From positions 3,776 to 67,775 of the forward strand of contig CANPPW010000002.1 in the NCBI GenBank assembly GCA_947576095.1: 64,000 nt of DNA. The letters are read 5' to 3'. The translations under genes were made by a program, and so were the position numbers. Under the pieces are notes generated by a model, which was given only the letters and a program-made list of their open reading frames with translations, ran no database searches and was not told the origin of the DNA. Origin of the DNA: an uncultured Mycoplasmatota bacterium. Its GTDB lineage: Bacteria > Bacillota_I > Bacilli_A > RF39 > UBA660. Positions within the stretch are counted from its first letter, which is position 1. Every line of letters starts with the position of its first letter. This document shows, piece after piece, positions 1 through 64,000 of the stretch.

Positions 1-198
1 TAAACAAAAAAATAAATAGAAATGAGACAAGAAATAAAAATAAGATTTATTATTGTGATTTTCAATCTTTTAGACATGCTATCACCTATAAAAATATATT
101 CGTTTCTTTTTAAAATATCAATAGTAAATATTGTTTATAAGATTACGAATAGAAAAACTTTCTTATTTTCTAAAATTTATGGTAGAATGAGAGTGGTG

Positions 199-1521
199 AT
201 GCAAATGATAAGAGAAGAATATGTAGATCAGTCTGGGGTAGAAGTGAATCAAAAAGAGCGTGATAAAAAAACAATTATGCGTGGACTTTTCTTTTTAGGA
301 GTGTTAATATTTATAATAATTTTATATTTTCTTTTTAAAAATCTTATTGAGAAGAACTATTGTCATAAAATGATTGATAAAATATCTAGTGTAGCTCTTT
401 CTTATACGAAAGATCAAAATATACTCCCTAAAAGTGAAGGGGATTATATTATGTTATCTTTAGATACACTTATAGATAAAAAACAAATTACAGAAAAAGA
501 TATAACAGTGAATAAAAAAATTGCAAGGGGAACTATAAAAATAACAAAGTATAAAAAGGAATATATTGTTACAGTAGAATTGAAAGACTGTGATTACTGC
601 GATTCTAGTAAAAGAAAGTGGTCTAAAGAACTTTCTAAGAAGCCAGATAAGAAAATTTTGGATGTAATCGCGTATTATAATTATTATAATAAAACAAACA
701 ATTATACAGATTGGACAAGTTGGTATACCAATGAACAACTTGCTCCTGATATATCTAAGGAATATAATATAAGATTGCCAAAACAAAAATCTATGCTTCC
801 CAAAATTGCAAGTGATGCAAAAATTATTTCGATAGATCAAGAAACGCAGGAATACTATCGATATCGTGATAAAAAATGGAAATACTATCGTGGTGGTGGC
901 AATTATACCTCTTATTTTTCTTCTATTCAACCAAGTGGATATAGTAGTTATGATCCTGCCACATTAAAATATACAGAATGGTCAGCTTATAGTTTAAATT
1001 ATCCAGAGAAAAAAACATATCGTGAAATACAAAAAACAACTGGTTTTAAATGGTATGTTGAAAAAAATGGTAAGAAGATATATTATAAAAATGGAAATTA
1101 TTTTGTAAGTACTGATGTACCTGATACTTATATAAAGGATAGTAAACAGAGTTCACCTATGTATCGTTATCGTGATAAAAGTTGGAGATGGTATGTAGGG
1201 GAAAAACGAACTTATAGTAGTTATTCTTCAAGTATGCCTAGAGGATTTACAAATAGAGATGATGAACTTTATACATTTGGAGCATATAGTAACTGGAGTG
1301 ATACGTCGTCTTTAAATGCGAATAATAGTGCTTATAGGGTGGAAGAATCAGATACAAGGTATCGATATAGAATTCATTACAATGTTTATTCGTTTGCGAT
1401 TTTCGAAAAGCCAGTCACCAAAGAAGAATTTGAAAAAAAATTACAACTCCCATTAGCTGATCTTTTAAAAAGAGAAGATATGAAGATTGATATTACTTAT
1501 AAATTCCGTTATAAAAACTAA
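199..1521 (+). CDS. Hypothetical membrane-anchored protein with Tyr/Lys/Trp-rich internal repeats (YRYRDKxW). The ORF runs from 22, but the likely true start is an internal ATG at 187, 199 or 205.
   Basis: Single TM helix (GLFFLGVLIFIIILYFLF), then a roughly 400 aa extracytoplasmic region with three copies of a YRYRDK-W-WY motif. Nucleotide-level repeats tatcgatatcgtgataaaaa (857) and tatcgttatcgtgataaaag (1161). The upstream 60 codons look like AT-rich promoter DNA (TGgTAGAAT at 180-188). Confidence 0.5.
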   Translation: MQMIREEYVDQSGVEVNQKERDKKTIMRGLFFLGVLIFIIILYFLFKNLIEKNYCHKMIDKISSVALSYTKDQNILPKSEGDYIMLSLDTLIDKKQITEKDITVNKKIARGTIKITKYKKEYIVTVELKDCDYCDSSKRKWSKELSKKPDKKILDVIAYYNYYNKTNNYTDWTSWYTNEQLAPDISKEYNIRLPKQKSMLPKIASDAKIISIDQETQEYYRYRDKKWKYYRGGGNYTSYFSSIQPSGYSSYDPATLKYTEWSAYSLNYPEKKTYREIQKTTGFKWYVEKNGKKIYYKNGNYFVSTDVPDTYIKDSKQSSPMYRYRDKSWRWYVGEKRTYSSYSSSMPRGFTNRDDELYTFGAYSNWSDTSSLNANNSAYRVEESDTRYRYRIHYNVYSFAIFEKPVTKEEFEKKLQLPLADLLKREDMKIDITYKFRYKN

Positions 1522-1523
1522 CA

Positions 1524-1552
1524 TTAAAAAAGTAGCTCTATGCTACTTTTTA
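1524..1552. terminator. Bidirectional rho-independent terminator between convergent genes
   Basis: AAAAA-AGTAGC-tctat-GCTACT-TTTTT hairpin. Confidence 0.6.
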
Positions 1553-2002
1553 TAAGTAAAATTCATCAATTTCTGTTTTTCTTTCTTCTTTATTTAGATT
1601 TAGTTCAAATATGGAACAAATGGTATTCATAACCTTTTGATTATCATTATTATGTCTAATAATATCTGACAAAGATAAAATACCCACAATTTTATGGTCA
1701 TCTGTGACAAGCAATCTTTTTATTTTATTTTGTTCCATCACTTCAAGTGCAAATTCTATAGTATCATTCTCTTCTACTGTGATGATTTGTTTTGTTAAAT
1801 AATCTTTTATATTTTTTTCATCATGGTTAGCAATAATTTTTACTACGATATCACGATCTGTTAATAGACCTATTATTTTTTTATGTTCGATTATTGGTAA
1901 TAAACCTACATCATTTTCTTTCATTTTTCTAGAAAGATCATATATGGAATCTTGCATGTTGCCATATAGAATTCCTCTGGTCATACAGTCTTTTACTTGC
2001 AT
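1550..2002 (-). CDS. CBS-pair domain protein
   Basis: 150 aa with two CBS-like segments (GLLPIIEHKKIIGLLTDRDIV; IKRLLVTDDHKIVGILSLSDI). RBS upstream. Confidence 0.75.
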   Translation of the reverse strand: MQVKDCMTRGILYGNMQDSIYDLSRKMKENDVGLLPIIEHKKIIGLLTDRDIVVKIIANHDEKNIKDYLTKQIITVEENDTIEFALEVMEQNKIKRLLVTDDHKIVGILSLSDIIRHNNDNQKVMNTICSIFELNLNKEERKTEIDEFYL

Positions 2003-2069
2003 AAATTCACCTCTTTATTAATTTTGACTAAATGAGAGGGATTATGCATATTCTTTTATAGGTGGGACA

Positions 2070-2837
2070 ATGAGAAGAAGAGCTAGAATTAAGAAAAAAA
2101 TATATGTTGGGAATTATATTGGATCACATAAGATTATTTTTACTATTCTTTTATTTTTGATAATGCTTTTTTTATCTTTTGCATGGATTCAGAAAAAAGC
2201 GTTCCCTGTATTTCGTACATTTGCGGAAATAGAATCTACAAAACTTGCCAATATTATAATTAATAAAGCAATTTCAAAACAATTGGTTGAAAATGCTAAT
2301 ATTGAAAATCTTTATATTATTACAAGAAATTCTAATGATGAAATAAAAACCATTGATTTTAATCCTGTAATTGTGAATAAGTTTCTAAGTACTGTAGCAA
2401 GTAGTATTCAACTTTCTTTAAAAAGAATAGAAGAAGGAGATGTAGATTTACTGGAACTTCCTGACGATATACTAGTAGAATATGACAAAGAGAAATTAAA
2501 AAAGGGAATTATCTATGAAATACCTTCTGGTGTTATCTTTGGTAATTCTTTTTTATCTAACTTAGGACCTAAAATTCCAGTTCGTTTTCATTTGATGGGG
2601 GATATCAGCAGTAGTGTAAGCACTAAAATTACCAATTATGGAATTAATAATGCTTTAATAGAAGTTAATTTAAATATAAAACTAACAATTATGAGTGTGT
2701 TACCATTTCTTTCTAAAAAAATAAAAATAGATAATAGTGTACCTATATCTATTAAAATGATTGAAGGTAATATTCCAAGTTATTATTTTAATGGAATTGG
2801 GAAGGAAACTGCAACCTTCTCTCTTCCTACGGATTGA
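2070..2837 (+). CDS. yunB: Sporulation protein YunB
   Basis: 255 aa, N-terminal TM, sequence pattern typical of YunB family. GGTGGG RBS. Confidence 0.65.
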   Translation: MRRRARIKKKIYVGNYIGSHKIIFTILLFLIMLFLSFAWIQKKAFPVFRTFAEIESTKLANIIINKAISKQLVENANIENLYIITRNSNDEIKTIDFNPVIVNKFLSTVASSIQLSLKRIEEGDVDLLELPDDILVEYDKEKLKKGIIYEIPSGVIFGNSFLSNLGPKIPVRFHLMGDISSSVSTKITNYGINNALIEVNLNIKLTIMSVLPFLSKKIKIDNSVPISIKMIEGNIPSYYFNGIGKETATFSLPTD

Positions 2838-2886
2838 TTTTATTGATAAAATAAGTTATGATAAATATAATTTGAGGTGGAGTTTT

Positions 2887-4182
2887 ATGTATCAAAGATA
2901 TGTGAAAGGAGCAAGTTTTCTACTTGTAGGCATTTTTTCTTTCATAATAGGATTTATTATGATAATAAAAACAATGCTTTTATATGATTTTTTTATCCAA
3001 ATGGTTGCTACTTTATTATTTATAGAAGGACTTGCACTCCTTTTAAAAAATCTTTTTACTCAAAATAAAAAAGTAGGTATCAGTAAAGCTTTTTTTCATA
3101 TTTTCATTTCTTTTTTATTGTTAATCTTTCCTCATGTAACGACGCCAGTATTACCATTTTTATTTGGAATCTATTTGATTTTAAACAGTATTATTTATGG
3201 TGTTGATTACTTCATCTCAAGAAAAAATAAGCTAGCAGGAAGGATCCATTTAATTTTAAAATCTATTTTTTTTCTTTTCTTTTCAGTTCCTTTTCTTTTT
3301 AGTCCCCGATCTAATATTAAGCATGTACTTATTTTATTTGGTATATATTTTATTTTCTTTGGCATTTCTTCTATTATTGACTGTATCGAAGAATGGAATT
3401 TTAAATATAAGAATTTGTTAAAAAGAAAAATAAGAGTGCCACTGCCTATATTTTTAACTACTTTTATACCTTATTCCATTTTAAGAGAAATGAATGAGTA
3501 TTTACAGGAGCCTCCTTTAAAACCACTTCTCCAAAAACAAAATAGTAGTGATTATGATCTAGAAGTATTTGTTCATGTTTCGCGTCATGACTTTACAGGT
3601 CCTGTAGGACATGTAGATTTATGGTTTGATGACATGATTATTTCCTATGGAGGATATGATATGAAATCTCGAAAGTGTAAAGATACAATTGGAGATGGAG
3701 TTTTATTTACTTGTGATAATAAAGAAAAATATATTGATTTTTGTCAAAAATATAATAAAAAGGTTTTATTTGGCTTTGGGATTCGTTTAACAGAACAAGA
3801 AAAGAAAAGTATAAAGAATCAGTTAGAATGTTTAAAGAAAGACATGTACGAATGGATTCCTTATTATAAAAGAGCGCTTATAAATCATGAAGATGTTTCT
3901 GAAGAAGATTATAACGATTATGTGAGTACATTGTATAAAATGACAAATGCCACCTTTTATAAATTTTATGGTGGAAAATTTAAAACTTTTTTTGTTTTTA
4001 GAACTAGCTGTGTTGCATTAGCGGATTATATACTAGGTGCCGCTGGAATTGATATTATAAAAGCCAATGGTTTTATTTCTCCAGGAAGTTATTATGATTA
4101 TTTATATAGAGAATTTTCAAGAAAGAATAGTATGGTTGTATCTTATCATGTATATACAAAGGAGGGGGATTTTTATGAGTAA
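2887..4182 (+). CDS. Polytopic membrane protein with C-terminal cytoplasmic domain (possible permuted papain-like His...Cys fold)
   Basis: About 6 TM helices in first 230 aa. C-terminal domain has GHVDLWFDD ... RTSCVALADYIL. AGGTGGAG RBS before ATG 2887. Confidence 0.5.
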   Translation: MYQRYVKGASFLLVGIFSFIIGFIMIIKTMLLYDFFIQMVATLLFIEGLALLLKNLFTQNKKVGISKAFFHIFISFLLLIFPHVTTPVLPFLFGIYLILNSIIYGVDYFISRKNKLAGRIHLILKSIFFLFFSVPFLFSPRSNIKHVLILFGIYFIFFGISSIIDCIEEWNFKYKNLLKRKIRVPLPIFLTTFIPYSILREMNEYLQEPPLKPLLQKQNSSDYDLEVFVHVSRHDFTGPVGHVDLWFDDMIISYGGYDMKSRKCKDTIGDGVLFTCDNKEKYIDFCQKYNKKVLFGFGIRLTEQEKKSIKNQLECLKKDMYEWIPYYKRALINHEDVSEEDYNDYVSTLYKMTNATFYKFYGGKFKTFFVFRTSCVALADYILGAAGIDIIKANGFISPGSYYDYLYREFSRKNSMVVSYHVYTKEGDFYE

Positions 4183-4672
4183 AGTTTTTCATACATTTTC
4201 CCCTATTTTTGATGAAAATTCTGAAATTCTTATTTTAGGTTCTATGCCGTCTGTAGCTTCTAGAGAAAATGGATTTTATTATGGACATCCTAGAAATCGT
4301 TTTTGGAAAATTTTATCTGATATATATTGTGTAGATTTAACCACAAAGGAAGATAGGGTTGCCTTTTTACATAAAAAGCACATTGCTCTTTGGGATGTGA
4401 TTGCATCTTGTGATATAGAAGGATCTAGAGATCATACAATTTGTAATGTTGTATGTAATGATATTTGTGGATTACTAAAGAAAACAAAGATTAAATTTAT
4501 TTTTTCCACAGGGAAAAAGGCGACTTTGTTATATAATAGGTATATTTATCCACAGACAAAAATTAAAACAATATATTTGCCATCTTCAAGTCCTGCCAAT
4601 CAAAGTATAAAATATGAGGAAATTTTAGAATCTTATCAACAACTGAAAATTTGTTCTATAAAAAAAATCTAA
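4175..4672 (+). CDS. DNA-deoxyinosine glycosylase / UDG-superfamily glycosylase (family-6/HDG-like motif)
   Basis: LGSMPSVASRENGFYYGHPRNRFW motif. GGAGGGGGA RBS 5 nt before ATG 4175. Confidence 0.6.
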   Translation: MSKVFHTFSPIFDENSEILILGSMPSVASRENGFYYGHPRNRFWKILSDIYCVDLTTKEDRVAFLHKKHIALWDVIASCDIEGSRDHTICNVVCNDICGLLKKTKIKFIFSTGKKATLLYNRYIYPQTKIKTIYLPSSSPANQSIKYEEILESYQQLKICSIKKI

Positions 4673-6360
4673 TGTTTTTTTCCATTAGATTCTTTTTGTA
4701 TATTCATTATAACGGGCAATATAATTGGTTTTCTTCCAGTTTTATTATAGATATAACTAGATAAGTTTGATGAAATTTCGTTTTTTATTTCAGAATAATT
4801 CATTTTCTTATTTAGTTTACTTTCAATTGCTTTTTTACTAATCATTTCTAAATTTCTTAAAAGTTCCTCATTTTCATTGACTAAAACAAATCCTCTTGTA
4901 GTAATATTAGGTCTACCAAGTAGTTTCGCATGATGTGTATCAATATTCGCAATTACAACTACAATACCATCATTGGCCATAATATTTCTATCTTTAATAA
5001 CAGCATTTCCAATGTCTCCAATACGGTTACCATCTACATATATATCTCCAGCTTGGATAAATCCAGCCTTTTTAATAGTGCCCTTATACATGGAAAGAAC
5101 ATCTCCATTATTGAGTACAAAAGTATTTTGTCTTGGTATATCACATAATACACCTAAATCTGCATGTTGTTTAAGCATTCTGTATTCACCATGAAAAGGC
5201 ATAAAATATTTTGGATTGATAAGTCGAATCATTAGTTTTAATTCTTCCTGGCTCCCATGACCACTAGTATGAATATCACTTAAAGATGTATTGGTACAAA
5301 CCTTAACTCCTTGTAAGTAAAGTTTATTGATGGTTCTAGAAATACTTACAGCGTTTCCAGGAATAGCACTAGATGAAAAAATGACAAGATCATCAGGTTG
5401 CAATTTAATTTGTTTATGAATTCCAGCAGCAATACGAGAGAGCGCTGCAAGTGGTTCTCCTTGTGAGCCTGTACATAAAATACAAACATTTTCAGATTTT
5501 AGATGATTTGCTTCTTCTGCCGAGATAAAAATATCTTTATTTTTAATATATCCACCTTGAATTGATATTTCAATATTATTTTCCATACTTCGACCAAAAA
5601 CAGTAATTTTACGATGATTTCTTTTACAAGTATCCACAATGTGTTTTAATCGATAAATATTAGATGCAAAGGTTGCGATAATGATTCTCCCTTTATGTGT
5701 GGAAAAAATTTCCGATAGAGCCTCATCTACTTTAGACTCACTATTACTCATTCCTTCATTTAATGCATTGGTACTATCACTTAGTAAAAGAGTAACACCT
5801 TTTGCCCCAATTTTTGCCATTTTATGTAAATTTGCCATCGGGCCAATAGGGGTAAGGTCAAATTTAAAGTCTCCTGTTGTAACAATGGTTCCATTACTTG
5901 TTGTGATACATATGCCATGTGAATCAGGAATAGAGTGAGTTGTTCTGAAGAACTCTACTTCCATATCTTTAAATTTCACTTTTGTTTTTTCGGTATATGT
6001 GATTAAATTTTTATATTGTATGTTCCGATCTGCTAATTTCTTTTTGATAAGCCCTACTGCTTGAGCAGGAGCATAAATATAAGGGATGTTTACTTGCTGC
6101 AATAAAAAGGGAATTCCTCCAATATGATCTTCATGACCATGTGTAATAAATAAAGCTTTTACTTTACTCTCATTTTGTTTTAAAAATGAAAAATCTGGTA
6201 TGATATAATCAATTCCTAAAACTTCTCCCGCAGGGAAAGTAATTCCTGCATCCGTTATAATGATTTGGTTATTATGCATAACACAATACATATTTTTCCC
6301 AACTTCTCCAAGTCCACCAAGAGCAAATATTTTGGTGTCCTTGTCATTTCCAAATTTCAT
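4669..6360 (-). CDS. rnj: Ribonuclease J (metallo-beta-lactamase / beta-CASP RNase)
   Basis: HGHEDHIGG motif, 563 aa, characteristic N-terminus MKFGNDKDTKIFALGGLGEVGKNMY. AAAGGAG RBS. Confidence 0.9.
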   Translation of the reverse strand: MKFGNDKDTKIFALGGLGEVGKNMYCVMHNNQIIITDAGITFPAGEVLGIDYIIPDFSFLKQNESKVKALFITHGHEDHIGGIPFLLQQVNIPYIYAPAQAVGLIKKKLADRNIQYKNLITYTEKTKVKFKDMEVEFFRTTHSIPDSHGICITTSNGTIVTTGDFKFDLTPIGPMANLHKMAKIGAKGVTLLLSDSTNALNEGMSNSESKVDEALSEIFSTHKGRIIIATFASNIYRLKHIVDTCKRNHRKITVFGRSMENNIEISIQGGYIKNKDIFISAEEANHLKSENVCILCTGSQGEPLAALSRIAAGIHKQIKLQPDDLVIFSSSAIPGNAVSISRTINKLYLQGVKVCTNTSLSDIHTSGHGSQEELKLMIRLINPKYFMPFHGEYRMLKQHADLGVLCDIPRQNTFVLNNGDVLSMYKGTIKKAGFIQAGDIYVDGNRIGDIGNAVIKDRNIMANDGIVVVIANIDTHHAKLLGRPNITTRGFVLVNENEELLRNLEMISKKAIESKLNKKMNYSEIKNEISSNLSSYIYNKTGRKPIILPVIMNIQKESNGKKH

Positions 6361-6453
6361 TCAAATCTCCTTTCTTTATTGATTCGTAATCACTGGACTT
6401 TAACATTATAGCTTTTTTTGTATATTTTGTCTAGTCCCTAGGATTATTTGCAA

Positions 6454-6470
6454 ATGGGAATAGTTCCCAT
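6454..6470. promoter_or_regulatory. Perfect palindrome ATGGGAA-TAG-TTCCCAT in the divergent rnj/ftsY intergenic region
   Basis: 7-bp arms and 3-nt spacer, seen directly in sequence. About 95 nt upstream of the rnj start codon. Confidence 0.4.
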
Positions 6471-6544
6471 AATATTTCTAAAAAGATCTTGAGACACTAG
6501 TTTCTTTTTTAATAAAAATAGTGTAAAATGAAAATGGTGATATA

Positions 6545-7522
6545 ATGGGAATACTTAATAAATTTAAAAAAATATTTGATCATAAAAGTGAGGATGAAAA
6601 AAAAGATTTGGAACTTTATGATAAAGGTCTTTCTAAAACTAGAGGTGAATTTGTTTCAAAACTAAATCTTTTGACGATGAAATATAATAAAATTGATGAA
6701 GGATATTTTGATGAATTAGAGGAAATATTAATTATGGCAGATATTGGTGTAGATACAGTAATGTCATTTATTGATAAACTAAAAAAAAGAGTAAGACATG
6801 AAAATATTACATCAGCAGAATCTTTGAAAGAAATGATTGTTGATGAAATGTTTATTATTTATGTGGATAGTGATATTATTGAGAATAAAATTCATTATGC
6901 TAAGGAAGGGCCCACTGTTCTTTTATATGTTGGTGTAAATGGTGTTGGGAAAACGACAACCATTGGGAAAATGGCTTATCAGTTAAAAAAATCAGGAAAA
7001 AAGGTTTTATTAGTTGCAGGAGATACTTTTAGAGCTGGAGCTGTAGAACAATTAATAGAGTGGGGAGATAAAACGTCCTGTGATGTAATATATAAGGAAA
7101 ATGCAGACCCATCTAGTGTTATATATGATTCTCTTTTGAAAGCAAAAGAAGAAGCTTATGATGTGGTTTTAATTGATACTGCAGGTAGACTGCAGAACAA
7201 GGTTGGGTTAATGAAGGAACTTGAGAAAATGAATAAAGTTATTGGAAATTTAATTGAAAATGCGCCACATGAAACACTCCTTGTAGTAGATGCGACAACA
7301 GGACAAAATGGTATTAGTCAGGCTAAAAGTTTTAAAGAAATTACTAATATTACAGGAATTGTATTGACAAAATTAGATGGTACAGCCAAGGGAGGAATTG
7401 TTCTTGCGATTAAAGGGGAAACAAAAATTCCTGTTAAATATGTTGGACTTGGTGAAGGAAAAGAAGATCTTAAAGTTTTTGATATAGAAAATTATATTTA
7501 TGGATTATTTAAGGAGTGGTAA
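6545..7522 (+). CDS. ftsY: Signal recognition particle receptor FtsY
   Basis: GVNGVGKTTTIGK P-loop, DTAGR, TKLDGTAKGG motifs. Confidence 0.92.
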   Translation: MGILNKFKKIFDHKSEDEKKDLELYDKGLSKTRGEFVSKLNLLTMKYNKIDEGYFDELEEILIMADIGVDTVMSFIDKLKKRVRHENITSAESLKEMIVDEMFIIYVDSDIIENKIHYAKEGPTVLLYVGVNGVGKTTTIGKMAYQLKKSGKKVLLVAGDTFRAGAVEQLIEWGDKTSCDVIYKENADPSSVIYDSLLKAKEEAYDVVLIDTAGRLQNKVGLMKELEKMNKVIGNLIENAPHETLLVVDATTGQNGISQAKSFKEITNITGIVLTKLDGTAKGGIVLAIKGETKIPVKYVGLGEGKEDLKVFDIENYIYGLFKEW

Positions 7523-7523
7523 T

Positions 7524-7787
7524 ATGCATACAAAAACGATTGAATGGAAAATAGATAATAAAATAGGTGTTTGGCTTCAACTGCTTGTAAGCATTCCCCT
7601 TTTGATTTTTGTTGTTTTTTACTTTTTTAATAAAAATACAGTCCCCCTTTTAATGGGAACTGCTTCTATATTTTTGTTTTTAGGTGCTTATAATAATTTT
7701 AAATATTATAAAAGAAAATATATGACTTATTTATATCTTATTGTAGGAAGTATTTTACTTATAGATTTTATAACAAAGGTATTTTAA
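7524..7787 (+). CDS. Small two-TM membrane protein, hypothetical
   Basis: GGAGTGG RBS 5 nt upstream of ATG 7524. Two hydrophobic helices. Stop overlaps ylxM start (TAATG). Confidence 0.5.
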   Translation: MHTKTIEWKIDNKIGVWLQLLVSIPLLIFVVFYFFNKNTVPLLMGTASIFLFLGAYNNFKYYKRKYMTYLYLIVGSILLIDFITKVF

Positions 7788-8080
7788 TGGAAAATAAAAT
7801 TTATATAAGTAATTTATTTGATTTATATGAGGGATTATTAACCGATAAACAAAAAGAATATTTTAAGGCTTATTATTTTGATGATTTAAGTTTATCAGAA
7901 TTAAGTGAGAATTATCATATTAGTAGAAATGCTATACACAAGCAAATTAAAGAAGCTATTTATAAACTACAGTTTTATGAAGAAAAATTAATGCTTTATC
8001 AAAAGAAAAAAAGAATATATGATATAATGAATCAAATAGAAGATCATCATATTAAAGAACAATTAAAAGAATTATTATAG
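7787..8080 (+). CDS. ylxM: YlxM/p13-like DNA-binding protein (UPF0122, sigma-70 region-4-like HTH)
   Basis: LFDLYEGLLTDKQKEYFKAYYFDDLSLSELSENYHISRNAIHKQIKEA matches the YlxM family. Canonical position immediately after ftsY. Confidence 0.75.
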   Translation: MENKIYISNLFDLYEGLLTDKQKEYFKAYYFDDLSLSELSENYHISRNAIHKQIKEAIYKLQFYEEKLMLYQKKKRIYDIMNQIEDHHIKEQLKELL

Positions 8081-8090
8081 GGAGGCTTTT

Positions 8091-9854
8091 ATGCTAGGAA
8101 AAATCGTTTATATTGGGGATAATGTAGCCCATTTACAAATTGATAAAACACAGAGGCTTGCGGAAAATTTAATGAATATGCATATTATTTTCGAAGATCA
8201 TAATAAAAAAATTTTAGGGGAAGCTTATGATGTTGGCGAAGATATCATTAAAGTTCGCTTTTTAGGTGAAATTGTAGGGAATCATTTTGTAGGTGGTGTG
8301 ATTCGTAAACCCACCTTATCTGCTAAGCCTAGGATGATTACACCAGAAGAAATTAGGTTGATTGTGGGAGAAGATAATGATAGTAGTTTACCTCTTGGAC
8401 ATTCACCATTATATGATAATTGTCCTATTCATGTAGACATTAATGAATTATTTAGCAATCATTTGGCTATTTTTGGGAATAGTGGGAGTGGTAAATCTTG
8501 TGGTGTAGCCCGCCTTTTACAAAATGTTTTTCATAATCAAAAGCTTCTTCCCTATAAAGCCAACTTTTTAATTTTTGATGCTTATGGAGAATATCACAAT
8601 GCATTTATGTCTTTAAACCAAATTAACCCTAATTTTAATTTTAAATTTTATACAACCAATGAACAGGACCTAAAGGAAGGCGGGGAGAGGATACGGATTC
8701 CTTTATGGCTTATGAATTTAGATGATATGGCTTTATTATTAGATGCCGAAAAACATGCTCAATTATCAATTATTGAAAGAATGTTAAAATTAGTTAGAAT
8801 TTTTACAGAAGATGATGAAGGATCCAATCAATATAAAAATCATTTAATAGCAAAGGCAATTATGGCCATTTTATACACCAATCAAACAGCATCTAGTAAA
8901 AGAGATGATATTTTTTCTATTTTAAGTACTTGTTCAACTCCTGAATTTAATACAGAAGCACCAGTAAAAGGAATTGGTTATGTTAGGAAATTTAGGGAAT
9001 GTTTTACAATCGATACAGCTGGTAATTTTACAGAAAGTGTTTTGGTTACACAGTATATATCTAGCTTTATTGATGAAAAACTAGATAATTATGAACCTAC
9101 TTCTAATCATTATTTTACTCTTTTAGATTTAGAAAAGGCTTTAAATTTTACTTTAATTTCAGAGGGACTTTTAAAAAATGAAAAAGCATATAATGATGCT
9201 GTTACATTAAAGGTTAGACTTCATTCTATTTTAGTAGGGGCAAATGCACGATTTTTTGATTTTCCGAGTTATATTACATTAGAAAATTTTATATCTAGTT
9301 TGGTTTCTTATAATGGAAGAAAAGCACAAATTGTTAATTTTAATTTAGAAGATGTAGATGATTCTCTTGCTAAAGTGATTGTAAAAATATTTTCAAGATT
9401 TTTATTTGAATTTACAAAAAAATTATCAAATCGTGCTACTATCCCCTTTCATTTATTTTTAGAAGAATGTCATAGATATGTACAAAATGATAATGATAAG
9501 TATTTATTAGGTTATAATATTTTTGATCGAATTGCCAAAGAGGGCCGTAAATATGGACTTATGTTCAATCTTATTTCCCAAAGACCTGTTGAAATATCTG
9601 AAACGGTTATTTCTCAGTGTAGTAACTTTATTATTTTTAAAATGACACATCCAAGAGATTTAGATTATATTAAAAAAATGCTACCTAATATTAGTGCAGA
9701 TGTTATAGAGAAACAAAAAAGTTTACAACCAGGAACTTGTATTGCCTTTGGACGAGCATTTAAAGTTCCTATGATTATAAGAATGGATATGCCTTCTCCA
9801 GAACCACATAGTAGTAACTGTGATGTTGTAGATACATGGCAGGTACATCGATAA
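8091..9854 (+). CDS. HerA/DUF87-family ATPase (FtsK-HerA superfamily; N-terminal HAS-barrel-like region)
   Basis: Walker A GNSGSGKS, Walker B FLFLEECHRY, HerA-type REGRKYGLMFNLISQRPVEIS. 587 aa. Start 10 nt after ylxM stop. Confidence 0.75.
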   Translation: MLGKIVYIGDNVAHLQIDKTQRLAENLMNMHIIFEDHNKKILGEAYDVGEDIIKVRFLGEIVGNHFVGGVIRKPTLSAKPRMITPEEIRLIVGEDNDSSLPLGHSPLYDNCPIHVDINELFSNHLAIFGNSGSGKSCGVARLLQNVFHNQKLLPYKANFLIFDAYGEYHNAFMSLNQINPNFNFKFYTTNEQDLKEGGERIRIPLWLMNLDDMALLLDAEKHAQLSIIERMLKLVRIFTEDDEGSNQYKNHLIAKAIMAILYTNQTASSKRDDIFSILSTCSTPEFNTEAPVKGIGYVRKFRECFTIDTAGNFTESVLVTQYISSFIDEKLDNYEPTSNHYFTLLDLEKALNFTLISEGLLKNEKAYNDAVTLKVRLHSILVGANARFFDFPSYITLENFISSLVSYNGRKAQIVNFNLEDVDDSLAKVIVKIFSRFLFEFTKKLSNRATIPFHLFLEECHRYVQNDNDKYLLGYNIFDRIAKEGRKYGLMFNLISQRPVEISETVISQCSNFIIFKMTHPRDLDYIKKMLPNISADVIEKQKSLQPGTCIAFGRAFKVPMIIRMDMPSPEPHSSNCDVVDTWQVHR

Positions 9855-10283
9855 AAATGTAATAAAAAAACACTTTTATGATGTTACTTGAAAATAAGGG
9901 GATTTTCATTTTAAGCTGTAAAAAACTGTCAATATCATTTGAGTAACTGGAAATTTCTAGATTTTCCAATTCATAAGCAATGTCAATCATGGTTTTATTT
10001 TATCAGTAAAAGTTCTTTGAGCAGAATCTGGATCACTGTAGTCCTTATTGATTCATTCCCATCTTCTCAGTAAGAAATCAAAATTGCTTTTTCTTCAAGT
10101 AATCTTATGAAAAGAGAGATCATTAATAAAAAATGAGGTGTATGAATACCTCTGTTTTTCATATTATTTACAGATTTTTAAATAATAAATAGAATTGTGC
10201 CAATCAAAGGGGGCTAGTAAAAAAATGATAAATGTGATAGACTAGAAAAGTAAAGTAGGAAAATAGAAGTAAGGAGAGATAGA

Positions 10284-11510
10284 ATGAAAAGGAAAAATGG
10301 ATTTACATTAATTGAACTATTAGCTGTTATAGTTATACTTGCTATCATTGCACTTATTACTTCTCCAATTGTGATAGGTGTAATAGATAAATCGAGAAAA
10401 GAAGCGTTTAGAGATTCCGCATATGGAGTGATAGAAGCAGGAAGAATCTATTACTTAGAGAGTGTAGCAGATACCAATGCATTTACAGGAAAAACATTTG
10501 ATTTATCAAAGGGAGAGTTAAAATTGTCAGGAGAAAAACCAAAGGAAGGAACTCTTGAAATAAAAGATGACGGAAAAATGATTCTTATGATGCATAATGG
10601 TAATTATTGTGCTACAAAGAGTGAGGATAAAGAGACTGTTGAAATCAGTAAATTGGCAGATGGAAAATGTGAAATACAGGAAAATAATAGTGGAGCACAA
10701 ACAATTCGTGATATGGGTGTAGTAACATCTGGTGATGGATTGTATGTAAATGAACCTAATTTAGGTGGTGGTCATGTATTCAAAGGGACAAATCCAAACA
10801 ATTTATTATTATTTGATAATAAATGCTGGAGTGTTATCAGTGTAGAAGATAACGATGAAATTAAAATTATTTATGAAGGAGAAGCTGCTGATAGTACCAT
10901 TTGTACAAGAAACGGAGATGGTGGTTCACCAGGAACTTGGCAGTGGAATGCGAGTAATAATTGGCATGATGAAGATTTATCGGTTCGTAGTAAACTAGAG
11001 GGGATAGCAAGTGGACAAAGATGGAATGACTTTAAAAAGATGACAAGGTTAGATAAGGTATCTGATCATGCTTGGAATGTAGGGGCTGTTACAGTTGATA
11101 TTTATAGTGGTGGTAGCATTCAGGAGTTATTAGAACAAGAAAAGAATGGGAAAGATCCATCTTGGTCTACAGAAATTTCTAGTAAGTGGAATAATAAACT
11201 TGGTCTTATTAATGTAAGTGATGTTGTTAAGTCATCTACAAGTTCAAGATGTACATCTGGAGTATGGGGGACTATGATTGGTGCCTATTTACCTGATATA
11301 TGTGGGAATGAAAGTTACCTTGTAAAAAATTATGCATATTGGACATTAAATGCGGTAACCAATGGTAATGTTGCTGCATCTTCAGGAAATGCTTCAAATA
11401 GTGGATATTTGTCAAATAATTTTCTTGGTGTTCGTCCTGTTTTATATTTAAATAGTGATGTAGAAATTACGGGAACTGGAACGAGTGCTGATCCATTTGT
11501 TGTAGCTTAG
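10284..11510 (+). CDS. Large prepilin-type (class III signal peptide) protein, paralog 1
   Basis: N-terminus MKRKNG/FTLIELLAVIVILAIIAL is a type IV pilin N-methylation motif with Glu at +5. 408 aa. C-terminus ...GVRPVLYLNSDVEITGTGTSADPFVVA. Confidence 0.7.
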   Translation: MKRKNGFTLIELLAVIVILAIIALITSPIVIGVIDKSRKEAFRDSAYGVIEAGRIYYLESVADTNAFTGKTFDLSKGELKLSGEKPKEGTLEIKDDGKMILMMHNGNYCATKSEDKETVEISKLADGKCEIQENNSGAQTIRDMGVVTSGDGLYVNEPNLGGGHVFKGTNPNNLLLFDNKCWSVISVEDNDEIKIIYEGEAADSTICTRNGDGGSPGTWQWNASNNWHDEDLSVRSKLEGIASGQRWNDFKKMTRLDKVSDHAWNVGAVTVDIYSGGSIQELLEQEKNGKDPSWSTEISSKWNNKLGLINVSDVVKSSTSSRCTSGVWGTMIGAYLPDICGNESYLVKNYAYWTLNAVTNGNVAASSGNASNSGYLSNNFLGVRPVLYLNSDVEITGTGTSADPFVVA

Positions 11511-11524
11511 TTTTAAATAAATCA

Positions 11525-11568
11525 ATATACATAACCTCTTTGTGTAGGAGGCATATGTATATTTTTTA
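11525..11568 (+). terminator. Rho-independent terminator after pilin-like gene
   Basis: Long imperfect hairpin (ATACATAACCTC...GGAGGCATATGTAT) followed by TTTTTT. Confidence 0.5.
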
Positions 11569-11617
11569 TGCTTCAATGAGTCTAATTGAAATGGACCTTT
11601 AAAAATAAAAAAATACA

Positions 11618-11626
11618 TGATATAAT
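11618..11626 (+). promoter_or_regulatory. Extended -10 promoter element (TGATATAAT) for gatCAB
   Basis: TGnTATAAT match 25 nt upstream of gatC RBS. Confidence 0.5.
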
Positions 11627-11650
11627 ATTATCCGATATAAGAAAGGTGAT

Positions 11651-11947
11651 TTGATGAACAATCTATCTGAAAAAGATGTAAAACATGTTGCTGATTTAGC
11701 TAGAATTTATATAAAAGAGGAAGAAATCCCTAAATATATGGTGAATTTACAAAGTTTATTAAATGAAGTAGATAAAATAAAAGATATAAAGGGGTATGAT
11801 GATGAGATGCTTATTACACCTGTTAATCATGAGACAATTCCTAGAAAAGATGAGATGAAAGAAACTTTAACTTTCCAGGAAGTTTCTTATCTTGCTCCTA
11901 AGGTTAGTGGTAATTATATAGAGGTACCGGTGATGATTCATGAATAA
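11651..11947 (+). CDS. gatC: Glu/Asp-tRNA amidotransferase subunit C
   Basis: About 97 aa, LARIYIKEEEIPKY pattern, immediately upstream of gatA with overlap. Confidence 0.85.
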   Translation: MMNNLSEKDVKHVADLARIYIKEEEIPKYMVNLQSLLNEVDKIKDIKGYDDEMLITPVNHETIPRKDEMKETLTFQEVSYLAPKVSGNYIEVPVMIHE

Positions 11948-13379
11948 TTATTTAGACTTGTCCATTTTGGAAATACACAATTTATTAAAAGAAAAAAAAA
12001 TAAAACCATTAGATTTGGTTATGGAAGCTTTTGAGAGAATTGAAGAGAAAAAAGAATTAAATGTTTTTATAACACTTTGCAAGGAAGAAGCGATAAAGAA
12101 AGCAAAAGAATTGGAAGAAAAAGATGTAGATAATATTTTGTTTGGTATACCAGTTGCGATTAAGGATAATATATCTACTAAAGATATTAGAACAACTTGT
12201 GCATCAAAAATGTTAGAAAATTATATTCCTTTATACAATGCTACTGTGATTGATAAAATTAATGAAAAAAATATGATTATCATTGGAAAAACAAATATGG
12301 ATGAATTTGCTATGGGGTCTACTAGTCGTACGAGTTATTTTGGACCTCCTTTAAATGCTGTAGACAAAACGCGTATTGCTGGAGGCTCTTCTGGAGGAAG
12401 TGCATCTGCTGTTGCCGCACATCTTATTCCTATATCACTTGGAAGTGATACAGGTGGATCTATTAGACAACCAGCTAGTTATAATGGAATTGTAGGAATG
12501 AAACCTACTTATGGCAGTATTTCAAGATATGGTTTAGTTGCTTTTGCATCAAGTTTAGATCAAATTGGCCCTATGAGTAGAAATGTTTATGAAAATGCCT
12601 TGTTTTTAAATACCCTAATTGGAAAAGATGAGAAGGATTTAACAACCACAGATAGGGTAGAGGATTTTACAAGGTATATTGGTGAAGATATAAAAGGCAT
12701 GAAAATTGGTGTGCCAGAATATTTTATGAAAGAAGATGTAAATCCTGAAATTAAAAATCATGTGGAAAAAATTATATCTATGTTAAAAGAACATGGAGCT
12801 ACTGTGGAATATATTACCATTGATTATATTGAAAATGCAGTAACATTATATCAAATTATTGCTATGGGTGAAGCAAGTAGTAATTTAGCAAGATTTGATG
12901 GAATTCGTTATGGATATGCGAGTGGTGATCGAGAAGATTTAGATATGTTTTATAAAAAAACTAGGGCAGAAGGTTTTGGCGAAGAAGTAAAAAGAAGAAT
13001 TATGGTGGGAAGTTACTTATTAAGTGGTGAGAATGCAGAAATTTATTATAATAAAGCATTATCTATTCGAGATGATATTAAAAAAAGTTTTGAGAAAGCT
13101 TTTGCAAATTATGATTTGATTATTGGTCCTACAACGACTACTACCGCGTACAAACTTACAGATGACCTTGATAATCCTATTAAAGCGTTTTTAGATGATA
13201 TCCTAGTAATTCCTGTAAATATGGCTGGTCTTCCTGGAATGAGTATTCCGATTGGAAAAGATGAGACAAATCTTCCAATTGGACTTCATATTATTGGTAA
13301 CTTCTTTGAAGAAGCCATTATGTATAAACTAGCAGCTTTTATTGAAACAGAATTAAAGAAAATAGGGGAGGGAAAGTAG
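11940..13379 (+). CDS. gatA: Glu/Asp-tRNA amidotransferase subunit A
   Basis: Amidase signature GGSSGGSASAVAA. 479 aa. Confidence 0.93.
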   Translation: MNNYLDLSILEIHNLLKEKKIKPLDLVMEAFERIEEKKELNVFITLCKEEAIKKAKELEEKDVDNILFGIPVAIKDNISTKDIRTTCASKMLENYIPLYNATVIDKINEKNMIIIGKTNMDEFAMGSTSRTSYFGPPLNAVDKTRIAGGSSGGSASAVAAHLIPISLGSDTGGSIRQPASYNGIVGMKPTYGSISRYGLVAFASSLDQIGPMSRNVYENALFLNTLIGKDEKDLTTTDRVEDFTRYIGEDIKGMKIGVPEYFMKEDVNPEIKNHVEKIISMLKEHGATVEYITIDYIENAVTLYQIIAMGEASSNLARFDGIRYGYASGDREDLDMFYKKTRAEGFGEEVKRRIMVGSYLLSGENAEIYYNKALSIRDDIKKSFEKAFANYDLIIGPTTTTTAYKLTDDLDNPIKAFLDDILVIPVNMAGLPGMSIPIGKDETNLPIGLHIIGNFFEEAIMYKLAAFIETELKKIGEGK

Positions 13380-14795
13380 ATGGATACTTATAAACTGACA
13401 GCAGGAATAGAAGTACACTGTGAATTAAAATCAAAAACAAAAATGTTTTCTGATTCCCTTAATGAATATCATTCTGCACCGAATTGCAACATAAATGCAA
13501 TTGATTTAGCATATCCAGGAGTATTACCAAGCGTGAATATGTATGGAATAGAGCTTGCACTAAAGGCAGCCCTTTTGCTGAATTGTCAAATTCAAAAGAG
13601 GATGTATTTTGATCGTAAAAATTATTTTTATCCAGATCTTCCTAAGGGATATCAGATTACGCAAGCAAGAACACCAATCGGAACTGATGGATATGTAGAA
13701 ATTATGGTAAATGATCAAAAGAAAAGAATTAGAATCCATGATATTCATATTGAAGAGGATACTTGTAAAAATACACATTTAGATACTTGTTCTTTACTTG
13801 ACTTTAATCGAAGTGGAGTCCCTTTAATTGAAATTGTAACAGAACCTGATATAAAAAGCGATGAGGAAGCTATGCTCTATCTAGAAAAATTAAGAGAACT
13901 TCTTTTATATGCCGATATTTCTGATTGTAAAATAGAAGAAGGAAGCATGCGATGTGATGTAAATGTATCTGTTAGTAAAACAGATATATTGGGAATACGT
14001 ACTGAGACGAAAAATGTGGGTTCTATTCGTAATGTAGGATTGGTGATTGAAAGTGAAAAGGAAAGACAAATATCACTTTTAGAAAATGGTGAAACAATTC
14101 GTGAAGAAACTAGAAGATATGATGAAAAAACAAATCAAACTATACTAATGCGTGTAAAAGAAACTGGAAATGATTATCGATATTTTCCAGAACCAGATAT
14201 TCCACCTGTCACTTTGGAAGATACTTATATAGAAGCAGTCAAAAAATCTCTTCCAGTGATGCCAGATGAAAGAAGAGAACTTTATAAAAGAGCAGGTATT
14301 CAAAATGTAAATATAGAAAAAATTATTCAAAACAAAATGATTAGTGATTATTTAATGGATTTAAACCATATAAATTTAGTAATAGCTAGTAATTTGTTAT
14401 TAGGTGATGTTTCTTTTTATTTAAATAAACATAGTAAGTCTCTTTGGGATGTAGCAATGTCAAAGGAAAATTTTGAAAGTTTAGTTACCCTTTTAGATAC
14501 ATCTAAAATGTCTAGCAAACAGGTAAAAGAAATTCTTCCAGAAATATTAGAAAAGAATACCGATGTGAATGAAATTTTAAAAAGAGATGGTATGACACAA
14601 GTGACAGATAAAACTTTCATAAAACAAATAGTGGATATTGTTTTAAAGGAAAACCCTGATTCTGTTTTAGAATATCAATCTGGTAAGGATAGAGCCTCTA
14701 AATATTTGATGGGGCAAGTTATGAAACAGTCAAAAGGAAAGGTAAATCCAGCTATTGCTAATGAGATTTTGATAGATACTTTAAATCGCTTGTAA
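13380..14795 (+). CDS. gatB: Glu/Asp-tRNA amidotransferase subunit B
   Basis: N-terminus GIEVHCELKSKTKMF. 471 aa. C-terminal GatB/YqeY domain. Confidence 0.93.
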   Translation: MDTYKLTAGIEVHCELKSKTKMFSDSLNEYHSAPNCNINAIDLAYPGVLPSVNMYGIELALKAALLLNCQIQKRMYFDRKNYFYPDLPKGYQITQARTPIGTDGYVEIMVNDQKKRIRIHDIHIEEDTCKNTHLDTCSLLDFNRSGVPLIEIVTEPDIKSDEEAMLYLEKLRELLLYADISDCKIEEGSMRCDVNVSVSKTDILGIRTETKNVGSIRNVGLVIESEKERQISLLENGETIREETRRYDEKTNQTILMRVKETGNDYRYFPEPDIPPVTLEDTYIEAVKKSLPVMPDERRELYKRAGIQNVNIEKIIQNKMISDYLMDLNHINLVIASNLLLGDVSFYLNKHSKSLWDVAMSKENFESLVTLLDTSKMSSKQVKEILPEILEKNTDVNEILKRDGMTQVTDKTFIKQIVDIVLKENPDSVLEYQSGKDRASKYLMGQVMKQSKGKVNPAIANEILIDTLNRL

Positions 14796-14839
14796 ATAAC
14801 AAAGATAAATAGTATAATGTAAATACTAGGGGTGATGAA

Positions 14840-15289
14840 ATGAAGTGGTTTTTTTCTCATAAGATGGAATCAACAATTATCGCGCTTAGCCTTCTTCTTT
14901 TTCTTTTTGGTTCTATTTTTATCAAAATATTTTTCTTTTCTTCTGGAAATAATGATTATGGAACTAGATTAGATGGAATAGAAAAGGTTCGAATAAACCA
15001 AGATAAAATAGAAAAAATAAGATTAGATTTAGAAAAAGAATCATTTATTACAAAAGTAGATGGCTATATAAAGGGAAAAATAGTAAACTTTATAGTAATA
15101 GTCAAAAATGATGCAGATTTAAATGAGACACGTGAAAAAGCAGATCATATTTTGGAAAATTTTAATAGTAAAGAAAAGGATTTTTATGATGTGCAGGTAT
15201 ATATTACAGTAAATGAAAAGAAAGATGGATATCCAAGTATAGGATATAAAGGAAAGAATTCGTCTGATTTTATATGGTTGGATAGTTAG
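14840..15289 (+). CDS. Hypothetical membrane-anchored protein
   Basis: N-terminal TM helix. No recognisable motifs. Confidence 0.45.
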   Translation: MKWFFSHKMESTIIALSLLLFLFGSIFIKIFFFSSGNNDYGTRLDGIEKVRINQDKIEKIRLDLEKESFITKVDGYIKGKIVNFIVIVKNDADLNETREKADHILENFNSKEKDFYDVQVYITVNEKKDGYPSIGYKGKNSSDFIWLDS

Positions 15290-15297
15290 GTGGTAAC

Positions 15298-17340
15298 ATG
15301 AAAAATAAAAAAATAATTATAGGTGCTTTGCTTATCATGTTGGTTTTGATAATAGGTTATTTTGTCTTTTTTAAACAAGATCGGCATTCTACATTAACAC
15401 TTGTGGAAAAACAGTGGATTGAAAAACAAAAAAACAAAATGATCGATTTAGCAGTTTTAAGTAGTATACCTGTATTTAATTATGAGGGAAATGGGGTTTT
15501 TTTAGATTTTATTGAATCTTTGGAAAAAAATACTGGTTTAGAATTTAATAAAATTTCATATACGAAAGATCAAGAGAGTACAGAATCATATTCATTTGCA
15601 ATTGTAGATAAAGCTTCTAAAGATGATTTGTTATTTTATCAAGATAATTATGTTTTACTTGTAAAGGGAGCGGAGAAGTATGATAATCTATCCTCTTTGC
15701 CTCCTATGAACATAGGAGTGATTTCTGAAGATTTAGAACGTATTTACACATATCTTGGGAAGACCAATCGTTTTACCTATCAGGCATACGATTCTTTTGA
15801 AACTTTATTTTCTATTTTTAGTGGGGAAAATAGTCCTTTATCTGCGATTGCTGTACCTAAAAATTTATATTTAAATAAAGTTTTAGAAAATCGTTTTAGT
15901 ATAGCCTATCAAATGACAGATTTTACAAAGGATTATGTATTAAAGTTAGGAAAAAATAAAAACTTAAATACCATTTTAAAAAGGTATTACAAAAAGTGGA
16001 AAATAAAATCTTATGAAGAACATTATGCAAATCATTTAGCGAATAGCTATTTTGAATTTAAACAAATTTCAGAACAAGAAAAAAGTGATTTTAGAAGTAA
16101 AAGATATGAATATGGTTTTGTAGAAAACAGTCCTTATGATTTTACTTATGGTGGAAAATTAAAGGGAATCAATCCTGAATATATGAGAGAATTTTCTAAA
16201 ATAGCTGGAATTGAAATCAAGTATAAAAAGTATAGTAGTATAAAGGACATGGTGACAGATTTTAATAAGGAAAAATTAGATTTTATTTTTGCAAATCATA
16301 GCTTTAAAGAATATGATATCAATACCTATCTCACTGTTAGTAATAGTGATCATTCAGTTGCGATTCTAACTGACTTAACGAATAATAAAAAAATTAATTC
16401 TATTTATTCTCTTCAAGGCGATAAAGTTATGGTTTTAAAGAATACAAAAATAGAAAATAAACTTAAAAGTAGTGGTGTAGATGTGATTTCCTATAATTCT
16501 ATGAAAGAATTATTAGAAAATCAAAATAAAAATAGTATTATTGCTCTTGATTTATATAGCTATAATTATTATTCTCATAATGAATTAAAAACCTATAGGC
16601 TTGCTTATTCATATTTGTTAGATGATCCATATGGTTTTGTAATAAGAGATATCAAAGAAAATAAGATTTTTGAACAATTTTTGAATTTTTATATTTCTTA
16701 TTCAGAAGAGAAAATTCATATCGATAACGCTATGAAAGATTTACTTGTCATTGAAAATAATTTTGGTTGGTTAATTAGTGGACTTTTATATATTGCTGCT
16801 ACAATTGGAGTATGTGCTGTTATAAAATCAGTAGTAGGACTATTTATCAAACCACAAGAAAACAAAAAAAGTCCTTTTTCAAGGGAAGAAAAATTAAAAT
16901 ATATAGACCAGCTAACATCTTTAAAAAATAGGAATTATTTAAATGATAATATTAGCAAGTGGGACGAAAGTGATGTATATCCTCAAACAATTTTAATTAT
17001 AGATTTAAATAATATTGCTTATATTAATGATAATTATGGACATAAAGAGGGAGATGCCGTAATAGCAGAAGCTGCTAATATTTTAATTAAAAATCAAGTT
17101 GTGAATAGTGAAATGATTCGTACAAATGGGAATGAATTTTTAATTTATTTGGTTGGATACAATGAAAAACAAGTTGTTTCTTACATTCGTAAATTGAATA
17201 AAGAATTTAAAGAACTCAGTCATGGCTTTGGGGCTGCTATTGGGTATAGCACGATTATGGACGCTATTAAAACGGTAGATGATGCAATTAATGAAGCTAC
17301 ATTAGATATGAGAACTGTAAAAGAAGAAAATAATAATTAA
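15298..17340 (+). CDS. Membrane sensor protein with extracytoplasmic domain and C-terminal degenerate GGDEF domain
   Basis: N-terminal TM, large periplasmic-type domain, second TM, then a GGDEF-family domain (LTSLKNRNYLND...YGHKEGDAVI) whose signature is GNEFL rather than GG[DE]EF. Confidence 0.6.
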   Translation: MKNKKIIIGALLIMLVLIIGYFVFFKQDRHSTLTLVEKQWIEKQKNKMIDLAVLSSIPVFNYEGNGVFLDFIESLEKNTGLEFNKISYTKDQESTESYSFAIVDKASKDDLLFYQDNYVLLVKGAEKYDNLSSLPPMNIGVISEDLERIYTYLGKTNRFTYQAYDSFETLFSIFSGENSPLSAIAVPKNLYLNKVLENRFSIAYQMTDFTKDYVLKLGKNKNLNTILKRYYKKWKIKSYEEHYANHLANSYFEFKQISEQEKSDFRSKRYEYGFVENSPYDFTYGGKLKGINPEYMREFSKIAGIEIKYKKYSSIKDMVTDFNKEKLDFIFANHSFKEYDINTYLTVSNSDHSVAILTDLTNNKKINSIYSLQGDKVMVLKNTKIENKLKSSGVDVISYNSMKELLENQNKNSIIALDLYSYNYYSHNELKTYRLAYSYLLDDPYGFVIRDIKENKIFEQFLNFYISYSEEKIHIDNAMKDLLVIENNFGWLISGLLYIAATIGVCAVIKSVVGLFIKPQENKKSPFSREEKLKYIDQLTSLKNRNYLNDNISKWDESDVYPQTILIIDLNNIAYINDNYGHKEGDAVIAEAANILIKNQVVNSEMIRTNGNEFLIYLVGYNEKQVVSYIRKLNKEFKELSHGFGAAIGYSTIMDAIKTVDDAINEATLDMRTVKEENNN

Positions 17341-17372
17341 AAAGAAATAAACTCAAAAATTTCTTTTTTTAT
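17341..17372 (+). terminator. Rho-independent terminator
   Basis: AAAGAAAT-N10-ATTTCTTT followed by TTTTT. Confidence 0.6.
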
Positions 17373-17422
17373 TGTTTATAAAAATAAAAAAGTATATAAT
17401 TGTGAATAGGAAAGAGGTCTTT

Positions 17423-18259
17423 ATGAAAAAACAAAAAGAAACTTTAAAATATTTTGCCAAGATGTTAACAAGACCAGAACTTAGAATTTTACCTGGTCAG
17501 CTTGCTTTTTTTATTGTTTTATCTTTAATTCCAATTATTACAATTATAGTTTATTTTTCCTCTTTATTTGCTATATCAACAGATAGATTAGTAGGTTTTA
17601 TGGAAAATATAGTTCCTATGCAAATTATTGAGTTATTGATGCCTTATTTATTAGGTAAAAATATGGGGGTTGGAATTGGAATTTCGATGATTGTGGCATT
17701 TTTTACTTCTTCGAATGGACCTTATTCTATTATTATTACTACCAATATTCTTTATAAAATAGAAGATTCCTCTTTTATAAAAAGGCGTATAAAAGCTATT
17801 TTTATGACCATATTATTAGTATTATTAATTGTGTTTATGATGATCATATTTGCCTTTGGAGATCAAATTTTAAAATTTATTTTTACTCTTGGTATTTTTC
17901 AAAAAATATCAAAACAGGTTTCCTTTATTTATTATCTTTTAAAATGGACATTAGCTTTATTTATTCTTTTTTTCTTAATAAAACTTTTATATGTCTTAGC
18001 ACTGGATCATCCCATTCAAAGCAAATATATGAATAAAGGATCTTTTTTTGTTACAAGTGCTTTTGTAATTGTGTCTGTTCTCTATTCTTATTATGTGAGT
18101 TATTTTGCAAACTATAACATTATTTATGGAAGTTTATCTAGTATTGTAATTTTGATGATTTTTATTTATATTCTATCTTATATATTTGTCTTTGGAATGA
18201 TTATTAATAAAAACACATATGAACTGGAAAATACTGACGGGGATAAATTGGAAGATTAA
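17423..18259 (+). CDS. YihY/BrkB-family membrane protein
   Basis: ILPGQLAFFIVLSLIPII motif typical of YihY. Start at ATG 17423 with GAGG RBS. Confidence 0.7.
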   Translation: MKKQKETLKYFAKMLTRPELRILPGQLAFFIVLSLIPIITIIVYFSSLFAISTDRLVGFMENIVPMQIIELLMPYLLGKNMGVGIGISMIVAFFTSSNGPYSIIITTNILYKIEDSSFIKRRIKAIFMTILLVLLIVFMMIIFAFGDQILKFIFTLGIFQKISKQVSFIYYLLKWTLALFILFFLIKLLYVLALDHPIQSKYMNKGSFFVTSAFVIVSVLYSYYVSYFANYNIIYGSLSSIVILMIFIYILSYIFVFGMIINKNTYELENTDGDKLED

Positions 18260-18399
18260 GAGAATACTATAAGAGGATACAAAAGTATCTTCAGACTACA
18301 TTTAAATAGTACTCAAGCGAATTTAACTGTGAATTTATGCAAGTATTAGGGAAGAGAATATCTTATTAAAGAAAGCCAATAAGGTATTTTTTGGCATAC

Positions 18400-18425
18400 A
18401 AAAACATCCATATTGGGATGTTTTT
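18400..18425. terminator. Bidirectional terminator between convergent genes
   Basis: AAAAACATCC-atattg-GGATGTTTTT. Confidence 0.65.
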
Positions 18426-18426
18426 A

Positions 18427-19581
18427 CTAGATAGATATATCACCAGAGATTATTTCACTCAAAAATCTAAGATATAAATCTAAAATATTTGCCTTTTCTA
18501 CAGATTCTTTTACAGTAATATTCATTTGTCTTTCCTTTTTTCCATTTTCGGTAACAGTAATTTTTCCTACAATATCGCCTTTTTTTACAGGTGCTTTTAT
18601 AGAATTGATATCAAGTGTGTAATCTATTTTTTTCGATTTTTCAGATATCTTATGCAATGTAGTGATATCTTTCATTGGAACCAATGATACATATTTTTTC
18701 TTGCCTCTATCAATCTCTTTTTTTTGTAAAATTGTGTTTTTTGAAACGATTGTATCAAGTTTATAATTGGCAAATGCATAATCTAACATTTGTGTGGTTT
18801 CTGTATTTCTGACTTTATTATCCTCTTCTCCCATTACAACAGTAATTACACGCATTCCATTTTTTTTAGCTGTTGCTGTTAAACAGTAGCCAGCCTCTTT
18901 AGTATATCCTGTTTTAAAACCATCTACACCATCATAGAATTTTACAAGTTTATTTGTATTAACCAACCAGATTTCTTTATCAGTGCCTTTTCGAAGATAG
19001 TCTTCATAGATAGATGTAAATTCAAAAATTTTTTCATGCTTCGATAATTCTAAAGCAATCATAGCCATATCATAGGCACTAGAATAGTGATTTGCATCAT
19101 CAAGTCCATGAGGATTTTTAAAATTTGTATCTTTAAGATCTAATTCACGAGCTCTTTTATTCATTCTTTTTACAAATTCTTCTTTACTACCAGCAATCCT
19201 TTCTGCAAGAGCTACAACAGCATCATTTCCACTAGCCACGGCAACTCCCTTAAATAAATCATATACACTCATTTTCTCGCCTGTTTCAAGCAATATCTGA
19301 CTTCCTCCCATACTAGAAGCATTTTCAGATACAGTAACCATTTCATCCCATGAAAGAGTTTTATCTTCAATGGCCTCCATAACGAGAAGCATACTCATCA
19401 TTTTTGTCATACTAGCTGGATGTAATTTTTCATGACTATTTTTTTCAAATAAAATTGTTTCTGTTGTTGGCTCTATTATAATAGCACTTTTGGCATTTGC
19501 TGCGAGTGAAATTTCTTCTGCTCTAATATTAGGAGCAAAAGAAAGAATAAATAAACTGCATAATATTAAAAATTTTTTCAT
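18427..19581 (-). CDS. D-alanyl-D-alanine carboxypeptidase (peptidase S11, PBP5-like)
   Basis: SMTK, SGN (ASGND) and KTG (FKTGYT) motifs. Signal peptide. Confidence 0.85.
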   Translation of the reverse strand: MKKFLILCSLFILSFAPNIRAEEISLAANAKSAIIIEPTTETILFEKNSHEKLHPASMTKMMSMLLVMEAIEDKTLSWDEMVTVSENASSMGGSQILLETGEKMSVYDLFKGVAVASGNDAVVALAERIAGSKEEFVKRMNKRARELDLKDTNFKNPHGLDDANHYSSAYDMAMIALELSKHEKIFEFTSIYEDYLRKGTDKEIWLVNTNKLVKFYDGVDGFKTGYTKEAGYCLTATAKKNGMRVITVVMGEEDNKVRNTETTQMLDYAFANYKLDTIVSKNTILQKKEIDRGKKKYVSLVPMKDITTLHKISEKSKKIDYTLDINSIKAPVKKGDIVGKITVTENGKKERQMNITVKESVEKANILDLYLRFLSEIISGDISI

Positions 19582-19694
19582 GCTTCACCTCTAGTAAACC
19601 ATATGAAAAATATCTCTAAAAAAGAATATTATATTGAATATTTTTAAAAGGATTTTTTTTAAATTGTAAGTAAATATAAGTAAGGAGGTAAAGT

Positions 19695-20825
19695 ATGAAA
19701 AAATTATTATTTATAACAATTATATTATTTTGCTGTTGTTCTGCGAAAGCGATTGAGCCAGTAGGGATTACAAAAAAAGCTACAGAAGTTTATTCTACCA
19801 AAACACTCACAAATGGGAAGAGGGTTCGGGCACAATTATTTTATCTTTATGTGAATGATGAAATTGCATATTGTATAGAACCTGGTGTTGTTTTGCATGA
19901 TATTCCATATCAGTCCAGTATGGATTTTGAGTCATTTGGAATTTCGGATGACATAAGGGAAGAATTGGAGAGAATTGCTTATTATGGATATGATTATGAG
20001 AATCATCAAAATTTATATTATTATATGGCAACTCAACAATTAATTTGGGAAAAAATGGGATCCCAAAATATAGTCTGGGATACAGCAAGTAATGATTTAC
20101 CTAATATTGATGATTATAAGAAAGAGATTCTGCGTTTGATGGAAAAACATAATGTATTTCCTAGTTTTGCAGAAAGTACTATATCTGTGAAGGTTGGGGA
20201 ACCCTATAAATTGGTAGATCAGAATGGTGTTCTTGATGATTTTGAAGGTGATGGTATAAAAATTGAAAATAATACTATTATTTTCGATAGTAGTGAAGAA
20301 GTAACCAAAACATATACCTTACATCAAAAAAGAAGAAAGTCTGTTAGTTTTGCCTATTTTGCTAATTCATCACAAAGTTTGGCAACATTTGGGCTTTCCA
20401 ACCCCCAGCAAAAGCATTTTTCCTTTTCAGTTAAATTTTTGAAAGAAAAGGGGCGAATTATTCTTACGAAAAAGGATGGTAGTACTCAATTACCATTAGA
20501 GGGAGCAACATTTATTTTATATGATCAAAATCATGTTTTATTAGAAAAAAAGGTCAGCTCTTCAAATGGTGTGATTACTTGGGATAATCTTCCTTATGGA
20601 AAATACTTTATTAAGGAAGAATCTGCCCCAAAGGGATATGTTTTACTGGATGAAGAAATAGAAGTCCATTTATCTCAAAAAGAAAAACAGATTATTACTT
20701 GTAATCAGCCAACTCAAATGCCTATAACAAGTAACATAGATTCTAAATATGAAAGATTAGCACTATCATTTTTTGGTGCTGGATGTATTTTACTTTATGT
20801 TTTTAAAAAGATTTTTAAAAGTTAG
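19695..20825 (+). CDS. Secreted cell-surface protein with N-terminal TQXA/thioester-like domain, Cna-B/prealbumin-like domain and C-terminal hydrophobic anchor
   Basis: Signal peptide. YCIEPG ... ATQQLIWE motifs. TFILYDQNHVLL...GKYFIKEESAPKGYVL is CnaB-like. C-terminal hydrophobic stretch plus KKIFKS tail with no canonical LPXTG. Confidence 0.55.
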   Translation: MKKLLFITIILFCCCSAKAIEPVGITKKATEVYSTKTLTNGKRVRAQLFYLYVNDEIAYCIEPGVVLHDIPYQSSMDFESFGISDDIREELERIAYYGYDYENHQNLYYYMATQQLIWEKMGSQNIVWDTASNDLPNIDDYKKEILRLMEKHNVFPSFAESTISVKVGEPYKLVDQNGVLDDFEGDGIKIENNTIIFDSSEEVTKTYTLHQKRRKSVSFAYFANSSQSLATFGLSNPQQKHFSFSVKFLKEKGRIILTKKDGSTQLPLEGATFILYDQNHVLLEKKVSSSNGVITWDNLPYGKYFIKEESAPKGYVLLDEEIEVHLSQKEKQIITCNQPTQMPITSNIDSKYERLALSFFGAGCILLYVFKKIFKS

Positions 20826-21336
20826 TATATTTCTTTGTTTTGTGATAGGATTTCTTTTCCTTTTCTTTATTTATTATAGGATATATAGGTATAGTAAAAT
20901 AGAAAAAAAGTTCATTCATGAAAAACAGGTAGAGGAACAAAGATATACACAAATTCCCTATATAGAAATTCCTACTTTGCACATTTCAAAAATCATTAAA
21001 TCAAGTACAGATAAAGAGATATTAGATAAATATTACATTGGCATTTGGAACAAAGAAAAAAATATTGATCAAATAAATCATCTAGTTTTAGCAGGACATA
21101 ATGTGAAAAGCGTGTTTGGTACTTTACACAAAATAGAAATAGGAGATAAGGTGTATATTTTTTATAAAGATAAAAAATATATTTATCAAGTATCTTTAAA
21201 AAAGGAGATTTACATAACGGAGATGGATTATTTAAAAGATACGAATTATAAAAAATTATCTTTACTCACATGCACAAAAAACAACCAAATTAGGTTGTTA
21301 GTACAAGCTATATTTCAAGAAAGCCATTCTCTTTAA
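20773..21336 (+). CDS. Sortase-family transpeptidase
   Basis: N-terminal TM. His (LVLAGHN), Cys (LSLLTCT = TLXTC) and Arg (IRLLVQA) triad. Overlaps the end of the upstream surface-protein gene. Confidence 0.7.
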   Translation: MVLDVFYFMFLKRFLKVSIFLCFVIGFLFLFFIYYRIYRYSKIEKKFIHEKQVEEQRYTQIPYIEIPTLHISKIIKSSTDKEILDKYYIGIWNKEKNIDQINHLVLAGHNVKSVFGTLHKIEIGDKVYIFYKDKKYIYQVSLKKEIYITEMDYLKDTNYKKLSLLTCTKNNQIRLLVQAIFQESHSL

Positions 21337-21536
21337 ATATGATCATTTAAAGTTTTTAAAATTTCCTTTTGCATAGATGAACTACCATTTTTCCATAGAA
21401 TTTCGAAAAATACACCCAATCCAGGGAGTGTTACCTCTTCGTTTTCTTTAATAGAAGATTCAATAGACTCTTTTATTTCATCAATATCGGCTCCTTTAAA
21501 ATTATTTTTTATATATTTTCGTATATCTGTATCCAT
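21333..21536 (-). CDS. sspI: Small acid-soluble spore protein SspI
   Basis: TLPGLGVFFEILWKNGSSSMQKEILKTL matches B. subtilis SspI (MLPGLGVLFEVIW...NEMLKTLE). GGGTGA RBS. Confidence 0.7.
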   Translation of the reverse strand: MDTDIRKYIKNNFKGADIDEIKESIESSIKENEEVTLPGLGVFFEILWKNGSSSMQKEILKTLNDHI

Positions 21537-21557
21537 ATAATCACCCTTTCATTTCTA

Positions 21558-21587
21558 TAGTGATCCTAGCTTCTTTTATTTATACAG
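21558..21587 (-). promoter_or_regulatory. Candidate forespore (sigma-G/F type) promoter of sspI
   Basis: On minus strand: GTATA-N18-CACTATA upstream of sspI RBS. The -10 has one mismatch to CATnnTA. Confidence 0.3.
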
Positions 21588-21673
21588 GATCTTGTATATT
21601 TTTTAATTTATAATGTAAAAAGCTAAATTCCATTATAAAAAAATATACAAAAAAAGTAGCACACTTGCTACCC

Positions 21674-21940
21674 TTACATGACATGATAATTAGAACCATT
21701 AAAAGAATCTTTAGTACTTAGGGCACTTTCTAGGTTAGTCAATCTTTTATCGAGCATATTAATTTGTCCTTGCATATTATTTAATTGTTCTTGTAGTGTA
21801 TTAGATCCCATATTGGGGGTGTTTGCGTATCCATTTGGGATATTCATCATACCTGGATTTGCTGCCATATTTTGATTGATAGGCATTGCATAAGGTGGAT
21901 ATGCAGGATATGGCATTCCACAATTTCTATCTTTTTTCAT
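21674..21940 (-). CDS. Pro/Tyr/Met/Asn-rich small protein (possible spore coat or sporulation protein), hypothetical
   Basis: AAGGAG RBS 8 nt before ATG at 21940. Low-complexity PYPAYPPYAMPINQNMAANPGMM then coiled-coil-like tail. Confidence 0.45.
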   Translation of the reverse strand: MKKDRNCGMPYPAYPPYAMPINQNMAANPGMMNIPNGYANTPNMGSNTLQEQLNNMQGQINMLDKRLTNLESALSTKDSFNGSNYHVM

Positions 21941-22361
21941 TTTCCACACTCCTTATTCTAATAAAGTATATGTTTTAGATAAATAAAAGTACCAAATTGT
22001 GGAATTTTTAATAAAATCGTATCATTCTTATAGGAGAGTTGTGGTGAAGTAAAGTAAATGTTAGAAAAAATGATGAGAAAATACAAGTTATATAATTAAT
22101 TTGTATTTTTTTATAATCTTTTAGATAAGAAATAATCTAATCTAGAATGATCCTTTAGATTAAAATTACTATAGACTAACTGATTAAGGATACTTCTTTT
22201 CTATAATTTTTATTTGGCATATTCATTATATCATATTTTTTATTTATCAGTCTTTTTATTTACACAGCTTTGGTTTTAATAGTGTCAAACTTCCGTGTAA
22301 AATGTGAAAATACTTGATTTTTAAAATTTACAATGATATAAATTAAGAAGGAGGGAATGTA

Positions 22362-22847
22362 TTGATGAAAAAGTCTGTAATAATAGCAATTATAGCAGTT
22401 GTAATATTAGTGGTAATAGGAGGAGTTATTTTTGTTAATTTAAATAAAGAAAAAGCCTCTATTACAGCTTCAAGTTTTTATACTACTATGTCCCAAAAAG
22501 GATATAGTGTTCAAGATTCAACTAGTCAATATTCAGAGTATGATTATGTAAAACAAGTATATATAGCTGTTAGTAAAGATTATAGTTATCAGATTGAATT
22601 TTATGAACTTTTAGATGATTCGTATGCAACTAGTTTTTATAATAATAACAAATCTATTTTTGAATCATCAAAAGGAAATGCTTCGGCTGAAACAAGTGTA
22701 GGATTGAAGAATTATTCAAAATATACTTTATCATCAAATGGCCAATATATGGTTGTTTCAAAAATAAATAATACTGTTATATATGTCAAAGTAGATGATG
22801 ATTATAAAAACACTGTAAAAGATATACTGGAAGAATTAGGGTATTAA
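22362..22847 (+). CDS. Hypothetical membrane-anchored secreted protein
   Basis: N-terminal TM/signal anchor. AAGGAGGG RBS. Confidence 0.45.
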   Translation: MMKKSVIIAIIAVVILVVIGGVIFVNLNKEKASITASSFYTTMSQKGYSVQDSTSQYSEYDYVKQVYIAVSKDYSYQIEFYELLDDSYATSFYNNNKSIFESSKGNASAETSVGLKNYSKYTLSSNGQYMVVSKINNTVIYVKVDDDYKNTVKDILEELGY

Positions 22848-22865
22848 ATTTAGGAGAAAATAAAG

Positions 22866-23291
22866 ATGAATGATACATTAATGTTTGTAATGGTATTCTC
22901 GGGAGTTTTTGGAGTCAATGGAACTATCTTTTTTATAATAGGAATTGTAATGCTTAATAATAGAAAGAAAAAAAAGATAAATTGCACTTCAAAAACCTAT
23001 GGAAAAGTAGTAAATATAGTTAGAAATCAAAGTTATAGCTATAATTCAAGTTGGCATCCAGTGTTTGAATATAATATAGGCGAACTTAAATTTATAAAAG
23101 AATCTGCATGTGGGAGTTCTCAATCAAAATATGCAATAGGGCAAGAGGTAGAGGTATATTATAATCCAGAAGATTATAACGAATACTATATAGCTGGAGA
23201 TACTTTACCCAAAACATTAGCAATAATTTTTACTATTGTAGGAATAGTTGCAATAATGATAGCTATAGTTTTTGCAATACTAATGTTGTAA
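22866..23291 (+). CDS. Small two-TM membrane protein (DUF3592-like architecture)
   Basis: TM - soluble middle domain - TM. Confidence 0.45.
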   Translation: MNDTLMFVMVFSGVFGVNGTIFFIIGIVMLNNRKKKKINCTSKTYGKVVNIVRNQSYSYNSSWHPVFEYNIGELKFIKESACGSSQSKYAIGQEVEVYYNPEDYNEYYIAGDTLPKTLAIIFTIVGIVAIMIAIVFAILML

Positions 23292-23382
23292 ATAGATTTT
23301 AAATATTGAAATAAAATGATATTAAGAACGAGTAATATATATAGGTATTGTAATTACTCTCCTAAAACTTGAAAATTAGTCA

Positions 23383-23780
23383 CTAATGAGAGTGAAATAA
23401 AGTGTGTTCGTTTTTCAAATTACGCACTTTACTTGTTCTTCCTCGAGCTAGTTGAACTATACTGAAATTTAAGATGGAGTAGGTCAAAACTGCATCAATC
23501 ATACACATCTATCCTTTTATACTTTGGTTTTATTGTTAAAATCTTCAGTTAAGCCATTACTGTAACCGTATATAAGAGCTAACTGCATTAATATCACTTT
23601 CAATAAAGTTAATAAAACTATTTAATTTTAAGATATTCATTTAGCTTTTTCAATCCATAAATCAAATTGTTCTGGTTTCTTAGAAAATATGACTTAAATT
23701 CCTTTTCTGATTCAATAAGCTTATTTGATTCTTCATTTTGATTTAAATAGAAAATAATATCGTTTTTTAGATTTTGGTTA
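23383..23780 (-). mobile_element. Decayed ISL3-family transposase C-terminal remnant (pseudogene fragments with stops and frameshifts)
   Basis: Minus-strand translations give YSNGLTEDFNNKTKV* (compare ISL3 motif SNGxTEGxNNKIKVxKR), ..KPEQFDLWIEKAK*, and MIDAVLTYSILNFSIVQLARGRTSKVRNLKNEH*. No intact ORF across 640 bp. Confidence 0.4.
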
Positions 23781-23951
23781 CAAGTTAATTATATAACAGT
23801 TTTTAAGTTTGCGTGTTTTCTATTTTTTTCTTGAGTAATTTATTTTCCCACATCTAGTTTACTACATCGAGAGTTGTTTATTCGTTGACTTTTTATCATT
23901 TTAAATATATACTTAAATAGAAAGAAATTCATAGTGATATGGGAGTTTATT

Positions 23952-25097
23952 ATGGAAAAAAAAGTACAATTGATTATTCTTTTTTTGTTGTTTAGCCTAT
24001 TATTTTGGGTTTATCCTAAGAACATTTTAGCTACATCGAATGTAGTAGGAACAAAAACAAAGGTATTAACAGAGATATCAGAAAAGGAAGCAGGAAATGA
24101 TACCTATGTTATGTATGGACCTATTGAACAAGGTATTTACATTCCTCATCGAATGGTACTCATATTAAGGTTTGTTTTTAATGTGATTCGGTACGCAGTT
24201 CCGATCATTTTGATTATTTTGGGAATGGTGGATTTTTCTAGGGCTGTTATATCAAATGATAGTGATATGATTCCCAAAGCTTTAAAAAGATTTGGAGAAA
24301 GGATTATGGCGGCAGCTCTTGTTTTCTGTGCACTTGCAATTGTAAAAATTTTATTTACTGTAGTTGGGGGTAGTGAAAACCTATTTGGATTTGTAAACTG
24401 TGTTTTGAATAATGATCACTGTGTACATGCTAGTTTAGATGAACAAGTGATAAATCCTAATATCAAAATGCCTAAAATAAGAACCGATCTCAAATATATT
24501 GTTAAGAAAGTTTTAAAAAGTAATAATACTACAGGTAATAATACTGCTACAGATAACAATAATACTAGTTCTGGAATGATTTTTATTGGGGATTCAAGGT
24601 TTGTTGGTATGCAAAAGGTGGTATCCTCTAATAAAGATGCATATATTGCAGAGGTTGGAAAAGGGTATGATTGGTTTGTTAGTACAGCTATTCCTAAGAT
24701 TAATACAATCATTAAAGCATCTAACAAAAAATATACAATTTTTATAAATTTAGGAATTAATGATGCTATATATAATGGTGTTAATAGCGTTCAGGTTCAA
24801 AAATATGCTGATAAAATAAATGAATTAGCGAATGGTAGTTGGAAAAAACATAAGGTTGTATTTGTAAGTGTAAACCCTAAGTTTGGATTAGGAGGAGCGT
24901 ATCCTCATATCACCAATGGAGCTATTCAGTCTTTTAATACTTCTATAAAAGGAATGCTTAATAAAAATGTATCTTACTGTGATACATATAATGGGATAGG
25001 TGAAACAGGGTTTCAAGCGGAAACTACGGGGGAAATTCATTACACACCAGAAACTTATAAAAAGATATACAATTATATTGTTAAAAATTGCAAATAA
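23952..25097 (+). CDS. Membrane protein with C-terminal SGNH/GDSL hydrolase domain
   Basis: Signal peptide, two TM helices separated by a short loop, Asn/Thr-rich linker, then GDS motif (MIFIGDSRFVGM) and SGNH-like C-terminal region. GGGAG RBS before ATG 23952. Confidence 0.55.
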   Translation: MEKKVQLIILFLLFSLLFWVYPKNILATSNVVGTKTKVLTEISEKEAGNDTYVMYGPIEQGIYIPHRMVLILRFVFNVIRYAVPIILIILGMVDFSRAVISNDSDMIPKALKRFGERIMAAALVFCALAIVKILFTVVGGSENLFGFVNCVLNNDHCVHASLDEQVINPNIKMPKIRTDLKYIVKKVLKSNNTTGNNTATDNNNTSSGMIFIGDSRFVGMQKVVSSNKDAYIAEVGKGYDWFVSTAIPKINTIIKASNKKYTIFINLGINDAIYNGVNSVQVQKYADKINELANGSWKKHKVVFVSVNPKFGLGGAYPHITNGAIQSFNTSIKGMLNKNVSYCDTYNGIGETGFQAETTGEIHYTPETYKKIYNYIVKNCK

Positions 25098-25120
25098 GCA
25101 AGAGAGTGTCTTGCTTTTTT
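25097..25120. terminator. Bidirectional terminator
   Basis: AGCAAGA-gagtg-TCTTGCT followed by TTTTT. Confidence 0.65.
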
Positions 25121-25175
25121 GCTTCCTTTCAAAAATCTAGTTGTTGAAAAAACATATAAATATCAACCAGTTGAT

Positions 25176-25721
25176 TTATTCAAAACAATTACAACTATAA
25201 GAATCTAAAAGTTCATTAACATCTACTAATTTATATATACCTTCTACAAAACAAAATCTTATAATCAAATCATAAATATTGTTTTTTGGTAACGAATAAG
25301 AGGCACTTTCTAAAAGTTCTTCTATTTCCTTTTCACTAAGTTCTAAAGCAAGTCCCAGTAATATAACAGTCTCTTTACTTGGATGATAAGATTCATTACT
25401 TCTGATTTTAGAAAATAGTCTACGATCTATATGTACTTTATTATAAACTTCACTATCTTTCATTTTCTTTTTATCAATAAAATGAAAAAGTAGCTGTTGA
25501 AATTTATTTTCATTCTTATGATTGGTTATGTAATGTTGAATATCTTCAAAGTTTAATTTTTCTATAGGAAAAGAAGAAGATTTTTCTTTTAAATCACATA
25601 AACTATCACTATTAAAAGAACAATTTTTTTTAAGTCTATACCTTACATTTTTTAATTTGAACATTTCGTTATTATGTAGGATATCATTAATATATTTATT
25701 TAATTTTTCTTTTATATTCAT
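25176..25721 (-). CDS. Hypothetical protein with C-terminal XRE-like HTH domain
   Basis: AAGGAGA RBS 7 nt before second ATG. C-terminal SEVYNKVHIDRRLFSKIRSNESYHPSKETVILLGLALELSEKEIEELL resembles HTH_XRE-type segments. Confidence 0.5.
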   Translation of the reverse strand: MNIKEKLNKYINDILHNNEMFKLKNVRYRLKKNCSFNSDSLCDLKEKSSSFPIEKLNFEDIQHYITNHKNENKFQQLLFHFIDKKKMKDSEVYNKVHIDRRLFSKIRSNESYHPSKETVILLGLALELSEKEIEELLESASYSLPKNNIYDLIIRFCFVEGIYKLVDVNELLDSYSCNCFE

Positions 25722-25792
25722 AAAAAAGTCTCCTTTCATGCGACCAAATTTATAATTTATTGTAGTATTATTATATCAGAAAGGGAATGATT

Positions 25793-26221
25793 ATGGAAAA
25801 GAAGTTAGAACAGTTAAAAAATAAAGTATTATTAGATGTATATAGCCAGGGAGGTTTTGGAAGGTCACCAGGAATTTGTGGAACAATTATAACAGATGAT
25901 AAAAAAGTGTATACATATTACAACTTTATATTTATACCTGATTCATTTAAAGATAAAGGAATTCCAAAGTCAACTATCAATTTTATCAGAACAATTGATG
26001 ATGAAGAATATGAAGAAATAGAAAAAATGATAGAAGTGGATATTATTGGAAAGGAAAATAAAACAGCCAATATTCGTGATGTTTCATATTATATAGAAGG
26101 AATTTATAAAGGGAAAAAATTCAGATTAAGAAATGCGATAGATAAAAATGGAAATGGTTTATATTTTAAGATTAGTAAATTTATAGAAAAGTATAAAAGT
26201 AAGATAAGAGATGAAAAATAA
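25793..26221 (+). CDS. Hypothetical protein
   Basis: AAAGGGA RBS. No recognisable motifs. Confidence 0.45.
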   Translation: MEKKLEQLKNKVLLDVYSQGGFGRSPGICGTIITDDKKVYTYYNFIFIPDSFKDKGIPKSTINFIRTIDDEEYEEIEKMIEVDIIGKENKTANIRDVSYYIEGIYKGKKFRLRNAIDKNGNGLYFKISKFIEKYKSKIRDEK

Positions 26222-26224
26222 TAA

Positions 26225-26253
26225 GGATAGTCAACTGCTATCTTTATTTTTTT
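26225..26253 (+). terminator. Rho-independent terminator
   Basis: GGATAG-tcaactg-CTATCT followed by T-rich run. Confidence 0.45.
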
Positions 26254-26305
26254 AGTGTATTTGACTTGAGAATATTTACAATGGTATAATAAAATCGGTG
26301 ATAAA

Positions 26306-26938
26306 ATGAGATTAAAGCATGTAAAAAATGCAGAGATATTCGTTGAAAGATCTCCTTATGTTCTTTTAGATCCAGAGAAGTATAAGGGGAGATATGAGGA
26401 AGTTTTTAAAAATACAAATCCCATTTATATCGAAATTGGAATGGGCAAAGGAAAGTTTGTGATTGAAAACGCTAAAAAATATCCTCATATTAATTTCATA
26501 GGGATAGAAAAATATGATAGTGTTTTATTAAGAGCCATTCAAAAACTAGAAGACGAAAATCTTCCTAATTTAAGACTGATTCGAATGGATGCCATCAGTA
26601 TTGATCAAATATTTAATCAAGAAATAGATTTAATATATTTGAACTTCTCCGATCCATGGCCTAAAGATCGTCATGCTAAAAGGAGATTATCTAGTTTTTC
26701 ATTTTTACAAAAGTATGACAAAATTTGTAAATCAAAAAAACATATTATTATGAAGACTGATAATAGGCATCTTTTTGAATATTCTGTTTGTTCATTTACA
26801 GATTATGGGTATCATATTAAAGATATTTCATTAGATTTATATAAAGATATATATCTGGATAATATTGCAACAGAATATGAACAAAAATTTCATAATCAAG
26901 GATATCCTATTTATAGAATTGAAGTAGAAAAAAAATAA
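26306..26938 (+). CDS. trmB: tRNA (guanine46-N7)-methyltransferase
   Basis: EIGMGKGKF, LNFSDPWPKDRHAKRRL motifs. Confidence 0.88.
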   Translation: MRLKHVKNAEIFVERSPYVLLDPEKYKGRYEEVFKNTNPIYIEIGMGKGKFVIENAKKYPHINFIGIEKYDSVLLRAIQKLEDENLPNLRLIRMDAISIDQIFNQEIDLIYLNFSDPWPKDRHAKRRLSSFSFLQKYDKICKSKKHIIMKTDNRHLFEYSVCSFTDYGYHIKDISLDLYKDIYLDNIATEYEQKFHNQGYPIYRIEVEKK

Positions 26939-27019
26939 GTTTACATATTTTGACATTTTTAGAAGAAAAACTTTTGAATCTAAAAAAAATTTGATATAAT
27001 ATAGCAAGAGTGGTGAATT

Positions 27020-27637
27020 ATGAAAAAAATACTCACAATTATTATGGCGATCATTTTTTTATCGGGGTGTACAATTGTTAGAATTGATACAGAGAACATT
27101 GATAACATAGTAAATGTTGTTTTATCAAAACCCAATCGCCTATACAATAGAATAGGCAAAGGATATAAATATTATGTGCCAAGAGGAGTTACTTATATTG
27201 ATACAGATGAGATGAATGAAAAATTGTATTCAAATGGGATTTATTATTATTTGTATGTGGACGCTATTAGCTATTTTTATAAAAAAGATACAGATTATAA
27301 AGAAAATAAAAAATCTTACTACTCTAGAAAAATTAATAAGAATGGTAAAAAGGGATATTTAGAAATTAATCAAATTGGAAAGGATAAGTACTTAATTGAA
27401 TTTTTGTATAATTATGCAAAGATAGAAGTAGTTGCACCAGAAAGTGAGATACGAACAATTATCATGAATGCTTCCTACATTTTATCAACAATAAAGTTTA
27501 ATAACAATGTAGTAAAATTAATGCTAAATGATGAATATTTTATCCGAAAAGAGGAAAAATATGATGTGTTTAGCACAAAAAAACAAAACAATTACTTTCT
27601 AGAATATGTAGAAAAAAGTACAGAGGAAAATAAGTAG
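27020..27637 (+). CDS. Lipoprotein, hypothetical
   Basis: Signal peptide with lipobox FLSGC. Confidence 0.55.
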   Translation: MKKILTIIMAIIFLSGCTIVRIDTENIDNIVNVVLSKPNRLYNRIGKGYKYYVPRGVTYIDTDEMNEKLYSNGIYYYLYVDAISYFYKKDTDYKENKKSYYSRKINKNGKKGYLEINQIGKDKYLIEFLYNYAKIEVVAPESEIRTIIMNASYILSTIKFNNNVVKLMLNDEYFIRKEEKYDVFSTKKQNNYFLEYVEKSTEENK

Positions 27638-27648
27638 AGGTGAAAAAA

Positions 27649-28455
27649 ATGGGATTAATGAGTAAATTCAAAAATATGTTCACAGAAGAAATAGAAGAAG
27701 AACCAATCAAAAAAGAGGTAATTCAGGTTGAAATACCAGCTCCATCCAAAACAGATAAGGAAAAAGCGGTTGATTTTGTAGACTCTTTAGTACAAATAAA
27801 GGAAGATCCGAAGATGGAAGTAGAAGAGGCATTGCCAAAGGATAAAAAGGAAGAGAAGTTTACATTTCCAGTTTTCTTTGATGATAAAGATTTTGATACA
27901 TTAGAAAAACCAAAAAGAGAAACACGATCAGAAAAGAAAGTGGAACCTTATGGAGGTGCTAAAACACTTGATACACCAAAAGAAAAACCACATGTGTTTA
28001 AGCCTACACCAGTAATATCTCCAATCTATGGAGTATTAGATAAAAACTATAAGAAGGAAGATATTACAAATCGGAGTGAAAATACAGAAGCTTATAAAGA
28101 AAATCATTCTGTAAATGTTGATGATATTCGTAATAAAGCGTATGGAACATTAGAGGATGATTTAGAAAATACACTTTTACATAATGACTTTTATGAAGGG
28201 CCAACACTTTATAAATCAGAAAAAGATATGTTCTCTGAATTTGATTTATTAGAGGATCCCGTTGTAACAAAATCAGAAGAGGATCCTATGAATTTTGATT
28301 TTCCTAAATTAGAGAAAGAACAAAGTCATTTAGAAAAAGAAGAGAATAGAAATGATGAAATTGTGATTCCAACGTTTGAACAAGATGAAGATGTAAAAAA
28401 GGAAACGGATGATTTATTTGATTTAATTGACTCTATGTATGAGAAAGGGGAATAA
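27649..28455 (+). CDS. Acidic (Glu/Asp/Lys-rich) hypothetical protein
   Basis: GAGGTGA RBS 4 nt before ATG 27649. Highly charged low-complexity protein. Confidence 0.45.
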   Translation: MGLMSKFKNMFTEEIEEEPIKKEVIQVEIPAPSKTDKEKAVDFVDSLVQIKEDPKMEVEEALPKDKKEEKFTFPVFFDDKDFDTLEKPKRETRSEKKVEPYGGAKTLDTPKEKPHVFKPTPVISPIYGVLDKNYKKEDITNRSENTEAYKENHSVNVDDIRNKAYGTLEDDLENTLLHNDFYEGPTLYKSEKDMFSEFDLLEDPVVTKSEEDPMNFDFPKLEKEQSHLEKEENRNDEIVIPTFEQDEDVKKETDDLFDLIDSMYEKGE

Positions 28456-28457
28456 AA

Positions 28458-28739
28458 ATGTGGTGTCTGGAACAAACATTGCCAGTCATAATTTATATGT
28501 TACTGATTATACTATTAATGGTTTTAATCATTTTCGTAGTCAAAGCGAACTATTTAATAAGCAAAATAGATAAGTTAGTGGACCATGTAAATGAACGAGT
28601 AAATAGTTTAGATAACTTATTTAGTATGATTGATAATGTTACGGATGGTTTTGCATCTATCAGCAACCGAATTACTAGTATTTTAACAATGGGGGTTCGT
28701 CATTTATTTAAAAAGAAAGAGGATGATACGCATGAGTAA
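28458..28739 (+). CDS. DUF948-family membrane protein
   Basis: N-terminal TM then KLVDHVNERVNSLDNLFSMIDNVTDGF, typical of DUF948. Confidence 0.6.
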   Translation: MWCLEQTLPVIIYMLLIILLMVLIIFVVKANYLISKIDKLVDHVNERVNSLDNLFSMIDNVTDGFASISNRITSILTMGVRHLFKKKEDDTHE

Positions 28740-29139
28740 AAAAAGAAAAAGTGGTACTGGAAAATTTATAATTGGTGCTTTAGCAGGACTAGGGATGGGT
28801 ATTTTATTTGCCCCTAAAAAAGGTGCAGATACTAGAGCTGATGTAAAAGAAAAATTAGAGGATTTAATAAGTAAGGTAAAAGAAATAGATGCAAAAGAAA
28901 TAAAAGAACAAATTGAAGTAAAAATTGAAGAATTAAAAATGGATTTAGAAGATCTAGACAAAGAAAAAGTATTAGAAATTGCAAAGAAAAAAGCCAAACA
29001 AATACAAGATAAAGCTGAGGAAATAGTAGATTTGGCAATTGAGAAAGGAACACCTGTTTTAGAAAAAGCAGCAAGTTCTGTTAGAGAAAAAGCAATTATT
29101 ATGACAAAAGATGTACTGAAAAAATTAGAATCAAAATAA
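28732..29139 (+). CDS. YtxH-like protein
   Basis: KFIIGALAGLGMGILFAPKKGADTRADVKEKLEDL is YtxH-family. The DUF948-YtxH pairing is conserved. Confidence 0.6.
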   Translation: MSKKRKSGTGKFIIGALAGLGMGILFAPKKGADTRADVKEKLEDLISKVKEIDAKEIKEQIEVKIEELKMDLEDLDKEKVLEIAKKKAKQIQDKAEEIVDLAIEKGTPVLEKAASSVREKAIIMTKDVLKKLESK

Positions 29140-29279
29140 TATGTTCTCATTTCAAATAATAAATAAGTCATTTTGAAAACTTATTTATTTTTTATTTTCA
29201 AAAATTCAAATATAATATGTCATTTGAAAATTGCTGAAAAATATGGTACACTAGTAATGATTTAAAAAGAGGTGTTGTT

Positions 29280-29582
29280 ATGGATCTAGTTATTTTAATT
29301 GTTTTGTTAATGGTTGTGGTATTAGCATTTAAAAAATTCAGTAGTTTTGTTTACTGTATGGTAATTATAGATTTATTTTTACGGATTCTAACACTCATTA
29401 GAATCAATTTAGCTATTCCTGAACTTACGCATTTAATTGTAAAATATATACCTGAGTCTATTCCTGCGATTTTAGCAAAATATTCATCTGGGATTTTTTA
29501 TACAGTTCTTATGTGGGGGTATATTATTTTATATATTATATTTGAATGGTATATTATTCGAACATTTTTAAAGAAGAAGTAG
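29280..29582 (+). CDS. Small membrane protein, hypothetical
   Basis: GAGGTG RBS. Three hydrophobic segments. Confidence 0.4.
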   Translation: MDLVILIVLLMVVVLAFKKFSSFVYCMVIIDLFLRILTLIRINLAIPELTHLIVKYIPESIPAILAKYSSGIFYTVLMWGYIILYIIFEWYIIRTFLKKK

Positions 29583-29588
29583 TTATGT

Positions 29589-29735
29589 ATGAAAAAGTTG
29601 TTTACAAAGATTTTAATAGATGTTTTTCTAATTATTATAGCTATTTTCTCATTTCGAGAAAGTAGTTTTATATTTTGTGGAATAGGTATTATTTATTTAG
29701 GTATTATTTTATATCGGTATTATAATAAAAAATAA
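29589..29735 (+). CDS. Very small membrane protein (48 aa), hypothetical; below the ORF-track length cutoff
   Basis: ATG 29589 to TAA 29733. MKKLFTKILIDVFLIIIAIFSF...GIGIIYLGIILY has two hydrophobic helices. Confidence 0.3.
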   Translation: MKKLFTKILIDVFLIIIAIFSFRESSFIFCGIGIIYLGIILYRYYNKK

Positions 29736-29814
29736 AAAAGTATGTAAGAAACAAATATGTTTCTTTTTCTTTACAAACAAATGTTTGAGATGCTATAATA
29801 AATGTGGTGAGAAT

Positions 29815-30369
29815 ATGTATGAATATATAAAAGGTATTGTAGTAGCAGTCGATAGCAATGCTATAATATTAGAAGTAGCGGGAATCGGGTACTGTATTTT
29901 TACAGCTAGTCCTTATTCTTTTGAAATAGGAATTGAGTATAAATTATATGTATATCAACATGTGAGAGAAGATGAAATAAGTCTTTATGGTTTTAAAACA
30001 AAGGAAGAGAAGGATCTATTTTTAAAACTTACTTCCGTAAAAGGATTAGGATGTAAAATGGCTCTTCCTATTTTGGCTTCTAATGTATCAGGTGTAATAG
30101 ATGCAATTGAAAGGGAAAATATTTTATATTTAAAAAAATTTCCTAAAATTGGTGATAAAGTTGCAAGGCAGATCATATTAGATTTAAAGGGAAAATTGGT
30201 AGAGCCAAATCAGAATGTAAATACTTTAGACTCTTTTTCAGAACTGACATTGGCATTAAATAGTTTAGGATATAAGAGTGCCGATATTAAAAAGATTTTG
30301 CCAAATATTCAGGTTGATTTAGATATACAAACCCAAATAAAAGAAGCCTTGAAATTATTATTGAAGTAG
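29815..30369 (+). CDS. ruvA: Holliday junction DNA helicase RuvA
   Basis: MYEYIKGIVV... N-terminus, LTSVKGLGCKMAL HhH. GGTGAG RBS. Confidence 0.88.
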   Translation: MYEYIKGIVVAVDSNAIILEVAGIGYCIFTASPYSFEIGIEYKLYVYQHVREDEISLYGFKTKEEKDLFLKLTSVKGLGCKMALPILASNVSGVIDAIERENILYLKKFPKIGDKVARQIILDLKGKLVEPNQNVNTLDSFSELTLALNSLGYKSADIKKILPNIQVDLDIQTQIKEALKLLLK

Positions 30370-30411
30370 TTATGTATAAAATATTGATTAGATAGATGGA
30401 GAGGAAATCAT

Positions 30412-31416
30412 ATGGATGATAGAATTGTAACAAAAGAAAAGTTAATAGATGATGAAGATTTAGCACTTCGCCCAGAAACACTTTGTGAATATATTGGTCA
30501 AAAGGAAGTAAAGGAAAATTTAGATGTTTTTATAAAAGCTGCTAAAATGAGGGATGAATCTTTGGATCATGTTCTTTTATATGGTCCACCAGGACTTGGA
30601 AAAACAACACTATCTTATATTATAGCGAACGAGATGGGAAGTCATATTAAAACAGCTAGTGGACCTTCTATTGAAAAAAGTGGTGATTTAGCCTCACTTT
30701 TATCAACACTTGAACCAGGGGATGTTTTATTTATTGATGAAATTCATAGAATTCCCCGATTTATAGAGGAAATTCTATATCCTGCAATGGAAGATTTTGT
30801 GTTAGATATTATAGTAGGCAGTGATGCAACGTCACGAAATATTCGTATTGATTTACCACCTTTTACCCTTGTAGGAGCAACCACAAGAGCTGGCGATTTA
30901 ACATCCCCCTTGCGTGATCGATTTGGTATTATCTCTAAACTAAATTATTATACAGTAGAAGAACTTACTCAGATTGTCAAAAGAACATCTAAAGTTTTAG
31001 AATGTAAGATTACTGATGATGCTGCAAATGAACTAGCAACACGTAGTCGAGGAACACCCAGAATTGCTAATCGTCTTTTGAAAAGGGTTCGTGATTTTGC
31101 ACTTGTTATGGGAAATGGTATGATTGATTTATCAATTACAAAGCTTGCTTTAGATAAATTAAAAGTAGATAGTTTAGGTCTTGATGATACAGATTATAAT
31201 TTATTAAAAGCTATTATTGAAAGATTTAATGGGGGACCTGTTGGAATTGAAGCACTAGCGTCATCCATTGGTGAGGAGCAAACAACAATTGAAGATGTGT
31301 ATGAGCCATATTTGTTACAAACGGGTCTTCTAAAAAGGACCTCGAGAGGAAGAGTGGTAACGAAACAGGCCTATGATCATTTACAGATCCCTTATCCAAA
31401 TAAATTAGAATCATAA
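30412..31416 (+). CDS. ruvB: Holliday junction DNA helicase RuvB
   Basis: [27 protein letters not shown] motifs. Confidence 0.95.
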
Positions 31417-31499
31417 AATTTATCCAAAATAAAAATTATTATTGCACGAAATGATTTATATGATATAATAAATACTACCTTTAAGGAGGAATGTAGTAA

Positions 31500-32294
31500 G
31501 TGAAAACAAGTGAAAAGGTTGGTTTTTTAAAACCAAATAATGAAATAGATTATATGCCATATTATGATATGTTTGAATATTGCAAAATGAAAGTGGAACA
31601 GTATATATCACTAAATTCTTGTAATAGAATAAAGTTTGAGAATTTTAAAAGTGAATATACCTATTTTCCACCATATTTGGATTTTGTAATTTTTGAAATG
31701 GGATATATCCAAATCCAGCCATTTTTACAAGAAGGGTATTATGGATATGGATTAGATGATTCTTATTATATAACCCAAGCAGATAGTCCTGATTATCAGA
31801 AAATTCGTAATAGTAATGGTGCCTTTTATTTTTTAAGAGGGAATGATTCAAATTATCAAATTAACGCTGGAAGTATTGTTGAGAATGGTATGATTGATAT
31901 AAATGGAAATATTTTACATTTATTTTCTGATGGCGATATAGATTCAAATGCTTGGGGGCATCCAGGGCTTTCCTGTATGGTAATTAATCAGTATATATCT
32001 AGATATAAACAAATTTATGAAGCCTATAAACAATATTTGGATGAAACAAATGTGAATATGTATACAATGTTTTTAGTTAGTAATTTAGCTTTTGGGCAAG
32101 TTTCAACTAGAAGAAGTCATAGTTGTGTTATATTAAACCCCAATTGCTTTACCAAATCACAAATTCAGTCTGCCTATGCTATTCAGGAATATTATGGTTC
32201 CTCAATTTTACCATGTGGCAGTAAAGATGAACAGAATAAAAAAAACACCAAAAAATTAATTTATACGATTTGGGGTGACAAAATTGAAAACTGA
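31500..32294 (+). CDS. Hypothetical protein inserted between ruvB and queA (GTG start)
   Basis: GGAGGAA RBS 8 nt before GTG 31500. Tyr/Asn-rich, no known motif. Confidence 0.5.
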
Positions 32295-33309
32295 TGATTT
32301 TGACTATGATTTACCTGAAGCGTTAATTGCCCAGACGCCCCTAGTAGAAAGGGATGCTTCAAAATTATTAGTGTTAGATAAAGGTACAGGTGAAATAGAA
32401 CATAAGAATTTTAGTGATATTATAAACTATTTGCATAATGGTGATGTTTTAGTTTTAAATGATACAAAAGTAATACCTGCTAGACTTTATGGTATCAAGG
32501 AGGAAACAGGAGCCTTTATTGAAATATTGATGTTAAAAAATCGAGGCGATGATGTATGGCAGTGTTTAGCGAAACCAGCTAAAAGAATTCAAGTAGGAAC
32601 TGTTATTACTTTTGGTGAAGGTAAGTTAAAGGCAAAGTGTGTTGAAGTAAAAGAAGATGGAATCCGTTTTTTTAAATTATTATATGAAGGAATTTTATAT
32701 GAGATTTTAGATGAATTAGGTGAGATGCCACTTCCTCCTTATATACATGAAAAATTAGAAGAAAAGAATCGTTATCAGACTATTTATGCTAAAAATAGTG
32801 GAAGTGCTGCAGCACCCACTGCAGGTTTACATTTTACTAGAAATTTACTAGAAAAGTTGGAACAAAAAGGAGTGGAAATTTATTATATTACACTTCATGT
32901 AGGGCTTGGAACTTTTAGACCTGTAAATGTTCAGGATGTTACCAAACATAAGATGCATAGTGAATTTTTTAGCATGAGTGATATAGTAGCAAATGCTCTT
33001 AATAAAGCGAAACGTGAAAAAAGAAAAATTATAAGCGTTGGAACTACAACTACCAGAACGCTTGAAACTATTATGACTCAATATGGGCAATTTAAGGGAT
33101 GTTCTGGATGGACAGATATTTTCATTTATCCAGGTTATACTTTTAAGGCAGTCGATCAATTAATTACCAATTTTCATTTGCCTAAATCGACTTTAATAAT
33201 GCTCGTAAGTGCTCTTGCAGGAAAAGAAAAAATTATGCATGCTTATAGAGAAGCTGTAATGCATCAGTATCGCTTTTTTTCTTTTGGGGACTCCATGTTT
33301 ATTAAATGA
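32284..33309 (+). CDS. queA: S-adenosylmethionine:tRNA ribosyltransferase-isomerase
   Basis: TTG start gives [19 protein letters not shown], matching the QueA N-terminus consensus. GGGGTGA RBS. Confidence 0.88.
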
Positions 33310-33398
33310 TCATTTAATATCTGTTTTTTAAATTGTATGGGACATTATCAAATGAGGAATATTAAAAATTCTAAACGTAATGAATGATTGTTAGACTT

Positions 33399-33440
33399 AC
33401 AAAAATTATGGAATAAATTTTAGTCCATAATTTTTTGTTT
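33399..33440 (+). terminator. Rho-independent terminator after queA
   Basis: ACAAAAATTATGG-N13-CCATAATTTTT(T)GT followed by T run. Confidence 0.5.
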
Positions 33441-33546
33441 AAATTTTTTTAATAATAGAATGAACAAAATAGATTGCTTCCACTCAAGAATTTTAAAGAA
33501 CTTTATCTTATTATAAATTCATGATATACTCATATTAGGTGAAGAT

Positions 33547-35238
33547 ATGAAAAAGGTAAGTAAAATTATAATATCCATTATGATATTAGGTTGTGTTTTT
33601 TTATTCTGTGTTTTGGGAATACCCTTTTTGCTTAGACATTTGGGAGAAAATTATACAACTGGTTATGTGGCAAGTGATCAATTATCAGCAGTTTTATATG
33701 ATGAAAACTATCAACAAAAAGGTACTCTTATAAGAGGAACAAAAGTTCAAATCAGTACTAAACAATATAATCATGACAATGAAATTTATAAAAAAATATC
33801 GATGAATGGAGAAAAATATTACATGAAAGAAAATTCTCTTACAAGAGAGAAGAGTGATATTGTAAAAGAAAAAGAAATCTATGTAAGAACCCCCGCAGTC
33901 ATTTATTATCACCAAGATACACCAGATATTTTAGTATCAGCAAAAAAAGGAGATGCCTTAAAGATTTTAGGATACAATACTTTATTAAAAGATGGGCAAG
34001 TTGATATGTATAAAGTCCAGTATGACAAAAATAAAACAGGATATATTTATGCCAAGTATACTGTAAGAAATAAAGAGGATGCTCTTTTACCATATAACGA
34101 AAATGGAATTTATGATATTCATAAGGAAAGAGGGGATCAATTTGGTGGGGGAAGTGCTGCCAATTTGGATTATTATAAAGAAGATAAAATAAAGATTCCT
34201 GAAAATGAGATGCCCAAAGAGGCAAGAACGATTTATATTAATGCAACATCTATTAAAAAAATGGAAGATTATATTGTATTTGCCAAACAAAATAATATCA
34301 ATGCTTTTGTAATTGACGTAAAAGAAAATACAATTCCAGCTTATCCATCAGAAGTTATGCAGGATTTATCCCTTAGTAATTATAAAAAAGCAGTCAATAC
34401 AAAGGAAGAATATAAAGTACAAATTCAAAAAGCAAAGGATGCAGGAATCTATATTATAGGTAGAATTACAACATTTAAAGATCAATATTATGCACTAGAT
34501 CATGAAGAGGATGGTATTTTAGATACGAGAACAGGAAAATTATTTGCACATAATCATTCATATTGGCCAAGTCCCTATAGTAGAAATGTATGGGAATATA
34601 ATGTTAAGATAGCTCTAGAAGCAGTGAAAGAATTTGGTTTTCATGAAATTCAATTTGACTATATACGTTTTCCAGATCGTGTATCACAACTTGAGGAAAG
34701 TGGTGTAATCGATTTACGTAATATATATCAAGAAGATAAAGCATCTGCAATTCAGCAATTTTTAATGTACGCTAGAGATGAGTTACATAAAGTAGGTGCT
34801 TATATATCTGCTGATGTATTTGGAGAAGCTGCAAATCAGTATGTAACTGCATATGGGCAGTACTGGCCTGCTATATCAAATGTCGTAGATGTGATTAGTG
34901 CGATGCCATACCCAGACCATTTTAATAAATATGAATTTGGGTTTGAAAAGCCTGTTTGGACCATTCCTTACGAACTTTTAAAAACATGGGGAACCAATTA
35001 TGCTGCAGTTCGGCAAAGTGAAACACCATCTCCTGCGATTGTGAGGACATGGATTCAAGCCTATAATACTATTGCAGAACCTTATATTGTCTATGATACA
35101 TCTAAAATATCAGACCAGATTAAAGGACTTTATGAATCTGGTCTTACAGGAGGCTATATTACATGGAATTCAGGTTCGAGTATAGATAAATATAAACAAA
35201 TTGCTAAAGCTTTTCAAAAGGAGTATATACATGAATAA
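33547..35238 (+). CDS. Secreted putative glycoside hydrolase-like TIM-barrel protein (GHL/DUF4015-type) with N-terminal SH3-like region
   Basis: Signal anchor. RTIYINATSIKKMEDYIVFAKQNNINAFVIDVKEN ... YIIGRITTFKD pattern of GH-like family. Confidence 0.55.
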   Translation: MKKVSKIIISIMILGCVFLFCVLGIPFLLRHLGENYTTGYVASDQLSAVLYDENYQQKGTLIRGTKVQISTKQYNHDNEIYKKISMNGEKYYMKENSLTREKSDIVKEKEIYVRTPAVIYYHQDTPDILVSAKKGDALKILGYNTLLKDGQVDMYKVQYDKNKTGYIYAKYTVRNKEDALLPYNENGIYDIHKERGDQFGGGSAANLDYYKEDKIKIPENEMPKEARTIYINATSIKKMEDYIVFAKQNNINAFVIDVKENTIPAYPSEVMQDLSLSNYKKAVNTKEEYKVQIQKAKDAGIYIIGRITTFKDQYYALDHEEDGILDTRTGKLFAHNHSYWPSPYSRNVWEYNVKIALEAVKEFGFHEIQFDYIRFPDRVSQLEESGVIDLRNIYQEDKASAIQQFLMYARDELHKVGAYISADVFGEAANQYVTAYGQYWPAISNVVDVISAMPYPDHFNKYEFGFEKPVWTIPYELLKTWGTNYAAVRQSETPSPAIVRTWIQAYNTIAEPYIVYDTSKISDQIKGLYESGLTGGYITWNSGSSIDKYKQIAKAFQKEYIHE

Positions 35239-35527
35239 AATAGTTTACATAGAAGATAAGAAATATAGATTAAAAAAGGATTATAAAAATGCTTTTTCAA
35301 AAGAAGAATTAGATGCAAAATGGACCGATTATTTTGAGCCTTATGATTATATTGTTGGAGATTATGCTTATGATAAATTAAGACTGAAAGGTTTTTGTAA
35401 AAAGGAAAATGTTAAGTTTAATGATATAAATACTAAAGATAAAATAAAAAATTACCTAAAAGAGGATTGTGCCTATGAATGTAAGTATTTTATTTTAGAA
35501 AAAGAGAATTCAAAGGAAATGATTTGA
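35231..35527 (+). CDS. yutD: YutD-family protein (DUF1027)
   Basis: YRLKKDYKNAFSKEELDAKWTDYFEPYDYIVGDYAYDKLRLKGF. AAAGGAG RBS. Confidence 0.6.
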   Translation: MNKIVYIEDKKYRLKKDYKNAFSKEELDAKWTDYFEPYDYIVGDYAYDKLRLKGFCKKENVKFNDINTKDKIKNYLKEDCAYECKYFILEKENSKEMI

Positions 35528-35660
35528 ATTTTTTTATACCGTAAAAATAGATCTATCATATAATTGATTATGAAAATATAGATCATTTGTCTCTTTTTCT
35601 TTTTAAATAGGTAGTTTATCTTAATTTCATAAAATTACCATAGAAAAAAACTAGAATTAA

Positions 35661-35669
35661 TGATATAAT
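35661..35669 (+). promoter_or_regulatory. Extended -10 promoter (TGATATAAT) for prfB
   Basis: TGnTATAAT 20 nt upstream of GGAGG RBS of prfB ORF1. Confidence 0.5.
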
Positions 35670-35689
35670 ATTGTATGATTGGAGGCTAG

Positions 35690-36791
35690 ATGATGCAGAT
35701 AAATGAGCTTTTAAACAAATATTTAAAAGATTTAGAGATTATAGATACTCTTTGGAGGTCTCTTTGACTTTCCATCTAAAGAGAAAGAAATAGAGTCCTT
35801 AGAAAAAATAATGGCATCTCCATCCTTTTGGAATGATAAAAAAGAAAGTGGAAATGTACTATCTAAAATCAATCGTTTAAAAGGTGAAGTCAATCAAATT
35901 AGTGTTTTAAAAAAAAGTATTGAAGACTATATAGAAACACTTAATTTGTTAAAAGAAGAATATGTAGAGGAAATGAAAGTTTGGATTGAAGAGGAATATG
36001 AGGATATTCACAATCTGGTTATAGAAGTGCAGACCTTACTTTTGTTAAATGATTCTTATGATACTCATGATGCAATTATTGAAATACATTCGGGAGCTGG
36101 AGGGACAGAATCGTGTGATTGGGCTTTTATGCTTGCAAGAATGTATCAAAGGTATGCGGAAAAAAAAGGATATAAAGTTGAAAAAATAAGTGAATTACCA
36201 GGCGAAGAAGTTGGATATAAATCAATTTCTATGATTGTTCATGGAGAATATAGTTATGGATATTTAAAAAACGAAAAAGGTGTTCATAGACTTATTCGAC
36301 TTTCTCCTTTTGATTCTGGGAATCGTAGACATACTTCCTTTGCATCGGTAGAAGTGACTCCTGTATTTGAAAATGATGATATAGATATAGATATTCTTGA
36401 ATCTGACTTACGAATTGATGTATATAGAAGTAGTGGTCATGGTGGACAAGGTGTGAATACAACAGATAGTGCTGTTCGTATTACTCATTTACCTACTAAG
36501 ATTGTAGTAACTTGTCAAAATGAGAGAAGTCAAATTAAAAACAAAGAAACAGCTATGAATGTACTAAAAAGTAAACTTTATGAATTAGAATTGGAAAAGC
36601 GAGAAGCGAATTTAAAAGCCATAAAAGGAAGTCATATGGAAACTTCTTTTGGCTCACAAATTCGAAGTTATGTGATGCATCCATACTCTATGGTTAAGGA
36701 TCATAGAACTTTGCTTGAAAATAGCAATGTGGAAAAAGTACTCGATGGAGGATTAGAAGAATTTATTGAAGCCAATTTAAAAAGGGGGTGA
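35690..36791 (+). CDS. prfB: Peptide chain release factor 2, requiring a programmed +1 ribosomal frameshift at 35765
   Basis: ORF1 MMQINELLNKYLKDLEIIDTLWRSL ends at in-frame TGA 35765-35767. +1 frame continues DFPSKEKEIESLEKIMASPSFW... with SPF and GGQ motifs. Shifty CTT TGA C with internal SD GGAGG 3 nt upstream. Confidence 0.88.
35754..35768 (+). promoter_or_regulatory. prfB autoregulatory +1 frameshift site (internal SD GGAGG - TCT - CTT TGA C)
   Basis: Matches the E. coli AGGGGG-TAT-CTT-TGA-C architecture. Confidence 0.85.
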
Positions 36792-36795
36792 AAAA

Positions 36796-37674
36796 GTGTT
36801 CTTTCATAAAAAAGTCAATGCTGAAGACATTATAAAGAGTGTTTATAAAACGAATCGCTTACAAAGATATGCCTCTTTTTTATTAGGAATATTTATAGTG
36901 GCTGTAGCTTATAATCTTTTTGTTCTTCCATCTGATGTTGTATATGGAGTTGGTGGAATTGCAGTAATGGCTAAAAAAATTTGTGGAGCTTCTCCTTTTA
37001 TTGTTATTTTAGGAAGTTCTATCTTATTGCTTTTATTAAGCTATTCTTTTTTAGGAAGTAAGAAAACAACAACTTCTATAGTTGGATCTCTATTATATCC
37101 AATATTTGTGAAACTTACAGAATTTATACCAGAATATATCAAGCTTGAAAATGCTGATCCTCTTTTGATTGTAGTAGTTGGAGCGGTGGCAACTGGATTT
37201 GGTTTAGGACTGATTTTTAAATCAGGATTTACAACTGGGGGAACTGATATATTAAATCAAATGGTTTCAAAATATGGAAAAATGTCAATTGGAAGTGCAA
37301 TGCTTTTTACGGATGGTCTTATTATTATATTAAGTGGTTTTATCTTTGGTATTATGAAAGTCATTTATTCTTTAATCTCACTTTATATTATTAGTATTAT
37401 GTCCGATAAGGTAATTATTGGGATCTCTCAGTCAAAAGCTTTTTATGTTATTACAGACCATGAAACAGATGTGAAAAAATTTGTATTAGATCATCTTTCT
37501 CATGGTGTCACAATATTTGATGTAAAAGGTGGATATACAGGGAATCATCAGAAAATGATTATGTTTATAGTTCCCACAAAAGAATATTATTTAGTTAAAG
37601 AAAGTATTATGAAAATAGATCCCAAAGCGTTTTTTGTTGTAACCGATGCCTATGAGGTGTCTGGAGGAGAGTAG
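36796..37674 (+). CDS. YitT-family membrane protein (DUF161 + C-terminal DUF2179)
   Basis: Multiple TM helices. C-terminal VTIFDVKGGYTG...FFVVTDAYEVSGG. GTG start as in ORF track. Confidence 0.65.
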   Translation: MFFHKKVNAEDIIKSVYKTNRLQRYASFLLGIFIVAVAYNLFVLPSDVVYGVGGIAVMAKKICGASPFIVILGSSILLLLLSYSFLGSKKTTTSIVGSLLYPIFVKLTEFIPEYIKLENADPLLIVVVGAVATGFGLGLIFKSGFTTGGTDILNQMVSKYGKMSIGSAMLFTDGLIIILSGFIFGIMKVIYSLISLYIISIMSDKVIIGISQSKAFYVITDHETDVKKFVLDHLSHGVTIFDVKGGYTGNHQKMIMFIVPTKEYYLVKESIMKIDPKAFFVVTDAYEVSGGE

Positions 37675-37682
37675 GTGTAAGT

Positions 37683-38378
37683 ATGAATGTAATAAAAATG
37701 AGTCATGTTAAAAAAATTTATAAAAATGGGGTGACAGCTATTTATGATTTAGATTTAAATATTGCTAAAGGAGATTTTGTCTTTGTAATTGGTCCAACAG
37801 GATGTGGAAAGTCAACACTAATTAAAATGCTTTATAGAGAAGAGAGACCAACAAGTGGTTCAATTAATGTTGGTGGTGTAGATGTTGCGAAATTAAAGAA
37901 TCGGAAGGTTTATATGATTCGTAGAAAAATTGGTGTAGTTTTTCAAGATTTTAAACTTTTGCCAAAATCAACAGTTTATGAAAATGTGGCTTTTGCACTA
38001 GAGGTTTATGGCCTTCCAAAAGATGAAATTTATAATAAAGTCATTAAAGTATTAGAGTTAGTTGGACTTAAACATAAGGCTAAAAATTATCCAACAGAGT
38101 TATCTGGTGGAGAACAACAAAGAGTAGCAATTGCTAGAGCGATTGTAAATGGGCCAAAAATTTTGATATGTGATGAACCAACGGGAAATCTTGATGAAAA
38201 TACAAGTATGGAAATAATGGAAGTATTGGATGCAATTAATAAGCTTGGAACAACTATTATCATGGTAACGCATGATACAGATATTGTTAACCGAATGAAA
38301 AAAAGAGTGATTCTTTTGAATTCTGGTAGAATTGTAAAAGATTATAAAGAAGGGACGTATAAACATGAAAGTATTTAG
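37683..38378 (+). CDS. ftsE: Cell division ATP-binding protein FtsE
   Basis: GPTGCGKST, LSGGEQQRVAIARA, ILICDEPTGNLD. Confidence 0.92.
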   Translation: MNVIKMSHVKKIYKNGVTAIYDLDLNIAKGDFVFVIGPTGCGKSTLIKMLYREERPTSGSINVGGVDVAKLKNRKVYMIRRKIGVVFQDFKLLPKSTVYENVAFALEVYGLPKDEIYNKVIKVLELVGLKHKAKNYPTELSGGEQQRVAIARAIVNGPKILICDEPTGNLDENTSMEIMEVLDAINKLGTTIIMVTHDTDIVNRMKKRVILLNSGRIVKDYKEGTYKHESI

Positions 38379-39264
38379 AATATTTTTTCGAAATGTAAGA
38401 GATTCTTTTAAAAGTGTATTTCGTAATTTTTCTCTGTCGCTAGCGTCTATTTCTTGCATTACCATTACATTACTTGTTGTATCTTTAGCTATTGTTCTTT
38501 CCTATAATGTTAATAATATAGCAGGTTTAGTAGAAAAAGATGTTACAATTGTTACGTTTTTAAAGGTTGATATTACAGAAGAAGAGAAAGATGCTGTTGA
38601 GCAAGAAATAAATGGAATTGATGGAGTAGAATCTTATCAATTCCAATCGAAAATGGAAATTTCTAAGGAAATGATGGAATCCTCTGATACCTTTAAGAAT
38701 ATTATGGGATCATGGTCTGTTGATGAAAGTCCGATTCAAGATACTTTTCTTGTGAAAGTAGATGATATTAATCATATAGGAAAAGTTGCATCTAAAATCG
38801 AAAAAATAGAAAATGTTGGACTTGTAAAATATGGAAAAGGTATGGTAGAACAACTGATTTCTGTTTTTGAGGTCGTAAAAAAAGTGAGTATTTTTGTTGT
38901 TTTGGCTTTGATTTTAGTTACAGCATTTTTGATTTCTAACACTATTAAAATAACCATCTTTTCTAGAAAAAGGGAAATCGAAATTATGAGGCTTGTTGGA
39001 GCTTCTAATATTAATATAAAAATTCCTTTTATTTTCGAAGGTTTATTTTTAGGAATATTAGGATCTATTGTCCCTATCATTGTTACAACATATGGATATA
39101 CAGTACTTTATAGTAATTTTGATGGTCAAATATTCTCACCATTTATTAAACTGGTTGTGCCTACACCATTTATATATATTCTTTCGGCATTGTTATTGGT
39201 AATCGGTATGTTAGTTGGTATGTTTGGAAGTTATAGAGCTGTTCGGAAACACTTAAAAATATAG
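38365..39264 (+). CDS. ftsX: Cell division permease FtsX
   Basis: Overlaps ftsE. 4 TM with large extracytoplasmic loop. REIEIMRLVGAS motif. Confidence 0.85.
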   Translation: MKVFRIFFRNVRDSFKSVFRNFSLSLASISCITITLLVVSLAIVLSYNVNNIAGLVEKDVTIVTFLKVDITEEEKDAVEQEINGIDGVESYQFQSKMEISKEMMESSDTFKNIMGSWSVDESPIQDTFLVKVDDINHIGKVASKIEKIENVGLVKYGKGMVEQLISVFEVVKKVSIFVVLALILVTAFLISNTIKITIFSRKREIEIMRLVGASNINIKIPFIFEGLFLGILGSIVPIIVTTYGYTVLYSNFDGQIFSPFIKLVVPTPFIYILSALLLVIGMLVGMFGSYRAVRKHLKI

Positions 39265-39283
39265 AAACATTGTTTTCAAATTT

Positions 39284-39310
39284 CAAACCGTTTTTGATAA
39301 CGGCTTTTTT
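39284..39310 (+). terminator. Rho-independent terminator after ftsX
   Basis: AAACCGTT...AACGGC followed by TTTTTT. Confidence 0.5.
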
Positions 39311-39361
39311 ATAAATTTTTAAAAGTATATAGGGTATTTATTATTCTATTATATATTTTTA

Positions 39362-39370
39362 TGTTATAAT
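39362..39370 (+). promoter_or_regulatory. Extended -10 promoter (TGTTATAAT) for pilin-like paralog 2
   Basis: TGnTATAAT consensus match. Confidence 0.5.
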
Positions 39371-39389
39371 AAAATTATAAATATAAGAT

Positions 39390-39404
39390 GTCTTTTAAAA
39401 AGAC
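39390..39404. promoter_or_regulatory. Perfect 15-bp palindrome GTCTTTT-A-AAAAGAC in 5' leader of pilin-like paralog 2
   Basis: Seen directly. Lies between -10 and RBS. Loop too small for a stable RNA hairpin, so more likely a dimeric regulator site. Confidence 0.4.
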
Positions 39405-39425
39405 AAAAGGTAGGGAGATGAGAAT

Positions 39426-40658
39426 ATGAATAGAAAAGGTTTTACATTAATAGAATTATTAGCGGTTATTGTAATTCTTGCAATATTAGCAGTACTAGTT
39501 ACTCCTATGGTCAATGATACAATTAATAATGCTAAACAGAAAACATTCAAAAATACAGTGGAAGGAATGATTCGAAGTATTCAATTGGATGCATCTGATA
39601 AAGATTATTCTGCAGCAAAATATACTGTTGCAGATGGAGTTATATTAGATGAAAGTGGAAATAAAGTTCATACTAGTGGTGGATCCAATGAAAATGGAAC
39701 AATTCATATCGATGAAGATGGTAATATTACTTTAAGTGTTCATGATAACAAATGGTGTGCTACTAAAACAGCCAGTAATAATAAAATAGAGATGAGTAAA
39801 TTTGAAGAAGGGGCCTGTGGTGTTATTGAGACTACGAATGGTGCGCAGACAATTATTGACTTAGGAATTACTGAATCTGGAGAGGGCCTTTATGAAAATC
39901 CTAAACAAAATGGTGGTGGCTATGTATTTAAAGGTGGTCAAAATAAGAACAATTTAATTTTTGATGACAAATGTTGGTATGTAATTGGCATAGATGGGAA
40001 TAATCAAGTTAAGCTAATTTTGAATAGAAAAGCTCAAGATGGAAAATGTAGGAGTGATAATGCTACTTATGATTTAAGTGTTGCTTGGAATGGGACACAA
40101 AGTTCTTATACGAATTATTGGTTTGATAGCAAAACAACAATGCGAACTACATTAGAATCACTCGCAAATGGACAATCTTTTAATGGATTTTCTATAGAAA
40201 ATTTAGATAAAGTGGCAAATCATACATGGAATGTGGGAGCTGTAAATGCTTCCATACAATTAGGAGCTCCAACAAATATTTCTTCTATATTAGAACAAGA
40301 AAAAAATGGGGGAATTTCTAGTTGGCCAGCAGCAGGCCCCTATCAGTGGCAAAATAAGGTGGGTCTTCTTAATGTAAGTGATGCCATGAATGGTTCTACA
40401 ATGTCAGTTTGTCAATCAGAATCATGGGGAGATTATCTATTTGCTTATATTCCATATTTCTGTGTTGAACAAAATTCTATCTCTCCATCTGGATGGACCC
40501 TTAATGCATATGAATATGATAAGCGGGCTGTAGTTTTCAGTTCAGAGCTGACTAAACATACCTATCAAGAAGAATATTTTGTACCAGTCATATATTTAAA
40601 TTCTAATGTCAAAATAACAGGAACAGGAACAGTAGATGATCCATTTGTTACGACATAA
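39426..40658 (+). CDS. Large prepilin-type (class III signal peptide) protein, paralog 2
   Basis: MNRKG/FTLIELLAVIVILAILAVL. 410 aa. Shares blocks with 10284-11510 (NGAQTI, GGG.VFKG, LLFD.KCW.VI, HxWNVGAV, ILEQEKNG, LNVSD, P.LYLNS.V.ITGTGT..DPFV). Confidence 0.7.
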   Translation: MNRKGFTLIELLAVIVILAILAVLVTPMVNDTINNAKQKTFKNTVEGMIRSIQLDASDKDYSAAKYTVADGVILDESGNKVHTSGGSNENGTIHIDEDGNITLSVHDNKWCATKTASNNKIEMSKFEEGACGVIETTNGAQTIIDLGITESGEGLYENPKQNGGGYVFKGGQNKNNLIFDDKCWYVIGIDGNNQVKLILNRKAQDGKCRSDNATYDLSVAWNGTQSSYTNYWFDSKTTMRTTLESLANGQSFNGFSIENLDKVANHTWNVGAVNASIQLGAPTNISSILEQEKNGGISSWPAAGPYQWQNKVGLLNVSDAMNGSTMSVCQSESWGDYLFAYIPYFCVEQNSISPSGWTLNAYEYDKRAVVFSSELTKHTYQEEYFVPVIYLNSNVKITGTGTVDDPFVTT

Positions 40659-40672
40659 TTATTATTCTTACA

Positions 40673-40703
40673 GGAGATAGAAAGTGTTTTCTGTCTTTTT
40701 TTT
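40673..40703 (+). terminator. Rho-independent terminator after pilin-like paralog 2
   Basis: GAGATAGAAA-gtgt-TTTCTGTCTT followed by TTTTTTT. Confidence 0.55.
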
Positions 40704-40792
40704 GTAAAAATATAACGGTCATAAATATACCTATGTTAAACAATTTAGTTCTTTTTCTTTAAAATATACATATAGTTACATAGGTGATATGT

Positions 40793-41575
40793 ATGAAATA
40801 TCAGATTGGGAGTTTTGTTACAAGAAAATCTTATGACCATGATTTAGTATTTCAAGTGATTGATGTGATAAATGGAGAGTATATTTTAAAAGGGAAAAGT
40901 GTTAGACTTTATGCCGATAGTCCAGAAGAAGATCTTGAGATATATAAAGATCAAAAAGAAGAAGAAGAGCAAGATTTTGTAGCTCGCTTAAAAGAAGTTG
41001 ATACATTAAATCGTGATGAATACTTTTATTTACCAGGTAAGATTCTACATATAGATGGTGATAAAGAATACTTAGATAGGTGTTTAAAATATTATAAAGA
41101 CTATAATTTGTGGGCAATTGGTGTTTGCAAGAAGGAAGAAGAAGTACCAGATATGATAGAGCAACTGCTAGAAGAACATAATCCGAATATACTAGTAATT
41201 ACAGGTCATGATGCCTATTATAAGAAAAAAGGTGCGACAGGTGACTTGTGTGCTTATAAAAATAGTCAAAATTTTGTATCCTCTATTACAGCAGCACGTA
41301 AATTTGAAGGTAGTCATGAAAAATTAATTATTATCGCTGGAGCGTGTCAATCCAATTATGAGGAATTGATTAAAGCGGGAGCTAATTTTGCATCTAGTCC
41401 TAAAAGAATTAATATCCATGCCCTAGATCCAGCTATTATAGCCCAATCTATCAGTTTGGCCGATATTACAGAGGATATTGATTTAAAAAGAATTATTGAA
41501 AAAACAAAATATGGAAAAGATGGAATTGGTGGAATTAAAACTAAAGGAACTATGTATATAGGGTATCCAAGATAG
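40793..41575 (+). CDS. yabG: Sporulation-specific protease YabG
   Basis: YabG family pattern (ILVITGHDAYYKKKG...IIIAGACQS). AGGTGA RBS before ATG 40793. Confidence 0.8.
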   Translation: MKYQIGSFVTRKSYDHDLVFQVIDVINGEYILKGKSVRLYADSPEEDLEIYKDQKEEEEQDFVARLKEVDTLNRDEYFYLPGKILHIDGDKEYLDRCLKYYKDYNLWAIGVCKKEEEVPDMIEQLLEEHNPNILVITGHDAYYKKKGATGDLCAYKNSQNFVSSITAARKFEGSHEKLIIIAGACQSNYEELIKAGANFASSPKRINIHALDPAIIAQSISLADITEDIDLKRIIEKTKYGKDGIGGIKTKGTMYIGYPR

Positions 41576-41583
41576 GAGGAATT

Positions 41584-41799
41584 ATGACAATTAGCCAAAT
41601 TCGAAAGGATTTACGGAATCATGTTGGAAAAGAAGTTACGATCAATTGTAATTTAGGGAGAAATAAATATGAAGAGTATCGAGTCGTAATTAAAGAACTC
41701 TACAATAATATCTTTTTAGTAGAAGATGAAAAAAAATTAGGTGTAAAGTCATTTAGTTATACAGATGTAATTACACAAACCATTAAGATTCACTATTAA
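41584..41799 (+). CDS. veg: Veg protein (DUF1021)
   Basis: MTISQIRKDLRNHVGKEVTINCNLGRNKYEEYRVVIKELY. Confidence 0.8.
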   Translation: MTISQIRKDLRNHVGKEVTINCNLGRNKYEEYRVVIKELYNNIFLVEDEKKLGVKSFSYTDVITQTIKIHY

Positions 41800-41872
41800 A
41801 TGATTGACAAATAATGGTAAAAAGGTATAAAATAAATATGTATACAAGATATACTGGAGGGAGCTGATTTTC

Positions 41873-42130
41873 TTGAAAATTACATCAGTAAATGTACGTA
41901 AAGTTGAAAAAGAAGATAACCGCATGAAAGGAATTGCATCAGTATTAATAGATGATTGTTTTGCTGTTCATGATATTAGAATTATTGAAGGCGATAAAGG
42001 ACTATTTATAGCTATGCCAAGTCGTAAAACGGCAACAGGTGGTTATAGGGATATAGCACATCCAACAAATTCTGAAGTTAGAAAAATGTTTGAGGATGCT
42101 ATTATTGAAGCTTATCAAAATGAAGCTTAA
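41873..42130 (+). CDS. spoVG: Septation/sporulation regulator SpoVG (TTG start)
   Basis: MRKVEKEDNRMKGIASVLIDDCFAVHDIRIIEGDKGLFIAMPSRKT matches SpoVG. GGAGGGAG RBS. Confidence 0.88.
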   Translation: MKITSVNVRKVEKEDNRMKGIASVLIDDCFAVHDIRIIEGDKGLFIAMPSRKTATGGYRDIAHPTNSEVRKMFEDAIIEAYQNEA

Positions 42131-42206
42131 AACTCTTAGGAGTTTTTTTGTTTTGACATTTAATGATATATTTGTTATTATAAGTAAAATTTATAGGGGG
42201 GATTTT

Positions 42207-42980
42207 ATGGAAATTTATGAAACAAAAGGTATGGAGAGAGGTTTTTTTAAACCATATGGTAAAGATTATAATTCAGTTATATATGTAAATATAAAAGATT
42301 CATATTTATATAAAAAATATTTGAATCGTTCACTTTCAAATTTTGGTAACGATATGAAAAAAGCAGAGATTTTAGAGCGTACCACAATTAATGATATATT
42401 AAGGCCTCAAAAAAAATGGAAAATCAATAATGAAATAAGTGGTTTTGTATTACCTGATAGTAGAGGATATGAGAGGCTAGACTCTAAAAAGAGACTTATA
42501 TCTGTAGAACAAAAGTATAATTTTTTATATCAAATTAAAGAAATATTACACCAATTGCATGAAAATGGGATTATCTATGGTAATTTAATTCCTGAGAATG
42601 TTTTGCTGAATGGTGAAAAAGTATTACTAGATAATATTATAGATGCACAAGTGGGTTCACTTCCATTTTCAAAATGGCATCATTATATGCGCACTTATTT
42701 ATCACATGGAGGAAGGATAGATGTCAATCTAGATCATTTTATGCTTAATATTTTTACTCTATATTTATTAAATGATTTAACATATGATGAAATATTGAAT
42801 TGCGTAGAACTTGCCTTTATCCAAAAATCACATTTTGAGGATGTAATACCTATGGTAGGTATTGGAGAAAATATAGATTGTGAAAATATTTGCTCATATT
42901 TACTAACACCTTTACAAGCCAATGATAAATTTATTATCGATGCTTTGCCATCTGATAAAGTAAAATCATTATCATTATAA
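42207..42980 (+). CDS. Protein-kinase-like fold protein with degenerate catalytic loop (probable pseudokinase)
   Basis: LHENGIIYGNLIPENVLLNGE aligns to kinase HRDLKPENILL with H to Y, R to G, D to N. GGGGGGA RBS before ATG 42207. Confidence 0.45.
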   Translation: MEIYETKGMERGFFKPYGKDYNSVIYVNIKDSYLYKKYLNRSLSNFGNDMKKAEILERTTINDILRPQKKWKINNEISGFVLPDSRGYERLDSKKRLISVEQKYNFLYQIKEILHQLHENGIIYGNLIPENVLLNGEKVLLDNIIDAQVGSLPFSKWHHYMRTYLSHGGRIDVNLDHFMLNIFTLYLLNDLTYDEILNCVELAFIQKSHFEDVIPMVGIGENIDCENICSYLLTPLQANDKFIIDALPSDKVKSLSL

Positions 42981-43028
42981 AGTCATAAAAATGACTTTTT
43001 TTCATATCCTTTAATAGGAGGAATATAT

Positions 43029-43319
43029 ATGGACAAAGATCATGTACTTACAAATTATAATCATTCAGTAACAATTACAGAACGAAAGAATTTAGTGATA
43101 ACAGGTGTTAAGAAAATAGAAAGTTTTGATGATGAAGAATTTTTGATGGAAACTAATATGGGATTTATTGTTATAAAAGGAGAAGCATTAGAAATTATTA
43201 AACTTGATACCTATCAAGGGAATGTATCTATTAAGGGGACTGTAAATAGTTTATCATATATGGAAAATAAGACAGGCAAAACAAAAGAAGAGGGCGTTTT
43301 TAATAAATTATTCAAATGA
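43029..43319 (+). CDS. yabP: Sporulation protein YabP
   Basis: HSVTITERKNLVITGVKKIESFDDEEFLMETNMGFIVIKGEALEI matches YabP. Confidence 0.8.
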   Translation: MDKDHVLTNYNHSVTITERKNLVITGVKKIESFDDEEFLMETNMGFIVIKGEALEIIKLDTYQGNVSIKGTVNSLSYMENKTGKTKEEGVFNKLFK

Positions 43320-43603
43320 TGAATCTTGAAACACAAATATACTTAATTTTATATTCCTATATCTATGGATTTCTTTTTTCATATATACTGTCTTATACAT
43401 ATCAATATATTTATAAACAAACTGTTATACCTAAAATTATTTTATCTTTTTTATTTGTTTTAAATGCTGTATTTATTTATTTTATTTGTCTTCGAAAAAT
43501 TAATTATGGAATTTTACATGTTTATTCTTTTTTATTAATTCTTTTAGGATTTATAAGCGAACATTTTATTATCAATTATCTTGATAAGAGAAAGAGAAAA
43601 TGA
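43316..43603 (+). CDS. yabQ: Spore cortex biosynthesis membrane protein YabQ
   Basis: Overlaps yabP. Small polytopic membrane protein in conserved position. Confidence 0.6.
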   Translation: MMNLETQIYLILYSYIYGFLFSYILSYTYQYIYKQTVIPKIILSFLFVLNAVFIYFICLRKINYGILHVYSFLLILLGFISEHFIINYLDKRKRK

Positions 43604-43633
43604 TATACTAATCTTATCAAGGTAGGTGATGGT

Positions 43634-44077
43634 GTGGCTTCAAAAACAAAAAGAATCACAAAGGCTTCTAAAAGAAGATTAATGATATTTGGAACACTTT
43701 CCTGTGTCATTATGATATATAGTTTATTTAATTTTATAACATATTCCTATAGAATTAAAAAGTTAAGTGATGAACACCAAAAACTGACTGAGCAACTTAC
43801 AACGTTAAAAGAACGTGAAATAAATTTGAAAAATGAAATTGAAAAATTAAAGGATCCTGATTATTTAGCAAGATATGCTAGAGAAAATTATCTTTATACA
43901 AAAGATGGGGAGTATGTTATTAAATATGATGAAAATAAAGAAAAAAATGTTGCAAAGGATAATAAAAATATATTAAGTGAATATAGGGGATATATCATTA
44001 TGGGAACCATTGTACTTGGGGTTATGATTTTTTATATTTTACGAACACTTGGAAAAGATGAAAAAAAGAAAAGTTGA
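43634..44077 (+). CDS. divIC: Septum formation initiator DivIC/FtsB-family protein
   Basis: TM + coiled coil + KDPDYLARYARENYLYTKDGEYVIKY. Extra C-terminal TM. GTG start. Confidence 0.7.
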   Translation: MASKTKRITKASKRRLMIFGTLSCVIMIYSLFNFITYSYRIKKLSDEHQKLTEQLTTLKEREINLKNEIEKLKDPDYLARYARENYLYTKDGEYVIKYDENKEKNVAKDNKNILSEYRGYIIMGTIVLGVMIFYILRTLGKDEKKKS

Positions 44078-44083
44078 TATTAA

Positions 44084-44112
44084 TAAATAATAAAAAAATC
44101 CACAATTTAGTG
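44084..44112. terminator. Bidirectional terminator between divIC and lemA
   Basis: AAAAAATCCAC-aattta-GTGGATTTTT. Confidence 0.65.
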
Positions 44113-44117
44113 GATTT

Positions 44118-44660
44118 TTATAGTTTAAAATCATTTATATCATCATCAAACATATTTTTTCCGTCAAAATATGTTTTTTCATTTAACTTACTTATTTTAC
44201 TAACTATGTTAGCTGGAAATGATTTTATGAGACTATTATAATCTGTAATAATATCATTGTAATATTTTCTAAGAGCACAGATTTCGGCCTCTGATTCATT
44301 TAATCCAATTTCAATTTTTATAAACCCTTCATTTTGTTGTAGTTCTTTATAGCTTTCTTTATAAGTGTTGAAGATATTAATAGCCTCATAAAGTTGTCTG
44401 TCTAATTCAAAATTACTTAGTTTCCTAGAACGCAATTTTACAATCATTTCCAATACATTTTTTTCATTACAATTTGATTCAATAATACCAATAGATTTAT
44501 TTAATAAATCAAAACGTTTCCTTAAAACAGTATCAATGCAGGATTCTGATTCGTTGATTCTTATAATTAAACTTTGAAATTTATTATATGTATTTGCATA
44601 CCAAATAAGTAGTAAACAAATAATGATAAGAGTAAATAGAATATACATAACCATTAGCAT
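44118..44660 (-). CDS. lemA: LemA-family protein
   Basis: N-terminal TM, YNKFQSL...LRKRFDLL pattern. AAGGTGA RBS. Confidence 0.7.
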   Translation of the reverse strand: MLMVMYILFTLIIICLLLIWYANTYNKFQSLIIRINESESCIDTVLRKRFDLLNKSIGIIESNCNEKNVLEMIVKLRSRKLSNFELDRQLYEAINIFNTYKESYKELQQNEGFIKIEIGLNESEAEICALRKYYNDIITDYNSLIKSFPANIVSKISKLNEKTYFDGKNMFDDDINDFKL

Positions 44661-44713
44661 AATATCACCTTAGTTAAGTATAACAGATTATTAGTTATTT
44701 TTCAATGAATACA

Positions 44714-45085
44714 CTAGTTTTGTATATATTTTTTAATACTTTCATCGAATACAATATAGTCAACGTAGATATTTGGAATCAGTGTCCAGTGTCCTGTTGC
44801 AGGATCGCTTATAATTATATGGTCTCTTCCTGCAGCTTCTAAAATGCCAGAAAAGCGCTTATCTAGCCATTCTTTGGATCCGTTAAAGGTTGCATATACT
44901 GTGATTTGAATGGGTTCAACAGCTTTTAAAACATCTTCTATAAAGTCTGTATTATTCATATTGTTGCTACTAGTGTTGATATTGGGAGCCGTTTGTTGGT
45001 TTGGAGTGGGAATCCCTCCATAATAAAGTGGACTACCTGGTTCTCCAGGAGTAAATTGTCCTGTTGTAAACATATCATTATTCAT
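44714..45085 (-). CDS. gerQ: Spore coat protein GerQ
   Basis: C-terminal IISDPATGHWTLIPNIYVDYIVFDE matches GerQ/YwdL. N-terminal Pro/Gln/Asn-rich region. AAGGAG RBS. Confidence 0.65.
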   Translation of the reverse strand: MNNDMFTTGQFTPGEPGSPLYYGGIPTPNQQTAPNINTSSNNMNNTDFIEDVLKAVEPIQITVYATFNGSKEWLDKRFSGILEAAGRDHIIISDPATGHWTLIPNIYVDYIVFDESIKKYIQN

Positions 45086-45150
45086 AAATATCTCCTTTCA
45101 TAAAAATATATTAAAAAAGAAGTGCAATTATGATATAATTTAACTGGAGC

Positions 45151-45750
45151 GTGATTTTTATGAAAGTCAAAGTAGGCATTTCGGCTAGACATGTTCATTT
45201 AACAAAAGAAAGTTTATCTATTTTATTTGGTGATGGGTATGAACTTCATAAGCGAAAAAACTTAAATCAGCCTCAGCAGTTTGCTTCTGAGGAAACAGTT
45301 ACACTTAAAACACCAAAAAGTGAAATTACTGGTGTTCGAATTTTGGGACCTATTCGCTCTTATAATCAGGTTGAAATATCTAAGACGGATGCTATAAAAT
45401 TGGGTGTTTGTCCACCTATCAGAGATTCTGGTGATATTTTAGAAAGTGCACCAATTACTTTGATAGGACCACAGGGTGAAGTACATCTTCCTTTTGGCTG
45501 TATTATTGCATCAAGGCATATTCATCTTACTAAATATGAAGCCAAAAAATATAACCTTTTAGGTAATGAAGTTATGGTCAAAGTTACAAATGAAAAAGGT
45601 GGTATTTTGGAACATGTTCATTTAAAAATCAAAGAGAATGCTTATTTTGAAATGCATTTAGATACAGATGATGCAAATGCTCATCTTCTTTCACAAGGTG
45701 ATGAAGTTGAAATTATAGGAGAAGAAATATGCCAGAATTACCAGAAGTAG
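45151..45750 (+). CDS. pduL: Phosphate propanoyltransferase PduL-like
   Basis: Duplicated RH[VI]HL motifs (ISARHVHL; IASRHIHL). Confidence 0.7.
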   Translation: MIFMKVKVGISARHVHLTKESLSILFGDGYELHKRKNLNQPQQFASEETVTLKTPKSEITGVRILGPIRSYNQVEISKTDAIKLGVCPPIRDSGDILESAPITLIGPQGEVHLPFGCIIASRHIHLTKYEAKKYNLLGNEVMVKVTNEKGGILEHVHLKIKENAYFEMHLDTDDANAHLLSQGDEVEIIGEEICQNYQK

Positions 45751-46550
45751 AAACTGTAAAAGAGACACTTAAGAAGCAAGTTTTAGGAAAAAAAGTAAAG
45801 AATGTGCATATATATTATAAGAACATTATTTCTGCTCCACAAAGTGATTTATTTATAAAAAATTTAATTGGTGAAAAAATAAATGATGTGAAAAGAAGAG
45901 GTAAGTGGCTTATGTTCGAATTGGACCATTACTTTTTACTTTCTCATCTCAGAATGGAAGGAAAATATTTTCTTAGGGATATAAAAAGTGCACCTTTACC
46001 TCATGAACATGTATCTTTGATATTTACAGATGATACAACTTTACGATATGTAGATACACGAAAATTTGGAAGAATGTATTTATTAGAAAAAGAAAATATC
46101 GAGAAAAGAAAACCACTTTGTGAATTGGGGAAGGAGCCTTTTGATGTATCATTAGATCAAAAATACTTACAAGAAAAGTATGAGAAAAAGAGTTTGCCAA
46201 TTAAAAGTACACTATTAGATCAAAGTATTGTTGTGGGTATTGGAAATATTTATGCAGATGAGATTTTATTTTTAAGTAAAATTGATCCTTTGAAAAAAAC
46301 AAATAGTCTTACTAAAAAAGAAATGGAAGATATTATTTTCAATATGAGGAAAGTATTAGAAAAAGCGATTACTTTAGGTGGAACTACGATTCGTTCTTAT
46401 ACTTCAAGTGAAGGTGTTCATGGAAGATTTCAAAATGAACTTTATGTTCATAATCATGAAAAAGAACCTTGTCCAATTTGTAAGAATAGTATTGTAAAAA
46501 TTAAAGTAGGTGGTAGAGGAACCTATTATTGTCCCCAATGTCAAAAATAA
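45729..46550 (+). CDS. mutM: Formamidopyrimidine-DNA glycosylase
   Basis: MPELPEVETV N-terminus. C-terminal zinc finger CPICKNS...YYCPQCQK. Confidence 0.9.
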   Translation: MPELPEVETVKETLKKQVLGKKVKNVHIYYKNIISAPQSDLFIKNLIGEKINDVKRRGKWLMFELDHYFLLSHLRMEGKYFLRDIKSAPLPHEHVSLIFTDDTTLRYVDTRKFGRMYLLEKENIEKRKPLCELGKEPFDVSLDQKYLQEKYEKKSLPIKSTLLDQSIVVGIGNIYADEILFLSKIDPLKKTNSLTKKEMEDIIFNMRKVLEKAITLGGTTIRSYTSSEGVHGRFQNELYVHNHEKEPCPICKNSIVKIKVGGRGTYYCPQCQK

Positions 46551-46632
46551 TGACATTCGTAATAATAATTTCTTGATTTTTATAGAAAAAGATGTTACGA
46601 TGGTAAGGTGTTAAAAAGGAGGAAGTAGGATT

Positions 46633-48048
46633 ATGAAAAAAACAAAAATTGTTTGTAGTATTGGTCCAGCTACACAAACTTGGGAAGCCTTCAAGGGTCT
46701 TGTAGAGGCTGGAATGAATGTGGCTCGTATCAATTTCTCACATGCCACTTTGGAAGAGAGAGCACTAGATGAAGCTTTGGTTAAAAGAGCCAATGAAGAA
46801 TTGAATGCGAATATAGCTATTTTATATGATACAAAAGGACCTGATTTAAGAACATGTAGCTTTAAGGATGATAAGATTGAACTTATTGCTGGAAATAGGA
46901 TTCGAATTGTTGAAGAAGATATTGAAGGAACAAGTGAACAAATTTGTTTTAACTATAAAGGAATTATTAAAGATTTAAAAGTTGGAATGGAAATTTTAGT
47001 TGATGATGGATTTTATAAATTAATTGTAGAAGAGACAGATACTGATGGGGAAGGTGCTACTTGTCGTATTGTAAATGGTGGTATTATAAAAAGTAGACGT
47101 GGTGTTTGTATCCCTGGTATTAAATTAGACATTCCATATATCAGTGAAAAAGATGAAGAGGATATCAAATATGCATGTGAGCACGATGGAGATTTCCTAG
47201 CTATTTCATTTGTAAATAGTGCAGACGATATTAGACAGGCGAGAGCATTGTGTGCAAAATATGGGAAACCTAATATGCCGATTATCTCTAAGGTGGAAAC
47301 ACAATATGCTATGGATAATTTGGATGAAATTGTAGATGAATCTGATGTAATTATGATAGCTCGTGGTGACCTTGGAATTGAAACTGGTGTTGAAAACTTG
47401 CCTCTATATCAACAAATGATGATTGATAAGTGTCATGCTAAAGGAAAAAGAACGATTATGGCAACTCAAATGATGTATAGTATGAAAACAAACATTAGAC
47501 CTACTAATGCAGAAGTTACGGATGTATCGAATGCTGTATTAACTGGATGTGATGCCATTATGACAAGTGATGAAACAACTATTGGAAAATATCCAGTTGA
47601 AACAGTTCAAAAAATGGCTGAAATTTGTGAAAAAGTAGAAAGTTACTATACATATGAAGATAAATATCATGATGAGAGACAAAGAGATATTACATCTGTC
47701 ATTGCAGATAGTGTTGTAACAGCTAGTAAAGAGCTAGATACAAAAGTAATAGTAGCAGCTACAATGAGTGGACATACCGCTAGACTTATTAGTAATTTAA
47801 GACCTAAAGCTTTTGTTTTGGCAGCTTGTCCAACTGCTAAAACAGCAAAATCTTTAACACTTAGTTATGGTGTATATACCGCTTTAGTGCCAGTATATAA
47901 CAGCACAGATGAAGTTGTTGCAGATGCGAAAATTCAGGCTCAGAAATTCTTAAATATGAATTCTGGTGATGTAATGGTGATTACAGGGGGATTCCCTAAT
48001 AATACAGAAATAAAAACAACAAACTTTATGAAAATTGAAAAGATTTAA
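46633..48048 (+). CDS. pyk: Pyruvate kinase
   Basis: MKKTKIVCSIGPA, MVARGDLGIE motifs. 471 aa. Confidence 0.95.
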   Translation: MKKTKIVCSIGPATQTWEAFKGLVEAGMNVARINFSHATLEERALDEALVKRANEELNANIAILYDTKGPDLRTCSFKDDKIELIAGNRIRIVEEDIEGTSEQICFNYKGIIKDLKVGMEILVDDGFYKLIVEETDTDGEGATCRIVNGGIIKSRRGVCIPGIKLDIPYISEKDEEDIKYACEHDGDFLAISFVNSADDIRQARALCAKYGKPNMPIISKVETQYAMDNLDEIVDESDVIMIARGDLGIETGVENLPLYQQMMIDKCHAKGKRTIMATQMMYSMKTNIRPTNAEVTDVSNAVLTGCDAIMTSDETTIGKYPVETVQKMAEICEKVESYYTYEDKYHDERQRDITSVIADSVVTASKELDTKVIVAATMSGHTARLISNLRPKAFVLAACPTAKTAKSLTLSYGVYTALVPVYNSTDEVVADAKIQAQKFLNMNSGDVMVITGGFPNNTEIKTTNFMKIEKI

Positions 48049-48049
48049 T

Positions 48050-48085
48050 AAAAAACGATTGATTTTAAAGAGTCAATCGTTTTTA
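48050..48085. terminator. Bidirectional terminator between pyk and tmcAL
   Basis: AAAAACGATTGA-N10-TCAATCGTTTTT. Confidence 0.65.
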
Positions 48086-49245
48086 AATGTATTTATATTG
48101 ATTTGAATGGGAGGCATTTTAAATTCTTTTTCAATTAATTCCTTTTTTTTATTTTCTGGAAGTAGAGTGGCATACACACTTGTTATACGCATTTCCAAAT
48201 CTAACATAGCATTTTTATAGGAGCCAAAATTTGTAACAATAGGAAGTGTAATTTCCTTCTTTTTTTCGTTTAGATATTTACGCCCTGTTTGATTAAATCC
48301 AAGTACGCGAATATATTCTATATGTGAGAATTTCATTGCTTCTTCCTTTGTAAAATTACATAGAATATGAGTAAACATTCTAGAAATTCGATTGTAAGTA
48401 TACCGTTTTGTTTTTATTTTTTGTATTAAAGATTCTAGCGTTTCAGATTCATAAATATGTTTTTTGATTCTAGAAGCAATCGATTCATCTACTGTTTGAA
48501 ATTGTTGAAGATTTGATAGATGTAGTAGAATTTGGTATTTTAAAAATGGAAAATAATCCTCATTAAAGTATATATGATTTAAGTGTTTTTTTGTTTCAGA
48601 AGGAATATAATAGGTAATATCTTTCCCATCTTTGATAGCATTTCTAATTGCACTTGCACTACTTATTTTTTGTAAATTTAAATTATGATATTCTCCTATT
48701 CTTAAAATGGGAATTGGTTTGATTTTACTTTTCTTTTCGTCAATTGCCTTTATATAACCTAAAGCTAGTAAGTCGTTAGGGGAATCAATCATATTTACCT
48801 TAAAACAATTAAGAGCTTTGGCACAGGCCGTTGGATAATTAAATCCTTTTTTAATATACTGTTTAATTTTACAGTTATATTCATCATTATGCATTTGTAT
48901 GGATGCTAATTTTTGAAGTAAATGGATATCAGCACATTCGCTACCAAATACAATCGCCTCAACCTTTAGAGCATCTAATATTTCAATTGCACCTCTAGCA
49001 AATATATCAGCACTTTGTGTGGCAAAAGGAAAGGGAAGTTCTATAACCAAATCAATTCCCATTTTCAGTGCGATCTCTGTTTTTTCCCATTTATTTATAA
49101 TGCTAATTTCACCTCTTTGCATAAAGTGTGAACTCATGATAAGAATAATGGCAGAATCAGGAAATAGCTCTTTTGTTTTTTCTAGATGATAGATATGACC
49201 ATTGTGAAATGGATTGTATTCACAAATAATACCTACAGATTTCAT
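48073..49245 (-). CDS. tmcAL: tRNA(Met) cytidine acetate ligase TmcAL (YlbM family nucleotidyltransferase)
   Basis: MKSVGIICEYNPFHNGHIYH matches YlbM/TmcAL N-terminus. Confidence 0.8.
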   Translation of the reverse strand: MKSVGIICEYNPFHNGHIYHLEKTKELFPDSAIILIMSSHFMQRGEISIINKWEKTEIALKMGIDLVIELPFPFATQSADIFARGAIEILDALKVEAIVFGSECADIHLLQKLASIQMHNDEYNCKIKQYIKKGFNYPTACAKALNCFKVNMIDSPNDLLALGYIKAIDEKKSKIKPIPILRIGEYHNLNLQKISSASAIRNAIKDGKDITYYIPSETKKHLNHIYFNEDYFPFLKYQILLHLSNLQQFQTVDESIASRIKKHIYESETLESLIQKIKTKRYTYNRISRMFTHILCNFTKEEAMKFSHIEYIRVLGFNQTGRKYLNEKKKEITLPIVTNFGSYKNAMLDLEMRITSVYATLLPENKKKELIEKEFKMPPIQININTFKND

Positions 49246-49396
49246 ATTTCACCTCTTTTTTTTAATCATAACATATTATTCTTGTTAAGAAAAGGATTTC
49301 ATAGAATGTATTAGGGTGCGAATGAAATAGACCTTATATAGATTTTATAATATTAGTTTTAAAAATGTGTTATACCAAGATGAGGAAGGAAATGAA

Positions 49397-49616
49397 ATGA
49401 AAGAAAGGGAAAGAATCATTATAAATTATTATTTTGGTTTTCATAATCATAATCGAATGAAACAGTCAAAAATAGCCAATATATTAAGCATTGATTTCTA
49501 GAATTACGCTTCGAACTTTAAAAGATATCAAATGCAATTTACAAAATCAGGATATTATAGAAATGTTCTCTTCGCAGAATACGAAAAAAATATATAATAT
49601 TGTTTCTTTGAATTGA
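49397..49616 (+). pseudogene. Small sigma-70-region-4/YlxM-like HTH gene interrupted by an apparent +2/-1 frameshift near 49500
   Basis: GAGGAAGGA RBS. ORF MKERERIIINYYFGFHNHNRMKQSKIANILSIDF* continues in another frame as SRITLRTLKDIKCNLQNQDIIEMFSSQNTKKIYNIVSLN*. Joined, it resembles an ERERxxxxLYYFxGxSxxEIAxxLGISxSxVxxxLxRAxxKL HTH. Confidence 0.4.
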
Positions 49617-49649
49617 TTGTTTTTTTGTAGAAATTTTAGTATAATATTA

Positions 49650-50150
49650 ATGCTTGGAGGTGGAATTTTGGAAATTGATTTATTAAAACTTAAAAATGAT
49701 TTAATAGACCAGGTTGATATTGATGAGACTTTATCTTTTCAAAAAGAAGACTTAAAAAATACAACGATTTTAGAATTAAAAAATGTACATGTAAGAGGAA
49801 TGATTACTCGTAGTACAGATCACTATAATCTAAGTTTAATAATTGATGGGGTAATGATTTTGCCATGTGCTTTAACGCTTAAACCAACTTCCCATGCTTT
49901 TACAATATCAATAGAGGATGATTTATTGACATTATTTAAAGAAATTGATGAAAATATAAAAAAAATAGAAAATAGTATTGATATTTTACCAATTATATGG
50001 GAAAATATATTAATGGAAATTCCCATAAAAGTTGTAAATGACGATGTTTCTTCTATGAAAATAGAAGGAGATGGTTGGAAATTTATAACTGATGAAGAAA
50101 CAAAAGAAGTTGTGAATTCTGAATTTGAAAAATTAAAGGATTTATTTTAA
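49650..50150 (+). CDS. yceD: YceD/DUF177-family protein (23S rRNA accumulation protein) preceding rpmF
   Basis: Conserved position upstream of L32. Alternative TTG start at 49668 with GGAGG RBS. Confidence 0.7.
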
Positions 50151-50167
50151 TGAAAAGAGGTGTAGGA

Positions 50168-50374
50168 ATGAAATTAGATTTACAGATGTTTGCAGTACCT
50201 TTTAGAAAGGTAAGTAAAACAAGAGGAAGAAAAAGAAGAACGCATTATAAAATTAGTGAAAATGCAACTGTAAAATGTCCAAAATGTGGTGAAGAAGTAA
50301 GACCACATAGAGTATGTGCAGCTTGTGGAAATTATAAGGGAAAAGAAGTGATAAAAAAAGAAATAGCTGAATAG
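50168..50374 (+). CDS. rpmF: 50S ribosomal protein L32
   Basis: [20 protein letters not shown] and [14 protein letters not shown] zinc ribbon. AAGAGGTG RBS before ATG 50168. Confidence 0.85.
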
Positions 50375-50443
50375 TTATTTTTTTTAAAAACATTTACGAA
50401 CATATGTTTTTGTGATATACTATAAAAAGGGATGGTGTATAAT

Positions 50444-50956
50444 ATGAGAAATTTATATATTGATTTTGATGGTGTCATTATGGATACAATAACCAATTCA
50501 TACAAAATGATAAAAGAGTTAGGTATTGATTTAAATGATAGTGAAAAAGTTATTGCTTTTTATAAAGAATTGAACTGGGAAAAGTTGTTAAATGAAAGCC
50601 TAGAAATACATGATGCATTTGATGAAATAGATAAATTGATTAAAAGTGGGAAGTTTCATGTAAATATTTTAACACATGTTACGTCTTTAAATGAGGCTGA
50701 AGCCAAAATTAACTTTGTTAGACAAAAACTGCAAGAAATTTCCATTATTACAGTTCCTAAGTCTATAGATAAAGCACGAATGGTACAGGCTAAAAATTCT
50801 ATATTAATAGATGATTATATAGGTAATTTGGAAAAATGGAAAGCAGCTGGGGGAATTGGGGTGCGATTTTCAACTAAATTAAATGGAAAAGGATTTCAGG
50901 CCATTGCCTATTTAAATCAAATTATTGAACTTGTAAAAGATGGAGAAATGGTGTAA
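50444..50956 (+). CDS. HAD-superfamily 5'(3')-deoxyribonucleotidase-like hydrolase
   Basis: HAD motif I YIDFDGVIMDT and C-terminal ILIDDY motif. Confidence 0.6.
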   Translation: MRNLYIDFDGVIMDTITNSYKMIKELGIDLNDSEKVIAFYKELNWEKLLNESLEIHDAFDEIDKLIKSGKFHVNILTHVTSLNEAEAKINFVRQKLQEISIITVPKSIDKARMVQAKNSILIDDYIGNLEKWKAAGGIGVRFSTKLNGKGFQAIAYLNQIIELVKDGEMV

Positions 50957-51046
50957 TACTTTTGTTTTTTTCCAAGATAATTTATTTTGCATTTTTTTTC
51001 TTTTTATGTTAAAATACTCAATTAAGAAATAAAAAGGGAGGCTAGT

Positions 51047-51766
51047 ATGTATATTGAATTTTTAGTAAGGAATAATTTTAGACAAAAATATTTGGATTTA
51101 TTTGCACAACGGTTTTCTTATGGAAGTTTGACAATAGAAAATGAGATGAATGGATATACAGATACAGAAAGTATAGTAAAAATTTATAATAATAAGATTG
51201 CCTTTGAAAAGTTATTAGATGAAAATAAGGAAAGGCTTAATATTGGAGATATTCAGGATGTTGCAAGCACAGTACATCAAAATTTAAAATATTTTTCAGA
51301 TGGATTTCGTAAGATCAATATTATGGTTCAAGGCGCGCCTTTTGTTCCGCCAGCTCCGGAACAAGTTTATGAAGCTATGTATTATTTATTAAATTCTTAT
51401 TACAAAATATGGGATTTATTACCTACATTTGAAAGAGAAGCAAGGTTTCATATTGGCTTTATACAAATACATCCTTTTGAAGATGGAAATGGTAGAACTG
51501 GTCGAATTCTCATGAATTATAATTTGTGTAAAAATAATAAAGCACCAATTGTTATAGAAAAAAAGGATAGAGGGGTCTATTTTGATTTAATTAATCATAG
51601 TGATGTTACAGGCCTGGCACAATTTATTAAAGAAAAATCGAATCAAGAATTAGAAGTTATGATGCAATTATATAGTCAAATATGTGGAGATAATGATATT
51701 AATTCTGATATAAAAGAAAATGATCAAAATGTTAAAATATATAATTTACAAAGGAAAGCAGTTTAA
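51047..51766 (+). CDS. Fic/Doc-family protein (Fido domain) with N-terminal inhibitory motif
   Basis: Canonical Fic motif HPFEDGNGRTGR. N-terminal SLTIEN fits (S/T)xxxE(G/N) auto-inhibition motif. Confidence 0.85.
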   Translation: MYIEFLVRNNFRQKYLDLFAQRFSYGSLTIENEMNGYTDTESIVKIYNNKIAFEKLLDENKERLNIGDIQDVASTVHQNLKYFSDGFRKINIMVQGAPFVPPAPEQVYEAMYYLLNSYYKIWDLLPTFEREARFHIGFIQIHPFEDGNGRTGRILMNYNLCKNNKAPIVIEKKDRGVYFDLINHSDVTGLAQFIKEKSNQELEVMMQLYSQICGDNDINSDIKENDQNVKIYNLQRKAV

Positions 51767-51767
51767 A

Positions 51768-51794
51768 ATAGCACTCTATATTGACGAGTGCTAT
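51768..51794. promoter_or_regulatory. CIRCE element (HrcA operator): aTAGCACTC-N9-GAGTGCTAt
   Basis: Near-perfect match to TTAGCACTC-N9-GAGTGCTAA. Overlaps the -35 of the clpB promoter. Confidence 0.8.
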
Positions 51795-51809
51795 TTTTCG
51801 TGATATAAT
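51781..51809 (+). promoter_or_regulatory. Sigma-A type promoter of clpB (TTGACG-N17-TATAAT)
   Basis: Consensus -35 and -10 hexamers with 17-nt spacer. Confidence 0.7.
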
Positions 51810-51817
51810 GTAGATAT

Positions 51818-51833
51818 TGGTTATATATAACCA
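51818..51833. promoter_or_regulatory. Perfect 16-bp palindrome TGGTTATATATAACCA in clpB leader
   Basis: Seen directly. Lies between -10 and RBS. Confidence 0.4.
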
Positions 51834-51860
51834 GTTATTTATAAAAAGGAGGTCGTATAT

Positions 51861-53978
51861 ATGAATATGCAAAATCCATATGAAGAAAACTTACAAAAAC
51901 CCCTTGAAAAATATGGTAGAAATATTGTTCAGAACGTAAAAGATGGGAAGGTAGATCCTGTGATTGGTCGTGATGATGAAATTCGTTCAATTACACGAAT
52001 TTTATCTAGAAAAACAAAAAATAACCCTGTTTTAATTGGGGAACCAGGAGTAGGGAAAACGGCTATCATAGAAGGTTTAGCACAAAGGATTGTGAAAGGT
52101 GATATTCCTGATTCCTTGAAAGGAAAAACAATTTGGGAATTAGATATGGGCTCATTAATTGCGGGTGCTAAATATAGAGGAGAGTTTGAAGAAAGATTAA
52201 AAGCAGTTTTAAAAGAAGTAAAAGATTCAGATGGTGAAATCATTATGTTTATTGATGAAATCCATATGATTGTAGGTGCAGGCGCTTTAGAAGGGGCAAT
52301 GGATGCTGGAAATATGTTAAAACCTATGCTGGCACGTGGTGAGATTCATGTTATTGGTGCCACAACTCTCAATGAATATAGAAAATATATAGAAAAAGAT
52401 GGTGCCTTAGAGCGTAGATTTCAAAAGGTACAAGTGAAAGAACCAACTGTTTTGGATGCAATCACCATTTTAAGAGGATTGAAGCAAAGATTTGAAGTTT
52501 ATCATGGTGTAACTATTAAAGATAAGGCCTTAATAGCTGCCGCCACTTTATCAGATCGTTATATTACGGATCGTTTTTTGCCAGATAAAGCGATAGATTT
52601 GATTGATGAAGCTTGTGCAACAATAAAGGTACAAATGGATTCTGTTCCGACCAATTTGGATACACTTTCTCGTAATATTATGAGACTTGAAGTGGAAAAA
52701 CAGGCTTTAAAGAAAGAAAAAGATGATATATCACGTAACAGAGTAGAAGAGATTAATAAAAAATTAGAAAAAATGAAGGAAGAAGAATCCCAATTAAGAA
52801 AAGAATGGGAAGATGAAAAGCATATTAATGATCAAATAAATGGGAAAAAAGAGGAGATAGAAAAATGTCATTTTAAACTTGAACAAGCTGAAAATGATTA
52901 TGATTTAGAAATGGCAGCAAAATTGCGGCATGGGACTCTTCCTAAACTAGAAGCTGAATTAGAAGATTTAAAGAAACAAGATATATCAAAACTATTAAGT
53001 GATACAGTTGATGAAGAATCGATCGCATCTATTATTTCTAAATGGACTAATATTCCTATTAGTAAATTAGTAGGTACAGAAAGGGAAAAATTATTACATC
53101 TTAAAGATAATCTGAAAAAAAGAGTTAAGGGACAGGATCAAGTATTAACACTTGTTAGTGAAGCAATTTTGCGAAGTCGTTCTGGTATTAAAGATCCTAA
53201 TAAACCGATCGGTTCTTTCATTTTTTTAGGTCCAACGGGTGTTGGTAAGACAGAAGTGGCGAGAAGTCTTGCCTATGAACTATTTGATGATGAAAGACAT
53301 ATGGTTCGGATTGATATGAGTGAATATATGGAGTCACATAGTGTATCAAGACTTGTTGGAGCTCCTCCAGGATATATAGGATATGATGAGGGAGGACAAC
53401 TGACAGAAGCTGTTAGAAGAAATCCTTATAGTATTGTTTTGTTTGATGAAATTGAAAAAGCTCATAAAGACGTTTTTAACTTACTTTTACAAATTTTAGA
53501 TGATGGTAGAATTACAGATTCACAAGGAAGAACAGTTGATTTTAAAAATACAATCATTATTATGACATCTAACTTAGGTAGTGAATATATACTTGAAAAT
53601 AAAAATGAAGCGAAAGAACTGGTGATGAATGAATTAAGACATACCTTTAAACCTGAGTTTTTAAATCGTATTGATGAAATTATTTTATTTAATTCACTAG
53701 AAAAAGGTATTGTTTATGATATTTTAAATAAAATTATTTCGGAAATTGAACAAAGATTATCAGATAAAAAAATAAAAATTGTATTAGATGAGAAAGCTAA
53801 AGATTATATTATTGAAAGTGCTTATGATGAAAGATATGGTGCAAGACCAATTAAGCGTTTTGTTTCACGGCATTTAGAAACCTTAATCGCCAAAAATATT
53901 ATTGCTAGTCAAATTCATTTTGGAGAAACGATTCGAGTAAGTGCTAATAAAGAAAATTTGATATTAGAGGGGAAATAG
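51861..53978 (+). CDS. clpB: ClpB-type AAA+ disaggregase lacking the N-terminal domain
   Basis: Two AAA+ modules ([10 protein letters not shown]; GPTGVGKTE), long coiled-coil M-domain between them. Protein begins at the D1 region ([23 protein letters not shown]). AAAGGAGG RBS and promoter sit directly upstream, so no room for an N-domain exon. Confidence 0.85.
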
Positions 53979-53990
53979 CCCTCTTTTTAT
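53967..53990 (+). terminator. Rho-independent terminator after clpB
   Basis: GAGGG-gaaatag-CCCTC followed by TTTTTAT. The stop codon lies in the loop. Confidence 0.6.
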
Positions 53991-54044
53991 ATAGATTTTT
54001 TTTGCATTTTAGTATATAATGGTAACCATAAATGAGGTGATATA

Positions 54045-55352
54045 ATGTTTGAAAATTTGGGTGAAAGATTAACTCGTGTAGTGGATAAAATGAGAGGATA
54101 TGGAAGGATTACAGAAGAAAATGTAAGTGAAATTGTAAGAGAAATAAGACTTGCATTATTAGAAGCTGATGTAAATTATCAGGTTGTAAAAGAATTTGTT
54201 GCAAATGTAAAGCAAAAGGCTTTAGGAGAAGAAGTAAATAAAAGTTTAAAACCTGGTGAAGTTTTTGTCAAAATTGTAAAAGATGAACTTGTCGAATTAT
54301 TAGGTGGAGATAGTGCACCTCTTTATGTAAATGGTAATCCTAGTATTTTGATGCTTGTAGGTCTTCAAGGAAGTGGAAAAACAACAACAATTGCTAAATT
54401 AGCAAATTATTTAAGAAAAAAAGAACACAAAAAACCACTTTTAGTTGCATGTGATGTATATAGACCAGCTGCAATTGATCAATTAAAGCAATTAGGGAGA
54501 GAACTATCAATTCCTGTATATGATGAAGGAGCAGGAAATCCTATCGAAATTGCCACTCATGCAACTAATTTTGCAAAAGAAAATGGATATGATTATATAT
54601 TAATTGATACTGCAGGAAGACTTCATATTGATGAGAAACTTATGAAAGAGCTTTCTGATATTACAGATGTAATTCATCCACAAGAAACTATACTTGTCTT
54701 AGATAGTATGACAGGACAGGATGCTATACATGTAATTGAGGGATTTCATGAAAAGTTACAGTTAACAGGTGCTATTTTGACAAAGTTAGATGGGGATACA
54801 AAAGGTGGAGTTGCTCTTTCAGTGCGCCATTTAACAAATGTTCCTATAAAATTTATTGGTGTAAGTGAAAAATTAGATGGACTTGAACCTTTTCATCCAG
54901 ACCGAATGGCTTCTCGGATTCTGGGCATGGGTGATCTTCTTTCTATGATCGAGAAAGCCGAAAATATTATGGATCAGGAAGAGGCTTTTGAAGCAGCCAA
55001 AAAGATGAAAAATGGAAAATTTGATTTAGAGGATTTTCTTGTGCAGTTTAAGCAAATAAAAAAATTAGGTCCTTTAGAAAATTTGATTAAGATGATTCCA
55101 GGTGCATCGAAACTAGGACTTCAAAATGTGAAAATTGATCCTAAAGATATTGCCCATATTGAAGCGATCATTCTTTCTATGACCCCTTATGAAAGAAGAC
55201 ATCCTGAGGTGTTAAAAGCTTCTAGGAAACAGAGAATTGCAAAAGGAAGTGCGAGAAGTGTTGAAGAAGTAAATCGCCTTTTAAAACAATTTGAACAAAT
55301 GAAAATGATGATGAAAAAAATGCAAAATGGAAATTTTAAGATGCCATTTTGA
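54045..55352 (+). CDS. ffh: Signal recognition particle protein Ffh
   Basis: GLQGSGKTTT, DTAGR, TKLDGDTKGG and Met-rich C-terminal M domain. Confidence 0.95.
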   Translation: MFENLGERLTRVVDKMRGYGRITEENVSEIVREIRLALLEADVNYQVVKEFVANVKQKALGEEVNKSLKPGEVFVKIVKDELVELLGGDSAPLYVNGNPSILMLVGLQGSGKTTTIAKLANYLRKKEHKKPLLVACDVYRPAAIDQLKQLGRELSIPVYDEGAGNPIEIATHATNFAKENGYDYILIDTAGRLHIDEKLMKELSDITDVIHPQETILVLDSMTGQDAIHVIEGFHEKLQLTGAILTKLDGDTKGGVALSVRHLTNVPIKFIGVSEKLDGLEPFHPDRMASRILGMGDLLSMIEKAENIMDQEEAFEAAKKMKNGKFDLEDFLVQFKQIKKLGPLENLIKMIPGASKLGLQNVKIDPKDIAHIEAIILSMTPYERRHPEVLKASRKQRIAKGSARSVEEVNRLLKQFEQMKMMMKKMQNGNFKMPF

Positions 55353-55481
55353 TTGTAAAAAATTTCCTAAGTAATAGGAGTTTTTTTTATCGTGGATATA
55401 TAAAAAATAATCAGAATCAGGCTTTTACCATATGCATTCTTATCTTACGTTCATATGATAGATTAGATAGGAGGAAGTATT

Positions 55482-55757
55482 ATGTTTGGAAGAAGATGTT
55501 GTAATCGCCAAAACATGGGATTTGGTTATGGAAACCAAGGTATGAATACTATTACAGAAGGTCAGGTTGTAGAACCAACTATTACAAAATGTGTAGAACA
55601 AGAATGTTATCATGAAGTACCACACATTTGCCCAATTCATACTCATGTAATTAAACGCGATATTTACAATCATACTTACACTCCACAATATTCTTGCTCA
55701 CAAGAAAATCAAGTTGTGAACAACGATTGTGGTGGATGTTCTGGTTTTGCTAACTAA
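55482..55757 (+). CDS. Spore coat protein CotD-like (His/Cys-rich)
   Basis: ECYHEVPHICPIHTHVIKRDIYNHTYTP pattern resembles CotD family. Upstream CATATGATA is sigma-K -10-like. Confidence 0.5.
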   Translation: MFGRRCCNRQNMGFGYGNQGMNTITEGQVVEPTITKCVEQECYHEVPHICPIHTHVIKRDIYNHTYTPQYSCSQENQVVNNDCGGCSGFAN

Positions 55758-55789
55758 GAGTACTTAAATAAGTAGTTGATTCACTTAAG

Positions 55790-55817
55790 AGAATAGAAAA
55801 AATCTATTCTTTTTTTT
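55790..55817 (+). terminator. Rho-independent terminator after cotD-like gene
   Basis: AGAATAGA-aaaaa-TCTATTCT followed by TTTTTTT. Confidence 0.7.
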
Positions 55818-56151
55818 GCAATTTCAAGTTATATTCAAAATTTTGAAGTTTATAGCTGGAATGTTTTTGTGTAAGCAAAAGAATTAAAATACTATAATAA
55901 TTATAAATTAGAATATACTATTTCTTTTGTTTTTTTATGGTGTTTTTTCAAAGTTATTTGTTTTATATAATCAATTAAGTAATTTTGATACTTTGAAAAT
56001 GAGAAATAATCAATTATTCATTCAACTCCATACTACTTGTTGGATTACTCTTGTCTCATGTTCCAACATTTTTGATGAAAACATTGCATTTTTTATATCA
56101 CTGTGTTATTATAAGTGAAGTTTCTTGCTTTATATAAAAGGAGGTAAGCAT

Positions 56152-56778
56152 ATGGAAGAGAAAGAATTTTATTTATATAAATCTGATGAAGAGTTATATG
56201 TAAATAAGGTTATATATGATCAAAAAAAATTCATGGAGTGGATTAATGATACTTCATTACGTTTAGGAGCTACTACTGAAAATGTGATAGAAGGAGGGCC
56301 AGAATATAATCATGCAAAATTAAACAGATTTAGAATGGAAAGAATTAGACGACCTCATTATTTTATACTTCAGCGTGATTTTTTAGGAAATTATAAAAAA
56401 GATTCGATACCTGGTTCTTTTAAAATTTATCATGATCCTACTATTATTAAAAAACTTTTAGCAGTTCAATATAGGAGTCCCATATATGAAGTTGAATCAA
56501 GAGATATGATGGGGGAACTTGATATCAAACATTATAGTATGTATGATGAATTTAATTTTTACTATCTTTATCAATTTCTATATGATTTTGATGGTTTAAA
56601 ACATCCTGAATATCTAGAGCTTGTAAAAGAGTATTTGAAACAATTTCAGTTTATAGAGACGCAAGAGACGATTATGCTTAAAGATTATCCAAGAAATAGT
56701 GATTATCAGTGGTTCATGTATAAAAGATCTGTAGCTTGTGCTAACCAAAAAATTTTATCTTTACGAGACATGAATTAA
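56152..56778 (+). CDS. Hypothetical protein
   Basis: AAAGGAGG RBS before ATG 56152. No recognisable motif. Confidence 0.45.
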   Translation: MEEKEFYLYKSDEELYVNKVIYDQKKFMEWINDTSLRLGATTENVIEGGPEYNHAKLNRFRMERIRRPHYFILQRDFLGNYKKDSIPGSFKIYHDPTIIKKLLAVQYRSPIYEVESRDMMGELDIKHYSMYDEFNFYYLYQFLYDFDGLKHPEYLELVKEYLKQFQFIETQETIMLKDYPRNSDYQWFMYKRSVACANQKILSLRDMN

Positions 56779-56953
56779 TATGTAAAACATCTTATAAAAT
56801 AATGAAAATAAGATGTTTTTTCTAATTACTAAAATATATTATAAAATAAGAGTATAAGAATTACATGGATAAACTATACTTTTTAGATGAAGAAAAATAT
56901 AAGATTTCTTTTTTAGAATCTATGATATAATAAATTTTAAAAGGAGTGATTCT

Positions 56954-58594
56954 GTGGAAAAAGGTATCAAATTAACAAAAGTAGATTTTATTATTTTAAT
57001 CGTAATTGTATTATTTTATGGAATATTTTCTTTTTATCATTTGGGTTCTTTTGATAATCCCAATAGCTTTGTTACAGGAGGAACATATACCTTTTCTCTT
57101 ACAGAATCTATGAATATTGATAAAATGAGATACTTTGTTGGAAATGAAATGGAATTTATTAAGGTATCTTATTCAGTAGATGGGAAATCTTATACAGAAG
57201 TAAAAACTATCAAGGATAAATATGCTTTTTCCTGGAATGATTTTGAAATAGGAGATAAAATTAAAAATATCCGATTGGAATTGTCTTCAAAAACAACATT
57301 AGGAGAAATTGCTCTTTATAATACAAAAGAAGAGATAGTAACATTACAATCAGATTCTACAAAAGCTCTCAAAATGATCGATGAAAGGCACACTGTTCCT
57401 AAGCAGATTAGTCATTTGAATAGTACCTATTTTGATGAAATTTATTTTGCGAGAACTGCTTATGAATATGCAAACGGACTTCCAGCTTATGAATGGGTCC
57501 ATCCACCACTAGGAAAACTATTGATGGCTATTCCTATAAAATTAGGTAAAATGGCTCCTTTCTATTACCGATTTATGGGGAATGTAGCAGGTATTTTAAT
57601 GCTTCCTGTTTTGTATATATTAGCCAAAAGAATGTTTAAAAAAACAAAATATGCTCTTTTTGCGACTTTACTTTTATGTTTTGATGGATTTCATTATGCA
57701 CATACTAGAATGGCAACAGTAGATAGTTTTTTGGTATTATTTATCCTATTATCTTTTCTGTTTATGTATCAATATCTGCTAAGTAAAAACAAATCATTGA
57801 AACATAGATGTTTTCAACTCTTTTTATCTGGATTATTTATGGGACTTTCTATCTCTGTCAAATGGACAGGTTGTTTTGCCGCTATGGGACTTGCTATTTT
57901 ATTTTTTATCGATTTTTTTAAACGGTATAAGAAAAAAGATGATTTTAGGAATGAAGGAAAAGATGTTATTATTTATTGTACTTTATTTTTTGTAATCATT
58001 CCTATTATCATTTATATCGCTTGTTATTTATGTTTTCCTAATATGTATTATTTTCAGGTAAGAAATACAAGAGAACTAGGTTTTATTATGAAAAATATGT
58101 TTGATTATCATGCAGGATTAAAAGAGCCTCATCCTTTTTATTCTGCTTGGTATACATGGCCTCTTATGCTGAAACCAGTTTGGTATTATGTAGGATATTA
58201 TGGAAACTTAAAGGCAACTATTAGTGGATTTGGGAATCCTATTGTATGGTGGCTGGGATTACTTGGAATGTTTTATATGATATATAAATGTTTTCGAAAA
58301 GATAAAAGGGCTTTTTGTTTACTGATTTTCTATATATGTTTGCTTATTTCTTATTTTAAAATTAGTAGGGGAATGTATTTATATCATTATTTTCCAGCAT
58401 TGCCATTTGCTATTTTAGGTGCCACTTATCTGATTATGGATATAACAGAGAAGTGTAAAAAAAATTATTTTTATATAGGAATACTAGTTTTTGTAATTTA
58501 CTTTTTTATCTATTTTTTTAAAGTTATATCAGGAATATGGATAGAACCACAAGCTTTTGAACCATTAAAATGGTTTGATAGTTGGATTTTTTAA
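56954..58594 (+). CDS. GT39/PMT-family (dolichyl-phosphate-mannose protein mannosyltransferase-like) membrane glycosyltransferase with extra N-terminal domain
   Basis: YFDEIYFARTAYEY (DE motif, loop 1) and HPPLGKLLMA pattern, about 10 TM helices. GTG start after AAAGGAG. Confidence 0.65.
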   Translation: MEKGIKLTKVDFIILIVIVLFYGIFSFYHLGSFDNPNSFVTGGTYTFSLTESMNIDKMRYFVGNEMEFIKVSYSVDGKSYTEVKTIKDKYAFSWNDFEIGDKIKNIRLELSSKTTLGEIALYNTKEEIVTLQSDSTKALKMIDERHTVPKQISHLNSTYFDEIYFARTAYEYANGLPAYEWVHPPLGKLLMAIPIKLGKMAPFYYRFMGNVAGILMLPVLYILAKRMFKKTKYALFATLLLCFDGFHYAHTRMATVDSFLVLFILLSFLFMYQYLLSKNKSLKHRCFQLFLSGLFMGLSISVKWTGCFAAMGLAILFFIDFFKRYKKKDDFRNEGKDVIIYCTLFFVIIPIIIYIACYLCFPNMYYFQVRNTRELGFIMKNMFDYHAGLKEPHPFYSAWYTWPLMLKPVWYYVGYYGNLKATISGFGNPIVWWLGLLGMFYMIYKCFRKDKRAFCLLIFYICLLISYFKISRGMYLYHYFPALPFAILGATYLIMDITEKCKKNYFYIGILVFVIYFFIYFFKVISGIWIEPQAFEPLKWFDSWIF

Positions 58595-58606
58595 AACTGA
58601 AAAACA

Positions 58607-59251
58607 CTAGGAGAAATTTTTTAGATATTCTTCTAGTGTTATATTTTTCTCAAAAATGATTTTTGCAACTTCATGTCCTACATATCGGTAATGCCATGGT
58701 TCATATTTAAAACCTGTAATATTGGTTTTATTTTTAGGATATCTTAAAATAAAACCAAATTCATGGGCATGGTTTATCATCCAAGAAAATTCTGGAGATT
58801 TTTCAAATTCGTCATAATCTTGATTAGAACCTTCCACATCGACGGCAAGACCTGTTTGATGTTCCGAGTGCCCTTTTCTAGCACTACATAAATCAGCATA
58901 TTCAAGTCCCTTTTCTTTTACATACTGAGTATATAAAGCTTCCTGATATTCATAACTTCTATAAGTTGATGTTGCAACAATACGATATCCTAATGATTTG
59001 GCCGTCATGCTTAATTTTTCAAAAGCATCTTTTGCTTCTTTTCTCATAAATTTATCTTCAAATGCATAGGAAATATCTATTTTAGTTAAATCTTTTGGAA
59101 CATAATTTTTATCTAACTTGTGATTTTTATTAACAAGAACAAGAATATCATTGGGATGATGAATAGGTTCAATATTTTTATAAAAATTCATAATACTATC
59201 TCCTTTCATAAGTAAAATTAAAAATAAAATCCATATATATATCTTTGGCAT
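58607..59251 (-). CDS. VanY-like D-Ala-D-Ala carboxypeptidase (peptidase M15B)
   Basis: SEHQTGLAVDV and EPWHYRYVG motifs. Signal peptide. AGGTGGA RBS. Confidence 0.75.
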   Translation of the reverse strand: MPKIYIWILFLILLMKGDSIMNFYKNIEPIHHPNDILVLVNKNHKLDKNYVPKDLTKIDISYAFEDKFMRKEAKDAFEKLSMTAKSLGYRIVATSTYRSYEYQEALYTQYVKEKGLEYADLCSARKGHSEHQTGLAVDVEGSNQDYDEFEKSPEFSWMINHAHEFGFILRYPKNKTNITGFKYEPWHYRYVGHEVAKIIFEKNITLEEYLKNFS

Positions 59252-59294
59252 TTTTCCACCTATTATACTGTATGCAAAAAAAAAAGGATTTCTC

Positions 59295-60209
59295 CTATTT
59301 TAAATAAAAGGCAAAATATTCATCATAGGTTATTTTTTCATTTCTTATTTTTTTGGCAATTTCCCTTCCCACATATCGATAATGCCAAGGTTCATAAGCG
59401 TATCCTGTGATATCTTCTTTTTCTTTCGGAAACCTTAAAATAAATCCATATTCATGAGCATGATTTTGTAACCAAGTAAAAGCAGGAGAATCTTCAAATG
59501 TATCTCTATTTGTTCCAAAACCAATAATATCTAAAGCAAGACCTGTTTGATGTTCTGAAAAACCAGGCTTAGCAGCATAACTATCGGCATATTTTTCTCC
59601 ATATGTTTTTACATATTTGTCATATATTTTTTTCTGATCTATGTAACTTCTATATCCAGAGGTAGCAACTAGTTTTATATTCTCACTTTGAGCATCATCA
59701 CACATAGCTTTATATATCTCATATATATCTTTTCTGATTTGATTATTTTCGTATGCGTATTTTAAAGGAATATCTATAATACTAGATGGAACATAGTCTT
59801 CTGTTAAATAGAAATGTTTGTTTACTAGAATTTGATCATTTTTGCTTATATCTGCTTTTTCAGCTTTTTCATAAGCCTCTATATTTGCTTTGGTATTGAT
59901 AACAGAGACTATATATGTATAATCTTTTGTGTTATTTTCTTTTTGATAAGAAATATAAGCATCTAAATTTTTTTCAATAAAATATTTTTCTTGTATAATC
60001 TTAGAAAGATTTTCATTATATTTCATATTTAGAATCTTTTTAAAATTTTTCACTTTTTTTTGAATGATCTCTCTTTCTTCTTTTTGATATCCTAATTTTT
60101 GTAATTGATAGGGAATGCTATTTTGGTATTCAAAATACTTGTATACTGCAAAAATAGTTCCTAAAACAGAAAGAGTAAAAATTATTAAAATTATTTTTTT
60201 ATATTTCAT
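59295..60209 (-). CDS. VanY-like D-Ala-D-Ala carboxypeptidase (peptidase M15B), membrane-anchored paralog
   Basis: SEHQTGLALDI and EPWHYRYVG motifs. N-terminal TM. Confidence 0.7.
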   Translation of the reverse strand: MKYKKIILIIFTLSVLGTIFAVYKYFEYQNSIPYQLQKLGYQKEEREIIQKKVKNFKKILNMKYNENLSKIIQEKYFIEKNLDAYISYQKENNTKDYTYIVSVINTKANIEAYEKAEKADISKNDQILVNKHFYLTEDYVPSSIIDIPLKYAYENNQIRKDIYEIYKAMCDDAQSENIKLVATSGYRSYIDQKKIYDKYVKTYGEKYADSYAAKPGFSEHQTGLALDIIGFGTNRDTFEDSPAFTWLQNHAHEYGFILRFPKEKEDITGYAYEPWHYRYVGREIAKKIRNEKITYDEYFAFYLK

Positions 60210-60349
60210 ATGATCACCATTTTTATTATACAATAAAGATGTAGAGATATAAAGAATTTTAGTGTGACAATTTATTCATATTTATAAAATTTTGCTTGTA
60301 CAAATTATACAAATATATTATAATGTATATACCAGAAAGGATTGAAAAT

Positions 60350-60892
60350 ATGGATGAAATTTTATTGAATGCAGAAGAAAGAATGCAGTCTTCTATAGAG
60401 AATATGGAAAAAAGATTTATAAATGTAAGAGCTGGAAGAGCAAATCCTGCTATTTTAGATAAAGTTATAGTTTCTTATTACAATGTAGATACTCCTTTAA
60501 AACAACTTGCAAATATTTCAATTCCAGAAGCAAGACAACTTTGTATTAAACCATTTGATAAATCTTGTTTAGGTGATATTGAACATGCAATATATGCAGC
60601 AGATATTGGACTAACCCCTAATAACAATGGAGAGACGATAATTTTAAATATTCCTGCTTTAACAGAGGAAACTAGAAAAGAATATGTAAAGCAAGTAAAG
60701 GGAATTGCTGAAGAATGTAAAATTGCATTTCGTAATATTAGACAAGATGCGAATAATGATATCAAGAAACTAGATATTTCTGAAGATGATATAAAAGTAG
60801 GAAATGAAGAAGTTCAAGAACTTATTGTTAAATTTAATAAAATTGTAGATGAAAAATTAAAAGCAAAAGAGACAGAACTAATGAGTGTTTAA
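60350..60892 (+). CDS. frr: Ribosome recycling factor
   Basis: MDEILLNAEERMQSSIENMEKRFINVRAGRANPAILD matches RRF. Confidence 0.9.
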   Translation: MDEILLNAEERMQSSIENMEKRFINVRAGRANPAILDKVIVSYYNVDTPLKQLANISIPEARQLCIKPFDKSCLGDIEHAIYAADIGLTPNNNGETIILNIPALTEETRKEYVKQVKGIAEECKIAFRNIRQDANNDIKKLDISEDDIKVGNEEVQELIVKFNKIVDEKLKAKETELMSV

Positions 60893-60933
60893 TCTCTTTT
60901 TTCTTTACAAAGACTTGTCATTTGGATATTGGG

Positions 60934-61536
60934 TTATTTTAAGAAAGGCAAAATACTTACTCCTAAACTATATCCTAGTAGGGCAAGAGGTTTGCCAGTT
61001 AAAATGATCAGTGTGAACTTTTTAAGAGTCATATCTGTGATTCCTGCAATGTAACAAAGTAAATCGTCAGGTGCACCAGGAAGAAAAATTCCCAGCAAAA
61101 AGATTTTATCAAATTTTTTTTGGTGGATATATGTTAAATATTTATTTATTGTTTTTTCTTGGAATAATTTATGAATGATTTTGGTTCCAAATTTTCGGGA
61201 AATAAAAAAAGCGAAAAGGGAGCCTATACATAATCCAATATAATTATATAAAAAACCTAAAATAGGTCCAAAGGCAAGAACACCAGCTAAGCAACTAGCC
61301 CCACCTGGAACAACGGGGAAGATTACTTGTAAAATTTGTATAAAAATAAAAAGAAGAGGGGCTAGTATTCCTGCTTTTTTGATATAAGCTGTCAGTGCAT
61401 CATCTGATGAAAAAAATCCCTGTTTGATTCCATATATAATAAATAGAATAATGAGGGCTGTAATCAAAATAGTCATGATATGAGTAAATATTTTAAAATA
61501 GTTATTATTTTTTTGTATTTCTTCCACAATTTTCAC
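60934..61536 (-). CDS. TVP38/TMEM64 (DedA-related) family membrane protein
   Basis: VVPGGASCLAGVLAFGP...SRKFG motif. Confidence 0.75.
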   Translation of the reverse strand: MKIVEEIQKNNNYFKIFTHIMTILITALIILFIIYGIKQGFFSSDDALTAYIKKAGILAPLLFIFIQILQVIFPVVPGGASCLAGVLAFGPILGFLYNYIGLCIGSLFAFFISRKFGTKIIHKLFQEKTINKYLTYIHQKKFDKIFLLGIFLPGAPDDLLCYIAGITDMTLKKFTLIILTGKPLALLGYSLGVSILPFLK

Positions 61537-61681
61537 CTCAATTATAGTATTACTTTTTTACTTAAAAAAATACTTATGATAGTATAACATATAACATATT
61601 TTTATGAGTGACAATCCAGTCATATGCTATTACGGTTTTGTCATAAGTTTTGATTATAAGAATGAAATTGTAAAATTTAAA

Positions 61682-62104
61682 TTACTTTTTTTCATTTTTA
61701 ATAAAATCATCCATATGTAATAAAGTAATATCATCAATAAAATGTTCAATTTTTTCAACTTGTTCTAGTCTGTAGTCAATTTTATTTAATATTGAGAAAA
61801 ATGTGACTAATGTGTTATGTCTCCATAATAAATAAGAGCCGTTTCTAATACCTTGTTCTGTTAATGAAATTTCTCCATATTTTTTCATAAGAATTAAATT
61901 ATGATGTTTTAGTTTATCCATCATTTTAGAAGCAGAAGATGGTTTGACATTTAAAGCATTGGCAACATCGTTTACCCTAATGCTTTTTTGTTGTAAGAAG
62001 ATACGATATATCATTTCTAGATAATCCTCCATAGAGGCAGTTAAAGTAGAAGATTTATGATTTTGATAACCTCGTAATGTATAAAAAGGACTTTTTTCTT
62101 TCAT
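61682..62104 (-). CDS. DtxR/MntR-family metal-dependent transcriptional repressor
   Basis: LTASMEDYLEMIYRI...SIRVNDVANALNVKPSSASKMMDKL. AGAGAGGG RBS. Confidence 0.8.
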   Translation of the reverse strand: MKEKSPFYTLRGYQNHKSSTLTASMEDYLEMIYRIFLQQKSIRVNDVANALNVKPSSASKMMDKLKHHNLILMKKYGEISLTEQGIRNGSYLLWRHNTLVTFFSILNKIDYRLEQVEKIEHFIDDITLLHMDDFIKNEKK

Positions 62105-62197
62105 AGGAACCCTCTCTTTTATTTTTCATATAGTAATAGTGTATAAGTTAGTTATGGGAAACTTTCTAACAGTATTGTATGAAAAGAGGTTTTAAAT

Positions 62198-62434
62198 ATG
62201 AAAAAAACAACACTTGATTTATTAAGAGTTGGGGAAAAAGCCATAATTATCAAAGTTAATAATAAGGGAGATATTCGAAGAAGACTTTTAGATATTGGAC
62301 TCATTCCAGGAACTGAAGTGGAAAGTATCCTGAAAAGTCCTAGTGGCGATCCTGCAGCTTTTTTAATAAGAGGATCTTTATTTGCTATTCGTAGTGAAGA
62401 TGCTTCAAAAATTGAAATAGAGGTGTTAGGATGA
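62198..62434 (+). CDS. feoA: Ferrous iron transport protein FeoA
   Basis: 78 aa SH3-like protein (LLRVGEKAIIIKV...DIGLIPGTEV...IRGSLFAIR). Confidence 0.85.
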   Translation: MKKTTLDLLRVGEKAIIIKVNNKGDIRRRLLDIGLIPGTEVESILKSPSGDPAAFLIRGSLFAIRSEDASKIEIEVLG

Positions 62435-63999
62435 AACAAAATAAAAGAAAAATTGCTTTAGCTGGAAATCCCAATGTAGGGAAGAGTACGGTTTTTAATG
62501 CTTTAACAGGTATGCATCAACATACGGGAAATTGGCCAGGGAAGACAGTGAGTAATGCATCAGGAGAATATACATATCAGAATAAACTATATAGGATTTA
62601 TGATTTGCCAGGCACATATTCTTTAATTTCCCATTCAGAGGAGGAAGAAATTGCTCGTGATTTTATTTGTTTTGGTGAAATTGATGTAACTGTAATTGTA
62701 TGTGATGCTGTATGTTTAGAAAGAAATTTGAATTTAGTGTTGCAAATTATGGAAATTAATCCTAAAGTTATTGTTTGTGTAAATCTTTTAGATGAGGCAA
62801 AGAAGAAAAAAATACATATTGATTTAAAAGCCTTATCTAGTTATTTAGGTGTTCCTGTGGTGGGAACAAGTGCTAGAGAAAAAAAGGGACTTGCACATTT
62901 ATTGAAGACGATTGAAAAAACGGCTGAACAAAAGTATAGAAAGGCTTCTTATGTGGTGCATTATAATTCTTACATTGAAAAAGCGATTGATAAGATAGAA
63001 CCATATATAAAAGAAAAGGTAGGAAATTTAAATACAAGATGGGTTAGTTTAAAACTTATTGACCAGGATCCTATTATTTTAGAAACACTAAAAGATCATT
63101 TAGGTATAAATATAGTAGATACAAAGATGGAAAAGATACTTTTAGAGGTGCAAAATGATTTGTTAGAACAGGATATTATATTAAGTGAAGTAAAAGATGA
63201 TGTGGTAGCAAGTATTATCAAAACAGCTGAAGATATTTGCCAAAAAGTAGTTGTGTTTGAAAAGGAAGATTATCGTAGAAGAGATAAAAAAATAGATCAA
63301 ATTTTAACTAGTAAATGGTTTGGGATTCCCATTATGTTAGCTCTTTTATGTACTATATTTTGGATTACTATGATAGGTGCAAATGTCCCATCTACACTTT
63401 TATCAAATGGTTTATTTTGGATTTCAGATCAAATAGAGAAGTTTTTAAATTTTATTCATATGCCTGCTATTGTGACAGATATTTTTATTAATGGTGTTTA
63501 TAAAGTTCTGGCATGGGTTGTTTCAGTTATGTTACCACCAATGGCTATCTTTTTTCCTTTATTTACACTACTGGAGGATTTAGGATATTTACCTAGGATT
63601 GCTTTTAATTTAGATAAGTATTTTAAAAAATGTTCAGCTTGTGGGAAACAGGCACTTAGTATGTGTATGGGATTTGGTTGTAATGCAGTTGGTGTAACTG
63701 GGTGCCGTATTATTGATTCACCTAGGGAACGGTTATTAGCGATTTTAACCAATGCTTTTGTTCCTTGTAATGGTAGATTTCCAATGCTCATTACCCTTAT
63801 AGGAATGTTCTTATTTACTGGTGGTTCAGGATTTATGAGTAGTTTTATTTTAACAATAGTAATTTTAATAAGTATTTTAATGACTTTATTGATGTCTAAA
63901 ATTTTATCCAAAACTGTTTTAAAAGGTGTTCCATCCTCTTTTACATTAGAACTTCCTCCTTACCGAAAACCACAAATTGGAAAAGTTATTATTCATTCA
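62431..63999 (+). CDS. feoB: Ferrous iron transporter FeoB (3' partial, runs off window end)
   Basis: IALAGNPNVGKSTVFNALTG G-domain. ATGA overlap with feoA stop. Open frame to 64000. Confidence 0.9.
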   Translation, partial: MKQNKRKIALAGNPNVGKSTVFNALTGMHQHTGNWPGKTVSNASGEYTYQNKLYRIYDLPGTYSLISHSEEEEIARDFICFGEIDVTVIVCDAVCLERNLNLVLQIMEINPKVIVCVNLLDEAKKKKIHIDLKALSSYLGVPVVGTSAREKKGLAHLLKTIEKTAEQKYRKASYVVHYNSYIEKAIDKIEPYIKEKVGNLNTRWVSLKLIDQDPIILETLKDHLGINIVDTKMEKILLEVQNDLLEQDIILSEVKDDVVASIIKTAEDICQKVVVFEKEDYRRRDKKIDQILTSKWFGIPIMLALLCTIFWITMIGANVPSTLLSNGLFWISDQIEKFLNFIHMPAIVTDIFINGVYKVLAWVVSVMLPPMAIFFPLFTLLEDLGYLPRIAFNLDKYFKKCSACGKQALSMCMGFGCNAVGVTGCRIIDSPRERLLAILTNAFVPCNGRFPMLITLIGMFLFTGGSGFMSSFILTIVILISILMTLLMSKILSKTVLKGVPSSFTLELPPYRKPQIGKVIIHS

Positions 64000-64000
64000 A

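Follow-up and report, generated by a model that had tools for sequence, protein, structure and literature searches.

In Bacillus subtilis and most Firmicutes, ylxM sits between ftsY and ffh, and the ylxM-ffh pair is otherwise very stable. The locus described here departs from that order. In the window, by which we mean the whole 64-kb stretch of DNA analysed, taken from an uncultured Mycoplasmatota bacterium, the gene that follows ylxM encodes an ATPase of the HerA family. To our knowledge, all HerAs characterised so far are motors or platforms for a docked partner, either NurA in DNA repair or SIR2 or DUF4297 in phage defence, and one that acted entirely alone would be unusual. The locus raises the question of what a HerA is doing among genes of the signal recognition particle (SRP), and with which partner, if any, it acts. 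An earlier note on this DNA proposed that the ATPase had taken the slot of ffh and might form a lineage-specific defence or DNA-processing module with YlxM as its partner.

Gene order and junctions

The genes ftsY, a small membrane ORF, ylxM and herA form a single closely packed string on the forward strand (6545-9854). It begins with the SRP receptor gene ftsY (6545..7522, +; TIGR00064, 348.5 bits against a cut-off of 260.7, with additional matches to PF00448 and PF02881), which ends in a TAA at 7520-7522. The ATG of the membrane ORF follows at 7524, preceded by an AAGGAG ribosome-binding site (7511-7516). This ORF (7524..7787, +) encodes 87 amino acids with 2-3 hydrophobic segments; its Pfam matches are sub-threshold only, and no significant family match was found for it. 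It had been described as a protein with two transmembrane segments, and a membrane ORF it is, though the segments may number three rather than two.

The sequence TAATG (7785-7789) joins the stop of the membrane ORF to the overlapping start of ylxM (7787..8080, +), which encodes a 97-aa helix-turn-helix protein of the SRP accessory family UPF0122. YlxM matches PF04297 (92.4 bits, cut-off 22.7, E 2.3e-26) and scores above the cut-off of the NCBIfam equivalog NF045758 (87.6 bits against 80); its relatives in the PDB include 1xsv and 1s7o. The description of ylxM as the gene immediately upstream of ffh does not apply in the window, where herA comes next. The ylxM stop, a TAG at 8078-8080, is overlapped by GGGAGG (8080..8085, +), read from the sequence as the ribosome-binding site of herA; 5 nt separate it from the ATG of herA at 8091, and the spacer between the two genes is 10 nt. 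The herA gene itself occupies 8091..9854 (+). For the whole string, coordinates, motifs and spacer agree with the earlier note.

A consensus scan found no terminator-like sites on the + strand from 6471 to 10134, and the first hairpin with a T-run 3′ of herA (10135..10152, +), which comes from that scan only, is a candidate end of the transcription unit. There is no sign of an internal herA promoter, as promoter-like sites show no excess (28 against 25.6 expected in shuffled sequence), and herA is best read as the last cistron of an ftsY-tm-ylxM-herA transcript. Downstream of herA, a 430-nt spacer leads to a prepilin-type gene; no structured RNA or tRNA was found in the window, this spacer included, at Rfam gathering thresholds or by ARAGORN. 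The window consists of housekeeping genes, and GC content stays level throughout the locus.

The displaced ffh, encoding the SRP54 homologue (54045..55352, +; TIGR00959, 607 bits, cut-off 473.2), lies ~44 kb downstream of herA, directly preceded by clpB (51861-53978); its place behind clpB had been noted before. No relic of ffh was detected 3′ of herA in an identical copy of the locus (L006), where an ffh query matched ftsY only.

A HerA-family ATPase with intact motifs

Sequence and predicted fold both place the 587-aa protein firmly among the HerA-family ATPases, which bears out its first identification. Its DUF87/HerA domain matches PF01935 with 85.8 bits (cut-off 23.2), its best profile match is the PADLOC HerA model PDLC04102 (E 2e-111, beginning at residue 94), and the best result of a PDB sequence search is the HerA chain 9c1m (E 3e-45). 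The protein consists of an N-terminal HAS-type beta-barrel (residues ~1-85) followed by a RecA-like core, into which a helical segment is inserted (~210-405). The AlphaFold model (pLDDT 85.7, pTM 0.83) has strands at residues 4-82, an alpha/beta core and helices at 210-405. All of the best 50 Foldseek matches to this model in the PDB are HerA chains, headed by 8yhx, the HerA chain of Sir2-HerA (E 1.8e-30, TM 0.74/0.77).

The ATPase motifs are intact. Walker A reads GNSGSGKS (129-136), LEECHRY (457-463) holds Walker B with the catalytic EE (458-459), and the EGRKYG...SQRP box spans 484-499. An alignment of 34 sequences, orphan and SIR2-linked HerAs together, shows no variation at residues G129, G132-S136, E458, E459, R462, R486 and Q497-P499, and the same key residues are at least 90% conserved among 76 family members. 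Databases name members of the family ‘ATP-binding protein’ or ‘DUF87’. Transmembrane segments and a gamma domain are absent from the protein. Three long family members (P0121, P0122, P0126) carry low-complexity C-terminal tails rich in S, N, T and P; an effector domain in these extensions was considered and rejected, the tails having no Pfam domain.

Conservation and history of the locus

Relatives of this HerA are numerous: the search for them gave thousands of clusters at 90% identity, and they are present in at least 80 gut Bacilli species. The relatives used here are 80 species-representative genomes, all of them uncultured, low-GC Bacilli/‘Tenericutes’ MAGs from gut or rumen. Co-occurrence of ylxM and herA, which the earlier note had singled out for a comparison of neighbourhoods, proved to be conserved: of the 41 close orthologues that could be tested (at least 65% identity), 39 have ylxM directly 5′ of herA and two, L039 and L040, have none upstream. 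The spacer between the genes measures 1-19 nt in 36 of the orthologues. The small membrane ORF is syntenic, poorly conserved and dispensable in some relatives. An ORF of 68-124 aa occupies its position in 30 of 38 ylxM-linked loci; because it is missing in the remaining 8, it is no obligate component.

In 12 related species, ffh lies 61-3027 nt downstream of herA in the same orientation, the shortest gaps being 61-73 nt, which gives the order ftsY-(tm)-ylxM-herA-ffh. In most species it is separated from ylxM-herA. Because ffh still stands behind herA in those 12 species, herA was inserted between ylxM and ffh, and ffh moved away later. Loci that keep ylxM, herA and ffh side by side do not fit the idea that HerA fills the ffh slot as a replacement. 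In the window's clade, the entry of herA would have produced ftsY-(tm)-ylxM-herA-ffh as the ancestral order, and in the window's sub-clade a later rearrangement would have taken ffh 44 kb away.

HerA evolves about as slowly as FtsY. Over 38 genomes, mean pairwise identity is 72.3% for HerA, 74.7% for FtsY and 58.1% for YlxM, and the pairwise distances of HerA and FtsY correlate (r = 0.60; value reached in 0 of 999 permutations, 38 genomes). In a neighbor-joining tree the orphan HerA family is monophyletic and sister to SIR2-linked Firmicute HerAs, the nearest outgroup being the HerA of SIR2-HerA systems at 28-33% identity. The orphans form a distinct branch without a linked partner, inherited vertically in uncultured low-GC gut Bacilli. 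Plasmid relatives were considered as orthologues and rejected: their identity is at most ~32%, and both of those examined are SIR2-linked, which places them in the outgroup. A phage origin of HerA was also rejected, as it had five weak partial matches only, for example to a terminase with 28% identity over 55% of the length.

Other branches of the orphan family, at 55%, 41-49% and ~34% identity, also sit among housekeeping genes; they adjoin gatCAB, yqeG-yqeH or a divergent PrsA-like gene, and no ylxM, ftsY or ffh was found within 6 kb of herA in these three. In the gatCAB-herA arrangement an 850-nt spacer, free of long ORFs, separates the genes. Another branch has the order lon-...-yqeG-yqeH-herA-tmcAL(-)-yceD-rpmF. 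The prsA-like(-)/herA arrangement is found near recX, rpsP, dnaE and sigE, and in the deep branch the PrsA-like foldase gene is divergent to herA in three of four loci. One MAG has two family members on its contigs (L033 and L073), and some of the branches may therefore have arisen as paralogues instead of by relocation of orthologues. At the level of the family, the distribution of ylxM gives no support to YlxM as a dedicated HerA partner.

Possible functions of the orphan HerA

The explanation that we favor, with about an even chance of being correct, is that of a HerA translocase without a partner, passed on vertically, co-transcribed with SRP genes and serving a housekeeping DNA transaction. 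On the best reading, the locus is not a defence island, and the protein is neither a mobile-element ATPase nor part of a dedicated YlxM-HerA module. By analogy with solved HerAs, it would probably form a ring via its N-terminal beta-barrel and RecA-like core and use ATP to translocate nucleic acid through a central pore, DNA being assigned as the presumed substrate purely by homology. It may serve its housekeeping transaction alone or with a partner encoded elsewhere. The tie between ylxM and herA would then reflect shared transcription and translation, with herA hitch-hiking on a constitutive essential operon. Co-expression accounts for this tie most economically, ahead of a two-protein machine, although the very close spacing conserved in about 36 species would also suit a functional link.

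A chromosomally fixed defence component, acting as an anti-phage sensor or motor with an effector encoded elsewhere or with intrinsic toxicity, seems unlikely. Such a role would suit the relationships of the protein, whose closest outgroup (28-33% identity) consists of HerAs with an overlapping SIR2 gene, whose best profile match is the PADLOC HerA and whose fold comes closest to Sir2-HerA and DUF4297-HerA chains. Its scores nevertheless fall far under the cut-offs of the NCBIfam anti-phage HerA equivalogs (NF042944, 188.7 against 850; NF042943, 157.4 against 800). Defence genes are typically patchy and located in variable islands, whereas this herA holds a fixed, syntenic housekeeping position in dozens of species, with a rate and distances that match those of FtsY; the lineage-specific defence module first proposed is unlikely on these grounds. 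The absence of a linked partner gene, by contrast, is supported. No SIR2 was found in the 64-kb window or within ~6 kb around herA in 86 related loci (tblastn at E<=10 and HMM searches, four SIR2 partners), and neither NurA nor DUF4297 is encoded next to herA. In addition, tblastn matches to SIR2-linked HerAs start at about residue 52 and leave the N-terminal barrel unaligned, the very part that serves as the effector docking platform (PMC11472057).

It is rather improbable that HerA is an SRP- or secretion-linked ATPase that would act with YlxM, and with Ffh and FtsY or the membrane protein, in the targeting of membrane proteins or in secretion. FtsK-like ATPases that move proteins are exemplified by EssC/EccC of type VII secretion systems. 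The position of herA, exactly between ylxM and ffh, invites the comparison, as do the 1-19 nt spacer kept in 36 species, the ribosome-binding site that overlaps the ylxM stop and the divergent PrsA-like foldase gene of the deep branch. YlxM is an SRP accessory protein for which, in S. mutans only, binding to Ffh and scRNA and an influence on the SRP GTPases are known (PMC8546722, citing PMC4010984). The genetic association is, however, a feature of one clade, as in three other family branches ylxM, ftsY and ffh are all absent to a distance of 6 kb, and even there it frays: L039 and L040 are without an upstream ylxM, 8 of 38 loci have lost the membrane ORF, and ffh has drifted off in most species. 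HerA also has no transmembrane segment, and a literature precedent for HerA with YlxM was not found. A more specific version, in which a HerA from the same stock as the SIR2-HerA defence motors was domesticated as a housekeeping factor and works physically with YlxM, and also with Ffh, as a translocase motor tied to co-translational membrane targeting, is decidedly improbable; if true, the coupling in about 36 species would reflect stoichiometric co-assembly beyond co-expression.

Very doubtful is the reading that HerA stands in for FtsK/SpoIIIE in a reduced genome, either in segregating the chromosome or in pumping DNA into the spore. HerA and FtsK are members of a single superfamily of ATPase pumps, sporulation genes occur in the lineage's loci (YunB, CotD-like, CotE, SpoIIGA/SigE), and the long disordered tails of some family members recall FtsK linkers. 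In L094, however, the orphan herA has a canonical FtsK/SpoIIIE gene 2 kb away, whose product possesses the alpha, motor and gamma domains, and at least one branch therefore has both; the window HerA has neither transmembrane segments nor a gamma domain, and its PF01580 (FtsK_SpoIIIE) score of 18.9 is below the threshold of 24.

A VirB4/TraG/FtsK-type ATPase of an integrated mobile element, the identity that the earlier note had itself named as contrary to its proposal, is effectively refuted, as the matches that might suggest it are all sub-threshold (TrwB_AAD_bind, PF10412, 16.7 bits against 20.5; CD1110 VirB4-like, NF045971, 29.7 bits against 325; EccCb, 18.1 bits), no relaxase or T4SS family occurs among the 25 Pfam families listed for window ORFs, the neighbors are ftsY, ylxM, rnjA and gatCAB in flat GC, and synteny is kept in dozens of species.

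The favored reading, a housekeeping HerA co-expressed with SRP genes, describes a well-populated HerA clade without a linked effector that is conserved like FtsY and, in one clade, lies inside an essential SRP operon. Either a defence-type motor has been exchanged between immunity and housekeeping, or HerA acts alone or with a new partner, and both outcomes would widen the known roles of HerA rings. It is also unusual to see the ylxM-ffh pair disrupted as in this locus. With its hosts uncultured, work on the protein would call for a heterologous system. In the literature, we found no paper on HerA together with YlxM and none on an orphan core-genome HerA in Firmicutes.

Comparison with known systems

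The HerAs of SIR2-HerA (Nezha) systems resemble the window HerA over ~83-91% of the length (28-33% identity), with the same domain order and with P570, P572, S574 and W583 in common at the C-terminus. The window HerA is 30-110 aa shorter than these SIR2-linked proteins (587 against 615-694 aa), and its beta-barrel region is divergent. SIR2-HerA loci have a SIR2 gene overlapping the herA start, whereas the window herA is without SIR2 and has ylxM upstream instead. Location also differs: SIR2-HerA systems reside on an ICE, plasmid or island, and the window herA has a fixed core-genome position. The SIR2-overlapping herA genes of the outgroup come from a Capnocytophaga ICE, from Dokdonia, and from Enterococcus and Listeria plasmids.

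DUF4297-HerA systems supply the best PDB sequence matches (9c1m, 8xau, 8ziq; E 3e-45 to 3e-39) and the same fold, but the sequence match falls into two stretches and identity in structural alignments is ~20-22%. The window herA has no DUF4297/Cap4-type nuclease gene next to it, the upstream gene being ylxM, and no DUF4297 or SIR2 effector model occurs among the 25 listed of 39 PADLOC families that match the 68 window ORFs.

The HerA-NurA DNA end-resection machines of archaea, Deinococcus and Thermus (HepA) are hexameric translocases with a HAS-barrel and a RecA-like core, and they are housekeeping and lineage-wide. HepA belongs to the core genes of Thermus, with effects on competence, DNA donation and tolerance of UV (PMC5448004). 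The window HerA resembles 4d2i and 9x1m in fold, but in sequence these proteins are far more distant, 4d2i matching the C-terminal half only (E 2.7e-31). Scores for the corresponding HerA equivalogs are well below their cut-offs (NF040819, helicase_HerA, 94.9 against 970; NF040937, 118 against 800), and no NurA is found among the genes adjoining herA, which belong to other families.

Set beside the Firmicute ftsY/ylxM-ffh SRP cluster, the locus has bona fide members in ftsY and ylxM; what distinguishes it is the 1.76-kb herA between ylxM and ffh, together with the membrane ORF between ftsY and ylxM.

An orphan herA gene within the SRP operon

In the window, ftsY (6545–7522, + strand; TIGR00064, 348.5 bits) is followed by an 87-amino acid hydrophobic ORF (ATG 7524 to 7787, +; no significant match in the family scans), ylxM (7787–8080, +; PF04297, 92.4 bits; NCBIfam YlxM equivalog, 87.6 bits, above its cut-off of 80) and a 587-amino acid herA/DUF87 gene (8091–9854, +; PF01935, 85.8 bits; PADLOC HerA, E 2e-111), with ffh at 54045–55352 (+), directly behind clpB (51861–53978). 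The ORF listing and family scans bear out the whole gene order and coordinates described in an earlier note. Read directly from the sequence, the coupled cistrons form an unbroken chain from ftsY through herA. The ftsY stop codon (TAA, 7520–7522) is followed by the ATG at 7524, ahead of which an AAGGAG site lies within the 3′ end of ftsY; the hydrophobic ORF and ylxM overlap by stop and start (TAATG, 7785–7789); and a GGGAGG ribosome-binding site overlaps the ylxM stop codon TAG, five bases 5′ of the herA ATG. On the + strand, the first terminator-like hairpin after ftsY in a sequence scan is at 10135–10152. This hairpin is bidirectional and lies in a 430-nt spacer (9855–10283) between herA and a pilin-like gene, in which no credible ORF and no Rfam match at gathering thresholds were found. 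A 71-amino acid minus-strand ORF (9775–9990) overlaps the end of herA and reaches into the spacer.

The HerA protein

The motifs GNSGSGKS, LEECHRY and EGRKYG...SQRP, reported earlier, are all found in the window HerA, and their key residues are invariant across an alignment of the orphan family, whose herA genes lack a linked NurA, SIR2 or DUF4297 partner gene, and its SIR2-linked relatives. Among solved structures, the sequence matches HerA chains only: those of DUF4297-HerA (9c1m at E 3e-45, also 8xau and 8ziq), SIR2-HerA (8wiv, 8j4u) and Sulfolobus HerA (4d2i, E 2.7e-31). An AlphaFold model (pLDDT 85.7, pTM 0.83) has a predicted N-terminal β-barrel, RecA-like core and helical insertion. HerA chains occupy the top 50 places in its Foldseek search of the PDB, led by 8yhx (E 1.8e-30, TM 0.74/0.77), the HerA of a Sir2-HerA system (PMC11514289). 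By analogy with solved HerAs, the protein would assemble into a ring and may thread nucleic acid in an ATP-driven manner. It is not the VirB4/FtsK-type protein that the earlier note had allowed for, as it scores under the cut-off with all FtsK/SpoIIIE, TrwB, VirB4-like and EccC models. The curated NCBIfam HerA equivalogs are also missed widely in every case (e.g., 188.7 bits against 850); the protein is described by no curated family, and database source names for its family are ‘ATP-binding protein’ or ‘DUF87’ only. Some metagenome family members (P0121, P0122, P0126 and P0124) carry disordered S/N/T/P-rich extensions of about 165–360 amino acids in which no Pfam domain is present. An EHNPALDFG motif is repeated in P0121, and the Walker A/B and SQRP motifs are degenerate in P0126.

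Conservation of the ylxM-herA linkage

A protein search returned ~8000 clusters at 90% identity, the best 120 being 70–100% identical. In a 50%-clustered library the close family has only ~20 full-length representatives, beyond which lie HerAs of 630–720 amino acids with ~30–33% identity. A scan limited to a single genome for each GTDB species yielded 80 loci, onto which the window's neighbour genes were mapped; all 80 come from uncultured gut or rumen Bacilli/‘Tenericutes’ MAGs. Orthologues of at least 65% identity numbered 43, 41 of them with upstream sequence. In 38 of these 41, ylxM is directly upstream of herA, across a spacer of 1–19 nt (36 loci) or ~100 nt (two loci); one further locus (L027) has an upstream ylxM partly hidden by a run of Ns, and two (L039, L040) have none. 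The neighbourhood comparison proposed earlier thus finds the co-occurrence conserved in 38–39 of 41 testable close orthologues. Wherever tblastn detected ylxM, ftsY precedes it (38/38). The small hydrophobic ORF between them, whose co-variation with its neighbours the earlier note proposed to check, is present in 30 of the 38 loci and absent from eight. The four-gene core is retained while its flanks vary among species, with rnjA or the gene of a 1685-amino acid protein upstream and gatCAB, a two-component system or a pilin-like gene downstream.

In 12 species ffh is found 3′ of herA in the same orientation, 61 nt away in L012, 73 nt in L029 and at most 3027 nt. Together with the ylxM-herA linkage, this makes ftsY-(small membrane ORF)-ylxM-herA-ffh the ancestral order in the window's clade. 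The earlier statement that herA occupies the ‘ffh slot’ therefore holds only in part: herA was inserted within the ylxM-ffh pair, with ffh retained downstream in those 12 species. The herA-ffh junction later took up insertions and, in the window's sub-clade, was lost entirely.

Across 38 genomes, mean pairwise identity is 72.3% for HerA, 74.7% for FtsY and 58.1% for YlxM, and the distance matrix of HerA is correlated with that of FtsY (r = 0.60, a value reached by 0 of 999 permutations). HerA therefore behaves as a vertically inherited, strongly constrained gene and not as a defence cassette.

Other branches and the new ffh site

In a neighbor-joining (NJ) tree, the orphan family is monophyletic and comprises the window clade and three more branches, named here by identity to the window HerA. 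In the 55–57% branch (15 species), gatCAB is followed by herA across a ~850-nt spacer free of long ORFs, and tcdA/thiF, rarA/mgsA and a xer-type recombinase gene lie downstream. Two branches thus have gatCAB flanking herA, on opposite sides (window 10284–14795; L045–L057): herA-(pilin)-gatCAB in the window's sub-clade versus gatCAB-herA. In the 41–49% branch (22 species), lon, a SpoVID-like gene, a further conserved ORF, yqeG and yqeH lead up to herA where context is conserved, and tmcAL(-), yceD and rpmF, or an SNF2 helicase gene, follow. In the ~34% branch (relatives of protein P0132), herA is monocistronic, in surroundings that include recX, rpsP-khpA, rpmB, dnaE and spoIIGA-sigE. A PrsA-like PpiC rotamase gene is divergent from it in three of four loci examined (minus strand, about 3500–4630 in L091, L093 and L094), sharing a 370–500-nt intergenic region. 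Loci of these three branches have no ylxM, ftsY or ffh within 5–6 kb of herA and no conserved adjacent partner gene. L033 (69%, SRP-operon type) and L073 (45%, yqeH type) are contigs of one MAG, CANQYN01, so some branches may be paralogues, or this MAG a mixed bin. In several branches, genes with prepilin N-methylation signals recur near herA, at distances from a few hundred bases up to a few kb (window 10284–11510; L004 7953–9905; L030, L060, L075, L091).

Around the displaced ffh, the window ClpB homologue has only 705 amino acids and lacks the N-terminal domain, since its match spans 145–852 of the ClpB model (1119.9 bits, under the cut-off of 1232). The ORF immediately 3′ of ffh (55482–55757) is CotD-like (PF11122, E 4.6e-7). 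The usual order in Firmicutes is ffh then rpsP; rpsP-khpA lies near the orphan herA of L091. In the window, tmcAL(-)-yceD (48073–50150) lies 4–6 kb upstream of ffh with no adjoining herA, leaving the yqeH-type site empty; in the 41–49% branch (L062/L064/L066), herA is directly upstream of the tmcAL(-)-yceD-rpmF block. The two alternative positions of herA, and the one to which ffh has moved, thus share a single neighbourhood.

Possible roles

A constitutive cellular role for the window HerA, which we consider an even bet, is suggested by the housekeeping contexts. A precedent that suggests the same is Thermus HepA, a bacterial HerA with lineage-wide distribution and effects on competence, DNA donation and UV tolerance (PMC5448004). 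Since the ylxM association is limited to one clade, co-expression from an essential operon is the best explanation of the link. A defence role with a partner in trans is improbable. The earlier proposal of a defence or DNA-processing module partnered by YlxM finds partial support: the lack of a linked SIR2 and the conserved, tight ylxM-herA arrangement hold up, but HerA is a vertical core gene and its ylxM link belongs to one clade. Less probable still is that HerA works with SRP components; the unusually tight ylxM-herA coupling and the unusually specific insertion point favor this, while the restriction of the ylxM association to a single clade of the family argues against it. Substitution for FtsK is unlikely because the deep ~34% branch locus L094 encodes a canonical FtsK/SpoIIIE (872–3043; alpha, motor and gamma domains) 2 kb from its orphan herA. 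A mobile-element ATPase is effectively excluded.

Relation to known HerA systems

Each component comes from a known family. The novelty lies in a large HerA clade that has no linked effector and behaves as a core gene, and in the insertion of that HerA into the ylxM-ffh pair; the literature searched does not mention HerA together with YlxM or describe such an orphan HerA. HerAs whose start overlaps a SIR2_2 gene form the sister group in the NJ tree and are also the nearest outgroup that the searches returned, as in Capnocytophaga (L087, within a conjugative element), Dokdonia (L088), an Enterococcus plasmid (L089) and Listeria plasmids (L090). No SIR2 was detected in the window or 86 related loci with the SIR2 proteins of these four as queries (tblastn to E 10 and profile HMM). 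A PADLOC scan of 68 window ORFs yielded HerA models and generic ATPase and Fic-type matches; the 25 families listed, of 39 matched, contain no effector model for SIR2 or DUF4297. The window Pfam families, among those listed, are housekeeping. The part of the window HerA that fails to align with SIR2-linked HerAs is the N-terminal barrel: the PADLOC HerA match begins at residue 94, and tblastn matches to SIR2-linked HerAs begin at ~residue 52. SIR2 and NurA dock onto this barrel in solved HerA complexes (PMC11472057), and its divergence in the window HerA is therefore consistent with a lost or different partner.

Follow-up and report, generated by a model that had tools for sequence, protein, structure and literature searches.

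The locus analysed here raises the question of what is encoded by two genes whose products begin like type IV pilins, are far bigger than ordinary pilins, and have no pilus assembly genes around them. The window, i.e., the whole stretch of DNA that was analysed, is 64 kb long with a G+C content of 28.7%, and the same DNA is also present in a small number of ENA and Logan assemblies. Gene 1 (10284..11510, 408 aa) and gene 2 (39426..40658, 410 aa; recognised by its ORF and its N_methyl matches, with an exact copy on ENA contig L001) are both on the plus strand, as are all leader, module, cassette, promoter and terminator positions given below. Their products align end to end with 40% identity (E 3e-96), which puts their kinship far above chance, so the paralogy proposed in a sequence-only reading of this DNA stands, but the common length of 410 aa that it gave is true of gene 2 only. 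The sequence blocks that it listed as shared are present in the paralog alignment, except that gene 1 reads SGAQTI where gene 2 has an exact NGAQTI. Both products are modular, pilin-like proteins of the same architecture, a pilin module followed by a DUF6273-like head. The size of the proteins had been considered unusual, and compared to ordinary pilins it is, but size and modularity are not anomalous on their own, since modular pilins have already been described (PMC8179133).

Both proteins have the class III signal with Glu at +5 that had been claimed for them, in which a short basic leader with Gly as its last residue precedes a hydrophobic segment some 20 aa long that contains the glutamate. 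The leader of gene 1, as read from the sequence, is MKRKNG (10284..10301), followed by FTLIELLAVIVILAI, and a prepilin peptidase is predicted to cut after Gly6, which would leave a mature N-terminus with Phe at +1 and Glu at +5. Gene 2 starts with MNRKG followed by FTLIELLAVIVILAI. The N_methyl model PF07963 scores 33.8 bits for gene 1 and 31.6 bits for gene 2 (cutoff 21.2), and TIGR02532 scores 32.3 and 31.7 bits (cutoff 16.3). A six-frame regular-expression search of the 64-kb window for the prepilin motif G/FTLIE found two sites only, those of gene 1 and gene 2. Across 46 aligned homologs there is no exception to G-1, F+1 and E+5 (G6, F7 and E11 of gene 1). Glu5 of pilins is required for filament assembly, not for cleavage.

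The region behind the signal had been taken as one domain of about 380 aa. This was not borne out, as it consists instead of two modules, a pilin module that extends to about residue 130 and a head of 278 aa. In gene 1, the pilin module (residues 7-130; 10302..10673) is predicted to contain a long alpha1 helix, a sheet of four to five strands, and a Cys109-Cys129 pair, both cysteines being invariant or nearly so in the 46 homologs. An AlphaFold2 model of the full-length protein, built on a 46-sequence alignment (pLDDT 78), packs helix 9-64 against strands 70-123, an extended alpha1 helix on an antiparallel beta-sheet as expected of a pilin fold. In this model, residues 1-130 make up a complete pilin globular module with its beta-sheet closed by a predicted disulfide. 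A profile search of PDB sequences gave matches confined to the pilin N-terminal helix (MshA, Streptococcus sanguinis PilE1 and others). The module, or stalk, also exists as a protein in its own right: Candidatus Fimihabitans intestinipullorum (L060) encodes a pilin of 124 aa that consists of the stalk alone (62% identity), its gene standing in tandem with those for a 308-aa protein that combines the stalk with LRRs and a 382-aa protein that combines it with DUF6273. Gene 2 has the corresponding parts, namely the leader MNRKG, a pilin module to about residue 130, and a head from residue 131 (39816-40655).

The C-terminal head of gene 1 (residues 131-408; 10674..11507) is, according to its predicted structure, a divergent domain of the DUF6273 type with a putative C-type-lectin-like fold. 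Modelled alone (pLDDT 81, pTM 0.87), it adopts the same fold as a solved DUF6273 domain, and when used as a query against a viral structure library its best matches were phage proteins, several of them annotated as DUF6273 (E 1e-5 to 1e-4). Weak structural matches to TvpA and Mtd, both targets of diversity-generating retroelements (DGRs), were also seen. Counting against the assignment, neither window protein reaches the Pfam gathering threshold for DUF6273 (PF19789), with no match to that model even at E<=1. However, 27 of the 46 aligned homologs do match it (best E 3.2e-16), so homology of the two heads to DUF6273 is transitive. The domain has been described as a C-type-lectin-like, receptor-binding domain of gut phages that is diversified by DGRs (PMC10743442), which lends support to the earlier suggestion of a lectin-like C-terminal part. 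A search with the head alone among 1.84 billion proteins returned 1,057 cluster representatives (E<=1e-3), most of them with the domain behind other, non-pilin N-terminal anchors or as repeats within giant proteins. It is therefore a module that moves between extracellular proteins, and one that would not need a pilus in order to work.

The heads differ between strains, which a reading of one sequence could not reveal and which is the most informative feature of these genes. Contigs of conspecific strains have flanks that are 99.4-100% identical to the window at the nucleotide level, yet they carry different alleles of the two genes. In gene 1, codons 203-385 (10890..11438) form a hypervariable cassette: compared to a 417-aa allele (L081, L082 and L083), it shows 49% amino acid identity, a dS of 1.02, a dN of 0.43 and nine indel codons, whereas codons 1-202 are 99% identical in amino acids (dS 0-0.05) and codons 386-408 are identical. 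The corresponding cassette of gene 2 (approximately codons 203-385; 40032..40580) has 57% identity to the allele of L084 and P0003 (dS 0.55, dN 0.39), against 100% for codons 1-202 and 84% for codons 386-408. Other mosaics of gene 1 include P0001, where the exchange is limited to the last 19 residues, and P0414, with a variant block at about 124-270 as well as the variant tail of 19 residues, and in P0410 six substitutions are clustered at 115-136. Alleles of gene 1 and gene 2 are combined differently on different contigs, and the intergenic region upstream of gene 1 is also allelic, about 294 nt (9886-10180) being exchanged for 136 nt in the other allele. From these alignments, the outer head is evidently swapped between strains through homologous recombination within conserved flanks, and the sharp boundaries together with the high synonymous divergence argue for the import of old allelic segments and not for local mutation. 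Gene conversion between the paralogs was rejected as the source of the cassettes, since each head resembles other alleles of its own locus (47% and 56%) more than it does the other paralog (33-41%). The polymorphism most likely reflects diversifying or frequency-dependent selection acting on an exposed binding or antigenic surface.

Given that phage DUF6273 domains are DGR targets (PMC10743442), and that the head has weak structural matches to TvpA and Mtd, it could be supposed that a DGR diversifies these heads in the same way as those of phage receptor-binding proteins. We regard this as barely credible. The window contains no template-repeat-like copy of gene 1 or gene 2, and no reverse transcriptase was found among those of its ORFs for which there was a Pfam scan or there were Pfam matches on identical contigs. 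The variation itself spans about 180 codons, includes indels, and reaches dS values of 0.55-1.0, the opposite of adenine-targeted point changes confined to a short variable region. With these features, the two genes of the window fall outside the class of DGR targets.

Each gene was proposed to have its own promoter and terminator, which is plausible from the signals found, and so is a monocistronic layout of both. Gene 1 is preceded by the terminator of the previous gene (10135-10152, by scan) and a putative sigma-70-like promoter, TTTACA-17-TAGAAT (10167-10195; 10/12 in a consensus scan), and is followed by a terminator-like hairpin and T-run (11517..11569; RNA folding, dG -16.9 kcal/mol, z -4.8). 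For gene 2, there is a terminator after ftsX (39288-39303, by scan), a putative extended -10 element, TGTTATAAT (39362-39370), that was read by eye, and a further terminator-like hairpin and T-run downstream (40668..40707; RNA folding, dG -12.4 kcal/mol, z -3.0). Some clostridial pilins are controlled by c-di-GMP riboswitches, but a whole-window Rfam scan at the gathering threshold revealed no riboswitch or other known RNA, and an Rfam search of the two gene leaders gave chance-level matches only. Upstream of gene 1 are yunB, the gene for RNase J, ftsY, ylxM and a gene for a HerA/DUF87-like ATPase, and downstream are gatCAB and genes for a GGDEF protein, PBP5, and a TED-SpaA protein with sortase; gene 2 stands in the order prfB, ftsE, ftsX, gene 2, yabG, veg, spoVG, yabP, divIC, gerQ. 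Both loci thus have housekeeping and sporulation genes as neighbours, and the window contains no assembly genes, which agrees with the isolated placement that had been described, and the host is a gut bacterium able to form spores. Both gene positions are old, as pilin-like genes are found at matching sites in relatives: behind the HerA-like gene of L038 (71% identical) comes a gene for a modular pilin of 582 aa, whose head is Ig-repeat-like and unrelated, and behind ftsE-ftsX of L050 comes a large pilin-like ORF.

The two proteins belong to a large family. A first protein search gave about 5,000 matches, with full-length relatives of 380-450 aa at 28-41% identity and many others whose similarity is confined to the stalk (about 50% identity over some 130 aa) and whose heads are different. 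Among these proteins are families of 648 aa that occur many times on one contig, and the alternative heads include BspA-like LRRs (PF13306), Laminin_G_3 (PF13385) and Ig-like repeats. At least 385 relatives turned up when species-representative genomes were scanned, overwhelmingly in uncultured gut MAGs, and among the relatives listed the MAG labels are mostly Bacilli, Tenericutes, Mycoplasmatota and Bacillales, with some others such as Muribaculaceae. Between the window and the nearest related MAGs, labelled 'uncultured Bacilli', housekeeping proteins share 60-83% identity. Several loci per MAG are common and the genes are mostly scattered, and 67 of 97 complete pilin-like ORFs in the related loci are of at least 200 aa.

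If these proteins are built into filaments, which machine assembles them? That none is encoded in the window was also part of the sequence-only reading, and it was confirmed. Annotation of the non-overlapping ORFs of 90 aa or more, most of which were covered directly or via identical contigs, together with a Pfam scan of remaining ORFs, showed no T2SSE ATPase, T2SSF platform protein or A24 peptidase in the 64 kb, and signature regular expressions and tblastn probes for such machinery were also negative in the window. In 1.3 Mb of related loci, T2SSE ATPases occur twice, both of the Tad type, and within 10 kb of about 80 related loci the only machinery is Tad, at two loci (L012 and L073). A strict T2SSE/GspF regular expression overlooked these operons, which were recovered by tblastn with approximate probes. 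No match to a prepilin peptidase was obtained at the approximately 80 related loci, a weak negative given that the probe was a rough consensus, and neither ComG or PilB-type genes nor a comG-like operon were found in the window or at these loci.

At L012, the gene order is DUF192 (minus strand), Flp (63 aa), TadE, TadE, ParA/TadZ, CpaF-like T2SSE, T2SSF, T2SSF; tadC ends at 9969 and a 452-aa member of the present family starts at 9971, followed by a 467-aa member. At L073, it is Flp, TadE, TadE, TadZ, CpaF, with the gene for a GFTLIE pilin of 172 aa beginning 1 nt downstream of cpaF. The Tad-linked CpaF is 78-94% conserved over more than 120 clusters, largely unnamed metagenome or MAG proteins (the two with a named source are from Bacilli MAGs), and the best 120 matches of the CpaF search, which did not single out the CpaF of the window species, are all at least 78% identical. 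While this linkage favours a filament, it counts against it that Tad genes adjoin only two of the approximately 80 family loci, and also that L086, a sporulating member of the clade, has the same canonical Tad operon with its own Flp pilin and no N_methyl genes. In the relatives, true Flp genes (63-65 aa, G/QALVEY) are separate, and at 408 and 410 aa with a GFTLIE motif the window proteins are unlike Flp/Tad pilins (50-80 aa, G/XXXXEY). To our knowledge, GFTLIE-type pilins are not usual Tad substrates, which is a further point against. The Tad system should be seen as a lead to the assembly machine and not as its demonstration, and possibly a Com or Pil system encoded elsewhere takes this role, as in the distant Com/T4P system on which the sequence-only reading supposed these proteins to rely.

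Taking the evidence together, we consider it probable, with moderate confidence, that gene 1 and gene 2 encode modular type IV pilins that present a DUF6273 head on a filament to an external ligand, the head being made polymorphic by recombination under diversifying selection. The precursor would enter the membrane via its hydrophobic alpha1N helix and be cleaved after the Gly by a prepilin peptidase encoded elsewhere, and the pilin module would then be taken up by a type IV filament machine. As the head is bulky, a position at or near the filament tip is the most likely one. The external ligand of the head could be a glycan or a protein, carried by the host, by mucus, by food particles or by other microbes. 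This reading is favoured by the invariance of G-1, F+1 and E+5 in the homologs, by a predicted pilin fold for residues 1-130 that recurs as a free-standing pilin in L060, by the DUF6273 head, by sister proteins that place other binding heads on the same stalk, and by the mosaic cassettes at both loci between near-identical flanks.

The class III signal might, alternatively, be an export and anchor device only, in which case the proteins would be surface lectins, anchored in the membrane or borne on a short pseudopilus, and not subunits of a long pilus. Such an arrangement can be likened to the sugar-binding proteins of the archaeal bindosome, and the large DUF1559 families of Planctomycetes are similar. 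Class III signals on non-filament surface proteins have a precedent (PMC3047682), and an anchor role would account for genes that are scattered and monocistronic with several loci per MAG, for the preponderance of pilin-like ORFs of at least 200 aa, and for the occurrence of the same head behind other anchors. We nevertheless think it unlikely, though deserving of serious attention, because a full globular pilin module and a strictly conserved Glu5 are superfluous for a mere anchor, an ordinary short pilin can be made of the identical module alone, and some members are encoded inside or right after a filament-assembly operon. More improbable still is the view that places the two proteins among the ordinary minor pilins, of either a competence (ComG) pilus or a T2SS-like pseudopilus, with a structural or priming role and an incidental head. 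NCBI does name some homologs 'type II secretion system protein', and there are weak N-terminal matches to the ComGC, ComGD and GspG models; however, ComGC scores 20.8 and 32.3 bits against a cutoff of 75, GspG scores 26.5 and 33.2 against 88.85, and all NCBIfam equivalog scores are far below cutoff and cover the N-terminal helix only. With such scores, and with no ComGA/GB or GspE/F operon, membership of the ComGC-GG or GspG-K families was rejected; the comG-like context is missing from the window and from the roughly 80 related loci, and a hypervariable head of 278 aa is not expected in core minor pilins.

The preferred reading, that of modular pilins, has well-studied counterparts. Modular pilins are an established adhesin design, exemplified by PilB and PilC of S. 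sanguinis, and comprise more than 1,200 proteins in 264 architectures (PMC8179133). Gene 1 and gene 2 match this design in every feature that can be read from sequence, with a head that is new: an IPR012902/N_methyl module is joined by a linker to a non-T4P module, as judged by the separate predicted folding of the two, the stalk that occurs alone in L060, and the head that follows other N-termini. PilB (vWA head) and PilC (ConA-like lectin head) similarly have a class III signal and small pilin module, a short linker, and a bulky ligand-binding module (Raynaud et al. 2021, PMC8179133; PMC9934059), their host is also a monoderm Firmicute, and adhesion presented by a filament is predicted in both cases. 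In contrast, the window proteins have DUF6273 heads and not vWA or ConA-like ones, their genes are orphan and monocistronic and not within a pil locus, their heads carry a strain-variable recombination cassette, and their machine is possibly of the Tad type. Four features set them apart from the modular pilins studied so far, namely the orphan genes, the size of the repertoire in this lineage, a head cassette that varies by allele, and a possible link to Tad.

Elsewhere, DUF6273 (PF19789) is found as a domain at the N-terminus of the Thomasclavelia ramosa IgA protease (9qa6; PMC12402451) and as part of phage 'tentaclin' and Mtd-like receptor-binding proteins (PMC10743442). These share with the window heads an extracellular binding context and a variability that is focused in the domain. 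The window domain differs in being joined to a pilin stalk and in being too divergent for the Pfam threshold, and, unlike the phage domains, it diversifies by allelic recombination and not by a DGR. A further resemblance, in which no membership is claimed, is to antigenic variation of Neisseria PilE. In that pilin, the N-terminal part is conserved and a hypervariable C-terminal part is recombined between conserved flanks. Here too, a constant N-terminal part is combined with a variable C-terminal part exchanged by recombination, but the variation is between strains, silent cassettes were not detected, and the variable part is a separate head module instead of the pilin D-region. Loosely similar is the Tad-type pilus cluster of TANB77, another uncultured clade of low-GC gut Firmicutes, in which large pilin-like proteins with their own promoters are encoded downstream of the Tad ATPase and platform genes (PMC11680825). 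TANB77 is a different lineage with unrelated pilin sequences, and its pilin genes are clustered with the machinery, whereas those of the present family are dispersed.

As first described, gene 1 and gene 2 are largely accounted for by known biology, and it is the hypervariable head and the Tad lead that merit pursuit. What the present comparisons add, from sequence, is an allelic head cassette at both loci and Tad as the sole machinery adjoining family members (two of about 80 loci). It could be speculated that a clade of small-genome, uncultured gut Bacilli displays dispersed, independently transcribed modular pilins with T4a-type signals on one highly conserved Tad-type machine, with heads (DUF6273, LRR, ConA-like, Ig-repeat) made polymorphic by cassette-like recombination. 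In this full form we hold the idea to be rather doubtful. If true, it would represent a system of adhesin or antigen variation built on pilins, and a Tad system that handles non-Flp substrates of the N_methyl type. The family described here is large, mostly unnamed, and found in uncultured gut Bacilli. Modular pilins are thought to give simple type IV filaments new binding functions, and only a handful have been studied. A DUF6273 (C-type-lectin-like) head would be an addition to the list of known heads. Tad adjacency in relatives provides a testable lead to the assembling machine, and the recombination-bounded hypervariable cassette probably marks the exposed face of DUF6273, which may offer a handle on ligand specificity and on the pressure exerted by immune systems or phages.

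Gene 1, which encodes the modular pilin-like protein at 10284..11510 (+), lies directly downstream of a gene for a HerA/DUF87-like ATPase of 587 aa (window 8091-9854), from which it is separated by a terminator. The ATPase scores 188 bits, far under the NCBIfam HerA cutoff of 850. A related MAG (L038 68-1444) retains this order, a HerA-like gene followed by a modular pilin; there the HerA-like protein shows 71% identity and the pilin carries a head that differs from that of gene 1. Between the two genes, about 294 nt upstream of gene 1 (window 9886-10180) are exchanged for an unrelated 136 nt in conspecific strains carrying the other allele, that is, the version of gene 1 with different codons 203-385. 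The swapped stretch takes in an antisense ORF of 71 aa (9775-9990) as well as the -35 region, and the approximately 100 nt immediately 5' of the start codon are conserved between strains of both alleles.

Two related MAGs carry a complete Tad operon (DUF192, Flp, two copies of TadE, TadZ, CpaF, TadB and TadC), and at both loci (L012 4300-12801 and L073 6300-10510) genes for pilins with the GFTLIE-type prepilin signal motif either follow the operon directly or interrupt it. Two of these pilins are DUF6273-headed members of the gene 1 family. A Flp/Tad operon containing pilins of the N_methyl type (PF07963) is unusual. Candidates for the major pilins of the lineage are found as tandem triplets of 138-159 aa each at two other loci, L014 (1543-3093) and L077 (9983-11674); their N-terminal halves are almost the same, whereas the C-terminal halves diverge. 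The L014 triplet lies just 3' of polC; the L077 triplet is separated from an upstream polC by about 4 kb that contains other genes.

The DUF6273-like head is also present in giant proteins among those matched by the head search (P0265-P0405), with up to 22 matching stretches in the 4,905 aa of P0265. Within this set, the head also follows an N-terminus that is not pilin-like but recurs with the pattern '...VGYAAFST.L.I.G', and this N-terminus looks like another dedicated signal class.

Elsewhere in the window, ftsY is followed by ylxM (6545-8080), with ffh 46 kb off at 54045-55352; in Bacillus, ylxM usually shares an operon with ffh. No tRNA genes, and no Rfam families at the gathering threshold, were found across the whole 64 kb (1-64000). 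Positions 56954-58594 encode a 546-aa membrane glycosyltransferase of the PMT family (protein O-mannosyltransferase-like), and surface proteins could be targets for glycosylation by it. A surface protein of the thioester-domain (TED) plus SpaA-fold type is encoded together with a following sortase at 19695-21336; this pair would be a second adhesin or pilus system, sortase-dependent, and its presence shows that the bacterium is walled.

Follow-up and report, generated by a model that had tools for sequence, protein, structure and literature searches.

In a 64,000-nt stretch of DNA (the window, as we refer to the whole stretch that was analysed), a clpB gene whose product starts without an N-domain is preceded by an inverted repeat resembling the CIRCE operator, and the repeat in turn begins directly behind the stop codon of a fic gene. 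This arrangement raises the question of whether the repeat belongs to clpB, as the presumed binding site of HrcA, or to the end of fic, and whether the short ClpB is the genuine and only product of the gene.

A CIRCE element overlapping the clpB promoter

The repeat, which had previously been described as near-consensus, occupies positions 51768–51794 and consists of two perfectly paired 9-bp arms separated by a spacer of 9 nt (ATAGCACTC-TATATTGAC-GAGTGCTAT, or ATAGCACTC-N9-GAGTGCTAT with the spacer left unspecified). Compared to the consensus TTAGCACTC-N9-GAGTGCTAA, it carries two mismatches, both at the outermost bases, which are still complementary to each other; CIRCE sites with up to two mismatches are functional (PMC5138195). 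It was the only CIRCE-like site at ≤3 mismatches in the 64-kb window, where 0.03 such sites would be expected by chance as judged from shuffled sequences, and the clpB ATG lies 67 nt downstream of it.

A TTGACG-N17-TATAAT promoter had been proposed to overlap this repeat, and our promoter scan bore this out, with a site that matches 11 of the 12 consensus positions and ranks as the top promoter-like site of the region. The −35 hexamer (TTGACG, 51781–51786, forward strand) is embedded in the repeat, such that its first five bases form the 3′ end of the CIRCE spacer and its final G opens the right arm, and 17 nt separate it from the TATAAT (51804–51809) of an extended −10 element, TGaTATAAT (51801–51809, forward strand), the TG of which is found at 51801–51802. 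The clpB mRNA is predicted to carry, at its very 5′ end or close to it, an 8-bp stem-loop (AUUGGUUA-UAUA-UAACCAGU, 51816–51835, forward strand) with a folding energy of −5.9 kcal/mol. The ribosome-binding site, AAAGGAGG (51845–51852, forward strand), lies outside this stem-loop and 8 nt ahead of the ATG at 51861, and is as strong as had been stated. The coding sequence (51861–53978, forward strand) ends within an intrinsic terminator, AGAGGG-GAAATAG-CCCTCT followed by a T-run (53966–53990, forward strand), which overlaps the stop codon and was the single terminator-like site detected by the scan of positions 50900–54200. Given this stem-loop and T-run, clpB constitutes a transcription unit of its own, followed by ffh (54045–55352), the gene that it had correctly been placed directly upstream of.

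The same cassette was found in relatives. CIRCE was present at 0–2 mismatches upstream of the N-less clpB in all 10 further Mollicutes-like lineages recovered (L084, L086, L097, L087, L092, L095, L001, L020, L002 and L035), with ClpB identities of 60–87%. TTGAC(A/G) occupied the same position within CIRCE in 12 of the 13 tabulated promoters of relatives, the exception being L035, where it is shifted 1 nt upstream, and the −10 box (TATAAT or TATACT, 16–17 nt from the −35 box) as well as an AGGAGG-like ribosome-binding site were likewise kept. The flanking intergenic DNA, by contrast, could not be aligned among these lineages and the upstream genes vary, so that the near-perfect retention of CIRCE amid such DNA indicates ongoing selection on the site. 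At the level of sequence, these comparisons confirm that the CIRCE ahead of clpB is genuine, evolutionarily conserved and overlaps the promoter.

Separately from the operator, a leader hairpin was observed at the same place, with another stem sequence, in L084, L086/L097, L087/L088, L092/L094 and L095, which makes the hairpin of the clpB 5′ leader a clade-specific feature. An Rfam search of the clpB leader and gene gave no family match and returned chance snoRNA matches only.

Could the repeat instead be nothing but the intrinsic terminator of fic, with its likeness to CIRCE being coincidental or a relic? It begins 2 nt past the fic stop codon (51764–51766), hrcA was not seen in the window, and on RNA reading through from fic the repeat would give a hairpin of 12 bp (−14.4 kcal/mol, z = −4.45), with UUUUU behind it in the window; the terminator scan made no call on it because the hairpin loop measures 9 nt. 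However, the relatives argue against a role restricted to fic. The fic gene is co-directional upstream of clpB in the window and in L086, L097 and L092, but it is divergent, on the other strand, in L084 and absent upstream in L087, L095, L001, L002, L020 and L035, which have other genes in that place (unrelated ones in L087, L095 and L001). The 18 specified bases are kept at 0–2 mismatches in L084 and likewise in these six loci, and the −35 box is embedded in the repeat in relatives too, whereas the T-run that would complete a terminator is not conserved, the sequence after the repeat being A-rich in L084, L092, L095, L001 and L020. Since CIRCE is kept where fic is divergent or absent, the repeat is not merely a fic terminator, and the constancy of CIRCE next to variable intergenic DNA and variable upstream genes indicates that selection preserves it as a component of the clpB promoter rather than for ending fic. 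We thus consider a terminator-only explanation to be quite improbable, while a secondary role of the repeat in terminating fic is plausible in this genome. The adjacency of Fic and ClpB genes is, in itself, recurrent.

The presumed regulator and a model of clpB control

Which regulator would act on this operator was approached by searches for the candidates themselves. Pfam searches of the window genes of 20–64 kb and of the first 10 kb, plus an extra scan, yielded no HrcA, no CtsR and no second Clp ATPase. Two HrcA sequences, that of 1STZ and one of B. subtilis validated against PDB 1STZ (E = 4.6e-28), further served as tblastn queries on the window plus 97 loci; the sole match was in a Lachnospiraceae locus (L003), where hrcA is divergent from clpB, and none was obtained in the window. 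CtsR boxes numbered three weak matches in the window versus 1.28 expected, none of them near clpB. Control of clpB by CtsR was rejected, given that the boxes are not above chance and that none lies near the gene.

We infer the presence of HrcA from the strong purifying selection on CIRCE together with the literature on Mollicutes, across which HrcA is one of four conserved transcription factors (PMC5138195). The alternative is loss or replacement of the regulator with CIRCE left intact; another factor would then bind the site, or the site would be a decaying relic, as reported for some Spiroplasma copies. In favour of such a scenario, HrcA was not observed in the window, the two outer bases of CIRCE are off consensus here, and gradual decay of CIRCE has been described in S. 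melliferum (PMC5138195). Yet the site is conserved near-perfectly across lineages whose intergenic DNA is unalignable, HrcA belongs to the small set of regulators found Mollicutes-wide, and two mismatches are within what is tolerated (PMC5138195), which leaves loss or replacement of the regulator with a slight chance.

Our preferred reading, which we regard as very probable, is that clpB is a monocistronic heat-shock gene that is transcribed from a sigma-A promoter with its −35 box inside CIRCE, is controlled by HrcA and encodes a delta-N disaggregase. Binding of HrcA, induction by heat and disaggregase activity would be expected here from what is established for CIRCE/HrcA and for ClpB, and from the published data on Mollicutes. 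Under non-stress conditions, an HrcA dimer, kept active by GroEL/ES, would occupy CIRCE and bar RNA polymerase from the −35 region, the operator overlapping the −35 box such that bound HrcA would block the polymerase. Unfolded proteins would then titrate GroE, whereupon HrcA would be released and clpB transcribed, in keeping with the GroE-titration model of HrcA (Mogk et al. 1997, summarised in PMC7737663). The resulting clpB mRNA would carry the small stem-loop at its start, the strong ribosome-binding site and the terminator overlapping the stop codon. By analogy with known ClpBs, the product would assemble into a delta-N hexamer that threads aggregated proteins through its pore with DnaK docked on the M-domain.

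The CIRCE operons of B. subtilis (hrcA-grpE-dnaK-dnaJ and groESL) share with this locus the consensus, a sigma-A promoter and, presumably, the logic of a GroE-titrated repressor. In B. subtilis, CIRCE coincides with the transcription start or lies beyond it, whereas here it overlaps the −35 box. Furthermore, clpB belongs to CtsR in Bacillus-type regulons, as opposed to the CIRCE-preceded clpB of the window. On this basis the preliminary description had spoken of a different wiring, and with respect to Bacillus the difference stands; its unusualness does not, because clpB under CIRCE is the published norm in Mollicutes and appears to be frequent in Clostridia.

A ClpB that begins at its first AAA+ module

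Two AAA+ modules, an M-domain coiled coil and a start at the D1 region had been ascribed to the 705-aa product from its letters, and Pfam, PDB alignments and motifs all agree with this. The protein is composed of NBD1 (approximately aa 15–257), the M-domain coiled coil (approximately 258–387), NBD2 (approximately 388–612) and the D2-small domain (613–693), and matches Pfam AAA, AAA_lid_9, AAA_2 and ClpB_D2-small, with no Clp_N domain detected by Pfam along its length. Walker A motifs are found at aa 60 (GEPGVGKT) and 457 (GPTGVGKT) and Walker B motifs at aa 128 and 525 (FIDEI at 130 and LFDEI at 527); the pore loops are KYRG at aa 104 and GYIG at aa 504, GAR is present at aa 660, and the tyrosines of the pore loops are retained, as is sensor-2.

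In PDB alignments, the protein aligned in one stretch with residues 141–845 of T. thermophilus ClpB, M-domain included, the latter (aa ~258–387) pairing with T. thermophilus residues 395–525 with one single-residue gap. The alignment with E. coli ClpB spans residues 155–854 of that protein and pairs query residue 9 with residue 155, which places Met1 opposite E. coli residue 147 and Met3 opposite residue 149. In line with a start near E. coli residue 147, the best NCBIfam model, ClpB TIGR03346, was matched at 1119.9 bits from position 145 to position 852 of 853; the score lies below the curated equivalog cut-off of 1232.1 because the first 144 model positions are unmatched. Judged by these sequence criteria, the identity of the 705-aa protein as ClpB is established, with disaggregase as its predicted function.

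One might nevertheless ask whether the protein could be an unfoldase of the ClpC, ClpE or ClpL type that has lost the N-domain and works, say, with ClpP or as a disaggregase on its own, given that chains of ClpC, ClpE and ClpA also gave very strong matches, down to E = 1e-208, and that NCBI names the relatives merely 'AAA family ATPase'. We consider this very improbable. ClpC, ClpA and ClpE align in two stretches only, skipping the ~130-aa M-domain, while the ClpB chains cover the whole protein in one stretch, which settles the comparison with ClpB and ClpC references that had been proposed for this gene. The best NCBIfam model is that of ClpB, and no [IL]GF motif occurs anywhere in the protein, which means that the IGF/LGF loop used for docking to ClpP is lacking.

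The absence of the N-domain is likewise a property of the gene. The fic stop codon and the clpB ATG are separated by 94 nt, which are occupied by operator, promoter and ribosome-binding site, and with the fic stop so close to CIRCE there is no room for an N-domain upstream, as had been argued. Three in-frame stops occur within the 53 codons upstream of the ATG, the nearest only 11 codons away; three independent assemblies agree exactly over the clpB locus and the DNA upstream of it; and 117 of the 120 best database homologues of the protein are 701–705 aa long. A missed in-frame extension is thereby contradicted, and only the short form is encoded. A separate ORF for the N-domain was not found either, since tblastn with eight Clp_N domains of full-length relatives gave no match in any frame of the window. 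That the short form stems from a frameshift, an assembly error or a truncated gene, and is thereby an artefact or a pseudogene of a real protein with an N-domain, as the ~860 aa of canonical ClpB and the TIGR03346 score under the cut-off might suggest, is next to impossible in view of the upstream stops, the filled gap, the assemblies, the homologue lengths and the lack of Clp_N-like sequence, the low score being explained by the 144 absent model positions.

Comparison with known loci and spread among bacteria

In its extent, the polypeptide is the same as E. coli ClpB80, a delta-N form that starts at an internal GTG (codon 149) and retains NBD1, M-domain and NBD2. ClpB80, however, is made together with ClpB95 from one gene and enters mixed hexamers, whereas here the short form is the sole product. 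Moreover, the regulator of clpB in E. coli is sigma-32 and not HrcA. The Clp_N double repeat of canonical ClpB can be dispensed with in ClpB80 as well as in the Mycoplasma forms.

Mycoplasmas offer the likeness in both respects. The ClpB of Mycoplasma (M. pneumoniae MPN531, M. genitalium MG355 and that of M. gallisepticum) is, like the protein described here, single and N-less, with a length of about 715–720 aa; its gene has CIRCE upstream, as here, and is part of the HrcA regulon (PMC7737663, PMC4245973, PMC5138195). Specifically, the HrcA regulon of M. pneumoniae includes clpB (MPN531; PMC7737663), M. gallisepticum carries CIRCE upstream of clpB, dnaK, lon and dnaJ (PMC4245973), and S. melliferum clpB also has CIRCE (PMC5138195), in two copies as compared to the single one with an embedded −35 box in the window. 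In a passage that cites Kannan et al. 2008, Mycoplasma is given as the exception to the rule of two ClpB isoforms (PMC6168691). We found the ClpB of Mycoplasmopsis meleagridis (WP_058947775.1, P0134; 720 aa), also N-less, to be 53% identical to the protein of the window, with query residues 3–691 aligned to residues 12–702. An N-less, CIRCE-preceded clpB is thus a known Mollicutes-type locus, and both features are widespread elsewhere.

Unlike mycoplasmas, the host of the window is not wall-less or genome-reduced. The window has sporulation genes (YabP, YabQ, YunB, GerQ, SSPI, a CotD-like protein and YabG) as well as sortase/pilin and peptidoglycan genes (sortase, SpaA-type pilin, VanY and PBP5), and therefore the Mollicutes-type clpB locus also occurs in walled, spore-forming relatives. 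The named homologues at 80–83% identity are annotated as 'Bacilli bacterium' and Candidatus Fimihabitans, the latter, at 80% identity to the window ClpB, being placed by NCBI under Mycoplasmatota incertae sedis. What has passed for a 'unique' N-less, CIRCE-controlled ClpB of mycoplasmas is, as this locus shows, the standard form in a wide and mostly uncultured group of gut Bacilli that have kept sporulation and the cell wall.

A more far-reaching reading, which we regard as unlikely in its entirety, would join these observations. In it, the loss of the N-domain and the CIRCE-embedded −35 box would be an old trait shared by the wall-less Mollicutes and a large clade of gut Bacilli that have a wall and form spores, the leader hairpin would represent an undescribed post-transcriptional layer (mRNA stabilisation or temperature sensing), and the neighbouring Fic would be functionally tied to the chaperone. 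If N-loss and the CIRCE promoter were such an old shared trait, the 'mycoplasma-type' minimal ClpB would predate genome reduction and wall loss. As it stands, the clpB locus reveals no new mechanism and matters little beyond annotation, where it can be used for naming 'AAA family ATPase' entries at NCBI and for regulon reconstruction; it also provides natural material for the long-standing question of what the N-domain of ClpB is needed for.

The wider distribution was assessed with 80 genome loci from a whole-ClpB scan of genome contigs, mostly distant full-length ClpBs. Five of these loci encode an N-less ClpB (L001, L002, L020, L035 and L006) and the remaining 75 a full-length one. CIRCE at ≤2 mismatches was detected within ~210 nt upstream of clpB in 17 of the 75 full-length loci, mainly in Lachnospiraceae, Oscillospiraceae and Christensenellaceae and often with TTGAC in the spacer, a design exemplified by L007 and L067 (TTAGCACTC..TTGACGAGTGCTAA). 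Going by these upstream sites, CIRCE control of clpB appears to be widespread in Clostridia, the CIRCE-preceded ClpBs of which keep the ~145-aa Clp_N that is missing here. For Clostridia, a literature search on clpB as an HrcA target turned up a single paper, on heat stress in C. difficile, in which nothing explicit is said about CIRCE at clpB. Among the best 150 clusters (50% identity) of a representative search, about 10 are N-less ClpBs of 700–745 aa matched at full coverage.

In a distance-based neighbour-joining tree of ClpB, the window clade grouped together with L020, L001 and L002, while L035 (Izemoplasmatales) was placed beside the full-length L060 and L070. The N-less ClpB of Planococcus maritimus (L006) was nested among the full-length ClpBs of Bacillales, which points to the N-domain having been lost independently there. 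Taken together, the tree placements suggest at least two independent losses, neighbour-joining being indicative only. The Planococcus protein likewise starts from NBD1, at ~705 aa and 61% identity, and no Clp_N sequence was found upstream of its gene; in place of CIRCE, however, this clpB lies behind a perfect CtsR box, AGTCAAAGATGGTCAAA.

A stem-loop in the clpB leader

The leader of the N-domain-less clpB contains a stem-loop (window 51816-51835) near the predicted +1 of the mRNA, and a counterpart occupies the equivalent position in the related locus L084 (about 9965-9984) as well as in L086, L097, L087, L088, L092, L094 and L095. The stem comprises 5-9 bp, begins 6-10 nt past the -10 box and leaves the RBS of clpB uncovered. 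Its sequence varies by lineage (TTGGTTA/TAACCAG, AGTAGT/ACTACT, TTGGT/ACCAA, AGTGAATGG/CCATTCACT and TTGGAG/CTCCAA), with loops of 4 to 8 nt. These differing stem sequences, together with the variable loop length, suggest an element acting at the RNA level, which may serve as a 5' stabiliser of the clpB mRNA. A search of Rfam gave no match for it. The structure is restricted to the window's clade, being absent from more distant lineages with N-domain-less clpB, and the clpB leaders of those lineages are short.

Fic genes adjoining clpB

Immediately upstream of clpB lies a Fic-domain gene (window 51047-51766, + strand). Fic-domain genes also adjoin clpB upstream in L086 (9065-9895), L097 (4312-5163) and L092 (8833-9900), and in L084 the Fic gene (9015-9821, - strand) is divergent from clpB and has its own consensus promoter. 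This adjacency recurs in several lineages despite differing wider gene context; the Fic proteins themselves are highly divergent (≤35% identity). The window protein has the active motif HPFEDGNGRTGR and, at its N-terminus, SLTIEN, a motif in line with (S/T)xxxE(G/N), the pattern of the class II Fic inhibitory helix.

clpB in Planococcus and Lachnospiraceae

In Planococcus maritimus (L006, 2850-3010), a perfect CtsR operator, AGTCAAAGATGGTCAAA, stands upstream of an N-domain-less clpB in place of CIRCE. The protein starts at a TTG codon and begins MVQFQNSNEEQ; its N-domain looks to have been lost independently within Bacillales. Physical linkage of the repressor gene hrcA to clpB was seen in one Lachnospiraceae, Anaerosacchariphilus hominis (L003, about 900-1990), where hrcA lies upstream of a full-length clpB in divergent orientation and is itself preceded at ~63 nt by a perfect CIRCE.

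Other genes of the window and the nature of the host

Since ylxM and ffh form one operon in Bacillus, the SRP genes of the window are arranged differently: ffh (54045-55352) directly follows clpB, whereas the ylxM-like gene (UPF0122/Sigma70_r4, 7787-8080) lies 46 kb away, in a stretch (6545-8080) where it comes after ftsY and then a small unannotated ORF (7500-7787). Two ~410-aa proteins (10284-11510 and 39426-40658) carry at the N-terminus a methylation motif resembling that of type IV pilins, while a third protein, of 680 aa (15298-17340), ends in a GGDEF domain; no other domain was recognisable in any of the three.

Sporulation and wall or pilin genes (2070-2837, 40784-41575, 43029-43603, 44714-45085 (-), 55482-55757, 19695-21336, 18427-19581 (-) and 58607-60233 (-)) include YunB, YabG/Peptidase_U57, YabP, YabQ, GerQ and a CotD-like protein, with SSPI nearby, alongside a SpaA-type pilin with sortase, PBP5 and two VanY genes. 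Judged by this gene content, the host is a walled spore-former, in contrast to the filing of its named relative, Candidatus Fimihabitans, which NCBI places in Mycoplasmatota incertae sedis.
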